Assembly (NCBI RefSeq): GCF_006345805.1
Contig: NC_043012.1
Span: forward strand, 27,528,001 to 27,592,000
Length of the DNA stretch: 64,000 nt
Reading direction: 5' to 3'
Origin: Octopus sinensis
Taxonomy: Eukaryota
Below the pieces are notes generated by a model. The model saw nothing but the letters and a program-made list of their open reading frames with translations. It had not been told where the DNA came from and searched no databases. Of the stretch, positions 1 through 64,000 are shown one piece after another (position 1 is the stretch's first letter; each line of letters begins with the position of its first letter). The position numbers and the translations under genes are program-made.

Positions 1-99
1 TACTCATAGGCTCCTGGCTATTAGGTTGCATTATGGAGTGGCTCCCATTAGGTGGGAGGGGCTGCCTCCTAAAATTGAGGCAGAAGGAAGGCCTGCTGT

Positions 100-2185
100 A
101 GCTGATCAAGTATATGAAACAAACAATTAAGCCAAATACAACTCATCTGATGAGGTCACTGCAGCTTTTTAAATGTACCTAAGACAGTGATTTATCCTAC
201 AAGGAAACTTCAATGCACATGGTGGCACTGATCTTCAGATGTGGTAAAGAGTGATTGGAAGGAATGGCAACTCTGAACTCAATGCAAATAGGGAGGCCTT
301 ACTAGGCTTCTGTGCTGGAAATGGGCTCTCCATTACAAGGATATACATAAGTATACCCTGTATAGGGATACTTTGGGACAGAGATCACTGATAGATTTCA
401 TTATCATCTCTGACATCTTTGGTTCTGTTCTGGACATTCTTGTAAAGAGGACAAAGGTAGTGACCAACTGATCACCACTTAGTTGTCTGCAACTTGAGAC
501 TATCAACAGCAGGGAGTAACGAGTGTGACATTTACAGGATAAAGTGGGAACCTCTGGCAGATGATGAGATCAGAAACAAATATGCTGACACTATTGCATT
601 CAAATTCAGAAATGAAGATGTAGAAACAGTTCAGCAGTTTGTTTTTCAGCTGTACCATGCTATAGACAAAAACAGCTCAGTGTGGCAGCAAGTAGCAAAA
701 GAATCCCTGGTTTAAACAGGAAGTTATAAATGCCATCCAAGCAAAGAAAGAGGATTGCAAAGCTTGGTTTGGAAACAAGTATCCCCTTTTGCACAAGCAG
801 TACACTGAGGTGCAAAAGGTCTCAGCAGAGACTGTAAAACATCCAAGGTTAAGTCATGGGAAGACTTTGAGGTTAAGCTGCATTCTGACTTTAGATTGGC
901 CAAATAAAATAGTATTTTGGCAGACCATCTGCTAAATTCATAACAAGAAGTCTTCCTTTGTACCTACCATAAAGAACTTTGAGATTCTTGTCTCAACAGA
1001 GAAGGGCATTCTTGGGAGGTGGAAAGAATACTTTGCTGATATCCTAAATCTAGCCACAATAAAACCTATATGCAATACAGGGTGCATATAAGGATGAAGA
1101 CTAACTTCAAAAAGACTCAAATGTGGCAAAGACCACTGGAGAGGATGAAATTTGGCCAAAGAAACTAAAAACGTTAAATAGAAAAAGTATTCTCTGGCTG
1201 GAAGACACCAAAGCAATGGCAATCTAGGGTAATAATCCCAATTTTTAAAAAGGGGGACAAGACAGTGCTCTAATTATAGAGGAATCTCCTTGTTGAGCTT
1301 CCTCAGTAAAGTCTACACTAGATGTCTGGAAAAGAGACATAAGGACATTGTCAAGCCCAAGCTAGCTGATGAACAGTGTGGCTTCCATCCTGGACACAGC
1401 ACAACTGACCAGATATTCATGCTATGGGAAACTTTTAAGACGTGTGTGCTTACTTTGTAGACATTGAAAAAGCCTATAACCATGTGCTGCAGGACATGCT
1501 ATGGAAGGTTTTGCAGAAGTTTGAGATTAATAGGTAACTTCTAGTTGCCATGAAGTTCCTATATAAATTCCCAGATGTTTGTGCTTGGGTAAATAGCACC
1601 GAGTTGAAACCTTTGACAGAGATGTGAATTATCACCTCTCCTTTTCAAATTTTTTATGAACTGAATTGACAGTGCAGCCATTGTCAAAGTGGTATCACAT
1701 TCAGTGGATGTAAGATAGTTAAGCTGATATTTGCAGACATGATGCTACTTAGCTCATCAGTTTAGTTATTCCAACCATCTTTTCTGCCCACTATTCCTGG
1801 GAGGGACTTTGGAGTAGAGTCCTCAAGTACTTTCTCCATAGAGTCCTATCAGAAGCAACCATCATTAGACTTTTTGGCTGGATTCCCAAATGTGACCGAC
1901 TGAGATTATGAATATTATCCAACTTACAGAATGTCACAGGAAAAAAATTGCAAGACACTCTTCAAGCTGAGCTATCTGGCAGGAGACTGGGAGGTGGAAG
2001 GTGGGGTAAACCAAGAACAAGGTAGTTGGATAATATCCATAATCTCAGTTAGTCACACTTGGGAATCCAGCCAAAAAGTCTAATGATGGCTGCTTCTAAG
2101 AGGACACTCTGGGAGAAGTACTTGAGGACTCTACTCCAAAGTCCCTCCCAGGAATAGTTTGCAGAAAAGATGGATGGAATAACTA
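100..2185 (+). mobile_element. Decayed RTE-clade LINE (APE endonuclease + RT remnants, 3' end)
   Basis: Broken-frame translations GNFNAH, SLIDF (EN), IIPIFKKGD..NYRGISLLS, EQCGFHPGHSTTDQIF, FVDIEKAY (RT) and C-terminal GKPRTR.LDNI; many stops and frameshifts. Confidence 0.85.
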
Positions 2186-2205
2186 AACTGATGAGCTAAG
2201 TAGCA
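1743..2205. repeat. ~180-bp inverted repeat (arms 1743-1924 and 2024-2205) of the RTE 3' end
   Basis: Arms read as near-exact reverse complements (gctacttagctcatcag... / ...ctgatgagctaagtagc); ~100-bp spacer. Confidence 0.9.
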
Positions 2206-2493
2206 GAGAAGATGGAGGGAATAAATAAAATGATATAGCAGTATGAATATATCATGTGATTGTGGGTCAAGATAATTTGCAGCACTGCGTTATTTGGATT
2301 TGAAGCCCTATTTCACTGACTGTAATAAAGATTTTCAAAGACTTATATTTTTTAATAAATCATCACAGCCAACAACAAAAATCAAAACAATGACATGCAT
2401 ATTCGTTTTCAATACATTCCCACAGATTCAAACATGAATATGCTAATTGTTATTTTATTTCGTTAATGGAAAACAACTTCTTATCGCTATGGA

Positions 2494-3767
2494 CAAGGGT
2501 GCGTCAGTTTTTTGAGGACACCTATTTCAAGTGCTCTAAATTTCTTCTAATTTTTTTTTAACCCTACTTTTCAGATAAATAATGTTAGAGATTAGGTTGA
2601 CTCAGCAAATGAAAAGGCATATTGTAATCATTGCCTTAAAAGTGCAACATAGTGATACAGAGACAGCTCACTTCTTGAAAGTTGCCTGATCTTCGTTGTC
2701 AAAGTTTGAAAGAAGCTGTAAGCTGCTGATGGGGATCTAACATCAGCAGCTGAATGCAAAACATGTGCAAAGGGTTCTAATACCATCAGAACACAAACTT
2801 TGTACAAAAAGTCCGAGAAATAATTGATATGAAATCCTGGAAAGTCAATCAGAGCCATTGCAAAGGACCTCAAGGTTTCAGAATGCACCATCAGAAGAGT
2901 TGTACATGAGGACATACAAGTTGTATGTGATGTGGAAGGATCAATTTATATCAGGTGTGTTAAAAGAGAATCATTTGATCCATACAAAGTGCTTGCTAAA
3001 CAAATTAAAACATGAAGAAGCTGGAACCCTTCAATCAAGACCAAAAGGTAAACCAAAGGAATGACAGATGGTTATGCAGAGACCCAAATGAGGTTCCAAT
3101 GATCATGCATAACTTGGGTTTCTGCATAACCATGTCATTCTTTCAGTTTACCATCACAGTTGTGGGAGGTGTTCCCAGCAACTGTGACATTTCTAGGAGT
3201 TGTCAGTAACAATGGAGATGTCATGCCTCCTCACTTTTTCTCACTGGAGTTACGAGTCAATGCTGTTGTCTATACAGAGGTGTTGGAGAAGTTGTAAGGC
3301 CCTGGATAGACTGAGTACGCAATGCAAGATTGTATATTTTCCAACAAGACTGTGCCATTTCATAAGGCTGAGACAACCTATGTGTGGATGCATGCCAATC
3401 TCCATGATCATGTTCTCCCAGGCACAAAGCCTCCTAGCTCACCAGACCTCAATCCACTATTATGGACTATTATGTAAGAGGCATAGTCAAGAGAGAGGTC
3501 AATCAACACCTCCATAACAGCATACAATCTCTCAAGACCCCCATAACCAGCACTATGTCAAAAATTGATAGAGATCATCTGATTCAGATATGACAATGCT
3601 TCCAACCTCATACTGAAGCAGCTAACAGTAGATTCCTTGAATAGGTTTGATAAAGGGATTCTCAAGATTATTTGTACCAATTTGTTTTCAAATATACCTT
3701 GTCTTTGTTGAGCTATGTGTCTTTTTCTAAATTCGTACAAATGAGCTCAAAAATCTGATGCATCTTG
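2494..3767 (+). mobile_element. Decayed Tc1/mariner transposon (maT/DD37D-like), about full length
   Basis: Imperfect TIRs caagggtgcgtcagttttttgag and ctcaaaaatctgatgcatcttg, followed by TA at 3768-3769; remnants NPGKSIRAIAKDLKVSECTIRRVVHED, GVVSN.GDVMPPHF, SSPDLNPL; ~1.27 kb. Confidence 0.8.
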
Positions 3768-3829
3768 TACAACAGTGATTAACATACACTGACAGATCTG
3801 TGAGTATTAAGAATGATAATTGTAAATCA

Positions 3830-4265
3830 TTCTTTTATTCTTTTACTTGTCTCAGTTATTTGACTGCAGCCATGCTGGGGCACCACCTTTAGTCGAGCAA
3901 ATCAACCCCAGGACTTATTGTTTGTAAGCCTAGTACTTATCCTATCAGTCTCTTTTGCCAGACTGCTAAGTTACGGGGGGCATAAACACACCAGCATCAG
4001 TTGTCAAGTGATGTTAGGGAGACGAATACAGACACAAACATATACACACACATTATAACCCATGCTAGCATGGAAAGCAGACGTTAAACGATGATGATGA
4101 TGATGATGACTGGCTTCTTACAGTTTGTGGCTACCAAATCCACTCACAGCCTTTGGTCAACCCAAGGCTATAGTAGAAGATACTTGCCCAACATACCATG
4201 CAGTGAGACTGAACCCGGAACCATGTGGTTGGTAAGCAAGCTACTTACCACACAGCCACTCCTGC
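3830..4265 (-). mobile_element. tRNA-derived SINE (minus strand) with an embedded RTE (GAT)n tail fragment
   Basis: Matches the reverse complement of the full SINE at 55179-55583 (tail and tRNA-like head); RTE tail acccatgctagcatgg..(gat)n at ~4057-4110. Confidence 0.75.
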
Positions 4266-6839
4266 TCCTCACATTTTTCATCTTAATAATTTTAATTTTC
4301 AAAATCGAAGTAATAATTATATTGTTACAACACAAAACTCTACAGACAAAAAATCCTACACCATAAAACACTACATTATCATGTGATTATGCAACCTATG
4401 ATCTATTCTTAAGAATGCTCCAACTTAGGATAATTTGGCATTCTTTTGTTTAAAGTATCATATATGGCAAAATGGACAGCTCACACACACACACACATAA
4501 AGCTGATCATGCTTGCATGCATACACATATATATACATACATAGAAAAAAGATATATGTATTTATGTATGTATGTACATATGCAAGATATACGGGTGTAT
4601 GTATGTGTGTGTTTGTGTGGAAGCATGTTCAGCTTTGTGTATGTGTCTGAATGTATGTGCAAGTGTGTTTCACTTATCAACTCATGGCCATATCCCTCAT
4701 AGATTTGAAAGACAAATGCTGGCTTCAACAGGACATGAAAACAAAAGTAAATAAATAAAAATTATTTACAGAAATTGCTGAACAATCAGCTGTCTATTTT
4801 GATGTATAATACTTTAACCAAAAGAATGCTGATAATTTTTATGTACAAGATATAGAATATTGTCTTTTACAAAATAAATATAGCATTAAAAAACAAAGAT
4901 TACAAACTATAAATTACACTAAATGCAGTCTTCTCTGTAAAGACTCTTTCCAAAGGCATTTTAAATTTATTATTCTTATGTTTTTAACTTTCAATTACCT
5001 CGTATATATTCTGTACTTAGATTGCTACTTTCTATGATGTTACTTGGCTTCTTTTAATAACTCACATGAATGGGATTTCTTCTTAGTGACAATTCAAATT
5101 CAAACATTGAGGTTAATGTCTTCTGTGAATATCTTATCTGTGAGACACTGAATGAAAGCCAAATCTGAGTTCATAAATCAGTCAAACCAAAATGCAGTTA
5201 GTTCATTGGTAGTAGCTATTTTGCATATTCTCTACATGAATCTAATTCAATATGTTCATCAAATGAGGTTTCCATATTAAAAGCATTTTCTTACCATAGT
5301 CTTAAAATGAACAGAAATGAGTTCCTTAATCATGCATAAGGGAAGGTTAATGTCATTAGCTTTCACTAGAATTTTAAGCACTTATCAATAATCTTTATAA
5401 GCAAAAACTTTTAAGATATGCCTGCAGATATGTATAATCAACCAAAATAAGTATTTAGTTTTCTATTTCCAACCCATGCCAGCATGGACAACAGACATTA
5501 AATCATGATGATGATGATTTCTATATCAACCAAAATAGGATTTCTTGGAAAAAAATATTTGCACAATTTTATATAATAAATGGAAACAACATTGTTTGCT
5601 ATTTACCACAGTCCAAAATACTGTCTACCCTACAAAGAAATTACTGACCAACCACCTCTTCTCAAAGAATTAAAGAATGAAAAGTCAGCAAATGTATAAC
5701 CAATATACTTAAATCAACTGAGATTTCTCAATGATAAACAATTCCTGAATATTCTGTACTACTTACATAATGTAAATCTATGTTATTCCTTTGCAAATAT
5801 GTAAATCTATGTTATTTCTTTGTCAATAATTTCAATTTCTGACTGATTCGAACTTTGTTACATATGATGCTGATTATATATGATTTTTGTGAAAGATCCA
5901 CATGTTCTTGTATAAAACAATGAGGCAAAAAGTGGGCTTTTATGCATCTAAATTCCTTTCATGGAACAACAATGGAGAATTTTTTTCTTAAGAATAATAT
6001 GTTCAGTAAACATAAGCATTGTTGCAATATCAATCCCATGTATTATTCTTCAAAAATGTTACCAAAAACTCAAATCCTTCAAACAGAGGAAATAACTTTT
6101 CATTTCTTGAGGTTTGTTAGGATTGGGAGTTTTATATTTAAATAAACCATTGTTTCAAACATATACATGCCTAACAAGTTCCATTTAATCTTCCTCTAAT
6201 CAGTCTCTTAAAGTTCGTAATTACTGTGAGTCGTTAAGTGTTTCAAGTTATGACACCATAGCTTATTCAAACCTATCTTGTAGCAGAATCAATTTACAGA
6301 CAAGTGGAAAGCAACATAAAGACAAGGAATTTTAGCAAATATTTAAGGTAAACTCATTTACTTGCTGAAATCTCAGCATCAATAATTTCCAAACTAATCT
6401 GATATAAATCAGATTTTCACAATCACAATTTGACAGTTATAATCACAAGTTGAATGTTACAACAGTCTTCATTTCTGCAACACTACAATATTTCATTCAT
6501 AGTTACAACCCTAATTCCAAACATCTTAAGGTCATAATCACAATTGAACTTCTAAAAAGTTGATTCTTCTAGGATGTAATTGTTTCCATTTCAACAAACA
6601 TTCATGGACTAAGTCATTTTTCAAAAGCAACTATAACTACAAAAGTATATGCATACAAGTATCCCTGCATAATGGTTACCTCAAATTACAGGATTTGGTG
6701 CTTGTGGAAATTGTAAAGTATGATCATTAATTTCAGGATATGGTCTGTTATTTCACCCTTACAAAAATTCGGATGAATTTTAACAAATTCAAACTACATT
6801 TTCTTCTTAGCCAAAATGCACATTTTTAGCTAAGAGCAA

Positions 6840-7718
6840 ACTATTCTTTTATTCTTTTACATGTCTCGGTCAGTTGACTGCAGCCATGAAGGGTTTTAGT
6901 CAAACAAATAGACCTCCAGGTCTTATTTTTTAAAGCCTAGTACTTATTCTATTGGTGTCTTTTGCCGAATCACTGTTTGCAGGGACGTAAACACACCAAC
7001 ACCAGTTGTCAAGCAGTGATGGGGAGACAAACATAGACACACACACACACAAGCTTCTTTCAGTTTCTGTCAACAAAATCCACTTACAAAGCTTTGGTTG
7101 GCCCGAGGCTATAGAAGACATTTGGCTCACAGATTTTTTAAACTAAACAGTTTGAAACTTTGTATACTGGTGTAATTTCTCATGCTAAACATGGCTTACT
7201 TTCAACATTTATGACAAAATTTCATAAGTTATTTTGTGTTAAAGTTGTCATATTTGGGTAATTTTAACCAATCAACTACGTGTAGTCAACTGAAGAAACC
7301 TACTGCAACAACTTCTAGGTTATCTCTACTAAATGTATTTTTCAAACACACCAAATAATCCACACATAGTTGAAAAATATATTTAGTAAAGATGACCCAG
7401 AAGTTGTTGCTCTTTGATTACTATCACAAACAGCAGGTTTCTTCAGCTAAATACATATCGTTGATTGGTTAAAATTACCCAAATACAACACTTCTAAAAT
7501 ACGAAATTTTATCAAAAATGTTGAAAGTAAACCATGTTCAGTGAGAGAAATTACACCAGTATACGAAGTTTCAAACTGTTTAGTTTTAAAAATAATTTTT
7601 TAAATCTGTGAGCCAAACTGAAGAGATCCAACATTTGTCCAAGGTGCCATGCAGTGATACTGAACCCAGAACCATGTGGTTGGGAAGCAAGCTTCTGACC
7701 ACAGTCACACCTGCACCT
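6840..7718 (-). mobile_element. tRNA-derived SINE split by a foldback insertion
   Basis: SINE body at 6840-7120 continues at 7633-7718 (head); same family as 55179-55583. Confidence 0.75.
7121..7617. mobile_element. ~500-bp foldback MITE-like element, almost wholly palindromic
   Basis: Ends tttggctcacagattt / aaatctgtgagccaaa; complementarity continues for >200 bp per arm; non-coding. Confidence 0.8.
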
Positions 7719-8079
7719 CTAGTTGATAATTTTAAGAACTATAATAACAATATACACACATGCATATGGATCACTATAAAGATTTACAGAGTGCATCGGA
7801 ATTTTTCAGTGAATTTTTGTGTGCATGAGTATTTTCTTGTGTTATAATGAGTATCTATCTATATAAATCAACTTTCACCAACACTACTATCTATTATCAA
7901 CTTGAACAACCCCATCAATACCAAGACCAATACAACTACTGCCATTATTAACCCACCAACTCCTTTATGATCTACAACAGCAACAATGAAGATTGACTTC
8001 AGATGAAACAGCAATAATTGACAAGAACAATATGACCACCGACAATACTTCCACCATCACCACCAGCTCTAACAATCCA

Positions 8080-9120
8080 GACAAGGCCATTAGAACAAAG
8101 AAATAAGCCTGGAAGAATGATGGTAGCAGAGAACTAGACCATGTAGCAAGGAAGGAGGCTAGAAGACAAGTTTACTTAGCCTGGGGAAAAGCACAAAGGA
8201 GGAAGTTTGCCAGTGTTCTGTGATGTGAAGACCAAACACTTGAAGTGGTTTAGATTGCAAGAAAGTGTGTCAGAGAATATCGTGATGTGGTAGGAGAGAA
8301 ATGTGTCCACATGGATGATGGCTCACTAGCAGTTAGTGATTCTGCAAAAGAGGCTTGGAAGTGACACTTTGAAAGGTTGCTAAATGTGGAGAATGCATTA
8401 GAGAAAGAGAGCCTGCCTAATGTAGATCCAACAGAGGGGCCAGCAATCCAAATTGACAGTAGCTTAGTATCTACTAAGCTATTAAGGATATAAAGACAGG
8501 GAAAGCTGTCATCCATATAATTAATCAGGTTGTCCGTGAGGAAATCATACGCACTGATTGATGTAGCAAGCATTATGGTCAACTGCTACAAAGATGAGTG
8601 ATGCCTTAGACAGAAATAATTATAGAGGCATCAAATTACTGGACCAGGTGATGAAAGTTGCAGAAAAGGGTCATAGGAAGAAAGTTAGCATAGACAAGAT
8701 AGAGTTTGGATCTGTGCCAGGGAGAAGCACCACCGATGCTATCTTCCAGATCAGACAACTGATGAAGAAATACTTGACCAAAAATAAACCTTTGTATTTA
8801 GCTTTTGTGGACATGGAGAAAGCCCTTGATATGGTCCCCCATTCCCTTATCTGGTGGGTAATGTGGGAGCTAGGGATAGATGAGTGGTTGGTGAGAGCTG
8901 TGCAAGCCATGTACAGGGATGCTGTCAGTAGGGTGAGAGCTGCCAGTGAGTATAGCAAGGAGTTTAGTATACAAGTAGAAATCTACCAGGGATCAGTTCT
9001 TAGCCCCCCCCCCTGTTTATCATAGTCTTCCAAGCTATAACTGAGAAATTTAAGACTAGCTGCCCTTGGGAACTCTTCTATTGCTGAATCACTACCAGAA
9101 CTAAAAAAGAAATTTCAAGT
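8080..9120 (+). mobile_element. RTE-clade LINE RT fragment
   Basis: ORF 8594-9025: NNYRGIKLLDQVMKV, FGSVPGRSTTDAIF, YLAFVDMEKALD, YQGSVLSP. Confidence 0.9.
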
Positions 9121-9124
9121 ATGA

Positions 9125-9405
9125 AAGCACAGACTGTGTGTGTGTGTGTGTATGCGTCTATATATATGTATGTGTATGCATATATGTACATGTGTGTGTA
9201 TATATTTCTGTGTCTGTGCTTGTCCCACCATCATTGCTTGACAACCAATGTTGGTGTGCTTATTATGTGCCCGTTACTTAGCGGTTTGGGAAAAGAGACC
9301 GATAGAGTAAGTACTACCAGAATAAGTCCTGGGTTCAATTTGTTCACCTAAAGGTGGTGCTTCAGTATGGCCACAGTCAAATGACTGAAACAAGTAAAAG
9401 AATAT
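9125..9405 (+). mobile_element. SINE 3' half
   Basis: Ends ggtggtgcttcagtatggccacagtcaaatgactgaaacaagtaaaag, as in the full SINE. Confidence 0.75.
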
Positions 9406-9439
9406 ATATATATATTACCAAAACAAAGCTTGCAACATC

Positions 9440-10720
9440 TACAGTGCGGTCAAACATGACAACAGAGAAAAGTTAAGTAAACTAGATGCCATTCCTTTAA
9501 CTGTTCAGACCTTATTTTTTCATAGATTGAAAACTTTACTGGGTAATAAAGGCCAGTTTGAAAGGTTTAAGAAGCATTTAAATTTACACAACATAATAAT
9601 GACTGGTGAAGCTGCTACAAATTATCCTGAGCAACTGAAAAAAAAATTATTGTTGAAGGGTGATACATTACATATAATGTTGATGAAACTGCGTTTTTCT
9701 AAAAGAGCATGCCTGCAAGACCTTTTATTTCTTAAGAAAAACAAAACTATGATATAAAAGCTTCCAAAAATTGCCTGATTCTTTTGGAAGGAAATGCTGC
9801 CACTAATATGAAATTATTGTCCTTACTCATGTACCACTCCAAAAATCCAACAGCTTTCAAGGAGTACGCAAAGTTTAATCTGATTTCAAATAAGAAGGCA
9901 TCAATGACTAAGAACCTTAAGAGTGGTTTACAAACATTATTTGTCCAACTGTAGAATGATGCAGTGCCAAACATATTTTCAACAAAACATTTGTCCCTTT
10001 AAATAAAATACAAAGCCACCCAATGAACTTCAATAAACTTTCTGATAGCATAAGTGCAGATAACATCCTCAAGAATATTTCTTTTCTCCAGTCAATGAAT
10101 CAAGGTGTGGTTGCTAATTTCAAGGCATATTATCTGAGAACTTTAACTTAAAACCTACAGTTACAGACTTCTGGAAGAAGTTCACCATAAAGGATGCTGT
10201 GGATAATATATTTGAGTCATGTGATAAAGTGAAACCCTCAACTCTGAAAGGTGTTTGGAAAAATATATGGCCAGGATGTCTCTGATTTTACAAGCTTTCC
10301 ATGAACAAAAGATGTCCATCAAATCTGGAAAGATAGTGTGACACACGTAAATGATGCAGAATTTGAAAAAAAGACATAGGTGATAATGTGGTTGATCTAC
10401 TAGTAGCCCAAAGAGAAAGTCTGATGAAAAGCTTGATGCCATTAGAACAGCAAACTGAGAAGAGATTCCACCAACTCCCACTTACATTGACTGCAAAGAA
10501 TATTGCTAAAAGGCTGGTACTTACACAAGGTCAGCAAGTATTTACTGATAATGACTCTATAATCTTGAAAAAATTACAAAGAATTTACAAACTCATTTCC
10601 TACACTAAGTTGTATAAAGAGATGCCATAAACATCAAACAACTTTCGATAAGTTTTCCCTTCAAGTAGATGTTGATGAATTAAAAGATACAAGATACTGC
10701 TCCTCATCCTGCCATCATCA
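9440..10720 (+). mobile_element. Decayed pogo/Tigger DDE transposase
   Basis: FERFKKHLNLHNIIMTGEAA, NVDETAF, LLLEGNAA..MK, MYHSKNPTAFK motifs across frameshifts. Confidence 0.8.
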
Positions 10721-11389
10721 CTCCTCACACAGTAAACGTGTTTTGGTCAGAATGTACTCAAATACCAATTTTATTCCTTAAACGCATCTCTCTTCAAATG
10801 TTTTTATGTATACATAGTATTGTGTATATTTAGAAATTGTTATTTTCATGCAGAAAAGTCGTTGCGATACTTCAGGTTTTTTTGGGGGGAGGGGCACTTT
10901 TTAACATGAAAATCGATGGGGGAAACTTAATTTTCTGTTACGGCAAGAATTTCTGGGACACAATACATCCATAACGCATTTGTGTTTCAACAATATGATT
11001 AACAATCATGAGCTACGAAGAGAATCCCTGTTAGGGAATTAATTTGTGCTTGCATATAAACATTTTCAAGGGATTTGGGGTACCTGAGGTTGATCTTGCT
11101 TTAGCTGATCATGACTAGCTGATGTTCAGAACTTTTACTTTAATTTGAGCGAATGTTTGTGTTGTGTTTATACGCTTAAATTGATCCAGCTAATATATTT
11201 CACGGGTGTACAGGGTCATTTTGTTGGAAATGACGTACTCAATTGATGAAGATGATAAGAAAGTTACCAATATTTTGAAATTATCGACATCACAATACCA
11301 TGAAGCAGTTATCTCTCGTTTACACATAAAATTTCTCATCTTACACCATTATTCCAATCTTTACAACAGGGTTCATTTAGAGAATCTAT

Positions 11390-11630
11390 GTTTATACATT
11401 CCATCCATCTCCTCCACCCACCATTCCTGGAAAGGTCGTGGAGTTGTATCCTCAGGCCTTTCCTCCTCCATAGGGTGCTATCAGAATCAGCCATCATTAT
11501 ACTTTCCGACTGGATTCCCAAGCATGACCAACTGAAACTAGATATTATGCAGCCATCTCATTTTTGGTCTACCCCTATGTCTCCTGCCGGTTGAAGAATC
11601 CAGCGACATTCTAATCACATCTATGTGTAT
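11390..11630 (-). mobile_element. RTE LINE 3' fragment
   Basis: Minus translation RRHRGRPKMRWLHNI and a gatggatgga tail, like 1990-2185. Confidence 0.65.
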
Positions 11631-13319
11631 ATACTATAACTTCTGAATAGAAGGCGACAATAGATCAAAAGGAACGAAAACGAAGTCGCTAAACGAAAAG
11701 CAAACGTAACAAATGTTGTGAAATTAGCAACAAAATGTGTAGCCAAGAATCATTGAATAATTATTTTCTGTGGTTATCGAGTTTAAAATGCACTGATTTA
11801 AAAATTAAAAGTGTTCCATGCCTTGTTTAGCTCGCGAAATTCAAAGAAGGAAATTTATCAGTTTGGTGGGAAACTTAATTTGATCAAAATAACTTCATGA
11901 GACTAAGCCCAAAGTAAGGAAAAACAAAATTTGATTAAAGTCACTTTTATAATACATTGCATATGATGAAAAAAAAACGACAGAGGTGAAGAGGAACTAA
12001 TAAAACTTCCTTAATACTTTTAAACCAGACTAAGAAAATCTATTATCACAAGATAACCTTTTCAATGTACTATAAAAAATATAATTCAATACTGAAATGA
12101 AAATCATTAACAAGAATGCTTTGATCTCCATGTATGTGGAAGCTACGAGTCATTGGATAAGCATTTTCGTAGCCAGTTCAATTTATGGAATGGTCACGAC
12201 CAAGTATATAATGATAACGCTGCAATGTAACGTGAATTTTACAAGAAAAAATTATGTTTATAATGATCGTACTGCATTTTCTTCGTTTGTCAATTGTAAG
12301 TGGTGTTGCTTTATCGTGTAATAATAACGGAAATCGAACTGCAATTCTCGAATACGAATCAAGTTTTAATTTATATAAAATATGGTTTCTTTCATTTTTC
12401 TTTTTTCAGTATCTTTAATTTACTGCATTTGACACCAGATCTTCGGTACTAGTATGCTTTCATACCTCATCCAACAGATTTGCTTTCCAGCTAAACAATT
12501 CCGCTTTTTATACTTTCGTTTTATCCCCACCTACCTGGTAAAGTATTCTATGAAAATAATCATCAAATACATTCAAATCTAAAGTTATCGTGAAGTTATT
12601 GATACCAATTTGAAATAAAATGGCAACATTATTCTTTAGCTATACAAATAAAATAAACCACCATGGAAATTCAGAATATTCGTCAAAGAAATTATGCAAA
12701 TGATACAAACATAAAAGCCACTTAAAAACTCCTTACATATAGTTCGGTTCTAGGTTTAAAAGCATGTTGAATTTTGAACCGTTATATTTATTGACGCAAA
12801 TAATTGCAGTAGTCGAAATTGTTTATCTCTTAATGGATATCATAAAATGTAAACTGTGAAACTGAAAATGAAATGACACACATGAATGGACACATACTGG
12901 GAAAGCGCAATATCAGTTGAAATCATGTCATTATCCTTTATGAAAAGTTCTAGTTCAAAGAAAGAAAAAAGAAAATTTGAAACTTTTTTTTTGGTGCACA
13001 TACAATCTGCTAAATTAGAATTTTTTTTTTTCAACTATAGGCATCGTATTATTTTAATAAGTTATGAAAATAAACATTGCAGAGGAATCACTAACGAAAA
13101 AAGCCTCTATGCGGTCGCTTGATTTGCTAAAAATAGTTGCCGATTTTCCCTCAAATTATGCCCTGCAATCTTGAAAATAAAGACAGGATTGGATAATGCA
13201 GTCCTAAATACTCGTAAAAAAACGAAATGATCATAGGTGGAACGGCTTTGATCGGAGGTAAACTTGATGCTAATATACAAAACAAAAACATTGACAAAAA
13301 ATTCCATATAAATACGTAC

Positions 13320-13730
13320 CTTGACAAGATCTTTTTGATTATCCTTAAGAGTTGCTGAATCCATTCCGGCTGGAAGTTCTTCCCTACTAGTTTCCAAACC
13401 AGAAGGGCTTGGATTAGAACTTGAAACCGAACCTTCATGATCGGGTGAGCCACTCGGTGCTATAGTAGTTAGAGTTGTACCACAAATGACACTAGCACCG
13501 CAACTAATATTTTGAATGGTGCTTCCAGTAATGCTAGAAGTAGCAGCACTATTCGGATTGCTAGTACTGTTACCACCAACAACACTTAAATTACTGCAAT
13601 AACCAGCACCGCCACTGCTGTGACCGGCAAGCACTGTGCTTACTCCTGTGTAATCAGCTAACCTTTCTGCGGCAGCAGCATTTTCGCGGGATTTGCTTCC
13701 GTCTCGAGATTTTCCTTTTCTTGAACTCAT
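13320..13730 (-). CDS. Probable first coding exon (137 codons) of an unidentified host gene; Ser/Gly/Thr-rich N-terminus ending MDSATLKDNQKDLVK
   Basis: Open ATG-initiated frame with higher GC than flanks and no transposon motifs; AAG|GTACGT splice donor after 13320, where protein-like composition stops. No downstream exon recognised in 1-13319. Confidence 0.75.
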
Positions 13731-14959
13731 TGTTTAAGTTTCATTCAGAATGAAGAAACCAGAGGAATTAAAAAAAAAAAAATTAAGTAAGAAATAAAAA
13801 TAGAATGACATCAATATGATAAAGATAGATAATTGAGTGATAAGTGTTTCAAATTTTAGTCGAGGAGTTAGAGATGCCAACTTCAAGGAAAATCCGTTGG
13901 TATATGAGGAGCATACTTTAACACAGGGAATTACCACTTAACTTCAACTGTTGTAACTTTGAGATTAAATCATGAAAATGATTGCATTGCGCTGTTAAGA
14001 ATAATTCATGTGATAAAAATACAAATACAAAAAACATTTTATATTTTATGCCAAATTTCATGTCTTAGTTTCCTCGGATTTACACAATTTAATTTTGATG
14101 TGATGTATAAAACTCAATACTGTTCGAATGCTCTCGTTATTCTTTTTACAAAATCACACCTACATACAGAAAAATAAAGAAAAGTAGGTTCTCTTCAAAG
14201 ACATGATAAAAATATTTCATGTAATTTTCGTAAGATATATTATCGATTTCTTTTAATCTCTGTACAGCTGTTTATGGGTTTTTTTCTGTATTAGGTACAT
14301 ACTCAAATTTCTTTCGATGTAGCGAAATCTGCATTCTTTTTTTTTTTTTGTAACTGATGAAAAAAAAAACAATTATTTAATAATTCTATGCATTTTTATA
14401 TTTTATAATAATTCTTGGTTCATTTTGTAAGTCTGTTTTCTTGTTTACTCTTTTGTTTATAGGGATCCGGTTTCATAATGCTTATTAGACAGGTAGCTGT
14501 GTAGTGAAAATGCCACTATTATCCGCCTTCTCATTGATGATATGGTTGGTGACGATGGAAGCTGGACGTTAATTTAGTCTTTTTAATTAATCGGCATTTT
14601 TAGTGACAATTATAATTCTGGGAACCGAAAATCAAAATTATATTATACATAAGTCATAGTCTGAGTGTGTGGTGAAGAGCCTTCAGTATTGGGCTTTCCT
14701 ACGTATTCTTTTCTTATAATACTTGATGGATAAGGATTCTCTCTGCTCTGCCTGTCTGTCACTATAACGAGGCAATGACATATATTCACATCTTCCTTGT
14801 TCTGTTGTTGCCGTTATAAAACGACTAGTGGGCATCCAACAAATGGTAAATTACATTCAAGCAGACATTTATTTTCGCTGTTCTTATATAGACAATATGC
14901 ATCTAAGAAAAGTGAATCTGTTGGAAATTACTAAAACATTAAGTAAAAGACAATACCAT

Positions 14960-15035
14960 CCTTCCGTTCGGTCGGCCTTCTGCTGGTAATGCGCAGAATA
15001 CGAGTGCGCATGAGATTAGAGGAAGTGACGTCAAA
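14960..15035. promoter_or_regulatory. Probable housekeeping-type promoter with an ETS-CRE composite (GGAAGTGACGTCA) and NRF1-like TGCGCATG
   Basis: GGAAGTGACGTCA at 15021-15033, TGCGCATG at ~15005, local CpG retention, ~1.3 kb upstream of the minus-strand ATG. Confidence 0.55.
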
Positions 15036-15947
15036 CACACTTGTTTAGCAGAGAGTTTGTAAAGTACGGATGTATATATGGAATGAAATAGTTTTATTTC
15101 GATCATTTTATTGTTTTCATAAAAAATAATATTTATAGTGTGTGTATTTGTGAAAATATAACACGTAAATACAACACAATAGAAAACATTAAAAAATAAT
15201 TACAGGATTTTTTTTCATTAAAAAATATATCAACAGAGGATTCGTTACATCCTATTAATATGTTAGTAACTTACAAAATTGGTGACAACACATTCGTGAT
15301 AATTCGGTACTTTCTCATAAACGTTAGTGATGCAGAAGTTTAATACAGAGATATATTTTTCAGTAAATACGACCAAGCATTCACAAAAACTGTTAGTATA
15401 ACACAAGTGGACACTTGAACTGCGACTGAGAACGATTTCTTTTTTAAAGACCTAATATCTAGGGTTTTAAATTATTAGTGGACAGAATGTGCACATAACA
15501 CATTGACATAGTCCTAATCGGCGAAATAATATAATTTGTTGGAACTTGTAGCGTTCTGATTGTACAAATAGATCAAAGGTTAGAATACATTTTACGCCTG
15601 GGAGAGAAAAGAAACAACGTTTTGGATGTTTATCCTTCTTCAGGGAGAAAGAAAAGATACAAGTCTCATTACTACACAACAAAATTCCATGAGGCATTTC
15701 ACGTACGAATGGAATTGTTATAGAGAAAGAAAAATATATGATAATCCTGGTCACAACAGCTAAAAAATATAATCTGCTTTAATGAATTGCAACTAAGTTA
15801 TTTGTAGCCTAATATTGACCAAATCAAAATTACTTCAAGGAGCAAATGTAAATGGTATTCCTACTAGAAAAACAGCTTCAAAAACAAACATGACTTTCTA
15901 GATTCTCTGCAGACATTCACTGGATCACAAGTCGAGAAAATTAAGGG

Positions 15948-16070
15948 ATGTGCAGGGATAACAACAATAGATTATTTAAATCAGCTTCCTTTCATTTTAC
16001 CAATGCCTCTTCTTGTCTTAGTGGCATCACAATTCAAAGTAATCAAACAGTACATGTTCTTAAAAAGATT
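15948..16070 (+). CDS. Possible first coding exon of a divergent gene (MCRDNNNRLF...HVLKKI, 41 codons)
   Basis: ATG at 15948 in frame with a consensus donor GTGAGT at 16071, in unique sequence; no homology recognised. Confidence 0.25.
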
Positions 16071-16392
16071 GTGAGTACATGTTTGAAAATGGAATGTGAA
16101 AAAGCTTGAGTTCAATTCTACATAACCAAACTGGCTGTGGGAATTGGGAGTCTTTGATTGATCCAGAAAAATACAGTAGAAAACAGTAAATACAACATCC
16201 CTTGTTGCATTTGTAATCTGTTACACCCTATTTGAAAAATTATATCAATATAATGCCGGGTAATAGAATAATATACTACACCAATGCGTAAAGGAATTTA
16301 CAAGTGAAGTGCGTTGTCTTTTATCATTTACTTGTTTCATTCATTTAACTGCAGCCATGCTGGGGAACCACCTTCAGAGTTATATATATAGA

Positions 16393-17450
16393 CAGGGGTT
16401 GGACAAAATAATGGAAACACCTTAATATTTCAAACAAATTTATTTTAATATGGGGTAAGACTGCCTCTGGCAGTAATTACAGCTTGAATTCTATAAGGTA
16501 TGAACTTGTACAAAGTTTCAATTATTTCCAAACGAATTTTTGTCCATTCTTCAGCTAAAACAGTCTCCAGTTCTTGTAGTGATGATGGTGTAGAATATTG
16601 ACTCCTTATTTGTTTTTCTAAAATACAACATAAATGTTTCATGATATTGAGATCTGGGGATTGTGGTGGCCAGATAAGATGTTCAACTTCACTAGAATGT
16701 TCCTTGTGCCATTCAGTAACAACTTTAGCTGTGTGAATTAGTGCATTATCATCCTGAAGGATTGTGTTTCCCTCTTGAAACAGTTCCGCAACCATAGGAT
16801 GAATTTGATCAGATAAAATGCTTAAATAGTCTTGACTATTAATTCTGCCATGACGGGAAACCATTGGGCCAGCAGATTTCCAACATATAGCCCCTTCACC
16901 CAGATCCTCCTCCATGTTGGAAGAGGGCAGTCTGAGTCAAATGTTTCTTTTGGCTGTCTCCACATGTGCACTTAGCCAGTGGTCGGAAATAGGGTAAAGG
17001 ATGACTCATCTGTGAAAGTAACATTCTTCCACTGCTCTAGGGACCAATTCTGTAGGTTTTTTACTCCACTCTAAATACTGTGCAACGTTTGTTTTTGAAA
17101 GCAGTGATTTTCTGATTGCAGCCCTACCATGAAATCCAGCTTTGTGAAGCTCCTGGCAAACAGTTTTTGTGGCAACTGGGTTCTTGAAGTGGTCATTATA
17201 CGCTGCAGTAATTTGGGGAGTTGTACATTTGTGATCCTTTCTAACAATTTGCGTAAGAGTCCAACAGTCCCTATCTGAAAGTTTGGGTTTTCTTCCAGAG
17301 TTTTCTTTCAACAAAGACGTTTTTCTCTCTTTCTCAAAGGCTGTCATTACTTTCAAGACAGTACTTCTTGATACACCAAACATTTTGGCTGTTTTCATTA
17401 TGCCTGCCATAAGAGCACCAACAATTTGACCTCTTTGCAGCAATTTTGAA
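16393..17450 (-). mobile_element. Decayed Tc1 transposon
   Basis: ORFs 17006-17443 (HTH; SGRKPKLSDRD) and 16445-16915 (QDDNALIH, WPPQSPDLN); one TIR-like end caggggttggacaaaataatggaaacacc. Confidence 0.9.
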
Positions 17451-17670
17451 TGAATGGGTTTATCTTTTGGTATCTTGTGTCACTAAAGTGTAGGAAGTAT
17501 GTTTTCTTTTTTAAGGAGTATTTTTATATTGATTTTTTTTAAACTTCAGGGAGACCATCTTCATGACATTTCGCAGTATAGGATGTGGCCTCATTGGGTG
17601 CAGGGCCCAACTGGCAGCAATCAGTCCAATTGGCTTAAGGCCAGCCCTGTATACATATATATATATATAT

Positions 17671-17735
<65 letters not shown>

Positions 17736-18049
17736 CATGTGTATGTATATATGCATTAATATGTATATAGACGTCTGCTGTATCATATATTTTGATTTCT
17801 ATTACATCCCTTGAGAATTCTTTGACCAACTGTTTTGCTTAATTGTTTATTTGTTTTTTTAAATCCTTATTCTTTCTCTAAGACTTCAGATATTTTATTT
17901 GAAACCAAAGTCTTTTTCATGGGCCCTTTACATACTAGTATGTGCCCTTGTATATGGACTCTAATGTCTCAGGGGCCCACTTGCCATCAGGCAAGCTAGC
18001 AATCTGGCCACTCTACCAATGTACGCATATATATATACATATATACAAC

Positions 18050-18192
18050 TGGCTACTTTTGATTTTTGTCTAGTAAATCTACTCACAAGATTTTGGTAAA
18101 CCTGAGACTATACTAGAAGACACTTACCCAAGGTGTCACACAGTGGATGCTACATCCAGAACCTTGTGGTTGGGAAGCAAGTTTCTTACCAC
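18050..18192 (-). mobile_element. SINE head fragment
   Basis: Similar to the reverse complement of 55179-55330. Confidence 0.6.
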
Positions 18193-18618
18193 AAACCCTT
18201 TTTTTTTTACCTGACCAAATATTTTTTCTAACTTGACTAGATAGATCTTATTTTCAAGCTACAAAAAGTTTATTTGTATTGTTTTAAAGTTGCAAAAGTA
18301 TATAATTTGCATTGGCATCATGAAGAATACTTCTTTGCATTCTTTGATAACAAACAGTATACATTCCTTGCAGAAGCAGAAGCCATGGAAAATATACTAA
18401 CATGCTGGCACAATATACTCAAGAGCAGTTTAGAATCTGAACTTCTTATATACAATATAAGACTTGTGAAAAATCTCCCAAACAGAAAGTTGTAGTATTC
18501 AAGGAAAGTCATTATAAGAAATCCAAAACAGCAAAATAATTTATATATGTGAATGCATCTATCAATATACAAATGTGTGGGTGTACTGAAACACACATGC
18601 TCTTGTATGTTTTATATA

Positions 18619-18671
<53 letters not shown>

Positions 18672-18690
18672 GTATGTATATATATGTATA

Positions 18691-20040
18691 TACTCTTTTA
18701 CTTGTTTTACCTACGCGGACATGGTCATGCTGGAGCACCACCATGGTCTTTCTGACTTCCTCAGTCTGGGCGTTTCATATCACCACTCCTGTATGTGCCT
18801 TTGTCCCAGCTTTTGGTACATTTGGTGTATAAGGGAGTTTGATTCCGCTGCCCTCATCTGTACCTCATGTCAGGTTGTTGGTTCATGCGGTATTGTGGAG
18901 AAGAAGATGTCTAGTTCCTTTTGAAGACATCTACTTCCACCTTATGCAAATTTCTTCATTTTTGTGGCAGAGCATTGAAGAGCTGTGGGCCTTTAAACCC
19001 TAGACTATTGCAGTACCTGGTCCTAAAGTTAGATGGAGAGGATGGTATTTTTGGTACAATACAATGGTGGTCAGTTTTGGGATTTGTATGACACTCAATG
19101 CCAAAGTTAGATACTAGCCCTTCTGGGATTTTCCATGTGCATATTGTTGCATATCTCTCATGCCTTTGCTCCAGGGAGTAAAGTTGCAGTTTTCTCAGCC
19201 TATCCATGTAGCTCATCCGTTACACTGTTTCAATCTTTTTAATGTAGTAGCGTTGGACTGCTTCAAGCTCCACTGTTAGTTTGGCACTATGTGGTGACCA
19301 TAACTGGAAGTAGTAGTCCAGGTGGCTGAGAACAAAGGCTCTCCACAGGATCAACATAGTTTCTTGGTCTCTTGTCTTGAAGGACCTCAGTATCCATCCT
19401 GCCAGTTATCTGAACTTCACTGCCATCTTGCTAATGTGCATATAAAATGATGTGCCGTTGCACGTACTGATCCCCAAGTCTTTCAGTACCTGTGACTCTG
19501 GGATTGTACTGCCTTCGGTCCTGTATATGTAGATTGTACTGTATTTGTGAGTTGATAGTGCAAGGGCTTGAAATTATCCAGCATTAAACTGCATGTCGTT
19601 TATTTCGGCCCACTTGTATATTGAATTTAGGTCCCACTGTAAGCTTGTAACATCATCTTGGATTTTTATTACTTGTGATAATTTTGTACCATAGGCATAG
19701 CTAGTGACAATGGCTGTTCAAGTGGCTGTGGGCATATCTAAAAGAGCTATTATGAACAGTAATGGCCCCAGAACAGTTCTCTGGGAAACACCATTTAGGA
19801 TCTAAGTTTCCACAGAAAAGGTGCCATTGGCTGCAACTAGCTGACTTCTGTTTTTAAGGAAGTCATGCAGCCACTATCCCAGTTTAGCAGCAATGCCATG
19901 ATCTATCTTATCAAATGCGTTTGCAAAGTCAAGATATATCACACTGACATCTGAATGGTCAAGCAGCTGTTTCAAAACCAGTCATAGTGGAGTTCAAGGG
20001 GATATATAATCCTGGCAGTTACTGTATTTCCTCTTAAATC
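18691..20040 (-). mobile_element. CR1/L2-group LINE, 5'-truncated, with 3' terminus
   Basis: DFANAFDKIDHG, GVSQRTVLGPLLF, YMDRLRKLQLYSLEQRHERY, NSLGFKGPQLFN; ends ggtggtgctccagcatgacc..aaacaagtaaaagagta. Confidence 0.85.
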
Positions 20041-20065
20041 AGTTTTATATGTTGGCTAAGAGAAT

Positions 20066-21760
20066 GAATGGGAGAAAGAGAGTCTGCTGAATGTCGACCC
20101 AACAGAGGGAACAGCAATCTGAATTGACACTACCTTGGTAGATAAAGCAATTAAGAGTATGAAGACAGGGAAAGCCCCAGGCCCATCAGGAATCACCACA
20201 GAGATGCTCAAAATATCTAGCGATGTCGGCTATAGCCTAGTCACCCGTATAGTTAACCAGGTGATACATGAAAGAGTCATACCCAATGACTGGTGTAGCA
20301 ACACCATAGTCAACTGCTACGAAGGTAAAGGTGATTATTTGGATACAAATAATTACAGAGGTATCAAGTTGTTGGATCAGGTAATGAAGGTTATGGAGAG
20401 GGTCATAGCCCAACTAATTAGAGAGAGAGTTAGATTAGATGAGATGCAGTTTGGGTTCCTGCCAGGGAAAAGCACCACTGATGCTATATTTCTGGTAAGA
20501 CAGCTGCAGGAGAAATACCTAAACAAAGATAAACCTCTGTACCTGGCTTTCGTTGACATGGAGAAAGCCTTTGACAGGGTCCCCCGATCACTTATCTGGT
20601 GGTCAATGAGGAAACTAGGGATAGATGAAAGTTTAGTGAGAGCTGTGCAAGCCATGTGCAGGGACACTGTCAGTAAGGTGAGGGTTGGCAACAAGTACAG
20701 TGAAGAACTCGGAGTAGAGGTAGGGGTCCACCAAGGTTCAGTCTTCAGTCCCCTCCTATTTACCATAGTCCTCCAGGCAATAACAGAGGAATTCCAGACA
20801 GGATGCCCCTTAGAGCTCCTCTATGCTGATGACCTTGCTCTAATTGCTGAGTCACTATCAGAACTAGAGTTTCAGGTGTGGAAGCAAGGATTAGAATCGA
20901 AGGGCCTTAGAGTCAACCTAGCAAAAACCAAAGTCCTAATAAGTAGGAAGGCAGCCAAACTACAAATCCCTTCAGGTAGATGGCCCTGCTCGATCTGTAG
21001 AAAAGGCGTAGGTAGAAACTCTATAAGATGTACCAAGTGTAAGCTATGGACACATAAGAGGTGCAGCAATGTCAAAGAAAGGCTAACTAGGAAGATAGTT
21101 TTTGTATGTGGCAGATGCTCAGGAGTAATAAACACCGAAAATGTGCAGAGAACAACTTCTGCCACATTCCAGGGAGAAAAACTAGAAGTATTTGATAGCT
21201 TCTGTTACCTAGGTGACCAAGTCAGTAGTGGGGGAAGGGTGCTCTGAAAGTGTAGCTGCTAGAATAAGAATAGCCTGGGCAAAGTTCAGAGAGCTCCTAC
21301 CTCGGCTGGTGACGAAGGGCCTCTCGCTCAGAGGAAAGGGTAGACTGTATGACGCATGTGTATGAACAGCCATGCTACATGGCAGTGAAACATGGGCCAT
21401 GACTGCTGAGGACATGCATAAGCTTGCAAGGAATGAAGCCAGTATGCTCTGCTGGATGTGTAATGTCAGTGTGCATACTCGACAGAATGTAAATGCCTTG
21501 AGAGAAAAGTTGAACCTAAGAAGCATTAGATGTGGTGTGCAAGAGAGATGACTGCACTGGTATGGTCATGTGGTGAGAATGGATGAGGATAGCTGTGTGA
21601 AAAAGTCTCACACCCCACCAGTTGAGGGAACCTGAGTAGAAACTCTGCCAGATCAGATTGGAGCCTGGTGCAGCCATCCAGCTTGCCAGTACTCAGTCAA
21701 ACTGTTCAACCCATGCCAACATGGAAAGCGGGCATTAAACAATAATGATGATGATGATGA
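20066..21760 (+). mobile_element. RTE LINE, 5'-truncated; 370-aa RT ORF with a PHD-like finger; (GAT)n tail
   Basis: ORF 20135-21247: GKAPGPSGI, FVDMEKAFDRV, QGSVFSPLLF, LYADD, then C-x2-C..C-x2-C-x4-H-x2-C..C-x2-C. Confidence 0.95.
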
Positions 21761-21892
21761 TATATATATATATATATATATATATACCGGAGTAAACACA
21801 TAAATGTGAAACAAGGTGGAAAAAGAGAGTACTCAAATACCAGTGGTAGAGTAATATGCTTTATTTAAAGCAGCAGAAAATTCAACAAAATT

Positions 21893-21928
21893 TGTTACTC
21901 TGAGTTTCTCGTTGCCATTCATCAGACA
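21893..21928 (-). ncRNA. Degenerate type I hammerhead motif in a PLE-type terminal-repeat fragment
   Basis: TGT-CTGATGA-ATG GCAA CGA-GAAA-CTC A GAG-TA-ACA; stem II is damaged. Confidence 0.45.
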
Positions 21929-22059
21929 GTTTTTGTTAGAATGGAACCGATATATCAATTCAATCCAGACTCTTACAAACGCTACACCTTTAAAAAATGG
22001 ACTTGTTTGATTGGCCCTTTAGAAATAACGGTCAATCTTCGAGCGATATACAAAAAATG

Positions 22060-22090
<31 letters not shown>

Positions 22091-23096
22091 TATATATATA
22101 TAAAAATTATAAAAATTATAAAATTCGAGGAAAAACCTTACATTGAATAAAATACATATTGTCGTTAATGAAGGAAATATAATTAATACATGGAAATTAA
22201 AATGCATTATAAATATTACACCGCAATACATATTCATATTAAAGTGTACATATATATATCAACAAACACAGAAGGATGCGTGCAAACACCATACATATAC
22301 AGACGTATAAATATAAATCTAAAATATACACATAAATGCATGCATACATATGTATACGCAATCTATCTCGCACGCAAGTTAAAATCATGGATGCTAACGT
22401 AGCGTTCCTTATTAACAGAGCAAAGCTTAAGACATAAGTAAGTGAGGGGAACGTAAAGTTGTATGCACCAGTATCAGTTAGAGAAAAAAATGAAAGAAAG
22501 GAAGAGAGAGAAAAAGGAACGAAGAAGGGGGAAAGAAAAAAGAAAAAGGAGGGGTGGGGAAAAAACGAAATAAGAAAAATTATGTATACAAGCTGTGTAA
22601 CCACGTTATTGACATATATATAGAGACAAGTATACAAACACACAAGTTCAAATGGATACATACACATACAGTCGTGTATGTGTGTGCTTAAGCACAAACA
22701 TACGCTCACTTACACATACACAGAGACGCATGCTTACAAATACATATCCATGGCTATACACATATTTACATCAAAATTCTAATTTTTGACAACATTGCTC
22801 TTTTTAAAAAAATGGTGAGTGCAATAATGAAAAATATACGAAAGACATAAAATATAACACCCTATTTTGGATCATCTATAAATTAAAAATCAAAGTAATC
22901 CTATACAATACAATAACATGAAATAAACAAAGCCAAAGGTTTTTCCTAATGTATATGTAGAAATATAAACAAAATAAACAAAATATATGCATGAGACTTT
23001 GCTATACGGAATGAAATCTGCATAGCGCGAAACAAATCCATCGTCGCATTTACATACTAGTCCAAGAGTCAAAATCAAAAATACAAAATATATATG

Positions 23097-24790
23097 CTAT
23101 CCATATGGTATATTTATACTTGACATTTTAAATTTGGTTGCGTGTCTACATAAGTTCATCAGCTCACTTCTTTGATTCAAAGAATTATTGTCTTTGAATA
23201 AAATATACAGTTTCTCTAATAGGCAAAGATTGCATTTAAAATTATTCCTGTGTGCTCCATGCCTGTATGGTGCCGCTCTGTCAAGAATGCTCCATGTCAC
23301 GTTGAAAGGTGGGGTTTCCTTTTCTTTTAGTTCCCAGACATATTTTGCTAGGCTGGTCCTCTTCCTATTCTCTGGGTATCTAAATGAATTTTTATGCGAA
23401 TAAAATCGTGTTTTAAACGAATTTTCCGAAGCCCCTGTATATGTCTTGTATTCTGATGAGCCTTCTATTTGTACCTTGGCTCTATAAACTACTCCTTTTA
23501 CTAGACATTTCCCTTCTAACGGACAGGAGTTTTCATTTTTGCAATTGCATTTCTTAATGGGCTCGGCACCATGTTTAATCTCAATCAGATTCCTATTATG
23601 CTGGCTAATGTAAGAGGCGAAATTTCTGCAACAAGAATAGCTAACCTTCAGGGTTCTTCTATTAAATATCCTATAGAATTTATGGCCCTGCTTAAAATGC
23701 TTAGAGACTAATCTCAAAAATTCCTTACAGCCAAATTCAAAGCCGGGTTGAACCACAAAACTTTCCTGGTCCTAGTTCTTCATGCAGGATTATTATCAGC
23801 ATTAAGCTGGCTGTATTGGATCTTCTCAGAGAATCCACTATTCTTTAATGCGCTATCGTAATAAGGTGCAGCATTATGGAATGCTGCCTCGTCCAAAGAA
23901 ATTGAAGATATTCTTCTACCTACATTGCTGACTAAGTTCCTAAGGATAACTGGTGGATGGTTCGAATCTTTGCTAATATACGATAGCTTTTCATTGGGCT
24001 TACGGAAAGGTTTAAATCAATCCGACCTTACATTAAAATTTATGTCTAAAAAATCTACACTATTCAGGTTAGCATCTATTGTAACCCGTAAGCCCATCCT
24101 TTGAAAGAAAGCAATAAGGTCCTTCCTAAGTCTATCTGATTCATGGCCGTTTAGATTATGCGTGGCTATAAGGCTGTCATCCCTACATAAACCTGCATCT
24201 ATAAATGGGAATTCTATTTTTAGATTATGAAGAATAAAGGCTCCTATGAGCATACATAACTCAGCCCCGTCGTATGCCCCCATCGGCACATCGAAAAGAG
24301 AATCCACACTCTTCTTAATCCAGGTGGAATCCTCGAAAAAAAGAAGTGATTTCCTTGCATGCATAATAATATCAATTTCCGAGCTATCGATGCTGACATA
24401 CTGCTTGGCGAAGTCCAATGCCCTTAGGAGTAACGTCCTAGATATTGACGGGTAAAAGTCAATAATGTCTAATTGCGTAAAACTGCAATTATTCTTATAG
24501 CTAATACCTTTAAACCACTCTATGACTGACTTACTATTCTTCCAAATTCTTAAGTCTACTTCACTATCTAACTTAGCTAAAATACAGTCCAAAATATTTT
24601 TGCTAATAATTCCTCTCTCAGTTTTATCTCATTTGGCGTTTCTATTAAAATTGGCTTTATGGTTTTTTCGAGTAATAAAAGCTGGTCATGGTGAAAGATA
24701 TTCAATCCTATCGCTAATCTTAAGATCGTTAGCTATTCCTCTTGCTTCTAAGTTCACCTCTTTGTATATATTTGTGTTATCTTTTTTGTA
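23097..24790 (-). mobile_element. Penelope-like element: RT + C-terminal GIY-YIG endonuclease, decayed
   Basis: LDIIDFYPSI, VPMGAYDGAE, CRDD (RT); CNCKNENSCPLEGKCL..VVY..YTG..FKTRFYSH..CNLCLLEK (EN). Confidence 0.93.
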
Positions 24791-24814
24791 TGTATATATA
24801 TGGATACATGTATG

Positions 24815-24898
<84 letters not shown>

Positions 24899-24900
<2 letters not shown>

Positions 24901-25525
24901 CAAATTGAGATAGGGGTTGTGAGTGCAACCCACCATGGGATAACATATATCCAATATACTGCTAGTAAAGCACCCAACAAAGTTAATACACATTTTCATG
25001 TGGATATGTATATGTTTGTATATTCTAATATATTGATTTGACTAACTGTAACCTTATATATATGTATATTATTATATATTATTATGTTTATATATATATA
25101 GGTGCATGTGTATATACACTTATATGTATGTGTATATTATATATTATGTATATGTACTCATTCCTGTATAGGTGTACCTTCTCTTATATTCATATTTGGA
25201 TTGTACTTTATAATTTCTGAAGAGGCCTTGGGATATATTTGTGTCTCATTTATAACCACATATTAACTTATCACACCTGGCTAATATGAGCATAATGAGA
25301 TACTCATATCTACATGGCTGAAACAGGTGTAAGATATAGTTTATATTTATATTTATATTTATTTATACATATTGTACTTATTGTATTATATTACTCATTG
25401 ATGTGCACTGTTTTGTTCTGTACTATTATGTTTGACCTTGATGTTTATATGTAAATTATGTGAATGGGTATTATCTGTTAGTTGATTATTGATTTAGGTG
25501 TATTCCTCCATTTTCTTATTTTGTA
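24899..25525. repeat. PLE pseudo-LTR family P2, head-to-head inverted copy
   Basis: 24899-24995 and 25010-25525 match, in opposite orientations, parts of 27650-28915, 49964-50563 and 51104-52250. Confidence 0.8.
25213..25335 (+). ncRNA. Type I hammerhead motif with ~95-nt stem II
   Basis: ATTT-CTGAAGA-GGCC...GGCT-GAAA-C AGGT G-TA-AGAT; internal helix gtgtctcatt/aatgagatac; predicted cleavage after 25331. Confidence 0.7.
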
Positions 25526-25545
25526 TATATATATATGTATATATA

Positions 25546-25604
<59 letters not shown>

Positions 25605-25605
25605 C

Positions 25606-25691
<86 letters not shown>

Positions 25692-25739
25692 TATAATATA
25701 TATATATATATATAAATATATATATATATAATATATATT

Positions 25740-25860
25740 GGCCTGATCGCTTAGCCAGCGGGGTGGCATCGTTTGAAGGCTAAAACAATGCGAACGCATT
25801 GTGACCAGCGATGTGTAGCAACATCTGATCGTCTGGTCGGTCACGTGACGTCACGTGATA
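25740..25860 (+). mobile_element. 3' part of a second SINE family
   Basis: Matches the reverse complement of 48277-48395. Confidence 0.8.
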
Positions 25861-25984
25861 TATAATATATATATAATATATATATATATATGTATATATA
25901 TTTATATATATATGTACATATATATATATCCTGTTTGCGTTGTGAACAGGGATTAATCTCCTCTCTTCGCTCCTTTACGCCATT

Positions 25985-26720
25985 TGGGCCCAACTCTCCT
26001 CCCCTCTTCATCTAACCTCCTCCCTTGTTTCTCCCCCTCCCTCCTACTTCCTCCCACCCTACTCTACTCTCTTTCCTTCTTCTCTCTTACTCTCTCTTCT
26101 CTCTTTCTCTCTTCACCCTCACTCTCCTTCTCTCCTTTCTCTCCCCCTCCCTCCTACTTCCTCCCACCCCAACTCTCCTCTCTTGCCCCAACTCCTACTT
26201 CTCTTCCCTCCTACTTCTCTTCACCCCTACTCTTTTTCCCTCTTCTCTCTCTCTTTCTCTCTTCTCCCTTTCTCTCTTTCTCTCTTCCTTCTTTCTCTCT
26301 TTTCTCTTCCTTCTTTCTCTCTTCTCTCTTATTCTCTTTCTCTCTTACTCTTTCACCTTCTCTTTCTCTTTTCTCTCCTCTCTCTCCTCACATACCCACC
26401 TTCCCCTCCCCCCATAAGCCCACCCACCCCTACACATTCCTACTCTACCTTCTCTATCCTTCCCATCCTGCCCATCCCCCCATCCTATCCCCCACACACT
26501 CTCCTACATACTCCACCTCTATCCCCACCCTCTGCCTACCCACAAACCCCAACTCTACCTGAACCCTCAGCCGAACCCACACCCCATCTGTGCTTTCCTC
26601 ACTCTCTCCTCCCCTACCTCCCAACAACATCAAACCACACCACATTACACCATACAACATTACACATCACATCACAACACACCACCCACACACCCATCCC
26701 CACATTTTCACACTTACACA
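25985..26720. repeat. CT-rich then CA-rich low-complexity tract
   Basis: Nearly G-free plus strand; overlapping ORFs are compositional artefacts. Confidence 0.9.
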
Positions 26721-27214
26721 TACATACACACACATGTCCAGACCACCAGCCCTCTTTCACACGCACATACATACTCTCTTATACATACACGCACCTTCGT
26801 GTTGGGGGTCATCTTTACTTTGTTATCTCCCCTACTTTCCTTCTCGTGTGTGACCCTTCTGTCCGAGTTAGTCACCATGATAGATCATTAGCCACTACAT
26901 ACATTTTTTTCTCTCCTTGTTTCTCTCCTTTTTTTTTTGTGTCCCTTTCTGTAGAAGAGCGTAGGCTCAAAATGTAAAAGACTTTTTCTATTCCTGAGTG
27001 TTATACTAATACATCTGTTTGTTTTGTACACCACCTGTCTTCGTCTTTTGTTTTTTCGTAAACTCTCCCTATATATATATATATGAATCACAGAATCAAA
27101 AGAGTACTCAATTCACCCTATATATATATACATACATACATATATATATGTATATATATACATATATATACATATACATAAATATATATATGTATATATA
27201 TATATGTGTGTGTA

Positions 27215-27598
27215 TCATCATCATCATCATCATCATCATCGTTTAACGTCTGTTTTCCGCGCTAGCACGGGTTTGACAGTTCGACCGGGGTCTGGGAAGC
27301 CAGGGGCTGCACCAGGCTCCAGTCTGATCTGGCAGAGTTTCTACAGCTAGATGCCCTTCCTAACGCCAACCACTCCGCGAGTGTAGTGGGTGCTTTTTAC
27401 ATGCCACCTGCACAGGTGCCAGGGGGGTCCGGCATTGGCCACAATCGGTTGGAGCTTTTAACGTGCTACCGGCACAGGAGCCACATTCAGATGCTGCTTT
27501 TTATGTGCCACCGGCACAGAAGCCAGTCGGAGCGGCGCTGGCATCGGCCACGTTCGGATGGTGCTTTTTTATGTGCTACCGGCACAGGAGCCAGTGTG
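27215..27598 (-). mobile_element. RTE 3' UTR/tail fragment with internal tandem subrepeats
   Basis: (CAT)n, then the same sequence as 43932-44300 and the reverse complement of 57890-58192. Confidence 0.85.
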
Positions 27599-27600
27599 TA

Positions 27601-27648
<48 letters not shown>

Positions 27649-27649
27649 A

Positions 27650-28911
27650 TACAGATAAGAAAATGGAGAAACACATCTAAATCAAATATTAATTACCAGA
27701 TAATACTCAATCACATACTTTATTAAACCACCACATAAGAGACTGTAGGGTTAAATATAAAAAGCAGAACAAATCAGTGTACATAAAGGAATGTACATAA
27801 AAAAGTGTACATAAAAGAGTAATGTATAATAAGTAAAATATATATAAAAGAGAATATAAATATAAGTAAATATAAATATAAGTATAGGTTACATCGAGGA
27901 AAATAATGATAATTTTAAATTCAAATCCAATAGTGTATTTATGTCATAAGGAAAATTACTAACTGAAACCCGGACATACATATATACCGCTCTGGATCCT
28001 AATGCAAGTGTTATTAATAATATTATGAATGTTAATAATGATAACATTAATGGTATTGACAACGATAATGATGCTAACTTTAATGATACTTTAGAAATTA
28101 TTATGAAGTAATATAATGTACTATTGACTATGTATATTTGCATCTAGGTACTAATTTGTGTATGTTTATTATCACAATATTAAGTCAAAAAACTGAGACA
28201 TTGAATGTGGAACACATATATATGTTTACTAATTTATATTATTTATTTATATAATTATGTATATGTATATTTTTATATGTATAAGAGTGTGAGTATATGC
28301 ACTCATATGTATATGTCGTATTATGGGTATGCACCCACACCCATGTGGGTATATATGTAGACTGATTTATATTATATTACATAATCTCCGAAGAGGCCTT
28401 ATGATATTTTTGTAAATGTCTCATTTATATCTATATATTGATCAACCATAAAGGGCTAATATTGGTAAAATGAGACATACTTATCTACATGGTCGAAACA
28501 GCTGTAAGGTGTAACCTATACTTATATTTATATTCTCTTTTATATATATTCTACTTATTATACAACATTACTCTTTTATGTACACTTTTTTATGTACATT
28601 CCTTTATGTACACTGATTTGTTCTGCTTTTTATATTTAACCCTACAGTCTCTTATGTGGTGGTTTAATAAAGTATATGATTAAGTATTATCTGGTAATTA
28701 ATATTTGATTTAGATGTATTTCTCCATTTTCTTATCTTGTATTAGTAATTTGTGGTAAATCATTTTACCTTTGCCTATATAATACAGAAAATGAATTGAT
28801 TGCATCGCAATCATTAACATTTATGTATTAACTTTGTTGGGTACTTCACTAGCAGTATTATGGATATATGTTATCCCCTGGAGGGTTGCATTTACAACCC
28901 CTATCTCAATT

Positions 28912-28915
<4 letters not shown>
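27650..28915. repeat. PLE pseudo-LTR family P2 with ~230-bp inverted duplication (27654-27893 vs 28510-28736)
   Basis: Direct reverse-complement match; both ends join (TA)n. Confidence 0.85.
28384..28510 (+). ncRNA. Hammerhead motif, CCGAAGA core variant
   Basis: ATCT-CCGAAGA-GGCC...GGTC-GAAA-C AGCT G-TA-AGGT; palindromic ACAGCTGT in stem III. Confidence 0.6.
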
Positions 28916-28944
<29 letters not shown>

Positions 28945-28950
<6 letters not shown>

Positions 28951-29617
28951 TAATGCAATACGAGAGTATTGCTTTCCAGTAAAGAATAGCCCGTGAGGGA
29001 AAATTATACATAGAAGTAAATATATGGTACAACGAAGTACCGATATTTACTGGAAAATAGTGAACGTAATAAATACGACGCTAATGTATAGCTTCACCGC
29101 GTATGTACTAGCAAAAATGCGTGTGTGCAACAAACTTGAAAAAAATTGTCTTACCTCCAGGGAGAACATCTGAAAGATGAAATACCTAGAAAGGGATAAT
29201 GTGGTACCGGTTTCAGATTTTTCAAGATATGTCTGCACACATTTACTTGATTTATCTTCATCAGCCAACATATACCTCGACAACATTTCAAATGTTTCCG
29301 CATCAATGCCAATACACTCGACTGAAACGCCAAAATGCTGACAGAACGAGAACAGTGAAGAAGTTTCAATAAAAATAGTAATGCAATACGAGAGTATTGC
29401 TTTATCTTGAAAAATCTGAAACCGGTACCACATTATCCCTTTCTAGGTATCTCATCTTTCAGATGTTCTCCCTGGAGGTAAGACAATTTTTTTCAAGTTT
29501 GTTGCACACACGCATTTTTGCTAGTACATACGCGGTGAAGCTATACATTAGCATCGTATTTATTACGTTCGCTATTTTCCAGTAAATATCGGTACTTCAT
29601 TGTACCATATATTTACT

Positions 29618-29620
<3 letters not shown>
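28945..29620. mobile_element. Rearranged non-autonomous element, possibly a Helitron-type 5' end: 31-bp direct repeat + ~215-bp inverted repeat
   Basis: aaatagtaatgcaatacgagagtattgcttt at ~28945 and ~29373; 29015-29230 inverted at 29403-29618; flanked by (TA)n. Confidence 0.55.
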
Positions 29621-29668
<48 letters not shown>

Positions 29669-30648
29669 ATATGTACATATATATATACATATATATATAC
29701 ATATATATATACATATTCATGAGTTTAATTTCTTATAAATGCTAAGACCAACATTTTTATGTTTAAAATTCAGTTATATAATATTCACCGACAAGATAAG
29801 TAACATTTTTTATTTACAATATTATCTAAATTTGAATTGTATTATGTTTGATTATTATTATTGTTGTTAAAATATTAATTTATATATAATTTCTTAATAA
29901 TTATTAGTTACAATATGTTTATCTATTTATTTATTATGTTTATTATTATTTTTATAATGTGATTTAACGTATTACATATAATTTAATTTGAGAAATATTT
30001 TTGTAAGACAATATATTATTTAATAGTTAGGTGGTCCATTTATTACATGGTATTACATTTAAGTAAATAAGTTTAATATTAATAGATATTTTGATCAACT
30101 ATATAATTGAATAATATATTAAATCTATAGATACTACATACATATTAAAAATATAGTTAGTTTATATAATAGGAGTGTATATATTTGAACCATTTTCTAT
30201 TTTTAATTCTAATATTTATAGCTTGTACTAGTATTATGTATATTACTTAACATGAAGTCTTTTTAGTAGACATTACTTAATGAGAATAAGATTTTATTTA
30301 GATGTTTATTAAATAAATAAATTAATTAATTAATAATTTAACTTAATGTATATAGATTAAATTATAGTATTTAGTTTTCACTTAATGTATATTTTGAATT
30401 TTATATATATATTTGTTTTAAATAATTTAATTAATTGTATTTTATTTTCTAGTAATGATATATTATAGTTTATTATTCTTTTCTTATATATGTTAAAATT
30501 TTATTTTTATAGATATAATAAATATTTATACCTCTTTATTCTATTTTATTTACACAAGAATATATTTGTTAAGATATTTCGTATTTTACAAGATTATATA
30601 TGTATATTCATTAATTTATCTAATTAATTATTTTATTATTTTTATCTT

Positions 30649-30731
30649 TAACCTGAAGAGTGACTATATTTATATTGAATTGATTTTACTGTTATCATTT
30701 ATTAAATATAGCCACGAAACACGTGACGTTA
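30649..30731 (+). ncRNA. Hammerhead motif with a damaged cleavage triplet
   Basis: TAAC-CTGAAGA-GTGACTATATTT...AAATATAGCCAC-GAAA-C ACGT G-AC-GTTA; GAC in place of GTC. Confidence 0.6.
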
Positions 30732-31221
30732 TTCTACCAAATATACGTTTTATTTATTATTTTGCATATTACTTAATCATTGGTATATGTTTTATCTTAC
30801 ATTTAATCTTTCTATAAGATGTAATTTTTCTAAATGGTATAATTTAATTTTTTCATTACTGAATCGGTAAAAGGTGGTTTTTTTTTCTAATTTATATATA
30901 TATATATATTATATTTTGCGAAATTTGATTTAGTATTTCTAAATCGAATTTTTCCCTGTAAGTTTGGAATAATATTCCCTCATATTATTATTATATATAT
31001 CTATATATATATATATCTTTATATATATATACACACACACACACACATATATATATATGTACATAATCAAATGTTATTCTTTAATTGTGATTTATTCTTT
31101 TATTCTCTTGCTTGTTTCAGCCTGGTGCAGCCTTCTGGCTTGCCAGTCCCCAGTCAAACTGTCCAATCCATGCCAGCATGGAAAGTGGACGTTAAGTGAT
31201 GATCCCCATATATATATGTAC

Positions 31222-31291
<70 letters not shown>

Positions 31292-31383
31292 TATAATATA
31301 TTTGAGACAAAACCACTATTTTAAAATCAAACAAGGAAAGACTTAATCAATACATAAAATTTTAATATAAATTAAATAAACCG

Positions 31384-31427
31384 CCACTACAATTGTTTCA
31401 TGTCTGCTACCGACATTCTTCAGGTGG
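31384..31427 (-). ncRNA. Intact minimal type I hammerhead ribozyme motif (44 nt)
   Basis: CCAC-CTGAAGA-ATGTC GGTAGCA GACAT-GAAA-C AATT G-TA-GTGG: all core bases, three stems, palindromic ACAATTGT. Confidence 0.85.
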
Positions 31428-31689
31428 ATTTTCGATCTTCTAATCAGTATCAAATTATATATATATATATAGGGGTATAAAAGGTATTGGTATCAGGAAG
31501 ACCCAAAAGGTATCGGGTAAAAGCTAAGTAAGTGCTATGGACAGACCATGGTTAAGCTCCAGGCTCAATATTGATTAGAATGAGGAATCCAACGTGGGTC
31601 ATGTATTAGCATGCATATGTATCAACTGACAGAATGAGATTAAAAAAATCCAAGGCACTAAATAGATTTCATAATATTTATCAAGAAAA

Positions 31690-31738
31690 GTTCTTAACGC
31701 TGTTTCCGGGATATTTTATATATCCCTTCATCAGAAAC
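31690..31738 (-). ncRNA. Degenerate hammerhead motif
   Basis: GTTT-CTGATGA-A GGGATAT ATAAA ATATCCC G-GAAA-CAGCGTTA-AGAAC; stem III imperfect. Confidence 0.5.
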
Positions 31739-31888
31739 AGTGCGAGAAATGTTTGAGTATTAATTATTGTAGGCAAGATATGAAATACAGAGGGAAGTAA
31801 GAGAATGAATATAGAAGTGAGATAGTTAAGGATATTGTATTTGCAGTACCATTATTCAAGTAGAATGGTTTATATAATGGTGAAAAAA

Positions 31889-32077
31889 AAGGGTGGATGC
31901 TACTGTAGCTTGTATCCCCAGGAGGACACCTCCTCCAGCTGGCTATTGACACACTATCTGTGCCGTATCAGTATTTGCAAAGGGAAGCCATCCTTCCCAT
32001 CTCCAACCTGGCATGATACACATGGACTCGAGTTTCTGATGAAGGTATTGACCCATCATCAATGTGTGACAATCACC
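31889..32077 (-). repeat. Hammerhead-bearing repeat R, copy 1 (directly after the Tx1 ORF2 3' end)
   Basis: Reverse complement of 35243-35430 and 37348-37535; degenerate hammerhead at 32019-32068 with palindrome ACTCGAGT. Confidence 0.85.
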
Positions 32078-35000
32078 AGTTTTTTATTATGATAAAAATT
32101 ATCATACATAGAAGGGACAGCACGGGACACTACAAACATTTAAAGGAATCGCTCAGCGAGTTATAAATAATCATTTTTTAAAAATGTATTTATATATTAT
32201 AAAAGTTAATTTGGTTTTGTCCAACTTTTAGCTTGTTGTCCAGTGACTACACCTTACTTTTACCATTGGAGGGATTAAGAAGGGACATTCATTCCCAACT
32301 TCCTTGCCACATCCGTTCATCTTTTCTCATACACGCTTCTTGACAGGTACCTCCTCTCCAGCTCTATCTTGCTTTTCATGTGATACTTGAAGTATTGTAG
32401 CATTCCAGTGCCAGAGATGAATGTTCCTGTCTTGATCCCTTGCATTCTAGTTCTCCATGCACACTCATTACCGCGACTGTACATAGAAAACAAGCCTCAC
32501 CTCCTTTGGATAATCCGATGGGTGGTACACTTTTAATCACAGACTCAGCTGATAGCTGTACTCTTCCTAGATGTGACAGTACGTGTTCTATGTAAATTGT
32601 CAACTCCGAAAGTTGAGCACACTGTACAAGAGCATGCAGGATAGTTTCCTTATCCTGCCTGCACTTTGGACATTCTGCTGGCACTGACAATCTATGCCTA
32701 GACAATTTCTTGTGAACAGGTAACACATTCCTAAAACACTGCCAGGTCAGGGATCTTTGGTAGTTATCCAAATACCCTGCCCTGAAAGTGTTCTGAAACA
32801 GTTTAGATAGCTGGTTCTCATCAAGCTCCAGAGTCTCTCCTAGCATGTCGTCACATTTGTACTCTTCCAAACCTTTATAAAATGTAGAGGTGGTATTTCC
32901 ACTGCCAGATTTACCCGCCTTGTGGATTAGCACAAGTGCCTGCTGACATTCCTTTTGCTATTCAGTCGTGTTTTGTCTTTTAATCAAACTGGGTGTAAAT
33001 TCCTCCAAGGATGCTGGTCGTGGAAAGAATTCCTCTGTGAGCGAATTCTACACCAGACCACCAGCCAGTAAAGCCAGGGATGCCTTAGTCTCAGTGCATG
33101 TTGGCACATCAGCCACCACGGCATCCCTAGGCCACCCTTTAACGGCTCTTGACAGCACACAGAGCACCTCACAAGTGGTTTCCCCTCCACAAAAAGCAAA
33201 AGAGAATTCGCACCAGCTTGCATAGCCATGAATCGGGGAAAGCCATGACGGTCAGACGGTAGGTGATATCAGACGCAATAGACATCTGCACCACCTCTGC
33301 CCTCCCTTTCAGGCACAGCACTCTTTTGGACCAGGTCCAATTTGTGCTTCTACCCTGTCCATCACCTCACTCCAATTCTTCTCCATCTGGGAGTCCAGAC
33401 CAAACCAAACTCCAAGCAACTTAACAGAACCATCTGTCCAGTGCCCTACCACACTGGACGTAATTGGCTTGCTGCTCCAGGTGTCGAGCCACAAACTGAT
33501 GGACTTGTCCTTGTTAACTTTTGTTCCTGCTACCGCCTCGTATCTTCTGATTGTCTCCACTACACGAGGTAGCTGGGTCATCTGCATATGCAGAGACACT
33601 CTTATCACATCCAATTTCATTAGGGGTGCTTCCTAAATTTTCCAACTTTTGCAGTAATAGCTCGAGAGTCAGCATATACAGAAGCAAAGACTGGGAGCAT
33701 CCCTGATGAACTGAACGTTTTACCTTGTACAGTTCTGACAGGTAACCGTTCAATTGAACTGTGGATTTGATGCCACTATAAATGGCCTTGATCCAACCGC
33801 AGAAATCAGGGCCTAGCCCAGCCAACTCAAGGATTGCTTCCAGGTACCGATGATCAACCCTATCGTAAGCTTTACTTTGGTCTAGATGAACCAGAGCCCC
33901 ACCTTTACCGGATACTTTACCCACCCTGTCTAAGGTGTAGTGTAAGAAATGATGATTGTCCTGGATTGACCTGCTAGGAATGGCACATGTTTGCGCCTTC
34001 CCTACAAGTTTCTCAATGACACGTGTCAACCTTTTTGCTAACACCTTAACCAAAATCTTTAACTCTACATTCAGTGGAGTTATGGGCCTGAAGTTACTAA
34101 TATGATCCCCCTTGCTTGGGTCTTTTCTGACTAGCGTCACTACTCCCTGACACACAGAGCTGGGAATTCCCCCATTCTGTTGCCAGTTTGTGTATGTGCA
34201 AGCCAGCAAGTGTCCAAACAAGTCCGGCATACTACTGTCAAACTCGTAGGGTAGACCCTCCAATCCCGGAGACTTGTCCCGGGTGCATTCGGCTCTTCAC
34301 AACACCTTGCCTCCAGTGCCGAGAGTCACGGTCCATCAGCCAGGAATTCCCTTAAGGGCTCCCCATGGTCCAACACCTCGCTCATCCCAAACAGCTGGGC
34401 AAAATGCTGGTGAAATGCCTTCTGCATCTCCTCCTGTCCTTTGATCGTATGTCCCTGTTCGTCTATTAAAGACTGTACAGAGACTTCTCTGCCTCTCCTA
34501 CTCTCCACACAATGGGCCCATCCAGCAACGTTAATGCCTTCTCTACCCACTGCGCGTACCTTAGCCCTGACTCTACACCCTTCATGTTTGGCTTTGAGAT
34601 GACAGTGTAATACCACTCTCACTGCCAATACTCTGGATGCAGAGCCAGATGCCATGGCCTCCTCTATTTCCTTAATTAGCTGCCCTTCTATTCTAATCTT
34701 CTCTAAACTTAGCTCTCTACTAAATCTAAGAGAGTATGAATGAATGGCTCGCTTGAGGGTGCACCACTATCTATTATTAACGATGGCTCCGCATAATGCC
34801 CTCTGAACTAACTCCTTAACCGGGGTACAGAAGACTTTACCAGTCAAAATAGACTTGTTCATCTTCCAGTATCCTGGTCCCTGTCTACGGCACTTAACTA
34901 GGTGTACCTTGCACGTCACTAATTTGTGATCCATGTTGGAGGTACAGTAAAAGTGTGGACAACTAACTGTGTGTATATCTCTATCTCTTATGACTATCCT

Positions 35001-35149
35001 ATCTAAGTAAGACCTGTGTGAACCGTCGTTATTAGACCACGCCTACTGTGGAATGAGCGGTTCATCCAGTCTGTACCGATCTACTAGTTAATAGCTTGCT
35101 AGTAGTCTTTTTAGGCCAGGACTTCCCTTCCTATTGATTGAGCCCACAC
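32078..35149 (-). mobile_element. L1/Tx1-clade LINE ORF2, 5'-truncated within EN and decayed; 3' UTR with AATAAA
   Basis: SYLDR..DHK..GPGYWKMNKSIL (EN), NFRPITPLN, LDQSKAYDRVDH, SVHQGC, SAYADD (RT), CPKC..ETILHALVQC (CCHC); stop at ~32275. Confidence 0.9.
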
Positions 35150-35611
35150 TATCCTTAAGGTTAGATTCTACTGTAGCTTGTAGCCCCTGGAGGACACCTC
35201 TTCCAGCTGGCTATTGGCACACTATCTGTGCCCTATCAGTATTGTCACACGCTGATGACGGGTCAATACCATCATCAGAAACTCAAGTCCGTGTGTATCA
35301 TGTCAGGTTGGAGATGGGATGGATGGCTTCTTTTTGCAAATACTGATAGGGCACAGATAGTGTGTCAATAGCCAGCTGGAGGAGGTGTCCTCCTGGGGCT
35401 ACAAGCTACAGTAGCATCCACCCTTAAGGGTTAGCCACAATTAAGTGGCAAATATACTTCACAAAGTCGTGCAGCTACTGTTTATACCTCGATCAAGATT
35501 TATTATTGCTTGTTTACACTTTTTTGTGATCAGTGACTTTTCGTCATTGGAAAAAGGATATATGTATTTGCATTGGGATAGCACTTGACATCGACTATTG
35601 GTGATTGTCAC
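35150..35611. repeat. Repeat R: inverted partial (35150-35242) + full ~360-bp unit with hammerhead at 35246-35295
   Basis: Hairpin arms 35150-35242 / 35339-35430; CACACG-CTGATGA..GAAA-C TCAA G-TC-CGTGTG; unit ends at a new GGTGATTGTCAC (35600-35611). Confidence 0.85.
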
Positions 35612-37347
35612 TCCTCTGTGTTTTTTAGAAAGTGAGGCTGACTCAATGTGAAGCCGCCATGTTGGGTGGAATGAAGAAAGCAGATGAAATGAAGATGTAT
35701 GCAGAGGCTGCGGAAATGCGGGACGCCAAGAATGCATGTGGACTGAAGGAGGAACAAATGGAATGAGATGTAAAGAAATTGAAAAACTACAGCAGTATGG
35801 TGGAAGTTGAAGAAACACAAGTAAGACTAGTCATGCCTGAAGAAGTGATGAAGAAAATTGAGAAGAGAACTGTAATTTTTCGAACGAAAATAGAAGAGCG
35901 GAAAGAGCTCCAGAGGAAATAGAAAAACTAATTATGAGCAGCATTGAAGAGAAATAATCTTCCTCAATAGAGGAAATGAATACAAGACAGTGGCAGCCAT
36001 ATTCAAAAATGAAGGAGATGCAGTGACAAATTGTAAACATGTGATAGAAGGGAAGAAGTAGTTGCTATTGCCTAGCAGTCCAGGGAAGACATTGATAAAA
36101 ATTAGAGTGGGAAGAGTACCTCCAATGACAGAACCGGAGTGGGTAATGGTGGCCATTTTTGGCTTGAAGCAGCAAAAAGGAAGCCTAGAATTGGAGATTC
36201 AGCTAGTAAGCAGAACTGTATGCCAGAATTTCTTGGGGTACGGCATTGAAATAATCAAAGCCGTAACCCCAGAATATTACAAGGAAGTGCCCAAAGCGAT
36301 AGAGATGCTGATGGGAGTGAGAGTGGATATAATACTTACGGGAAGACTAGCCAGATGTTATAGGTGCAGCCTAAGGGGGCACAAAAAACAAAAATTGTGG
36401 TAAATCAGCTGAGGAGATAGCAAGAGAAATACATGAAGAAATAATGGAAGAACAAAGGAAAAGAGAACTGGCAGAAAAAGAAAAACTAGAAGAGACAAAA
36501 AGCAGAAAGCGTGAAAGAAAGAAGTCACCAACAATAGCAGAAATAAAAAGGAGCAAGGGTATGGAAGAAGAAATGCAACAAGAAACAGAAAACGTAGAAG
36601 AACCAATAACAGAGATATCAGAAGGGGAGGTGGAAGTACAAACGATGAGGAAATCGCGCAAAAGAGCCAAGAGGTGTATAACAGAAGGAAGGTGAGGAAT
36701 TGCAGTCGGATGGAGATGCAGACAAGCAAGTATGTGAAAAAATACAGACAATCAAATTACAGTGGAGAGGAGAACTAGAACAACAAGGAAATAGAATATG
36801 AAAGAAACACCGAGGAAAACAGAAACATGGAGAAAAACATAGAGATAGGATGATAAACTATGGAAATATTACAACTGGAAAAAAAAAGAATGTGAACATT
36901 GTAAAATATGTTAAACAAAAAGAAAATAATGGAAAAAGAACTGATGAATGGACAAGTAATTAAAAGTTGTAGAAAACAAAAGAAAAAATATTTAATTTTC
37001 GGTTGTAAAAGGACATATATGAACGGTTAAATTAAAGAAAAAAAATGAAAGGAAAGGTCACAGTTTCGCATTGTAGCAAAACTAGATGTAGTTTTAAAGT
37101 TAATTGTAAAGTCTAATTGTTAAGTTAATTGTAAAGTTTCATTGTATGTTTAATCGTAAAATCTAATTGTAAAGTTTATTGTGAACGTTTTCACGGTTCA
37201 TCTTGCAGCGTGGACGAGGTGGCCGTCTCATTTGCATCATATCATTTCATTTCATTTAGCATTTTTCGTCCGTCTTTATGTTCCTTCATGTCTGTTGTAT
37301 ATCACTTCTATATAATCAGGCCTTGTGCCTATAATAAAGAGATAACC
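35612..37347 (+). mobile_element. ORF1-only LINE-like module (gag-like zinc knuckle + charged tail), decayed
   Basis: GCCGCCATG start at 35659; CYRCSLRGHKKQ(N)C knuckle with a 1-nt frameshift; Glu/Lys-rich C-terminus; AATAAA near 37333; flanked by GGTGATTGTCAC at 35600-35611 and 37348-37359; no EN or RT seen. Confidence 0.7.
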
Positions 37348-37560
37348 GGTGATTGTCACATGCTGATGACGGGTCAATACCCAGAAACTCAAGTCCATGT
37401 GTATCATGTCAGGTTGGAGATGGGAAGGATGGCTTCCCATTGCAAATAATGATTGGGAACAGATAGTGTGTCAATAGCCAGCTGGAGGAGGTGTCCTCCT
37501 AGGGCTACAAGCTACAGTAGTGTCCACCCTTAAGAGTTAGCCACATTTAAGTAGCAAATA
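37348..37560 (+). repeat. Repeat R, copy 3, with hammerhead at 37357-37401
   Basis: CACATG-CTGATGA-C GGGT CAAT ACCC A-GAAA-C TCAA G-TC-CATGTG; truncated by (TA)n. Confidence 0.85.
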
Positions 37561-37659
37561 TACATACATATATATAAATATATATATATATATATGTATA
37601 TACATATATATATATACATATATATATAGCAATTAAATATATATACATATATAGCAATT

Positions 37660-39986
37660 AAACTTGTCAATTTTAACCTTAAAACCTATAGAAATCCTCC
37701 GTCCAACCCAGCTCTTGCTAAGTTTGAACAGGACCTGATGAACTTAATTAAGCGGTTGAAATTTTCAAAATACACCAATCCCTTCCAGAAGCTGCTATCT
37801 CAGAAGATATCGTCCATGAAATCATCTCCTGACCTACACGTATTGTCTGATAAAACCGGAAATATTTTCTCTGTACCACCAAATTTGTATAACGACTTGA
37901 TATTGAAGGAGTTAAACTCTGGCTATAAACATGCAAATAAAAATGCTATAAATAAGATTAATGCAAATCATCTGGAAATAATCTCTGGTTTGGGCCTGCT
38001 TGATAGAACCCAACCCATGCTTTATTGAAGGACCATAAATCTGATTTTATATCTAATCCTTCGATTAGATTGATATGTCCGACAAAGTCTGATTTGGGCA
38101 GAATCAGCAAGTTTATTATCGATAGTATTATCCCAATTGTGAGGGAAAAGTCCAACTTCCCTTATGGAAAGGAACTGAGGATGTGATACTTTGGTTTGAC
38201 TCTCTCAAAGATAAACCTAAGCTTAATTTCATACAATTCGACATTTCGAATTATTATAACTCTATAAGCCCTATCTTGTTAAACAAAGCCTTAATCTTTG
38301 CAAGAAGGTTTGTAGAGATACCTAAATCGGATATAGGGGTAAATTTGGCAGCAAGAGAAACACTTATCTCCTATAACGAGAGTGACTAGCAGAGAGCCGA
38401 CTCAAATAATTATTTTGATATAACCATGGGGGTCATCAGATTCTGCACAGGTGACTGACCTACTTGGCCTATTTCTACTCTCTGAAATTAAGAAAAGCTT
38501 CCCTCATCTTACTGGCAGATTGTATAGGGATGATGCCCTTTTTGCCGTGCTGGGCCTCTCGAAGACGGAATTAAACAGATTAAAGAAGTCGCTGAGAAGC
38601 TTCTTGAGGGACTTTTTTAATCTTGACATCATCTTCGACATTAATTCTAGGGTGGTAAACTTTTTGGATGCTACCTTGTGTCTAAATACCAGTCTCTATT
38701 ATCCCTTTCGTAAGCCTAATAAATCAATATCATATATCAATGTATCATCCAATCATCCAAAATCCACAATAGACAGCATCGTTACGGCAATTTCAACTAG
38801 AATATCTAACTTATCTGTGAATGAAAAGATTTTTGAACAGCATGCACCGGTGTATAATAATGCCCTAAGATTAAGTGGTTTCAAATCTAAAATATTTTAT
38901 ATCCTTAATACTAGACTCAAAAACAAAATGGCTGGTTTGCCATTTAAGCACGTCACAAATACTATGAATAAATGCAGGGAACCCCCCAACTGCAATAATA
39001 GGAAGCCCTTGGGTAGTAATTTGTTTAGGGATACTCGCAATAGGTACAGTTATAAGAAAGTTAATAATTTTGACAAGGAGTTAAACAAAACAGGAGGTTC
39101 ACGGTCTAGAATAAGGGAAGTTGTTTGGTTCGCTCCCCCTTTCTCCCTTAGAGTAAGGAACTTACCAAAAATATTTTTTAGAATTCTGAAGGAGAACTTC
39201 CCAAAGAATCATAAATACTATAACATTTGCAACAAATCAGTGATCAAGTTCTCTTACTCTGTAATGCCTAACTTTGCTTCGATTATTGCATCAATCAATA
39301 CAAGCAAGCTTGCTGGGCGGAATAGCTGGAAAAGTTCTTTTGTGGATGACCAAGGAACTGCGTATAATAATTTTGTAATGCCTAATGCCAATGATACAAA
39401 CAGTCTGCCTTTACCGGATCTATCGAACCCATGTAATAAGGGAAGATTTGATGGAACGAAAGAGGGAAACTTGTTTAGAACTGGAGACACAAAATGTAAT
39501 GGTAACAATAGAAATAAAACTAGGAAAGGCCCCGGAAAGAAATGTAATTGTTGAAGCCCCGATTTATGCCCTTTAGATGGTTCCTGTCTAGTTACTAACA
39601 TTATATATAAATGTGTAGTCAAGGATGAGGATAGGTTAAATAAATTTTATATAGGTAGCACAGTAGATTTTAAGGCTAGATATAGATCACATATGAGCTC
39701 ATTTTCTATCGATAAATACTGTAATTCTACAACACTTGCATCCCATATACACAATTTAAAGAAAAATAATAAGAATTATTATCTAGAATGGTCCATTATC
39801 TCTAAAACCCCAAATTTCAAGGGAAATATTAACAGGTGTAAGCTGTGCATAAGGGAATCCCTTACCATCCTTAGGTGTTATGGACCGCACATTTTGAATA
39901 AATTTACTGATGTGATTCCCTTTTGCATCCATAAATTTTCTAAATTTTTAAAAGTGTATAGAAATAAAATAAGTCGTAGAAAATAA
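37660..39986 (+). mobile_element. Penelope-like element (RT + GIY-YIG), near full length, few lesions
   Basis: QFDISNYYNSI, DITMG..SAQVTDLLG, LYRDD; CNC*SPDLCPLDGSCL..IIY..FYIG..FKARYRSH..CKLCIRE. Confidence 0.93.
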
Positions 39987-40198
39987 ATAGCTTAGCTCTT
40001 ATAGGGTTTGAAACCACGGAGGTTCAATTTAATTTAATTTAATACACCCATTTTTTTTTTTTTACTGCTTTATATAAAATAAATTTTTTTACTGCTTTAA
40101 TTCTTTCTTCTGGGCTCATCTGAGTATGACTGCTTCAATAAGAAAACACACAATATTGTGTTAAGCCTGCTACGCGATGATGTCTGTCTCTCCATTTT

Positions 40199-40280
40199 TT
40201 CCCCTGACGAAGGAGTTATTAGCGTGATGCACCCTAGTGCTTTAAACACAATAATATACCCCCGAAATGGCCATAGGGAA
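40199..40280 (+). ncRNA. Hammerhead motif in the 3' pseudo-LTR of the upstream PLE
   Basis: TTCCC-CTGACGA-AGG...CCC-GAAA-T GGCC A-TA-GGGAA; palindrome ATGGCCAT; stem II irregular. Confidence 0.7.
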
Positions 40281-40733
40281 TTTAGTAAATATGGTTTCCT
40301 CTTTTTTAACTATAAGGCCTAAGTAATTTTATAAGACTTTCTAAACGATGAACCTTTACTTTATTTTACATTATATATTATATATTTTTATTTGCTTCCT
40401 ATACTTATATATTTTTATATATTTTTATATACATATATATTTATATATTACTTTACACTATATTTTACGTCTTACCTTCTAGGTGTTGTAATGGTTTTTA
40501 AAAAAAATATATATTTTTCTTAATCGCTAATGTATTAACTTTTAACCGTGATGAACTGTATTCACATATATTCAAACATTTTTTCTTGCACTTTCTTATA
40601 TGCTTGTACAGATGAATTATATTCCATCTTCCGTGATGTCTAAATGTATATTCTATGATTAAATGTTCGAGTTATGAAATGTTATTGGATGACCTTGCAT
40701 TTGTTGTTCTATAACTTTAGTTTGATATATATA

Positions 40734-41245
<512 letters not shown>

Positions 41246-41374
41246 ATATATATATATATTTTATATCAATATATATATATATAAATATATATATAAATAT
41301 ATAAATATAAATATATATATATAAATAGATATATCCCTCTCCCCTCTCTCTCTTTCAGAGAGGCACTAAGTAGC

Positions 41375-41525
41375 TATACGCACACATACACACACGGCAG
41401 TAACTTCTGCCTGCCGAATTCAATCACAAAGCTTCGGTCGACTCGGGGCTATAGTGGAAGATACCTACCCAAAGTGCCACGCAGTGCGACTGAACCCGAA
41501 ACTATGTAGCTAGGAAGCAAGCTCC
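41375..41525 (-). mobile_element. SINE head fragment
   Basis: Reverse complement of the tRNA-like SINE head (gggttcagtcgcactgcgtggcac). Confidence 0.7.
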
Positions 41526-41569
41526 CTTACCACACAGCCATGTCCGCATATATATATCACCTTCTGGCT

Positions 41570-42871
41570 GAATAACTACTCCTTTGAACTCCCAACTCGC
41601 ATAAACAAAGATCTTATAATAGAAGGACTTAGATTTATTTTAGAAAACAATTACTTTATTTTTGACAATAATTTCTACAGACAAAGATCGGGAACAGCGA
41701 TGGGCACGCGTACTGCGCCTTCTTTTGCCAACCTAGTGATGGGATACCTCGAGAAAAATACTCTACCAGATAACACTCGAGAAATATGGAAACACTTCTC
41801 CAGAACAACTGGAAAAGATACCTCGACGACTTTTATCATCTGGGATAAAAGTATAGAGAAACTTGAGGAATTTAAAATACTATTAAATGGAATAAATGAT
41901 AATATACAATCACGAAGGATCATAACGAAGAAGAATTACCATTTTTAGACATCCTCATTAAGAAAACCGGCAACAAAATAGAGACAGATATCTATTATAA
42001 ACCGACAGACTCCAAACAGTACCTACCCTTTGATTCATGCCACCCACGACACACTAGAATAAATGTCCCTTTTTGTCTAGCTAGAAGGATTTGCACCATA
42101 ATATCAGACACCAACACCCGACACACACGTCTCCAGGAACTTAGAACCACACTCACAAATAGAAACTATCCAGAGCCCCTAATAGACAGCGCAATCCAAC
42201 GGGCACTTAAATTAAGTATAGAAGACCTGAGACAAACAAAACCAAAAAAGAAAGAACAATTAAAAAACCCTTCCCTACATCTCTACAGACAACCCACTTA
42301 ACAATGAGGCCTTCAGCACCATACTACAAAGCACAGCCCTACTAAAGGGAAACCCAAAGATGAACCGGATCCTCGAAACACACACCATCATTAAAAGTAA
42401 ACGGCAAACCAAAAATCCTTGAAAAGGATTTTAACCCAAGCTAAACTGCACTCAACATCAACCACAAAACCAGCAGTTAGAAAATGTGGAAGGCCCAACT
42501 GAGGAATCTGTGTCATCTTGGTAGAAGGTTCAGATCAGTTCACCATTAAAACAAACTTCACCTGTGCATCAGAAAACTTAATTTACGTCTTAACATGTGC
42601 AGGCTGCAATAGGCAATATATAGGCCATACAAAAAATAGCTTACGTAACAGGATGGCGGTGCATAAATCACAAATTAGAAACCTTGAATACCGGAAAATA
42701 CCGGTAAGCGGACACATAGATAGATGTGCTGCAAATGAAAATCCGAAATTTACAACTTACCCACTTTACAAATTCAGTGACAACGTAACCTTCACGCAAC
42801 ACCAAAATAAAGAACTTTATTTCATCAAAAATTTTAGACCAAGTTTGAACACCCTGGGCCAGGAATATTAA
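41570..42871 (+). mobile_element. Penelope-like element, Neptune-like C-terminus, decayed
   Basis: GTAMGTRTAPSFANLVMG, RYLDD, FLDILI, CHPRH; FTCASENLIYVLTCAGCNRQYIGHT..LRNRMAVH..HIDRC. Clade label is from motif recognition only. Confidence 0.88.
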
Positions 42872-43105
42872 AACAAAACATTGGTCTTCCGAAAAAGAAA
42901 AAACGAAACTCTACCACAACCACTACGACTGCTCCCACTAGCACTACCACTACTACAACAACTGTTACTACGGCCACAGTGAGAGAATTAAAATAGTGGA
43001 GGTGGGGGCAATCACAATTTCTCAGATCCTTAAACAGTCACTCCCGCTGGCAGTGGTATGTCTTAGGGAATGAAAAATTTATAAAAAGATTTTTTTCTCT
43101 GCGAG

Positions 43106-43413
43106 CAGATCTGATTTTGATTAGTCAAAAAATTGATGATGTTTTACCTCAGTGGTCAAGCTTGTTGCCATGCTTGATTGGTTTTCTTACAAGATACAGT
43201 TATGGGTCAGGTCTGATTCTGATTCGTTAAAAAATTGATGACATTTTTCTTCCGTGGTCAAACTAGCCGTTCTGCAAGGTTAGCCACCTAACAGGATACA
43301 ATTATGGGTCAGATCTGATTTTGATTCACTAAAAAATTGATGACGTTTTTCTTCCATGGTCAAACTTGTCGTTTTGCTTGGCTGGTTTCCTAAACAGGAT
43401 ACAGTTGGGGGTC
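43106..43413 (+). repeat. Three tandem 102-bp units with conserved ends and variable middles
   Basis: TGATGA at 43134, 43236 and 43338; CTGA at 43111, 43213 and 43315. Confidence 0.85.
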
Positions 43414-43825
43414 TTTTCCTTATATTCGTTGAAACTTGGCTTTGATTGGTTTGGAATTATATGACGTCAGTGAACAGTGCCAGTGACCACGGCTACTACT
43501 GCTTTCACAGCCACAGCTTAACTGATATAAACCCAACGATCACAAGTTTACCAAAATTACGCTAACAGTCGACGACCAAGAATTACTACTGTTGCTCCCA
43601 TTGGAACTCAAGGTAAAATCTATAATGAACTCCTGCACTACACTTATATTTTTCGCCTTTTCAAGAACATGGATTCTATTGAATGTATATAGCATGGACT
43701 CTATTGAATATATGTAACAATTATGAACTGTTCCATTATACTCTTTATGCATATAGCATGAACTCTATTGAATGTATGTAACAATTATGAACTGTTCCAT
43801 TATACTCTTTATTATAAAAAAATTT

Positions 43826-43868
43826 TTTTTGATAAGGTTCGTTATTTCAAGAACCGAAACATGTAAAA
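43826..43868 (+). ncRNA. Degenerate hammerhead motif downstream of the Neptune-like PLE
   Basis: TTT-TTGATAA-GGTTC..GAACC-GAAA-C AT G-TA-AAA; two core substitutions. Confidence 0.5.
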
Positions 43869-43929
43869 TTAAAATTTATCTAATATAGTGGCATTTTCAA
43901 ACTTCTTTTTTACAAATATATATATATAT

Positions 43930-43931
<2 letters not shown>

Positions 43932-43962
<31 letters not shown>

Positions 43963-46900
43963 GTCATTTAACGTCCATTTTCCCCATGCTAGCATGGGTT
44001 GGACAGTTTTGACTGAGGGCTGGCAACCAGATGGCTGCACCAGGCTCCAGTCTTGATCTGGCAGAGTTTCTACAGCTGGATGTCCTTCCTAACGCCAATC
44101 ACTCCGGGAGTGTAGTGGGTGCTTTTTACATGCCACCTGCACTGGGGGCCAGTCAGATGGTAGTGGCAATAATCTCGCTCAAATCTTTTTACATGTGCCA
44201 CCAACATAGGTGCCAGTGGAGCGACATTGGTCACAATCACACTCGAATGATGCCATTTTATGTGCCACAGGTACGGAAGCCAGTTGGCTGCTCTGGCAAC
44301 GACCATGCTCGGATGGTGTTCTTGGCACCCTACTAGCAAAGGTATAAGTGCCAGTAAGGCGACGCTGGTAACGATCATACTCGAATACCCTCTCTGTCAA
44401 AGATCACACTCGTATGGTGCTCTTTGCACCCCGCTAGCACGGATGCCAGTCATCGAAATGATTTTGATTTTGATTTCACTTACCTCAACAGGTCTTCGCA
44501 AGCAAAGTTTAGTGACCAAAGAATGAAAAGCTATGCATAAGTGGGCTGGTTATGCTCCTGGCATAGGCACAGGATATGGTTTCATCTGGCTTGCTGGGTC
44601 TTCTCGAGTACAGCATATTTCCAAAGGTCTCGGTCGCTAGTCATTTCCTTGGTGAGGCCTAACGTTCAAAGGTCGTGCTTCACCACTCCATCCCAGGTCT
44701 TCCTGGATCTACCTCTTCCACAGGTTCCCTCAACGGATAGGGTGTGGAACTTTTTCACACAGCTATCCTCATCCATTCTCACCAGATGACCATACCAACG
44801 CAGTCATCTCTCTTGCACACCACATCTAATGCTTCTTAGGTCCAACTTTTCTCTCAAGGTACTTACACTTTGTTGAGTATGAACACTGACATTACACATC
44901 CATCGGATCATACTGGCTTCATTCCTTGCGAGCTTACGCATATCCTCAGCAGTCACAGCCCATGTTTCACTACCATGTAGCATGTCTGTTCATACACATG
45001 CATCATACAGTCTACCTTTTACTCTGAGCGAGAGGCCCTTTGTCATCAGCAGAGGTAAGAGCTCTCTGAACTTTGCCCAAGCTATTCTTATTCTAGCAGC
45101 TACACTTTCAGTGCACCCTCCTCCGCTACTGATTTGGTCACCTAGATAACGGAAGCCATCAACTACTTCTAGTTTTTCTCCCTGGAATGTGGCGGAAATT
45201 GGTCTCTGTGCATTTTCAGTGTTTATCGCTCCCAAGCATCTGCCACATTCAAAAACTATCTTCCCAGTTAGCCTTCCTTTGATATTACTGCACCTCTTAT
45301 GTGTCCATAGCTCACACTGGGTACATCTTATAGAGTTTCTACCTACACCTTACTACAGATTGAGCAGGGCCATCTACCTGAAGGGATTTGTGGTTTGGCT
45401 GCCATCCTACTTATTAGGACTTTGGTTTTAGCTATGTTGATTCTAAAGCCCTTCGATTCTAATCCTTGTTTCCACACTTGAAACTTTCTTCTAGTTCTGA
45501 TAGCGACTCAGCGATTAGGACAAGGTCATCAGCATAGAGGAGCTCCCAGGGGCATCCTGTCTGGAATTCCTCCATTATTGCCTGGAGGACTATGATAAAT
45601 AGGAGGGGACTGAGGACTGAACCCTGGTGGACCCCAACCTCTACCTTGAATTCTTCAGTGTACTCGTTGCCAACCCTTACCTTACCTACAGCGTCCCTGT
45701 GCATGACTTGCACAGCTCTCACTAACCATTCATCTATCCCTAGTTTCCTCATTGACCACCAGATAAGGGATTGGGGGACCCTGTCAAAGGCTTTCTCCAT
45801 GTCAACAAAAGCCAGGTACAGGGGCTTATCTTTAGCTAAGTATTTCTCCTGCAGCTGTCTTACCAGAAATATGGCATCAGTGGTGCTTTTCCCTGCATCT
45901 CATCCAAGTTGACTCTCTCCTAATCAGTTGGGCTATGACCCTCTCCGTAACCTTCATTATCTGATCCAACAGCTTGATATCTCTGTAATTATTTGTATCT
46001 AGGGTGTCACCTTTAACTTTGTAGCAGTTAACTATTATGCTGCTACACCAGTCATTGAGTATGACTCCTTCGTGTATCACCTGGTTAACTATACGGGTGA
46101 CTAGGCTATAGCCAACACTGCCAGATATTTTGAGCATCTCTGCAGTAATTCCTGATGGGCCTGGAGCTTTTCCTGTCTTCATGCTTCTAATTGCCTTGAC
46201 TACCAAGGAACTGTCAACTCGGATAGCTGGTCCCTCTGTTGTTTCGACATTCGGCAGACTCTCTTTGTCCCATTCATTTTCTTTATTGAACAACCTTTCA
46301 TAGTGGCGTCTCCAAACCTCTCTCTTTGCATCCTCATTTAGCGCAAGTGAACCATCATCCACGTAAACACATTTCTCTCCTACCACATCACGATTCTCTC
46401 TCACACACTGTCTTGCAACACGAAATTCCTAAAGTCTTTCGTCCTCACGGTGCAGAACATTGGCAAATATTTTCTTATCTGCTTCCTCTCTGGCTAAATA
46501 CACCTGCCTCCTCGCTTCCCTTCTGGCAGTCTGATACACTTCCCTGCTACCACCGTTCTTCCAGTCCTTCCAAGCCTGTTTCTTTTGTCTAATAGCCCTG
46601 TCAACAATATTGTTCCACCACAACGTTATTTTGGGTCTTGAGAGGACTTTTCACCAACCACAGATCTGGTTAGTGGCTCTCAGCAGGTTGTCCCTTAAAA
46701 ACCTCCAGCTGTCCTCTACCCCCTTCTATTTCGTCAAAGACTTAATAGAAGTAATATGTGTCCAAATCTCTGTCCATTCGCAGGATCTTTAAGCATCCAG
46801 ACCCTTCTTCTCCATGTTGGTCGTCTACTGGTCGTCCTCTTAGTCCTGATCCTAAAGTCACTAACTACCAGTCTGTGTTGTGGGGTACATTCTTCACCTG

Positions 46901-47940
46901 GGAAGGTTTTGGCATTTATAAGCAGCCATCTTTCCTTTTTTCTGGCAAGGATGTAGTCAATTTGGCTAGTATGTCGGCCCGATCGGTAGGTGACTAAGTG
47001 GCTTGTAGGTTTACTGAAGTTAGTATTGCAAACCATAAGATCATTTGCATCGCAGAACTCCAGCAGCCTGGTTCTCTCCTCGTTGCAGGAACCATAACCA
47101 TAGCTCCCATGTACACCATGGAAGCCCCCAGCATGTCGTTCAACGTGACCATTGAAGTCACCAGCCACAAAAAGAAGGTCCCTGTCGTTCGTAAATGAGG
47201 TAGTCTGCAGTAGGGTGTCATAGAAACAGTCTGTCTGTCCATCGGGTAGCCCTGGCTGAAAGGCATAGGCCGATATAATGGTTGCTAACCCATGGTGAAG
47301 CATTAATCTAATCTTAAGTATTCTGTTGCATACTCTGATTACCTCAATTACCTTATCTGCCCATTTTTCAGCAAGAAGTATACCAAAGCCCCCGACCCTG
47401 TCAGTGTTTCCAGCCCATAAAATCTTGTACCTGTGTTCTTTGCCTGTGAGGAACCTAGCAGAACCTCCTCTCCACCTTACTTCTTGGATGCAACACATAT
47501 CAACACATCTCCGTTCATGCATCTCAACAATCTCGCCAGACCTGCCTTTCAGTGTTCCAACGTTGAGGGTGCCAACCCTGTGGGTGTGGGAGGTATGGGC
47601 TCATGAGACCCTGGGGCGGGGGACAGTGGCTTCATGTACCTGAAAAGAAAATGCGCATTTGGCAGGATTCATAGACAAACAATAGACTTAAGTTCAAATC
47701 GCATATACTAAACTATCATACTTTGCCACTGTGTGATCACTACCTTGTATAGTAGGGGGTGGGGCTGGCGTAGGCATTTTGAAGTGTTCATGGGAGACAA
47801 CCAAGGATGACAAAATTGGAACTTCCGGTAAAGGTGGAGGGGTGGGAGGGCGGGGGCACCGCGAAAACTAGCAGCCATGAAGAGGGCGCATCTCATCTCT
47901 TGGAGAAGGAATACTTCGTTGTAGGTATTAAGAGACATTA
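43932..47940 (-). mobile_element. Near full-length RTE LINE (EN, RT, PHD-like finger, long 3' UTR, (GAT)n tail)
   Basis: LNVGTLKGR, CCIQEVRWRG, AGDFNGHV, TSQIDY, PQHRLVV (EN); DMEKAFDRV, QGSVLSPLLF, LYADD (RT). The 5' boundary is uncertain. Confidence 0.95.
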
Positions 47941-48276
47941 TTGAGAGAAGAGATATGTTTCAGATTTAGGGTAGATGCATGAGCAAAATTTATCTTAGAC
48001 ATCGATAAGTAAGAGGAACTATAGGATTATATGTTTAACATGAGGTGTGAAACTGAAATAGACAGAGTGAAACAGAATAGAGAAACTAACAGGGTTAAAT
48101 CTTAGACATCGATAAGTAAGAGGAACTATAGGATTATATATACATAAATATATATATAAATATATATATATATATTAAAATATATATATATATATATACA
48201 TTATATATATAAAATATATATAAATATATATAATATATAATATATATATATATATATATAAATATATATATATATA

Positions 48277-48571
48277 TCACGTGATCACGTGACCGACCAA
48301 ACCATCAGATGTTGTTACACATCGCTGGTCACAATGCATTCGCATTGTTTTAGCCTTTGAATGACGCCACCCCGCTGGCTAAGCGAGCAGGCCAACAGAA
48401 GAAAGAGTAGGAGAAAGAGTGGTGAAAGAGTGCAGCAGGGATCACCACCCCCTGCCGGAGCATCGTGGAGTTTTTAGGTGTTTTTGCTCAATAAACACTC
48501 ACAACGCCTGGTCTGGGAATCGAAACCGCAATCCTACGACCACGAGTCCGCTGCCCTAACCACTGGGCCTC

Positions 48572-48575
<4 letters not shown>
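48277..48575 (-). mobile_element. tRNA-derived SINE, second family
   Basis: A box (ggcccagtggttagg) and B box (ggtttcgattccc) in the head; tail shared with 25740-25860. Confidence 0.85.
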
Positions 48576-48625
<50 letters not shown>

Positions 48626-48687
48626 GTATAAATATGTATAAATATGTATATATGTATATATATGTATATATATATATATATATATAT

Positions 48688-49925
48688 ACAAGCAGAGATA
48701 CCCGGCGTTGCCCGTGTTACATTCAATTGAAGAATTAGACTTTTCTGTTATATTTTCTGTAATGAACAGGAATATAATGAACATGTAATCGTGCCACATG
48801 TATCTTATACTACTGATTTTTATGCGCATATTCCAAAATTCCAGTCTTACTGAACCTGTTAAAAAGATTTTGCTCCTGAAAAATGAAGATCATGGAGCTC
48901 TAAAATGCGAGAGTTAAGGTCCCTGTTGGGGGTGGGCTTCTTAATGTCAACCAGAAAAGTTGAATTGATGAGAATCTTTTTAACTTGGGTCTTATATCTA
49001 TTGTTTGAATTTCTTTGAAATAGGAAATATATGTTCACTGGATTTGTAAAAGAGAGCAAATCTACAGGAAACCAAAAGACGAATGATCACAATAAACAGT
49101 CGTTACCACTCCCAATGTAGGATTCCTCACCATCCAGGTGACAGGCACAGCCGTAAGATACATTACAAATCTATAGCAATTGGAAGGGCGTGACCCAAAT
49201 GAAATAAACATTAACAACTGTGTGACGTGAGGGCTAAGGAGAAATGAAAGTGTCACCTCTGGAGTTTGCAAATGACCACTATACTGATACGTAACCGGAC
49301 AGAATAAATTTACAATCTATAAATGTCTTTGAATAACTAGTCATTCATCTGGGAAGGCCTTGAAATCAATGTTACCATGTGGGGACTATGTGTGACCTAG
49401 TGATAATAAAAAGACTGAAAGGAGGTCTGCAATCCAATAACTTTACTCAACACTTTGCAACTGAATCAGTGGAAGCAAAGATACCTCTCATTTACTTGAC
49501 AATTTATGTAGCACATTGCAGAAATCACAATGTAAGTGTATGTCAAAGCAAAGTGTTACACTGTTGTACCATTGAATTATAAATAATGCTCATCTTTTAT
49601 GCTCGGGTAACCCTACAGCTTCCAAGAGCACAACTGTATTTGCTTTTGCTTAGATAAAATGACAAAATTGTGGGTGTTAAGTCCCCATAGAGGGGGCTTT
49701 CTAACTTGTAAGAAGATGAAATTTTATAAATATTACTTCATTTGTGTCTAATATCTATGGTTAAAATTTCATCAACAGCAAAAATATATGAATTGTCATG
49801 GGGGCCATGGCACTTATGGATAGAATAATATTTCCAAATTTCATAAAGATCCATTTAGTACTTTTGACCTAGTTTTGGATCATAAAAGAAATGACTAAAA
49901 TTTGGGGGTTAAGGCCCCCATTAGG

Positions 49926-49935
<10 letters not shown>
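48688..49935 (-). mobile_element. Non-autonomous Helitron-type element (~1.25 kb)
   Basis: Minus-strand 5' TATATATAAAA; 3' hairpin cgggcaacgccggg followed by CTTG (CTAG-like); embedded in (TA)n. Confidence 0.6.
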
Positions 49936-49963
<28 letters not shown>

Positions 49964-49967
<4 letters not shown>

Positions 49968-50559
49968 AATAAGAAAATGGAGAAATACATCCAAATCAAA
50001 TATCAACTACCAGATAATACCCAATCACATACTTTATTAAACCACCACATAAGAAACTTTAAGGTTAAACATAATAATATATGACAAAACAGTGTACATA
50101 AAGGAGTAATATGATACAATAAGTACAATATGTATAAGAGAATATAAATATAAATAAATATAATTAAAAATAAAATATATTTATTTGTATTTATATTCTC
50201 TTATACATATTGTACTTATTGTATCATATTACTCCTTTATGTACACTCCTTTATGTACACTGTTTTGTCATATATTATTATGTTTAACCTTAAAGTTTCT
50301 TATGTGGTGGTTTAACAAAGTATGTGATTGGGTATTATCTGGTAGTTGATATTTGATTTGGATGTATTTCTCCATTTTCTTATTTTGTATTATGAATTTG
50401 TGGTAAAACACTTTACCTTTGCCTATATAATACAATAAATGAATTAATTGCATCGCAGTTCTTAACATTTATGAATTTACTTTGTTGGGTACTTCACAGG
50501 CAGTATATTGGATATGTGTTATCCCATGGAGGGTTGCATTTACAACCCCTATCTCAATT

Positions 50560-50563
<4 letters not shown>
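49964..50563. repeat. PLE pseudo-LTR P2 fold-back (arms ~49964-50162 / 50176-50389)
   Basis: Near-perfect hairpin with a ~13-nt loop; the plus arm continues to ctcaatttgta+(TA)n. Confidence 0.9.
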
Positions 50564-50611
<48 letters not shown>

Positions 50612-51064
50612 TAGATAGATAGATAGATAGATAGAGATATAGATATACACACACACACATACAAAGATAAATTGATAGATACAACTGACTGGGCAAACAA
50701 AAATATGAGACACTGCCTAGTGTTTTTTTTTAATTTTGATATGCCTGGTACTTATTCTATCAGTTTCTTCTTGTGAAACCAGTAAGTTATGGGGATGTAA
50801 ATTAACGAACACCAGTTGTGAAGCAGTGATGAGGGAGAAACACAAAAGTATTTCGATAGTATAAAATTTGATTATGTTTGCTGTTTGTAATTATCTATCC
50901 ATGTCTAATTGTAGACATACTTACTAATAGAGTTAATATTGTAGCCATCTGTATATTATTGATGTAGAAATGTATGTGTATGTACATAGGTGTACGGATA
51001 AGTGTATATGTATGTATGGTTGTTTGAATGTGTATGTGTCCGTATATGTGGATTGTAAGAGGGA

Positions 51065-51103
<39 letters not shown>

Positions 51104-51107
<4 letters not shown>

Positions 51108-53913
51108 AATTGAGATAGGGGTTGTAAATGCAACCCACCATGGGATACCATATATCCAATATACTGCTAGTGAGGTACCCAACAAAGTTAATACATAAAT
51201 GTTAAGAATTGCGATACAATTACTTCATTTATTGTATTATATGGGCAAAGGTAAAATGTTTTACCACAAATTCATAATACAAAATAAGAACATGGAGAAA
51301 TACATCGAAATCAAATATCAATTACCAGATAATACTCAATCACATACTTTATTAAACCACTACATAAGAAACTATAAGGTTAAACATAATAATGCAGGGT
51401 AAAACAGTGTACATGAAGGAGTGTACATAAAATAGTAATGTTATACAATAAGTAGAATACGTATAATAGAACATAAATATAAGTACACATAAATATAAAT
51501 ATAGACTATATCTTACAGCTGTTTCGGCCATGTAGATAAGCATGTCTCATTCAACTCATATTAGATATTTATGGTAGGTCAATATGTAGTTATAAATGAG
51601 ACATTTACAAAAACATCGTAAGGCCTCTTCGGAGATTACAAATTGGATTACATATATACTTATAAAGGTGAGGGTATATACCCATAATAAAACATATACA
51701 TATTTATATGAGTGCATATACTCATACTCATATACATATAAATATAAATATACATAATGATATAAATAATAAAAATTAATAAACATACATATGCTCCACA
51801 TTCAATGTTACAGTTTTTCAACTTAATGTTGTGATAATTACAATGTAGAAAAACATACACATATTAATATCTAAATGCAGATATAGAGAGTCAAGGTTAC
51901 TTTCTATTAGTTCTTATTAATTTCCAAAATGTCATTAATGCTAGCATCATTATCATTGTTGTTACCACTAATGCTACCAATATCATTATTCATATTATTA
52001 ATAATAACGCTAATACTAGAGAAACAATACCTAAATTCATTATTAACAGTATAGTCACAATAGTATTACAACACCGTGCAAAGTGTTATATATCCGCATA
52101 TACATACGAAATATGAAGTACCAGTTTATACTACATTAAATCCACAGATGTACATATGTAAGTCCGATTTTAAGTTTATAATTTTCCTTGTGACATAAAT
52201 ACACTATTATTTCAGAAATAATTACAGATCTAGCGCTAAATTATGATTGGCCTGTGGGTTTGAATTTAAATTACCATTGTCTTTCCTACAGTTGGTTTGT
52301 TGATAGCTTTAGGTTTCTACTACACTAGCGTAGGCAAGGGAAAAACTATACCAACATTTGTACACACACATACACGTACACGCGTACATCCGCACATATA
52401 CACATACACATATACTCTCATGCACCATGTCTGCAAACTTTCGCATATATTTATATACACATCCAAATATTCATTTGCGTCCTCACACACATAAGAAAAG
52501 CATATATATATATATCCAACCATGAACATACATATCAATACAAAAACATACATACACATGTGTATACATATGAATACTTTCCGACATATCATATGTCTGT
52601 CATCGAGTGGCGTATAGATAAGCCAGCGCAGGCAGGGAAATCTATAGCAGCGTTTATACACTCACACATACACTCACATGCACATCCGCACATATGTATA
52701 AACATTAATACACTCCTATATACTGTGTCTGCAGAGATTCGCATATACATATATACACATTCAAATGTATACATGCGCACCCATACGTATAAGAAATTAT
52801 ATATATATATATATATATAATATATATCCACCCATGACTACACATATACATACAAAAACATACATATACACATATATATACACATATGGATATATTTCGA
52901 CGCATAAACATATATACATAATCAGATACGTACTTGCGTACTCATATGCATAAGAACAACATACACCCTTATATCCACCTATGAACATATATATACATAC
53001 AAACACATACATACACATACATATAGAGGAGTGTAATAGGACTATTGGTAGGAAAATTAGGTGCTATTTAAATCTAGAGAAAGTATACGCCAATTTGTGA
53101 AGGCAGAAAAAATTTCTCTTGTTAATGTTATTAATAATGGGTAGGCCAGCCTTGATGATGAAGAAAATTTCATTGATACATAAAGAGCATTTTTTATTTC
53201 TACTATTGTATACAGGTGCAGATGTTAGTATTTCCCAATCCAATTTAAAATCTATGTTCTTACTCTTGAGTTCCCAGATATACGTACTAAGTAGAGTTCA
53301 TCCTATTTTTATTTTTAAAAGTATATCTATGATAGTTTAGCCGTTGTTTTACTACTATATTTTTCAAGCCGGGACAAAAACAATCAATATAGAACATATG
53401 TATGGAGATAGTTGCACCAATGTACACCTTGCTATTATATTGTGTATTTACAGTGCATTGGTAAACTACCTCTTTCCTCAGGCATTTATTACCAAACACA
53501 CATTGGTTCCTGCTTCTGCAATTGCAGCTATTAACAGATTGAGGAGATTTAACCTTGGCAGAAATCCCCCTATCCCTATTCCTATTGATAGCATTGCACC
53601 TATTTTCATTACTACCCAGGTTTATCCGTCTGTCATTATAGAAGCAATCCAATTTCCTGTTGTTAAAGGAGGAAATGATGGTGGCTAGATTATTTGTAAT
53701 GCTATATCGTATTCTAATAGTTCTATTGTTAATTATTTGGCTAAATTTGTTCTTACCCATAGCAGATTGTCTATATATTATGTTATGAATTGTTCTGACT
53801 ATATCTGCTTTAATCTGCATTGCATATGGTATTATAAGCCATAGTGCATCTTCATCACTATGTGGATTACTCATCAAATTGTTATCTTTGGGAAAAATCC
53901 CATTACGCTTCAA
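51104..53913 (-). mobile_element. Penelope-like element 3' half: GIY-YIG domain + long 3' region + P2 pseudo-LTR
   Basis: CNCRSRNQCVFGNKCL..VVYQC..VYIG..LNYHRYTF..YIWELK..CSLCINE (53913-53070); terminal repeat shared with the other P2 copies. Confidence 0.88.
51510..51636 (-). ncRNA. Hammerhead motif, CCGAAGA core variant
   Basis: ATCT-CCGAAGA-GGCC...GGCC-GAAA-C AGCT G-TA-AGAT; sense to the PLE ORF. Confidence 0.65.
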
Positions 53914-54119
53914 ACCTATATTCTTTCTACCTTTAATATTGTCAATGTAATGCCTAGAATTCCACTTTGGATTAGTTTTGTTAATGTCGTTATTATTATT
54001 ATTATTATTATTATTATTGTGTAGATGAACTTCACTATTGCAATATATATTATCATTGTTATTATGCCTACTGTTAATATCCCCACTATCATTATTGTGC
54101 GCTAAGTTATTTGGACTAA

Positions 54120-54500
54120 TGTTAACAGCTGAAAGTTGGCAGAATCCCCAAGGACATACTCTACGGAGAGCTTGCTTGGGGTACTATGTCTGTGGGTAGA
54201 CCGTTCTTACGTTACAAGGATGTTTGCAAAAGGGACATGAAGGCCTGCAACATCAATATTAGCAGCTGGGAAGCAATTGCCAGCAACCGTAAAGATTGGT
54301 GACGTACCGTAAAAGAGGGAATACAAAGGAGTGACAGAGAGAGAGAGAGGAGAAATGGAAAGACAAGAAAAGACGTCAACAAGAAACTGTGACACTACAA
54401 CCAGCCAGGAACAGTCTTCGCTACATTTGCGGTACCTGCCAGAGGGAGTGTTTGTCCAGGATAGGATTACACAGCCATAGCAGGAAATGTATCAGGACAT
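54120..54500 (+). mobile_element. RTE (BovB-like) C-terminal fragment
   Basis: LRYKDVCKRDMKACNINISSWEAIASNRKDW. Confidence 0.75.
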
Positions 54501-54726
54501 GACATGTAAAAGCTGGACTATATATATATACACACGTATGTATGTATAAAATACAAAATGGGACAAGAACGCAAAACATCCGGACAAGCAGGTGATGCAA
54601 AAAGGGACAACGAAACATCCAGATAGACGATACAAAAAAACAAGGCGGTGTCATTCAGAGCTTTCTATCCTCAGTCAAGAACCAGATCATACTTGCAATT
54701 TCAGCTGATTAATCTTGAGATTGCAC

Positions 54727-54839
54727 CAATCTGTCCAGCCCCAAGGAAAAACTAAGCTAAGAGCATTAGATTATTTGGAAGTTTCTTCCAAATAATCTAA
54801 TGCTCTTAGCTTAGTTTTTCCTTAGGGCTGGACAGATTG
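54727..54839. repeat. 55-bp-arm palindrome with a 3-nt loop
   Basis: caatctgtccagcc..tttggaag ttt cttccaaa..ggctggacagattg; one mismatch. Confidence 0.95.
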
Positions 54840-55178
54840 TTGATGCACCGAATGTATAGAAAAACAAGGATGGAAAAACAGACGATGTTACACAAATGTC
54901 AATACAATATAAATACAATAAAGATAATAATAACAGGACATAACAAGTGTCTTTCGACTGGGGATGAATTGGATTAAGCTGGCATGTGTGGTAATGAAGC
55001 CTTATGGCAGAGATACTAAAATTTCACAAGTGCAGGGAAGAATATGTTGCATGTACCACAGTCAGACCCAAAAAGAGTGAGCAGTCTGGCCTATCAGTCA
55101 CGTGGGAAGAGAAGAGAGAGAAAAATATCCATACATATGTATATATATATATATATTTATATATATATGTATATAGAC

Positions 55179-55583
55179 GCAGGAGTGGCTGTGTGGTAAG
55201 TAGCTTGCTAACCAACCACATGGTTCCGGGTTCAGTCCCACTGCGTGGCATCTTGGGCAAGTGTCTTCTGCTATAGCCCCGGGCCGACCAATGCCTTGTG
55301 AGTGGATTTGGTAAACGGAAACTGAAAGAAGCCTGTCGTATATATGTATATATATATATGTATATGTGTGTATGTGTTTGTGTGTCTGTGTTTGTCCCCC
55401 TAGCATTGCTTGACAACCGAAGCTGGTGTGTTACCTCCCCGTCACTTAGCGGTTCGGCAAAAGAGACCGATAGAATAAGTACTGGGCTTACAAAGAATAA
55501 ATCCCGGAGCCGATTTGCTTGACTAAAGGCAGTACTCCAGCATGGCCGGTCAAATGACTGAAACAAGTAAAAGAGTAAAAGAG
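55179..55583 (+). mobile_element. Full-length tRNA-derived SINE
   Basis: Pol III A/B boxes (tggctgtgtggtaag; ggttcagtccc), internal (TA)/(TG) tract, tail cagcatggccggtcaaatgactgaaacaagtaaaagag. Confidence 0.9.
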
Positions 55584-55607
55584 ATATACATAATACATAC
55601 ATATGTA

Positions 55608-55714
<107 letters not shown>

Positions 55715-55725
55715 TTATATATATG

Positions 55726-58189
55726 AACAAGTTAGTAGTGGGGGTGGATACTCAGAGAGTGTTACCACTAGAATAAGAATAGCCTGGCCAAAGTTTAGAA
55801 AGCTCCTACCCCTACTAGTGACAAAGGGTCTCTCATTCAGAGTGAAAGGTAGATTGTACGATGCAAGTGTGCGAACTACCATGCTTCATGATAGTGAAAC
55901 AAGGGCTGTGACTGCAGAGGACATGTGTAGGCTTGAAAGAAATGAAGCTAGCATGATCTGCTGGATGTCCAGTGCCAGTGTGTATACATGACAGAGTGTA
56001 AGTGTCCTGAGAGAAATGCTGGACCTAAGAAGCATCAGATGTGGTGTGCAAGAGAGACGTCTGCACTGGTATGGTCATGTACTACAGATGGATGAGGAGA
56101 GATGTGTGTAGAAGTGCCACTCCCAAACTGTTGAAGGAATCTCGGGTAGAGGTAGAGGTAGAGGTAGACCCAGGAAGACATGGGATGAGGTTGTCAAGCA
56201 TGACCTTCGAACGTTGGGTCTCACAGAGGCAATGACGAAAAACCAAGACCTCTGGAAATATGCTGTGACTGTAAAGACACAACAAATAACATGAGTCCAT
56301 GGCTGTTTCCTGCACCAGCTTCACATAGAAGCCCCAGCCCATCCAAAGTGCCTTGGATCGCAAAACGGCCTGCTGTACTAGGGATAGATGAATGGTTAGT
56401 GAGAGCCGTACGAGCCATGTACAGGGATGCTGTTAGTAAGGTGAGGGTTGGCAACGAGTACAGTGAAGAATTCCAGGTAGAGGTAGGAGTCCACCAATGT
56501 TCAGTCCTCAGCCCCCTCCTATTTATCATAGTCCTCCAGGCAATAATGGAGGAATTCAAGACTGGATGCCCCTGGGAGCTCCTCTATGCTGACGACCTTG
56601 CTCTAATTGCTGAGTCCCTATCAGAACTGGAGAAGTTTCAGGTGTGGAAGCAAGGATTAGAGTCGAAGGGCCTTACAGTCCACCAAGCTAAACCTAAACT
56701 CCTAATATGTAGGAAGGTAGACAAACCACAAATCCCTTCAGGTTGATGGCCCTGTTCGATCTGTAGAAAAGGCGTAGGTAGAAACTCTATAAAATGTTCT
56801 CAGTGTAAGCTATGGACACATAAGAGGTGGGAAGATAGTTTTTGTATGTGGCAGATGCTCAGGAGCAATAAACACTGAAAATCTGCAGAAAACAACTTCC
56901 GTCACTTTCCAGGGGAAAAAACTAGAAGTAGTTGATAGCTTCCGTTACTTAGGTGACCAAGTCAGTACTGGGGGTGGGTGTGCTGAAAGTGTAACTGCTA
57001 GAATAAGAATAGCCTGGGCAAAGTTCAGAGAGCTCTTACCTCTGCTGGTGACAAAAGGCCTCTCGCTCAGGGTTAAAGGCTGGATGCATGACACATGTGT
57101 ACGAACAGCCATGCTACATGGCAGTGAAACATGGGCCGTGACTGCTGAGGACATGCGTAGGCTCATGAGAAATGAAGCCAGTATGCTCCAACGGATGTGT
57201 AATGTCAGTGTACATACTCGACAGAGTGTAAGTACCTTGAGAGAAAGCTGGATCTAAGAAGCATCAGCTGTGGTGTGCAAGAGAGATGATTGTGCTGGTA
57301 TGGTCATGTGGCGAGAATGGATGAAGATAGGTGTGTGAAAAAGTGCCAATCCCTAGTGATTGAGGGAACCTGTGGAAGAGGAAGACCCAGGAAAACCTGG
57401 GACGAAGTGGTGAAGCACGACCTTCGAACATTAGGCCTCATCGAGACAATGACTAGTGACTGAGACCTTTGGAAATGTGGTGTGTGTGAGAAGACCCGGC
57501 AGGACAAGTGAGTCCATCCTGTGTCCTTTGCCAGGGATGTAGCCAGCCCACTTATGCATGCCTTTCCTTCCTTGGACACGCGAAGACCTGTTGAGGCAAG
57601 TGAAGTCAAAATTGAATTTGAAATTGAACCTCATCCGACGACTAGCACCCATGCCAACCTCCCTTCACTGGACACTAAACTCTGCTTGTGAAGACCTGTT
57701 GGGGCAAGTGAAATCAGAATCGAAATTGAACCAATCCAATGACTGGCACCCGGCAGTTGCCAGTGCCGCTGGACTGACTCCTGTGCAGGTGGCAAGTAAA
57801 GAAACATTGTTTAGACCCTATGTTTGAGGAGACCTATTGAGTCAAGTACATTAACATCACAAATCAATGGAAATTGTAGTTGTGATCTCTGTGCCGGTGG
57901 CATGTAAAAAGCACCATCCGAACGTGGCCAATGCCAGCGCCGCCTTGACTGGCTCCCAAGCCGGTGGCACGTAAAAAGCGCCAATCCGATCGTGGCCGTT
58001 GCCAGCCTCGCCTGGCACCCGTAAAAAGCACCCACTACACTCACAGAGCGGTTGGCGTTAGGAAGGGCATCCAGCTGTAGAATCACTGCCAGATCAGACT
58101 GGAGCCTGGTACAGCCTTCTGGCTTCCCAGATCCTGGTCGAACCGTCCAACCCATGCTAGCCTGGAAAACGGACGTTAAACGATGATGA

Positions 58190-58192
<3 letters not shown>
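55726..58192 (+). mobile_element. Two tandem RTE LINE 3' fragments, the second with 3' UTR and (GAT)n tail
   Basis: [18 protein letters not shown]; VGVHQCSVLSPLLF, LYADD; 3' UTR matches the reverse complement of 43932-44600. Confidence 0.9.
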
Positions 58193-58228
<36 letters not shown>

Positions 58229-58230
58229 CA

Positions 58231-58302
58231 GGTCTCATGGTGTAATGGTTAGCTTTCTGGACTTTGAATCCAGCGATCCGAGTTCAAATCTCGGTGAGAC
58301 CT
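58231..58302 (+). tRNA. trnQ-TTG: tRNA-Gln (anticodon TTG), gene or retroposed copy
   Basis: 72-nt cloverleaf; acceptor GGTCTCA/TGAGACC, anticodon stem CTGGA/TCCAG, T arm GTTCAAATC; D stem weakened (U11-U24, G10-U25); TTTT at 58307-58310. Confidence 0.85.
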
Positions 58303-58511
58303 TAAATTTTAAATGGCGGTGCCCCAGCATGGCCACAGCTCATGAGCTGAAACTAGAATCAATCAATCAATCAATACATATGCATACATATATATATATA
58401 TATATATATACATACAGCTATATATATATATATATATACATACATAAACATACATACATATACATACATACCTATATATATATATATACACACACACACA
58501 GACATATATAT

Positions 58512-58542
<31 letters not shown>

Positions 58543-61237
58543 AATATATATATCTGTAAATGTAATATGTGACAGTTATCCGGTAGCCAACTTTGAAGTG
58601 AATCTAACGGTTTTTGTTTGTAAATGGCTTATAAACACCCTCTACGCTGCAATTGTTTTCGTTGTAGCACATGATATCAGACTAGGTCACTTGCTATGCA
58701 AGTACATCTCCGTAATATATGTGTGTATGTATATATATATATATATATATGTCCTATTTAAGCGTACCTGCGCTAGTTAGCTGTGACTAGTCGATCCTAC
58801 AACGACTACGTATTCCATAACAAATGTTCATACAAATTCGGTTGAAATTGTGAGTGTGTCTATATATATATATATATATATTTATTTATATATATATATA
58901 TATACACACACACACATGTGTGTGTATTTATAAATCTTGTAGAAAAGGAAATACGTAAACTATCGAGTATTGTACTTCCGTTCTGTCTCGCGCATGTTCT
59001 CTTGTCTTTCCGTTTGCTGACATTGCCTGAGTGAGTTGGTCTCAATTTTTCTCCCTGTTTAATCGGTTTGCAAATTTGTATTTTCTCTTCATCATATATA
59101 TTTTTCACTTTCATTATATTCGTGTTAAACTACTACGTCATACTGCTAATTTTTTTTCGTGATTTTAATTAATTGATGAAAGTTATTAATGCGAATGTTA
59201 CCGGGCACTGTTGTCTTTGAAATAGCCATTAGCGAGTTTTCTTCGTGATATATAATTTGATTTAGTACGAATGGTGATCTTTAGTAGGCGATATATTTTG
59301 GAATGGGTAACCAATTGCTTCATTTTTTTTTTTAAGCTGAAGAAGAAAATTCCTTTTATTCAATGGTGAATGAATGTTCAGAGAAATCCATGCGTTTCAA
59401 GTGAAGTCACTTGATCTGCTACAAATTGGAAACTGTCCTCATAATGTAATTCTAACAGATTATTGCATGGTATTTATGTTAGTTAGCGTTTCTCACAGAC
59501 TTCATAGAAGATTCCTCGTGTTCTTGGATAAGTTTGTCGCTAGCTATTGTAAATCTTCATTGCCTACAATCGTATGTTTTCCACGTTTGTTTTTTAATAT
59601 TTCTCAAGATTTTAACCGCGAAATACATATTGAGATTAATGCAGATGTTATTTCTAACTCACCTATGATCATATGTATCAAGCCTATAACTATACTAGGG
59701 TTTTACTTAAAGTCGGAATTGTCTTCATAAGCCTGCTTCGCGGGTTCAAATTGGCAAAAAACCTACCCTTTCATACCTAATTTTCGACATGTTTTCTCAT
59801 TTGCCTTTTGGTATTTACCCAGCGTCATCATTTTCGGTCAGTTTCATTCAGTATTGCAAATGAAAACTTGTTGCAAATCGTTCAAAATTTTGCGAAAGTT
59901 AGGTATTATGTTTTCATTCTTTTATGCCGATTTGTCACTTTATTCAATAAAAATTAGTTTTGTTAGAAATAAAAGCCACGTGTTATCGTTTATCCTAGAG
60001 TGTGTACCACTTAGAATAGAATTTTACGCAAAAAATCCGAGTTTTTTTTTTTCTTCTTAGTGAAAATCGTGTGGGTGTTAATCTGTAATTTTACCGAATT
60101 TTTTAGAAATTATAAATAAGCAGTCGAAGGAGGGGGTAAAGAATATGCACACGCGGCTTTTAGAGTTAGTGTTACAATGAAAAGGAAAAAAAATGATTGT
60201 TTTCTTTGAATCCTGCTGAACAAAACAAAGTGTAAAAGAATGTTGTACGCCTCTGTGTGAAAAGTCTCGCAGGATCCGAAAATATATATATATATATATA
60301 TTATGAAGCGAAAATAAACACAATTTATTACACGAATCTGTTACCACCACGCGACAGTCAACTATTTGATGCCGAACACGAGTTTGATGTTGAATACATC
60401 CACGAATTTTCCGCTCAGATAGCTCTATCTCTATCACTAATTTGTTCACCTCGCCTGCGAGCCATCTAAAGTTAATAATGATTCTGCTAATACCACGTGT
60501 AAACATGTGTTGAAGAGAACTCACTGAATAAATCTTAATTAACTGTGTTTTCAATTGTATGCACCTGACATATGCTAGCGTGTATGCAGCCAAACTTTTC
60601 ACACAGGATAAATTAAACGAATATGAAAAACTTGCGGGATATCTAAACGGCATAGATTACGATTATAAAGAAATTTGTGGGGAAATTTTTTTCCGGCGGA
60701 AGGAAGAGTGGACTTTCAAAGAGAAGGATTTTTTTTTTTTTTCGCGTGAGTGTAATAGAAATATTTGGAAAAAAATGGCACTGCATACGGAGAGTGGACC
60801 CACGCAATTCAGTGACATCCGAGATAAAAATAACAACAAAAAACTCCACGTATAAATATGGGTAAACTGTAAATTGGTGAGGCGGGTGTATCTAAAAACA
60901 AATTTTGAACCTGAAATAAGATGTTACATCGAAATTAGGGTACTGTTTAAGAGGAGTTGTCTCGGTGCGCATCCGCGCTAGCTAGTCGATCCTGCGACTA
61001 CCTGGCGCGTCGTAAAGAAAAGTGAAAATGAAACAAAGTTTTGAATAAAATGTTATTCAAAAGTGAGCCATTCTGAAAGATGTTTTAGAATGTTCTGGTC
61101 ACATTCATCCCCAGTTTTCCCGTATCCCCCCACCCCAAAGAAACTGAATGCTACTCGAAAAATGCAAAGCGCAGATTCAAGAATATGATGGGGGTACACA
61201 AAATCACCCTTCACCAGTTTATACATGTAGAGGGTTT

Positions 61238-61464
61238 GGCAATCTTACGGTTCTAGTATATTTTACGTCAAATGACCGTGTATTTGTTTATATATGATCG
61301 TCGATTTCCGTAAAAACTTTTATTTTTACATATGGAGTTGGGGGGGAAATGGGATCTTTTTTTTTTTTTTAGTAATGAAACCCTAACCCCAAAGATCCCA
61401 TTTCCCCCCGACAATTATACACGTGGTCATTTGACGTAAAATATACTAGAACCGTAAGATTGCC
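61238..61464. repeat. Nested inverted-repeat element (MITE-like)
   Basis: Perfect 40-bp IR (61238-61277 / 61425-61464) enclosing a ~19-bp IR (~61340-61359 / 61391-61409) around a T-run and accctaacccc. Confidence 0.85.
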
Positions 61465-61899
61465 ATGAGCCCCCTTTAATTTTGCTCCAAATTGCTTTGA
61501 GTTTTGGTTTATCGATGCAACAACGAATTTTGATAACGATCGACCAATTACTTTATTTTTTATGTTATTAGGAAATTTGGGTAATAGCCAATTATCAGAC
61601 ATGTTAATACAGTTTCTTGGCATTGTGAAGGTGAATGAAATACATGAACTTAGTATATTATCTTGACATTATTTTTGAATTCTGCATGCAAAATCATTAT
61701 AAGAAGCCAAACGCGAAAACGTTACTCAACTTTGAAGTTTTGGAGATAAACGCCCCCAGTGGGGTGTTAAGCAAAGTATTTGGAAAGCGGATATGAAAAA
61801 ATAAATGTGCACTCTCGGAAAATTCAGAAGATCCAATTTTTCCATCATAATTTCCCTATAAAATGGATATATATTGATCTCTTTTTTTTTTCTACAGAA

Positions 61900-63737
61900 T
61901 TTTGTTTCCGTTTTAGTTGGAGAATTGTTCTGTCAACGAAAATGTCAGTATCTATAAGGTCGCTCGGCTAGGAAGATTCCAAGCGAGCTCAACCTCAGAC
62001 ACTAGACCATGCCCAATAAGAGTAATCTTTTCTTCTGATCAGGAGGCTTCAACCTTTCTGAACAGGGCTCAGATGCATGCCTGGGAGGACCCCAATATGG
62101 GTTTTCGCGAGGAATACTCATTGAGAGAGAGAATTCGCCGGAGAAAACAGATGGTAGAGAAGGGTTTACGCATCCAAGATGGTCAAATAATCAAGTCCTA
62201 CCTCTGGTCGCATGCTGACAGGGAAAGTGAATTGAGGGCGAATCGAAGTAAAGTAGATACCCCGTCAACGATGCTATCTCTGATACCCCTTATTCTGCTT
62301 GTTCCCCAACTCCCACCCCTCAAACTTCATAGCTCAGCATCGTCTATGCCAACTCGTGCTCCTTATTTCCAAAGTTCAGCAAACTATTTACACTGGCCAT
62401 GCGTGATTCCCCTGATGTGATAGCTATCACAGAGACTTGGCTGACTCCAGCAGTAAAGGACTCAGAAATCCACCTACAGGGCTAAGCTCTCTTCAGATGT
62501 GAAAAAAAGGCGAGGTGGAGGTGTTGCTGTGTATGTTAAATCTGATCTCAAACCGTCCAGCGGTATTCTACCCACTAGCTCAACCTACAACAAAATTCGA
62601 TGCCGTCTATTGCAAGCTGAGCCTATCCGGGTTTTGCCTGCCCGTCTTAGCTGTCTACAGGACGATGCTCATTTACTCGAAGCAATAAGATTCGTTTTGG
62701 CTTCTCATGACTGTTTGATATTAGGAGACTTCAACGCTCCCACAATCGATTGGCCCGCATCAATTTGTACATCACCTTCCCAGTTCGGCCAGGCCCTTCT
62801 TGACGTGGCTGAAGATTGTTTTCTATCGCAACATGTTGAATATCTGACAAGGCATCGATCTGGGCAGCAGCCATCTATGCTGCATCTGGTATTCTCCCGC
62901 TATCCAAGATCAGTGTCAGACGTATCTGTGTGCGCCCCTCTTGCCAAGTGTGATCATGTGGTCCTGAAGTTCGTCATGCACACAACTTTTTCTACTCCCA
63001 CGACTACTTTGCTGCCATGTAGAGTCTTCTCTGCAATTAATCTTGAAATTCTAACCGAGGCTTCTGGACTGGCGATCCCTGATGACGTTGTCCTCAGTTG
63101 ACTGACCAGGCAGTTCCCAATTGGGCTTCCCAAGAAGAAGAAACACAAGCTCTGGGTGACGAATGTTAAACGAGAACTTCGACTCCGAGAATTGGGCTGA
63201 ATTCAAAAATCTGGATTCGACTGCAGCTTTTGAGGTGTACAAAACTCAATGAGACCAAGCCGTGAAAAGGAAGAACGCTTCAGATATGAATACAAAATCG
63301 CGGCAAACGCTAGTAGCAATCCAAAAACCTTCTTTGCCCATGTCCAACGGAATTCCCGCTTGAACAACCAAATTGCAACGTTGGTAGACTTAACAGGCGT
63401 ATCGATTGAGGACCCTTATCAACAGTCAATTATTTGCCGAGGCTTTTTCAACTATTTTTAAACAAGATGACGGTCGTGAACCCCCTCCATTTGATAGATC
63501 GGTACCTCCAATGCTTCGATTGGTCATCACGCGGGACGAAGTCGAACGCGTTGTTCAAGGCCTCGATGTCAACAAGGGTGACGACATACACCCACAGGTT
63601 ATCAAAGCGTTGGCTCCGGCCATCTGCGAGCACTTAACACGGTTATTCAATGTCATTGGCGACGGGGGTTATACCTGCGGACTGGAGAAGAGCGATTCTC
63701 TGCCCAATTTTCAAGAAAGGGAGCCACGAAGACCCTC
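61900..63737 (+). mobile_element. CR1-group LINE 5' half (ORF1 C-terminus, APE domain, start of RT), decayed
   Basis: RLGR..RPCPIRVIF (ORF1); IAITETWL, GGGVAVYVK, ILGDFNAPTIDW, KCDHVVL (EN); NPKTFFAHV, WRRAILCPIFKKG. Confidence 0.9.
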
Positions 63738-63741
63738 TTAA

Positions 63742-64000
63742 CCCTTTCGTTACTAACCCGGCCGTAGCCGGCCGAAATATTTTTTGGTTCAAAGTGCCAT
63801 ACCCGGCCGTTAGAACCCATTGTTATTTAAATGTAAATTTGAACCCAAATCTCGTTGGTACATTCGTTAAAGCATGTGATTTCACATTGTAAATAGTTAA
63901 GTTATAGTATCCGACATTGCTTGAAGTGATATCTCAACTCAGTGAATTTTGGGGGATTTTTTTCCACACGTTTTTCGGCATCGATTTTTCTTCAACTTTG
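63742..64000 (+). mobile_element. piggyBac-like element end interrupting the CR1 copy
   Basis: TTAA at 63738-63741 followed by CCCTTTCG; LINE homology stops abruptly here; the other end is outside the window. Confidence 0.6.

What the first reader, a model, noticed from the sequence alone, without database searches (positions are those of the whole stretch)
31889..37560. L1/Tx1 LINE modules docked at one exact site of a hammerhead-ribozyme repeat
Seen: two non-homologous 3' ends, the Tx1-like ORF2 module (minus) and an ORF1-only module (plus), each end AATAAA, a few bases, then GGTGATTGTCAC (32077-32066 and 37348-37359). Both run straight into the same repeat R, whose hammerhead core starts 3 nt later. 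The 12-mer also precedes the ORF1 module (35600-35611), at the end of a ~360-bp R unit, so it looks like a 12-bp target-site duplication in a tandem R array. Established: Tx1-clade LINEs are often sequence-specific (U2 snRNA, tRNA spacers, 5S, microsatellites); metazoan non-LTR retrozymes are short tandem hammerhead repeats; R2 uses an HDV-like ribozyme to free its RNA from a co-transcript. Inference: a Tx1 family that targets a retrozyme-like repeat and may use the flanking hammerheads to define its RNA ends (predicted cut ~36 nt past the 3' end), or a bipartite LINE whose ORF1 and ORF2 travel as separate ribozyme-bounded cassettes. I know of no described hammerhead-targeting LINE, but could not search.
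Basis: partly seen in the sequence, partly recalled or inferred. Interest (0 to 1): 0.88.

Follow-up and report, generated by a model that had tools for sequence, protein, structure and literature searches.

The report
LINE elements docked beside hammerhead repeats
In octopus genomes, an ORF1-only jumping gene, and in this window a related full LINE fragment too, sits at the same spot 15-22 bases in front of a small self-cutting-RNA (hammerhead) motif that belongs to another mobile repeat, so one parasite appears to use another as its landing pad.

Summary
GGTGATTGTCAC occurs exactly three times. Two different retroelement 3' ends (a 5'-truncated APE-type LINE ORF2 and a 1.7-kb ORF1-only element) abut it. 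CTGATGA...GAAAC...GTC follows 3 nt later.

I reached other genomes through ORF1 relatives, all of them Octopus. Four more ORF1-only copies in O. vulgaris also lie beside diverged members of repeat R. Their 3' ends sit 18-22 nt upstream of the hammerhead core. Their target-site duplications differ: 11/11 and 19/20 bp, against 12/12 here. One unoccupied R copy shows the site uninterrupted. Element bodies and R flanks give incongruent similarity patterns, so these are independent insertions and not one travelling composite.

R is a real hammerhead family. All six helix I pairs covary across subfamilies. Rfam never calls it. R has Penelope-like architecture: an inverted plus a direct copy, set in (TA)n.

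- The site is a 15-22-nt zone, not one universal 12-mer.
- The two 3' tails are homologous.
- Tx1 clade membership is untested.
- Ribozyme use by the LINE is untested.
- The "bipartite cassette" idea is not supported.

Verdict: a new target for a known kind of site-specific LINE with a HAL1-like partner.

The parts
31889..32077 (-). R_A: R copy (positions 1 to ~191) directly after the LINE 3' end. Its hammerhead is dead: C3->U (TTGATGA at 32062->32056), two helix I mismatches and a 5-nt bulge in helix II. Its helix III loop TCGA makes ACUCGAGU a palindrome. The copy is followed by T8 and unrelated DNA.
   Evidence: (I1: 185 nt, 94% to R_B)
32066..32077 (-). The 12-mer GGTGATTGTCAC is the first 12 nt of R and most of the 5' strand of hammerhead helix I. 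It abuts the LINE 3' end.
32078..35156 (-). 5'-truncated, decayed APE-type LINE ORF2 module. It holds the last ~70 codons of the endonuclease (about 35100-34770), RVT_1 (33514-34263), zf-RVT with CX2CX8HX4C (32376-32933), and a ~300-nt 3' UTR ending ATAATAAAAAACT (AATAAA at 32088-32083). There are many frameshifts and stops. No TSD is present: the 5' end is joined to R position ~197.
   Evidence: (nhmmer E=0 to full-length LINEs in L015)
35157..35243 (-). R_B': partial R copy (positions ~126-197) upstream of the LINE in its own orientation. Its other end meets R_B head-to-head with 3 nt of microhomology (35241-35243).
   Evidence: (D10, I3)
35241..35611 (+). R_B: one whole R unit. The hammerhead-like motif has its core CTGATGA at 35252-35258, GAAAC at 35278-35282 and GTC at 35287-35289. 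A 5-nt insert in helix II lets CUGAUGA pair with UCAUCAG. The 3' half (35426-35599) is homologous to R flanks in O. vulgaris. The unit ends with the 12-mer.
35600..35611 (+). 5' copy of the 12-bp target-site duplication.
35612..37347 (+). ORF1-only LINE derivative (HAL1-like), 1736 bp. It has a 47-nt leader, ATG at 35659, and a decayed ORF1 with a CCHC knuckle (about 36350-36400) and an E/K-rich tail. The 3' UTR holds 25-nt repeats (37100-37185) and the conserved tail ...GGCCTTGTGCCTATAATAAAGAGATAACC (AATAAA at 37333-37338).
   Evidence: (70-77% nt over its whole length to L009)
37348..37359 (+). 3' copy of the 12-bp target-site duplication.
37348..37563 (+). R_C: R copy (positions 1 to ~220), then an (AT)n microsatellite. 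It holds the best-preserved hammerhead of the window, 37348-37412. Core is at 37363-37369, helix II is GGGU/ACCC, GAAAC is at 37384-37388, and the predicted cut is after C37395. Helix I is CACAUG/CAUGUG, extended by UGAU/AUCA.

Best explanation
The locus is one old insertion of R, later hit twice by LINE machinery.

R is a short non-coding repeat of about 365 nt carrying a minimal type I hammerhead. It inserted in the Penelope-like manner, with an inverted arm and a direct arm inside an AT microsatellite.

An octopus APE-type L1/Tx1-like LINE lineage then hit the same place in each arm. A LINE copy (5'-truncated) went into the inverted arm. Its non-autonomous ORF1-only derivative went into the direct arm.

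Proposed mechanism (inferred): the LINE endonuclease nicks the bottom strand 15-22 nt upstream of the hammerhead core and primes reverse transcription at the conserved ...AATAAA+5-9 nt tail. The top strand is cut 11-20 nt further on, next to the core, which gives the duplication. The hammerhead is left intact just downstream.

Shown here:
- the junctions and the duplications;
- recurrence in other genomes;
- an empty site;
- independence of the events;
- the shared tail and shared ORF1.

Inferred only:
- that the LINE's own ORF2 protein does the cutting;
- that it recognises the hammerhead block, which is the only sequence conserved near all the sites.
For: (1) Exact junctions and a 12/12 TSD in the window.

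(2) The same element family sits beside diverged R in O. vulgaris:
- L009: TSD TGCTGGGTTCG, 11/11; junction 22 nt from the core.
- L011: TSD AGCAAGCCA[T/G]GCTACTCCAG, 19/20; junction 21 nt from the core.
- L013: junction 18 nt from the core.
- L010: 5' junction at the aligned top-strand position.

(3) An unoccupied R site, with the R 3' part contiguous with the hammerhead, lies at L011 8385-8150, minus strand.

(4) Similarities are incongruent. Bodies: L011/L013 are 81-90% alike and L011/L010 are 60-68% alike. R flanks: L011/L013 are 78% alike and L011/L010 are 86% alike. Window and L009 bodies are 75% alike, while their upstream R is at background.

(5) The ORF1-only element shares its ORF1 with full-length LINEs: 30% identity, E = 1e-24 to L015 ORF1. 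It also shares their 3' tail. L015 carries Exo_endo_phos + RVT_1 + zf-RVT and matches the window LINE at nhmmer E = 0.

(6) Relatives of this LINE group are themselves target-specific. Some end in (ATT)n (L012, L013) and some form head-to-tail arrays (L015).

(7) Tx1-clade LINEs with non-autonomous partners are known to target other transposons and satellites (PMC4494074).
Against: - Only one junction of an ORF2-bearing LINE with R was seen, the one in the window. It lacks a TSD, and its 5' side implies a deletion of about 170 bp of R.
- The closest full-length relatives found (L015, L012) are not in R.
- Nick-site sequences differ between loci (CC|AATAG, CT|AGTTG, CA|GGCGT on the bottom strand), so no simple recognition sequence emerges.
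- The other loci were reached through annotated ORF1 proteins, so this is a small and biased sample (five copies).
- Two more distant ORF1 relatives (L014, L016) show no R nearby.
- L013 shows element+R duplicated together as inverted plus direct copies, so some spread as a composite cannot be excluded.
Confidence: 0.72

Rival explanations
1. Composite element. R is not a target but part of the element, either a 3' tail or a pseudo-LTR. Element+R would then move together, by the machinery that moves R or by LINE 3' transduction. On this view the recurrent adjacency reflects common descent.
For: - In L013 the element's 3' part plus R is present as an inverted 5'-truncated copy next to a direct full copy. 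The two are 92% alike, sit inside (TA)n, and have no R upstream of the direct copy.
- R lies downstream of every ORF1-only copy examined.
- The architecture resembles Penelope pseudo-LTR arrangements (PMC8557442).
Against: - TSDs of different sequence and length flank the element alone in three loci.
- An R copy with the site uninterrupted exists.
- Element and R similarities are incongruent.
- The junction-proximal R sequence differs completely between L011 and L013, although their elements are 81-90% alike.
Confidence: 0.1
2. RNA-guided recapture. Transcripts of an element already sitting in R read through into R, and possibly end at the hammerhead cut. This R-derived 3' extension anneals to nicked R copies elsewhere. 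Targeting would then come from homology and not from the endonuclease.
For: - The 3' end lies 48-55 nt before the predicted cut, and the TSD region is the 5' strand of helix I.
- Co-transcription with the target is known to sharpen the targeting of R2 and R1 (discussed in PMC4494074).
- The read-through product element+R evidently exists as DNA in L013.
Against: - If junctions were inherited through the RNA, closely related elements would carry the same junction-proximal R. L011 and L013 do not.
- Every element has its own AATAAA 5-9 nt before its end.
- No RNA data were available.
Confidence: 0.1
3. Reverse direction. R is the incoming element and prefers to land right behind the AATAAA tails of these LINEs.
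For: R is mobile, with PLE-like architecture in several loci. It always starts within a few bases of the LINE tail.
Against: - The duplications flank the LINE-type element and not R.
- The R 3' part continues upstream of the element in the window, L009, L010 and L011.
- An R copy exists without any LINE.
Confidence: 0.04
4. One-off local rearrangement or chance juxtaposition in this window only.
For: The window holds an inverted junction and a TSD-less LINE, which are signs of rearrangement.
Against: The same association recurs at four other loci on four different chromosome records of another assembly. Five junctions fall within an 8-nt zone and in one orientation of a ~365-nt unit.
Confidence: 0.03

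Closest known systems
Tx1L in Tx1D (Xenopus), and Tx1-Mar LINEs with SINEU in Mariner-N4_AMi (crocodilians): Tx1-clade LINEs that target defined places in other transposons, satellites, snRNA or 5S genes and microsatellites (Kojima 2015, PMC4494074, citing Christensen 2000 and Kojima & Fujiwara 2004)
   Same: - An APE-type LINE and a non-autonomous partner share a target inside another repeat family.
- TSDs are 11-20 bp.
- The orientation is fixed.
- Relatives target microsatellites or form tandem arrays.
   Different: - The target here is a hammerhead-bearing, Penelope-like repeat.
- The partner is an ORF1-coding element and not a SINE.
- Clade membership is not established.
- The junction varies by about 7 nt between target subfamilies.
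HAL1 (half-L1): mammalian non-autonomous L1 derivatives that keep only ORF1 (from my own knowledge: Bao & Jurka 2010)
   Same: It keeps the 5' leader, ORF1 and 3' tail of the parent LINE group and lacks ORF2. One O. vulgaris copy keeps an intact 379-aa ORF (P0010).
   Different: It belongs to a different LINE lineage and host. It is site-specific. ORF1 is of the CCHC-knuckle type and not Transposase_22.
Metazoan non-LTR retrozymes, and the hammerhead-bearing pseudo-LTRs of Penelope-like elements (PMC7229834; PMC8557442; bioRxiv 10.64898/2026.07.22.740005)
   Same: R is about 365 nt, AT-rich and non-coding. It has a minimal type I hammerhead whose 2-bp helix III carries a palindromic loop (the dimer type). 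It shows partial tandem plus inverted 5'-truncated copies and inserts into (TA)n.
   Different: No long tandem array and no linked RT/GIY-YIG ORF were seen. Position 10.1/11.1 is C.A or U-A instead of G-C. Rfam models do not score it. No RNA or circle data are available.
R2 and its HDV-like ribozyme (co-transcription with the target, with self-processing)
   Same: A site-specific LINE lies next to a self-cleaving ribozyme in a transcribed repeat.
   Different: In R2 the ribozyme is encoded by the element and frees its 5' end. Here the ribozyme belongs to the target and lies 3' of the element. No processing role is shown.

Membership tests
Hammerhead ribozyme, type I | Conserved core CUGANGA ... 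GAAA ... UH in the right order and spacing | tested here: met
   The core is intact in R_C and R_B, in L011 (7208) and in L010 (9584, minus strand). Single core mutations occur in R_A, L009, the L011 empty copy and L013. The window holds 3 descriptor hits against 0.17 expected.
Hammerhead ribozyme, type I | Three helices supported by covariation | tested here: met
   All 6 pairs of helix I change between subfamilies, with 2-4 pair types each. 43 of 48 cells are paired, and 0 of 5000 partner shuffles reach this. The middle pair of helix II switches G-C to A-U. Helix III is invariant (AC/GU). The alignment was made by hand.
Hammerhead ribozyme, type I | Match to the curated covariance models (Rfam) | tested here: not met
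   No hammerhead family is reported for the window, even at E<=10 on a 91-nt slice. The cleanest relative (L011) gives only RAGATH-1-hammerhead at 14.2 bits, against a gathering score of 56.3.
Hammerhead ribozyme, type I | Self-cleavage | not testable with these tools
   This needs in vitro transcription. The 2-bp helix III predicts action as a dimer. R_B and R_A have an alternative CUGAUGA/UCAUCAG hairpin.
Non-LTR retrozyme | Short (170-400 nt) head-to-tail tandem repeats, each with a type I hammerhead | tested here: inconclusive
   The unit is about 365 nt and is circularly permuted: the 3' part is contiguous with the hammerhead in the empty copy. At most about 1.3 units were seen per locus.
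Non-LTR retrozyme | Expressed as linear and circular RNA | not testable with these tools
   No transcript data were available.
Penelope-like element (non-autonomous derivative) | Partial tandem plus an adjacent inverted 5'-truncated copy; insertion bias for (TA)n | tested here: met
   Inverted/direct junctions are present in the window (35241-35243), L010 (about 9600), L011 (about 5225) and L013 (about 4930). (TA)n borders the complexes in the window (right side), L009, L010, L011 and L013. The comparison is with PMC8557442.
Penelope-like element (non-autonomous derivative) | Sequence relationship to the pseudo-LTR of an RT/GIY-YIG element | not tested
   The PLE remnant in the window (about 41.6-42.9 kb; GIY-YIG E = 1.4e-6) is not similar to R. 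No census of octopus PLEs was possible.
APE-type LINE of the L1/Tx1 group | ORF2 with an N-terminal AP-endonuclease, RT and a C-terminal Cys-His motif; a separate ORF1 | tested here: met
   The window copy has the APE tail, RVT_1 (4.6e-19) and zf-RVT (1.2e-7). The best solved relative is human L1 ORF2p at 1e-19, against R2 at 2e-13. The full-length relative in L015 has ORF1 + Exo_endo_phos + RVT_1 + zf-RVT.
Tx1 clade specifically | Placement of the RT inside the Tx1 clade in a phylogeny with reference families | not tested
   No Tx1 or Repbase reference sequences were reachable. The word-indexed protein search returned only unnamed Logan fragments. Target-specific behaviour is consistent with Tx1 but is not diagnostic.
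Site-specific LINE | Independent copies share the insertion position and orientation in the target; empty target copies exist | tested here: met
   There are six 3' junctions, 15-22 nt upstream of the core and all in the sense orientation. Three carry distinct TSDs. One empty site was found. The sample is small.
HAL1-like ORF1-only non-autonomous LINE | ORF1 and termini homologous to an autonomous LINE; no ORF2; LINE-type TSDs | tested here: met
   ORF1 homology is shown. The shared tail is shown. The 1.7-kb elements are bounded by TSDs.

The most novel reading that the evidence does not exclude
The LINE lineage recognises the hammerhead itself, as the only conserved block next to all insertion sites, and exploits it. 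Read-through transcripts would be trimmed by the target's ribozyme 48-55 nt past the element. The resulting element+R RNAs could then be moved by the Penelope-type machinery that moves R, as the inverted plus direct element+R copy in L013 hints. That would be a three-way partnership of a LINE, its ORF1-only derivative and a ribozyme-bearing retrozyme, with two alternative routes of spread.
Probability: 0.15. Interest if true: 0.85.

Novelty: new variant of a known kind. Interest (0 to 1): 0.62.

Why it matters
Site-specific LINEs that settle inside other repeats are known. A hammerhead-bearing, Penelope-like repeat as the target was not found in the searched literature.

If confirmed genome-wide, it gives three things:
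- a natural system in which an APE-type LINE must recognise a fast-evolving target whose only constant part is a ribozyme;
- a ready test of whether a host repeat's ribozyme can serve as the 3'-end processor of a LINE;
- an invertebrate counterpart of HAL1 with an intact ORF1.

It also adds an apparently unannotated hammerhead family, missed by Rfam, to cephalopod genomes.

Tried and rejected
- Rfam was run at gathering and E-value thresholds on the window, on a 6.3-kb slice and on a 91-nt slice. No hammerhead was reported.
- Exact-pattern scans for R found nothing in the metagenome, prokaryote-genome and viral collections.
- A search with concatenated 'peptides' read from R, meant to find spurious ORFs on other R copies, found nothing.
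- Protein searches with the ORF2 C-terminus and RT gave only short unnamed Logan contigs at 41-70% identity, without R at their 3' ends.
- The exact look-up of a window ORF, meant to identify the source assembly, was not on record.
- Pfam on ORF1 gave no family.
- I first considered that the coding module might be a Penelope-like element with R as its pLTR. I rejected this because the ORF is RVT_1 + zf-RVT with an APE tail and no GIY-YIG.
- I considered twin priming as the cause of the inverted layout. I rejected it because each arm has its own 3' tail and R.
- I considered that the 5-nt-longer helix II (R_A, R_B) was ancestral. The relatives (L013, L011, L010) have the short form, so the insert is derived.
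- MAFFT misaligned helix III between subfamilies, so pair counting was done on a hand-parsed alignment.

Full report
**1. What is in the window**

The 12-mer GGTGATTGTCAC occurs three times (32066-32077 minus, 35600-35611 plus, 37348-37359 plus) and nowhere else, even with one mismatch. The chance expectation is 0.28.

It is the first 12 nt of a repeat I call R. R is present as follows:
- R_A, 32077->31889, minus strand
- R_B', 35243->35157, minus strand, partial (R positions ~126-197)
- R_B, 35241-35611, plus strand, one whole unit of about 365 nt
- R_C, 37348-~37563, plus strand, then (AT)n

R_A, R_B and R_C are 92-93% alike.

Between R_B' and R_A, on the minus strand, lies a decayed, 5'-truncated LINE ORF2. 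It has the tail of the AP-endonuclease, RVT_1 (E = 4.6e-19) and zf-RVT (E = 1.2e-7). It ends ...ATAATAAAAAACT directly on the 12-mer. Its closest solved relative is human L1 ORF2p (1e-19), ahead of R2 (2e-13).

Between R_B and R_C lies a 1736-bp element (35612-37347). It has a short leader, a decayed ORF1 with a CCHC knuckle, and a 3' UTR ending ...ATAATAAAGAGATAACC. It is flanked by the 12-mer on both sides.

**2. Is R a hammerhead repeat?**

Rfam says nothing, even on a 91-nt slice at E<=10.

A simple type I descriptor finds R_C plus two unrelated motifs on the minus strand at 31734 and 31423. That is 3 hits against 0.17 expected.

In R_C the parts are all there:
- helix I: CACAUG/CAUGUG, extended by UGAU/AUCA
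- core: CUGAUGA
- helix II: GGGU/ACCC
- GAAAC
- helix III: a 2-bp stem with a 4-nt loop
- cleavage triplet GUC, with the cut predicted after C37395

R_B and R_A carry a 5-nt insert that lets the core pair with UCAUCAG. R_A also has C3->U.

The decisive evidence came from relatives in other genomes (section 3). Across eight distinct copies, all six helix I pairs change while staying paired: CACAUG/CAUGUG, UCCAGA/UCUGGG, CCUGAA/UUCAGG, UCUACA/UUUAGA. In total 43 of 48 cells are paired, and 0 of 5000 partner shuffles reach that. Helix II switches G-C to A-U.

The helix III loops are palindromic (UCGA, UA, AUGCAU). This is the hallmark of the minimal, dimer-acting hammerheads of Penelope-like elements and amphibian retrozymes (PMC7229834). 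R is therefore a real but non-canonical hammerhead family. Position 10.1/11.1 is C.A or U-A, which probably explains the silence of Rfam.

**3. Reaching other copies**

DNA-pattern scans of the public collections and three word-indexed protein searches gave nothing useful.

An exhaustive HMMER search with the ORF1 fragment found 28 relatives. Among those looked up, every relative aligned along the full fragment in one stretch that carries a name is from Octopus vulgaris, O. bimaculoides or O. sinensis. One named multi-stretch, repeat-type hit is a Hexamita inflata protein. The window is therefore almost certainly octopus DNA.

Their genomic loci could be fetched.

**4. The association recurs**

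- **L009 (O. vulgaris).** It holds a whole homologue of the ORF1-only element, 70-77% nt identical over the full length, with an intact 379-aa ORF. The element ends ...ATAATAAAGAGAAA and is flanked by TGCTGGGTTCG on both sides. It is followed by gctactctaca-TTGATAA-...-GAAAC-ta-GTC, a diverged R hammerhead.
- **L011.** It holds another copy flanked by AGCAAGCCA[T/G]GCTACTCCAG (19/20). This is followed by A-CUGAUGA-UGAG-CAAGA-CUCA-GAAAC-UA-GUC-UCUGGG, a clean minimal hammerhead. The R 3' part lies upstream and an inverted R copy lies beyond it.
- **L010.** It has the same 5' junction. Its 3' junction was lost to a deletion.
- **L013.** It has the junction ...GAGAAA|CGGATACGCTACCCTGAA-CTGATGA.
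- **Empty site.** L011 also holds an R copy in which the R 3' part runs uninterrupted into the 20-mer and the hammerhead (8385-8150, minus strand). This is an empty site.

The 3' junctions lie 15 (window, twice), 17-18, 21 and 22 nt upstream of the core, always in the sense orientation.

**5. Independent insertions or one travelling composite?**

The TSDs differ in sequence and length between loci but match within each locus.

Similarities are also incongruent:

| Pair | Element bodies | R |
|---|---|---|
| L011 / L013 | 81-90% | 78% |
| L011 / L010 | 60-68% | 86% |
| window / L009 | 75% | upstream R at background |

They argue for repeated insertion into pre-existing R copies.

L013 is the exception to keep in mind. 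There the element's 3' part plus R occurs as an inverted truncated copy next to a direct full copy. The two are 92% alike and sit inside (TA)n. That is the Penelope-type layout (PMC8557442), so element+R may sometimes be copied together.

**6. What the two modules are to each other**

They do not align by BLAST. Aligned together with relatives, however, their last 50-70 nt share a tail: TGTCCC-YTCTATG ... GGCCNTTGTG ... (T)AATAAA plus 5-9 nt.

Full-length relatives of the window LINE in O. sinensis (L015, nhmmer E = 0) carry:
- ORF1 of 383 aa, 30% identical to the ORF1-only protein (E = 1e-24);
- Exo_endo_phos + RVT_1 + zf-RVT.

The 1.7-kb element is therefore a HAL1-like, ORF1-only derivative of this LINE group, sharing its tail. 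This is the classical relation between an autonomous LINE and its passenger.

Relatives of the group are target-specific in other ways. L012 and a copy in L013 begin and/or end in (ATT)n. L015 forms head-to-tail arrays. This behaviour is typical of Tx1-clade LINEs (PMC4494074). Clade membership itself could not be tested.

**7. Reading of the window locus**

R inserted once, as an inverted arm (R_A...R_B') and a direct arm (R_B...R_C), like L011. The LINE machinery then struck the equivalent site in each arm:
- A LINE copy went into the inverted arm. It is 5'-truncated, with no TSD, and about 170 bp of R was lost at its 5' junction.
- The ORF1-only element went into the direct arm, with a 12-bp TSD.

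**8. What remains inference**

- That the LINE's own endonuclease selects the site. The nick-site sequences differ, and only the hammerhead block is conserved nearby.
- Any use of the ribozyme by the LINE. Each element has its own AATAAA.

The 'bipartite cassette' idea is not supported. Outside the window there is no sense hammerhead upstream of the element, and full-length relatives keep both ORFs together.

**9. Limits**

- Only five ORF1-only copies and one ORF2 junction were examined. They were reached through annotated proteins.
- Two distant ORF1 relatives (L014, L016) show no R.
- The hammerhead alignment was parsed by hand.

**10. Novelty**

No paper in the searched library links hammerheads with Tx1/LINE targeting or with octopus. 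I rate this a new variant of a known kind: a target-specific LINE plus a non-autonomous partner, with a ribozyme-bearing repeat as its niche.

Noticed in passing
window 31388-31423 (-) and 31696-31734 (-): Two further hammerhead-like motifs lie just beyond R_A and are unrelated in sequence to R. The first is near-canonical: CCAC-CUGAAGA-AUGUC..GACAU-GAAAC-AAUU-GUA|GUGG, with a palindromic helix III. The second prefers a long hairpin (z = -4.2) and may not be a ribozyme.
   Followed up: partly
window ~41560-42871 (+), and 43829 (+): This is a Penelope-like element remnant. It has an RT fragment (41700-41948) and a GIY-YIG ORF (42518-42871, Pfam 1.4e-6). About 950 nt downstream there is a degenerate hammerhead-like motif (TTGATAA...GAAAC-AU-GUA).
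   Followed up: partly
window 37680-40000 (+): An RT-like coding region (FDISNYYNSI, LYRDDAL motifs; a 367-aa ORF at 38451-39554) lies right after R_C and the microsatellite. It has no Pfam hit, and the element type was not determined.
   Followed up: no
window 41121-41180: A 62-nt stretch is 81% identical to R positions 163-223 (GCTACAGTA...GGTTAGCCA..TTAAG..TGGC). It sits inside a different ~370-bp repeat bounded by microsatellites. Part of R may therefore be shared with another repeat family.
   Followed up: no
window 43106-43411: Three tandem copies of a 102-bp unit (71-74% alike) lie downstream of the PLE remnant.
   Followed up: no
window 58231-58302 (+); SINE-like repeats at e.g. 4057-4252, 7635-7703, 21708-21760, 41465-41533: There is a tRNA-like sequence (Rfam tRNA, 60.6 bits). 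Several copies of a SINE-like repeat end in (GAT)n. The window is very rich in (AT)n/(AC)n microsatellites.
   Followed up: no
L015 (O. sinensis CM016867.1) 1151-10300: Full-length relatives of the window LINE stand head to tail. Each 3' end (..AATAAAATCA / ..AATAAAGAAATCAT) is followed by ACTGAATACTCGTCAT-like sequence and the next copy's leader. This points to a lineage that targets a sequence at or near its own 5' end.
   Followed up: partly
L012 (O. sinensis) 5720-11390; L013 (O. vulgaris) 1417-2330: Related LINEs (54-58% aa to the window ORF2) are bounded by (ATT)n. L012 is bounded on both sides. They look like microsatellite-specific members of the same group.
   Followed up: partly
L013 4193-7055: Element+R is present as an inverted 5'-truncated copy joined head-to-head to a direct full copy. 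The two are 92% alike and the whole sits inside (TA)n. This hints that the ORF1-only element can be co-copied with R by the Penelope-type route.
   Followed up: partly
L010 5943 (-) and 6038 (+): An inverted pair of another hammerhead-like motif (CTGATGA-tttcatttgaat-GAAAC-agttctaGTC), unrelated to R.
   Followed up: no
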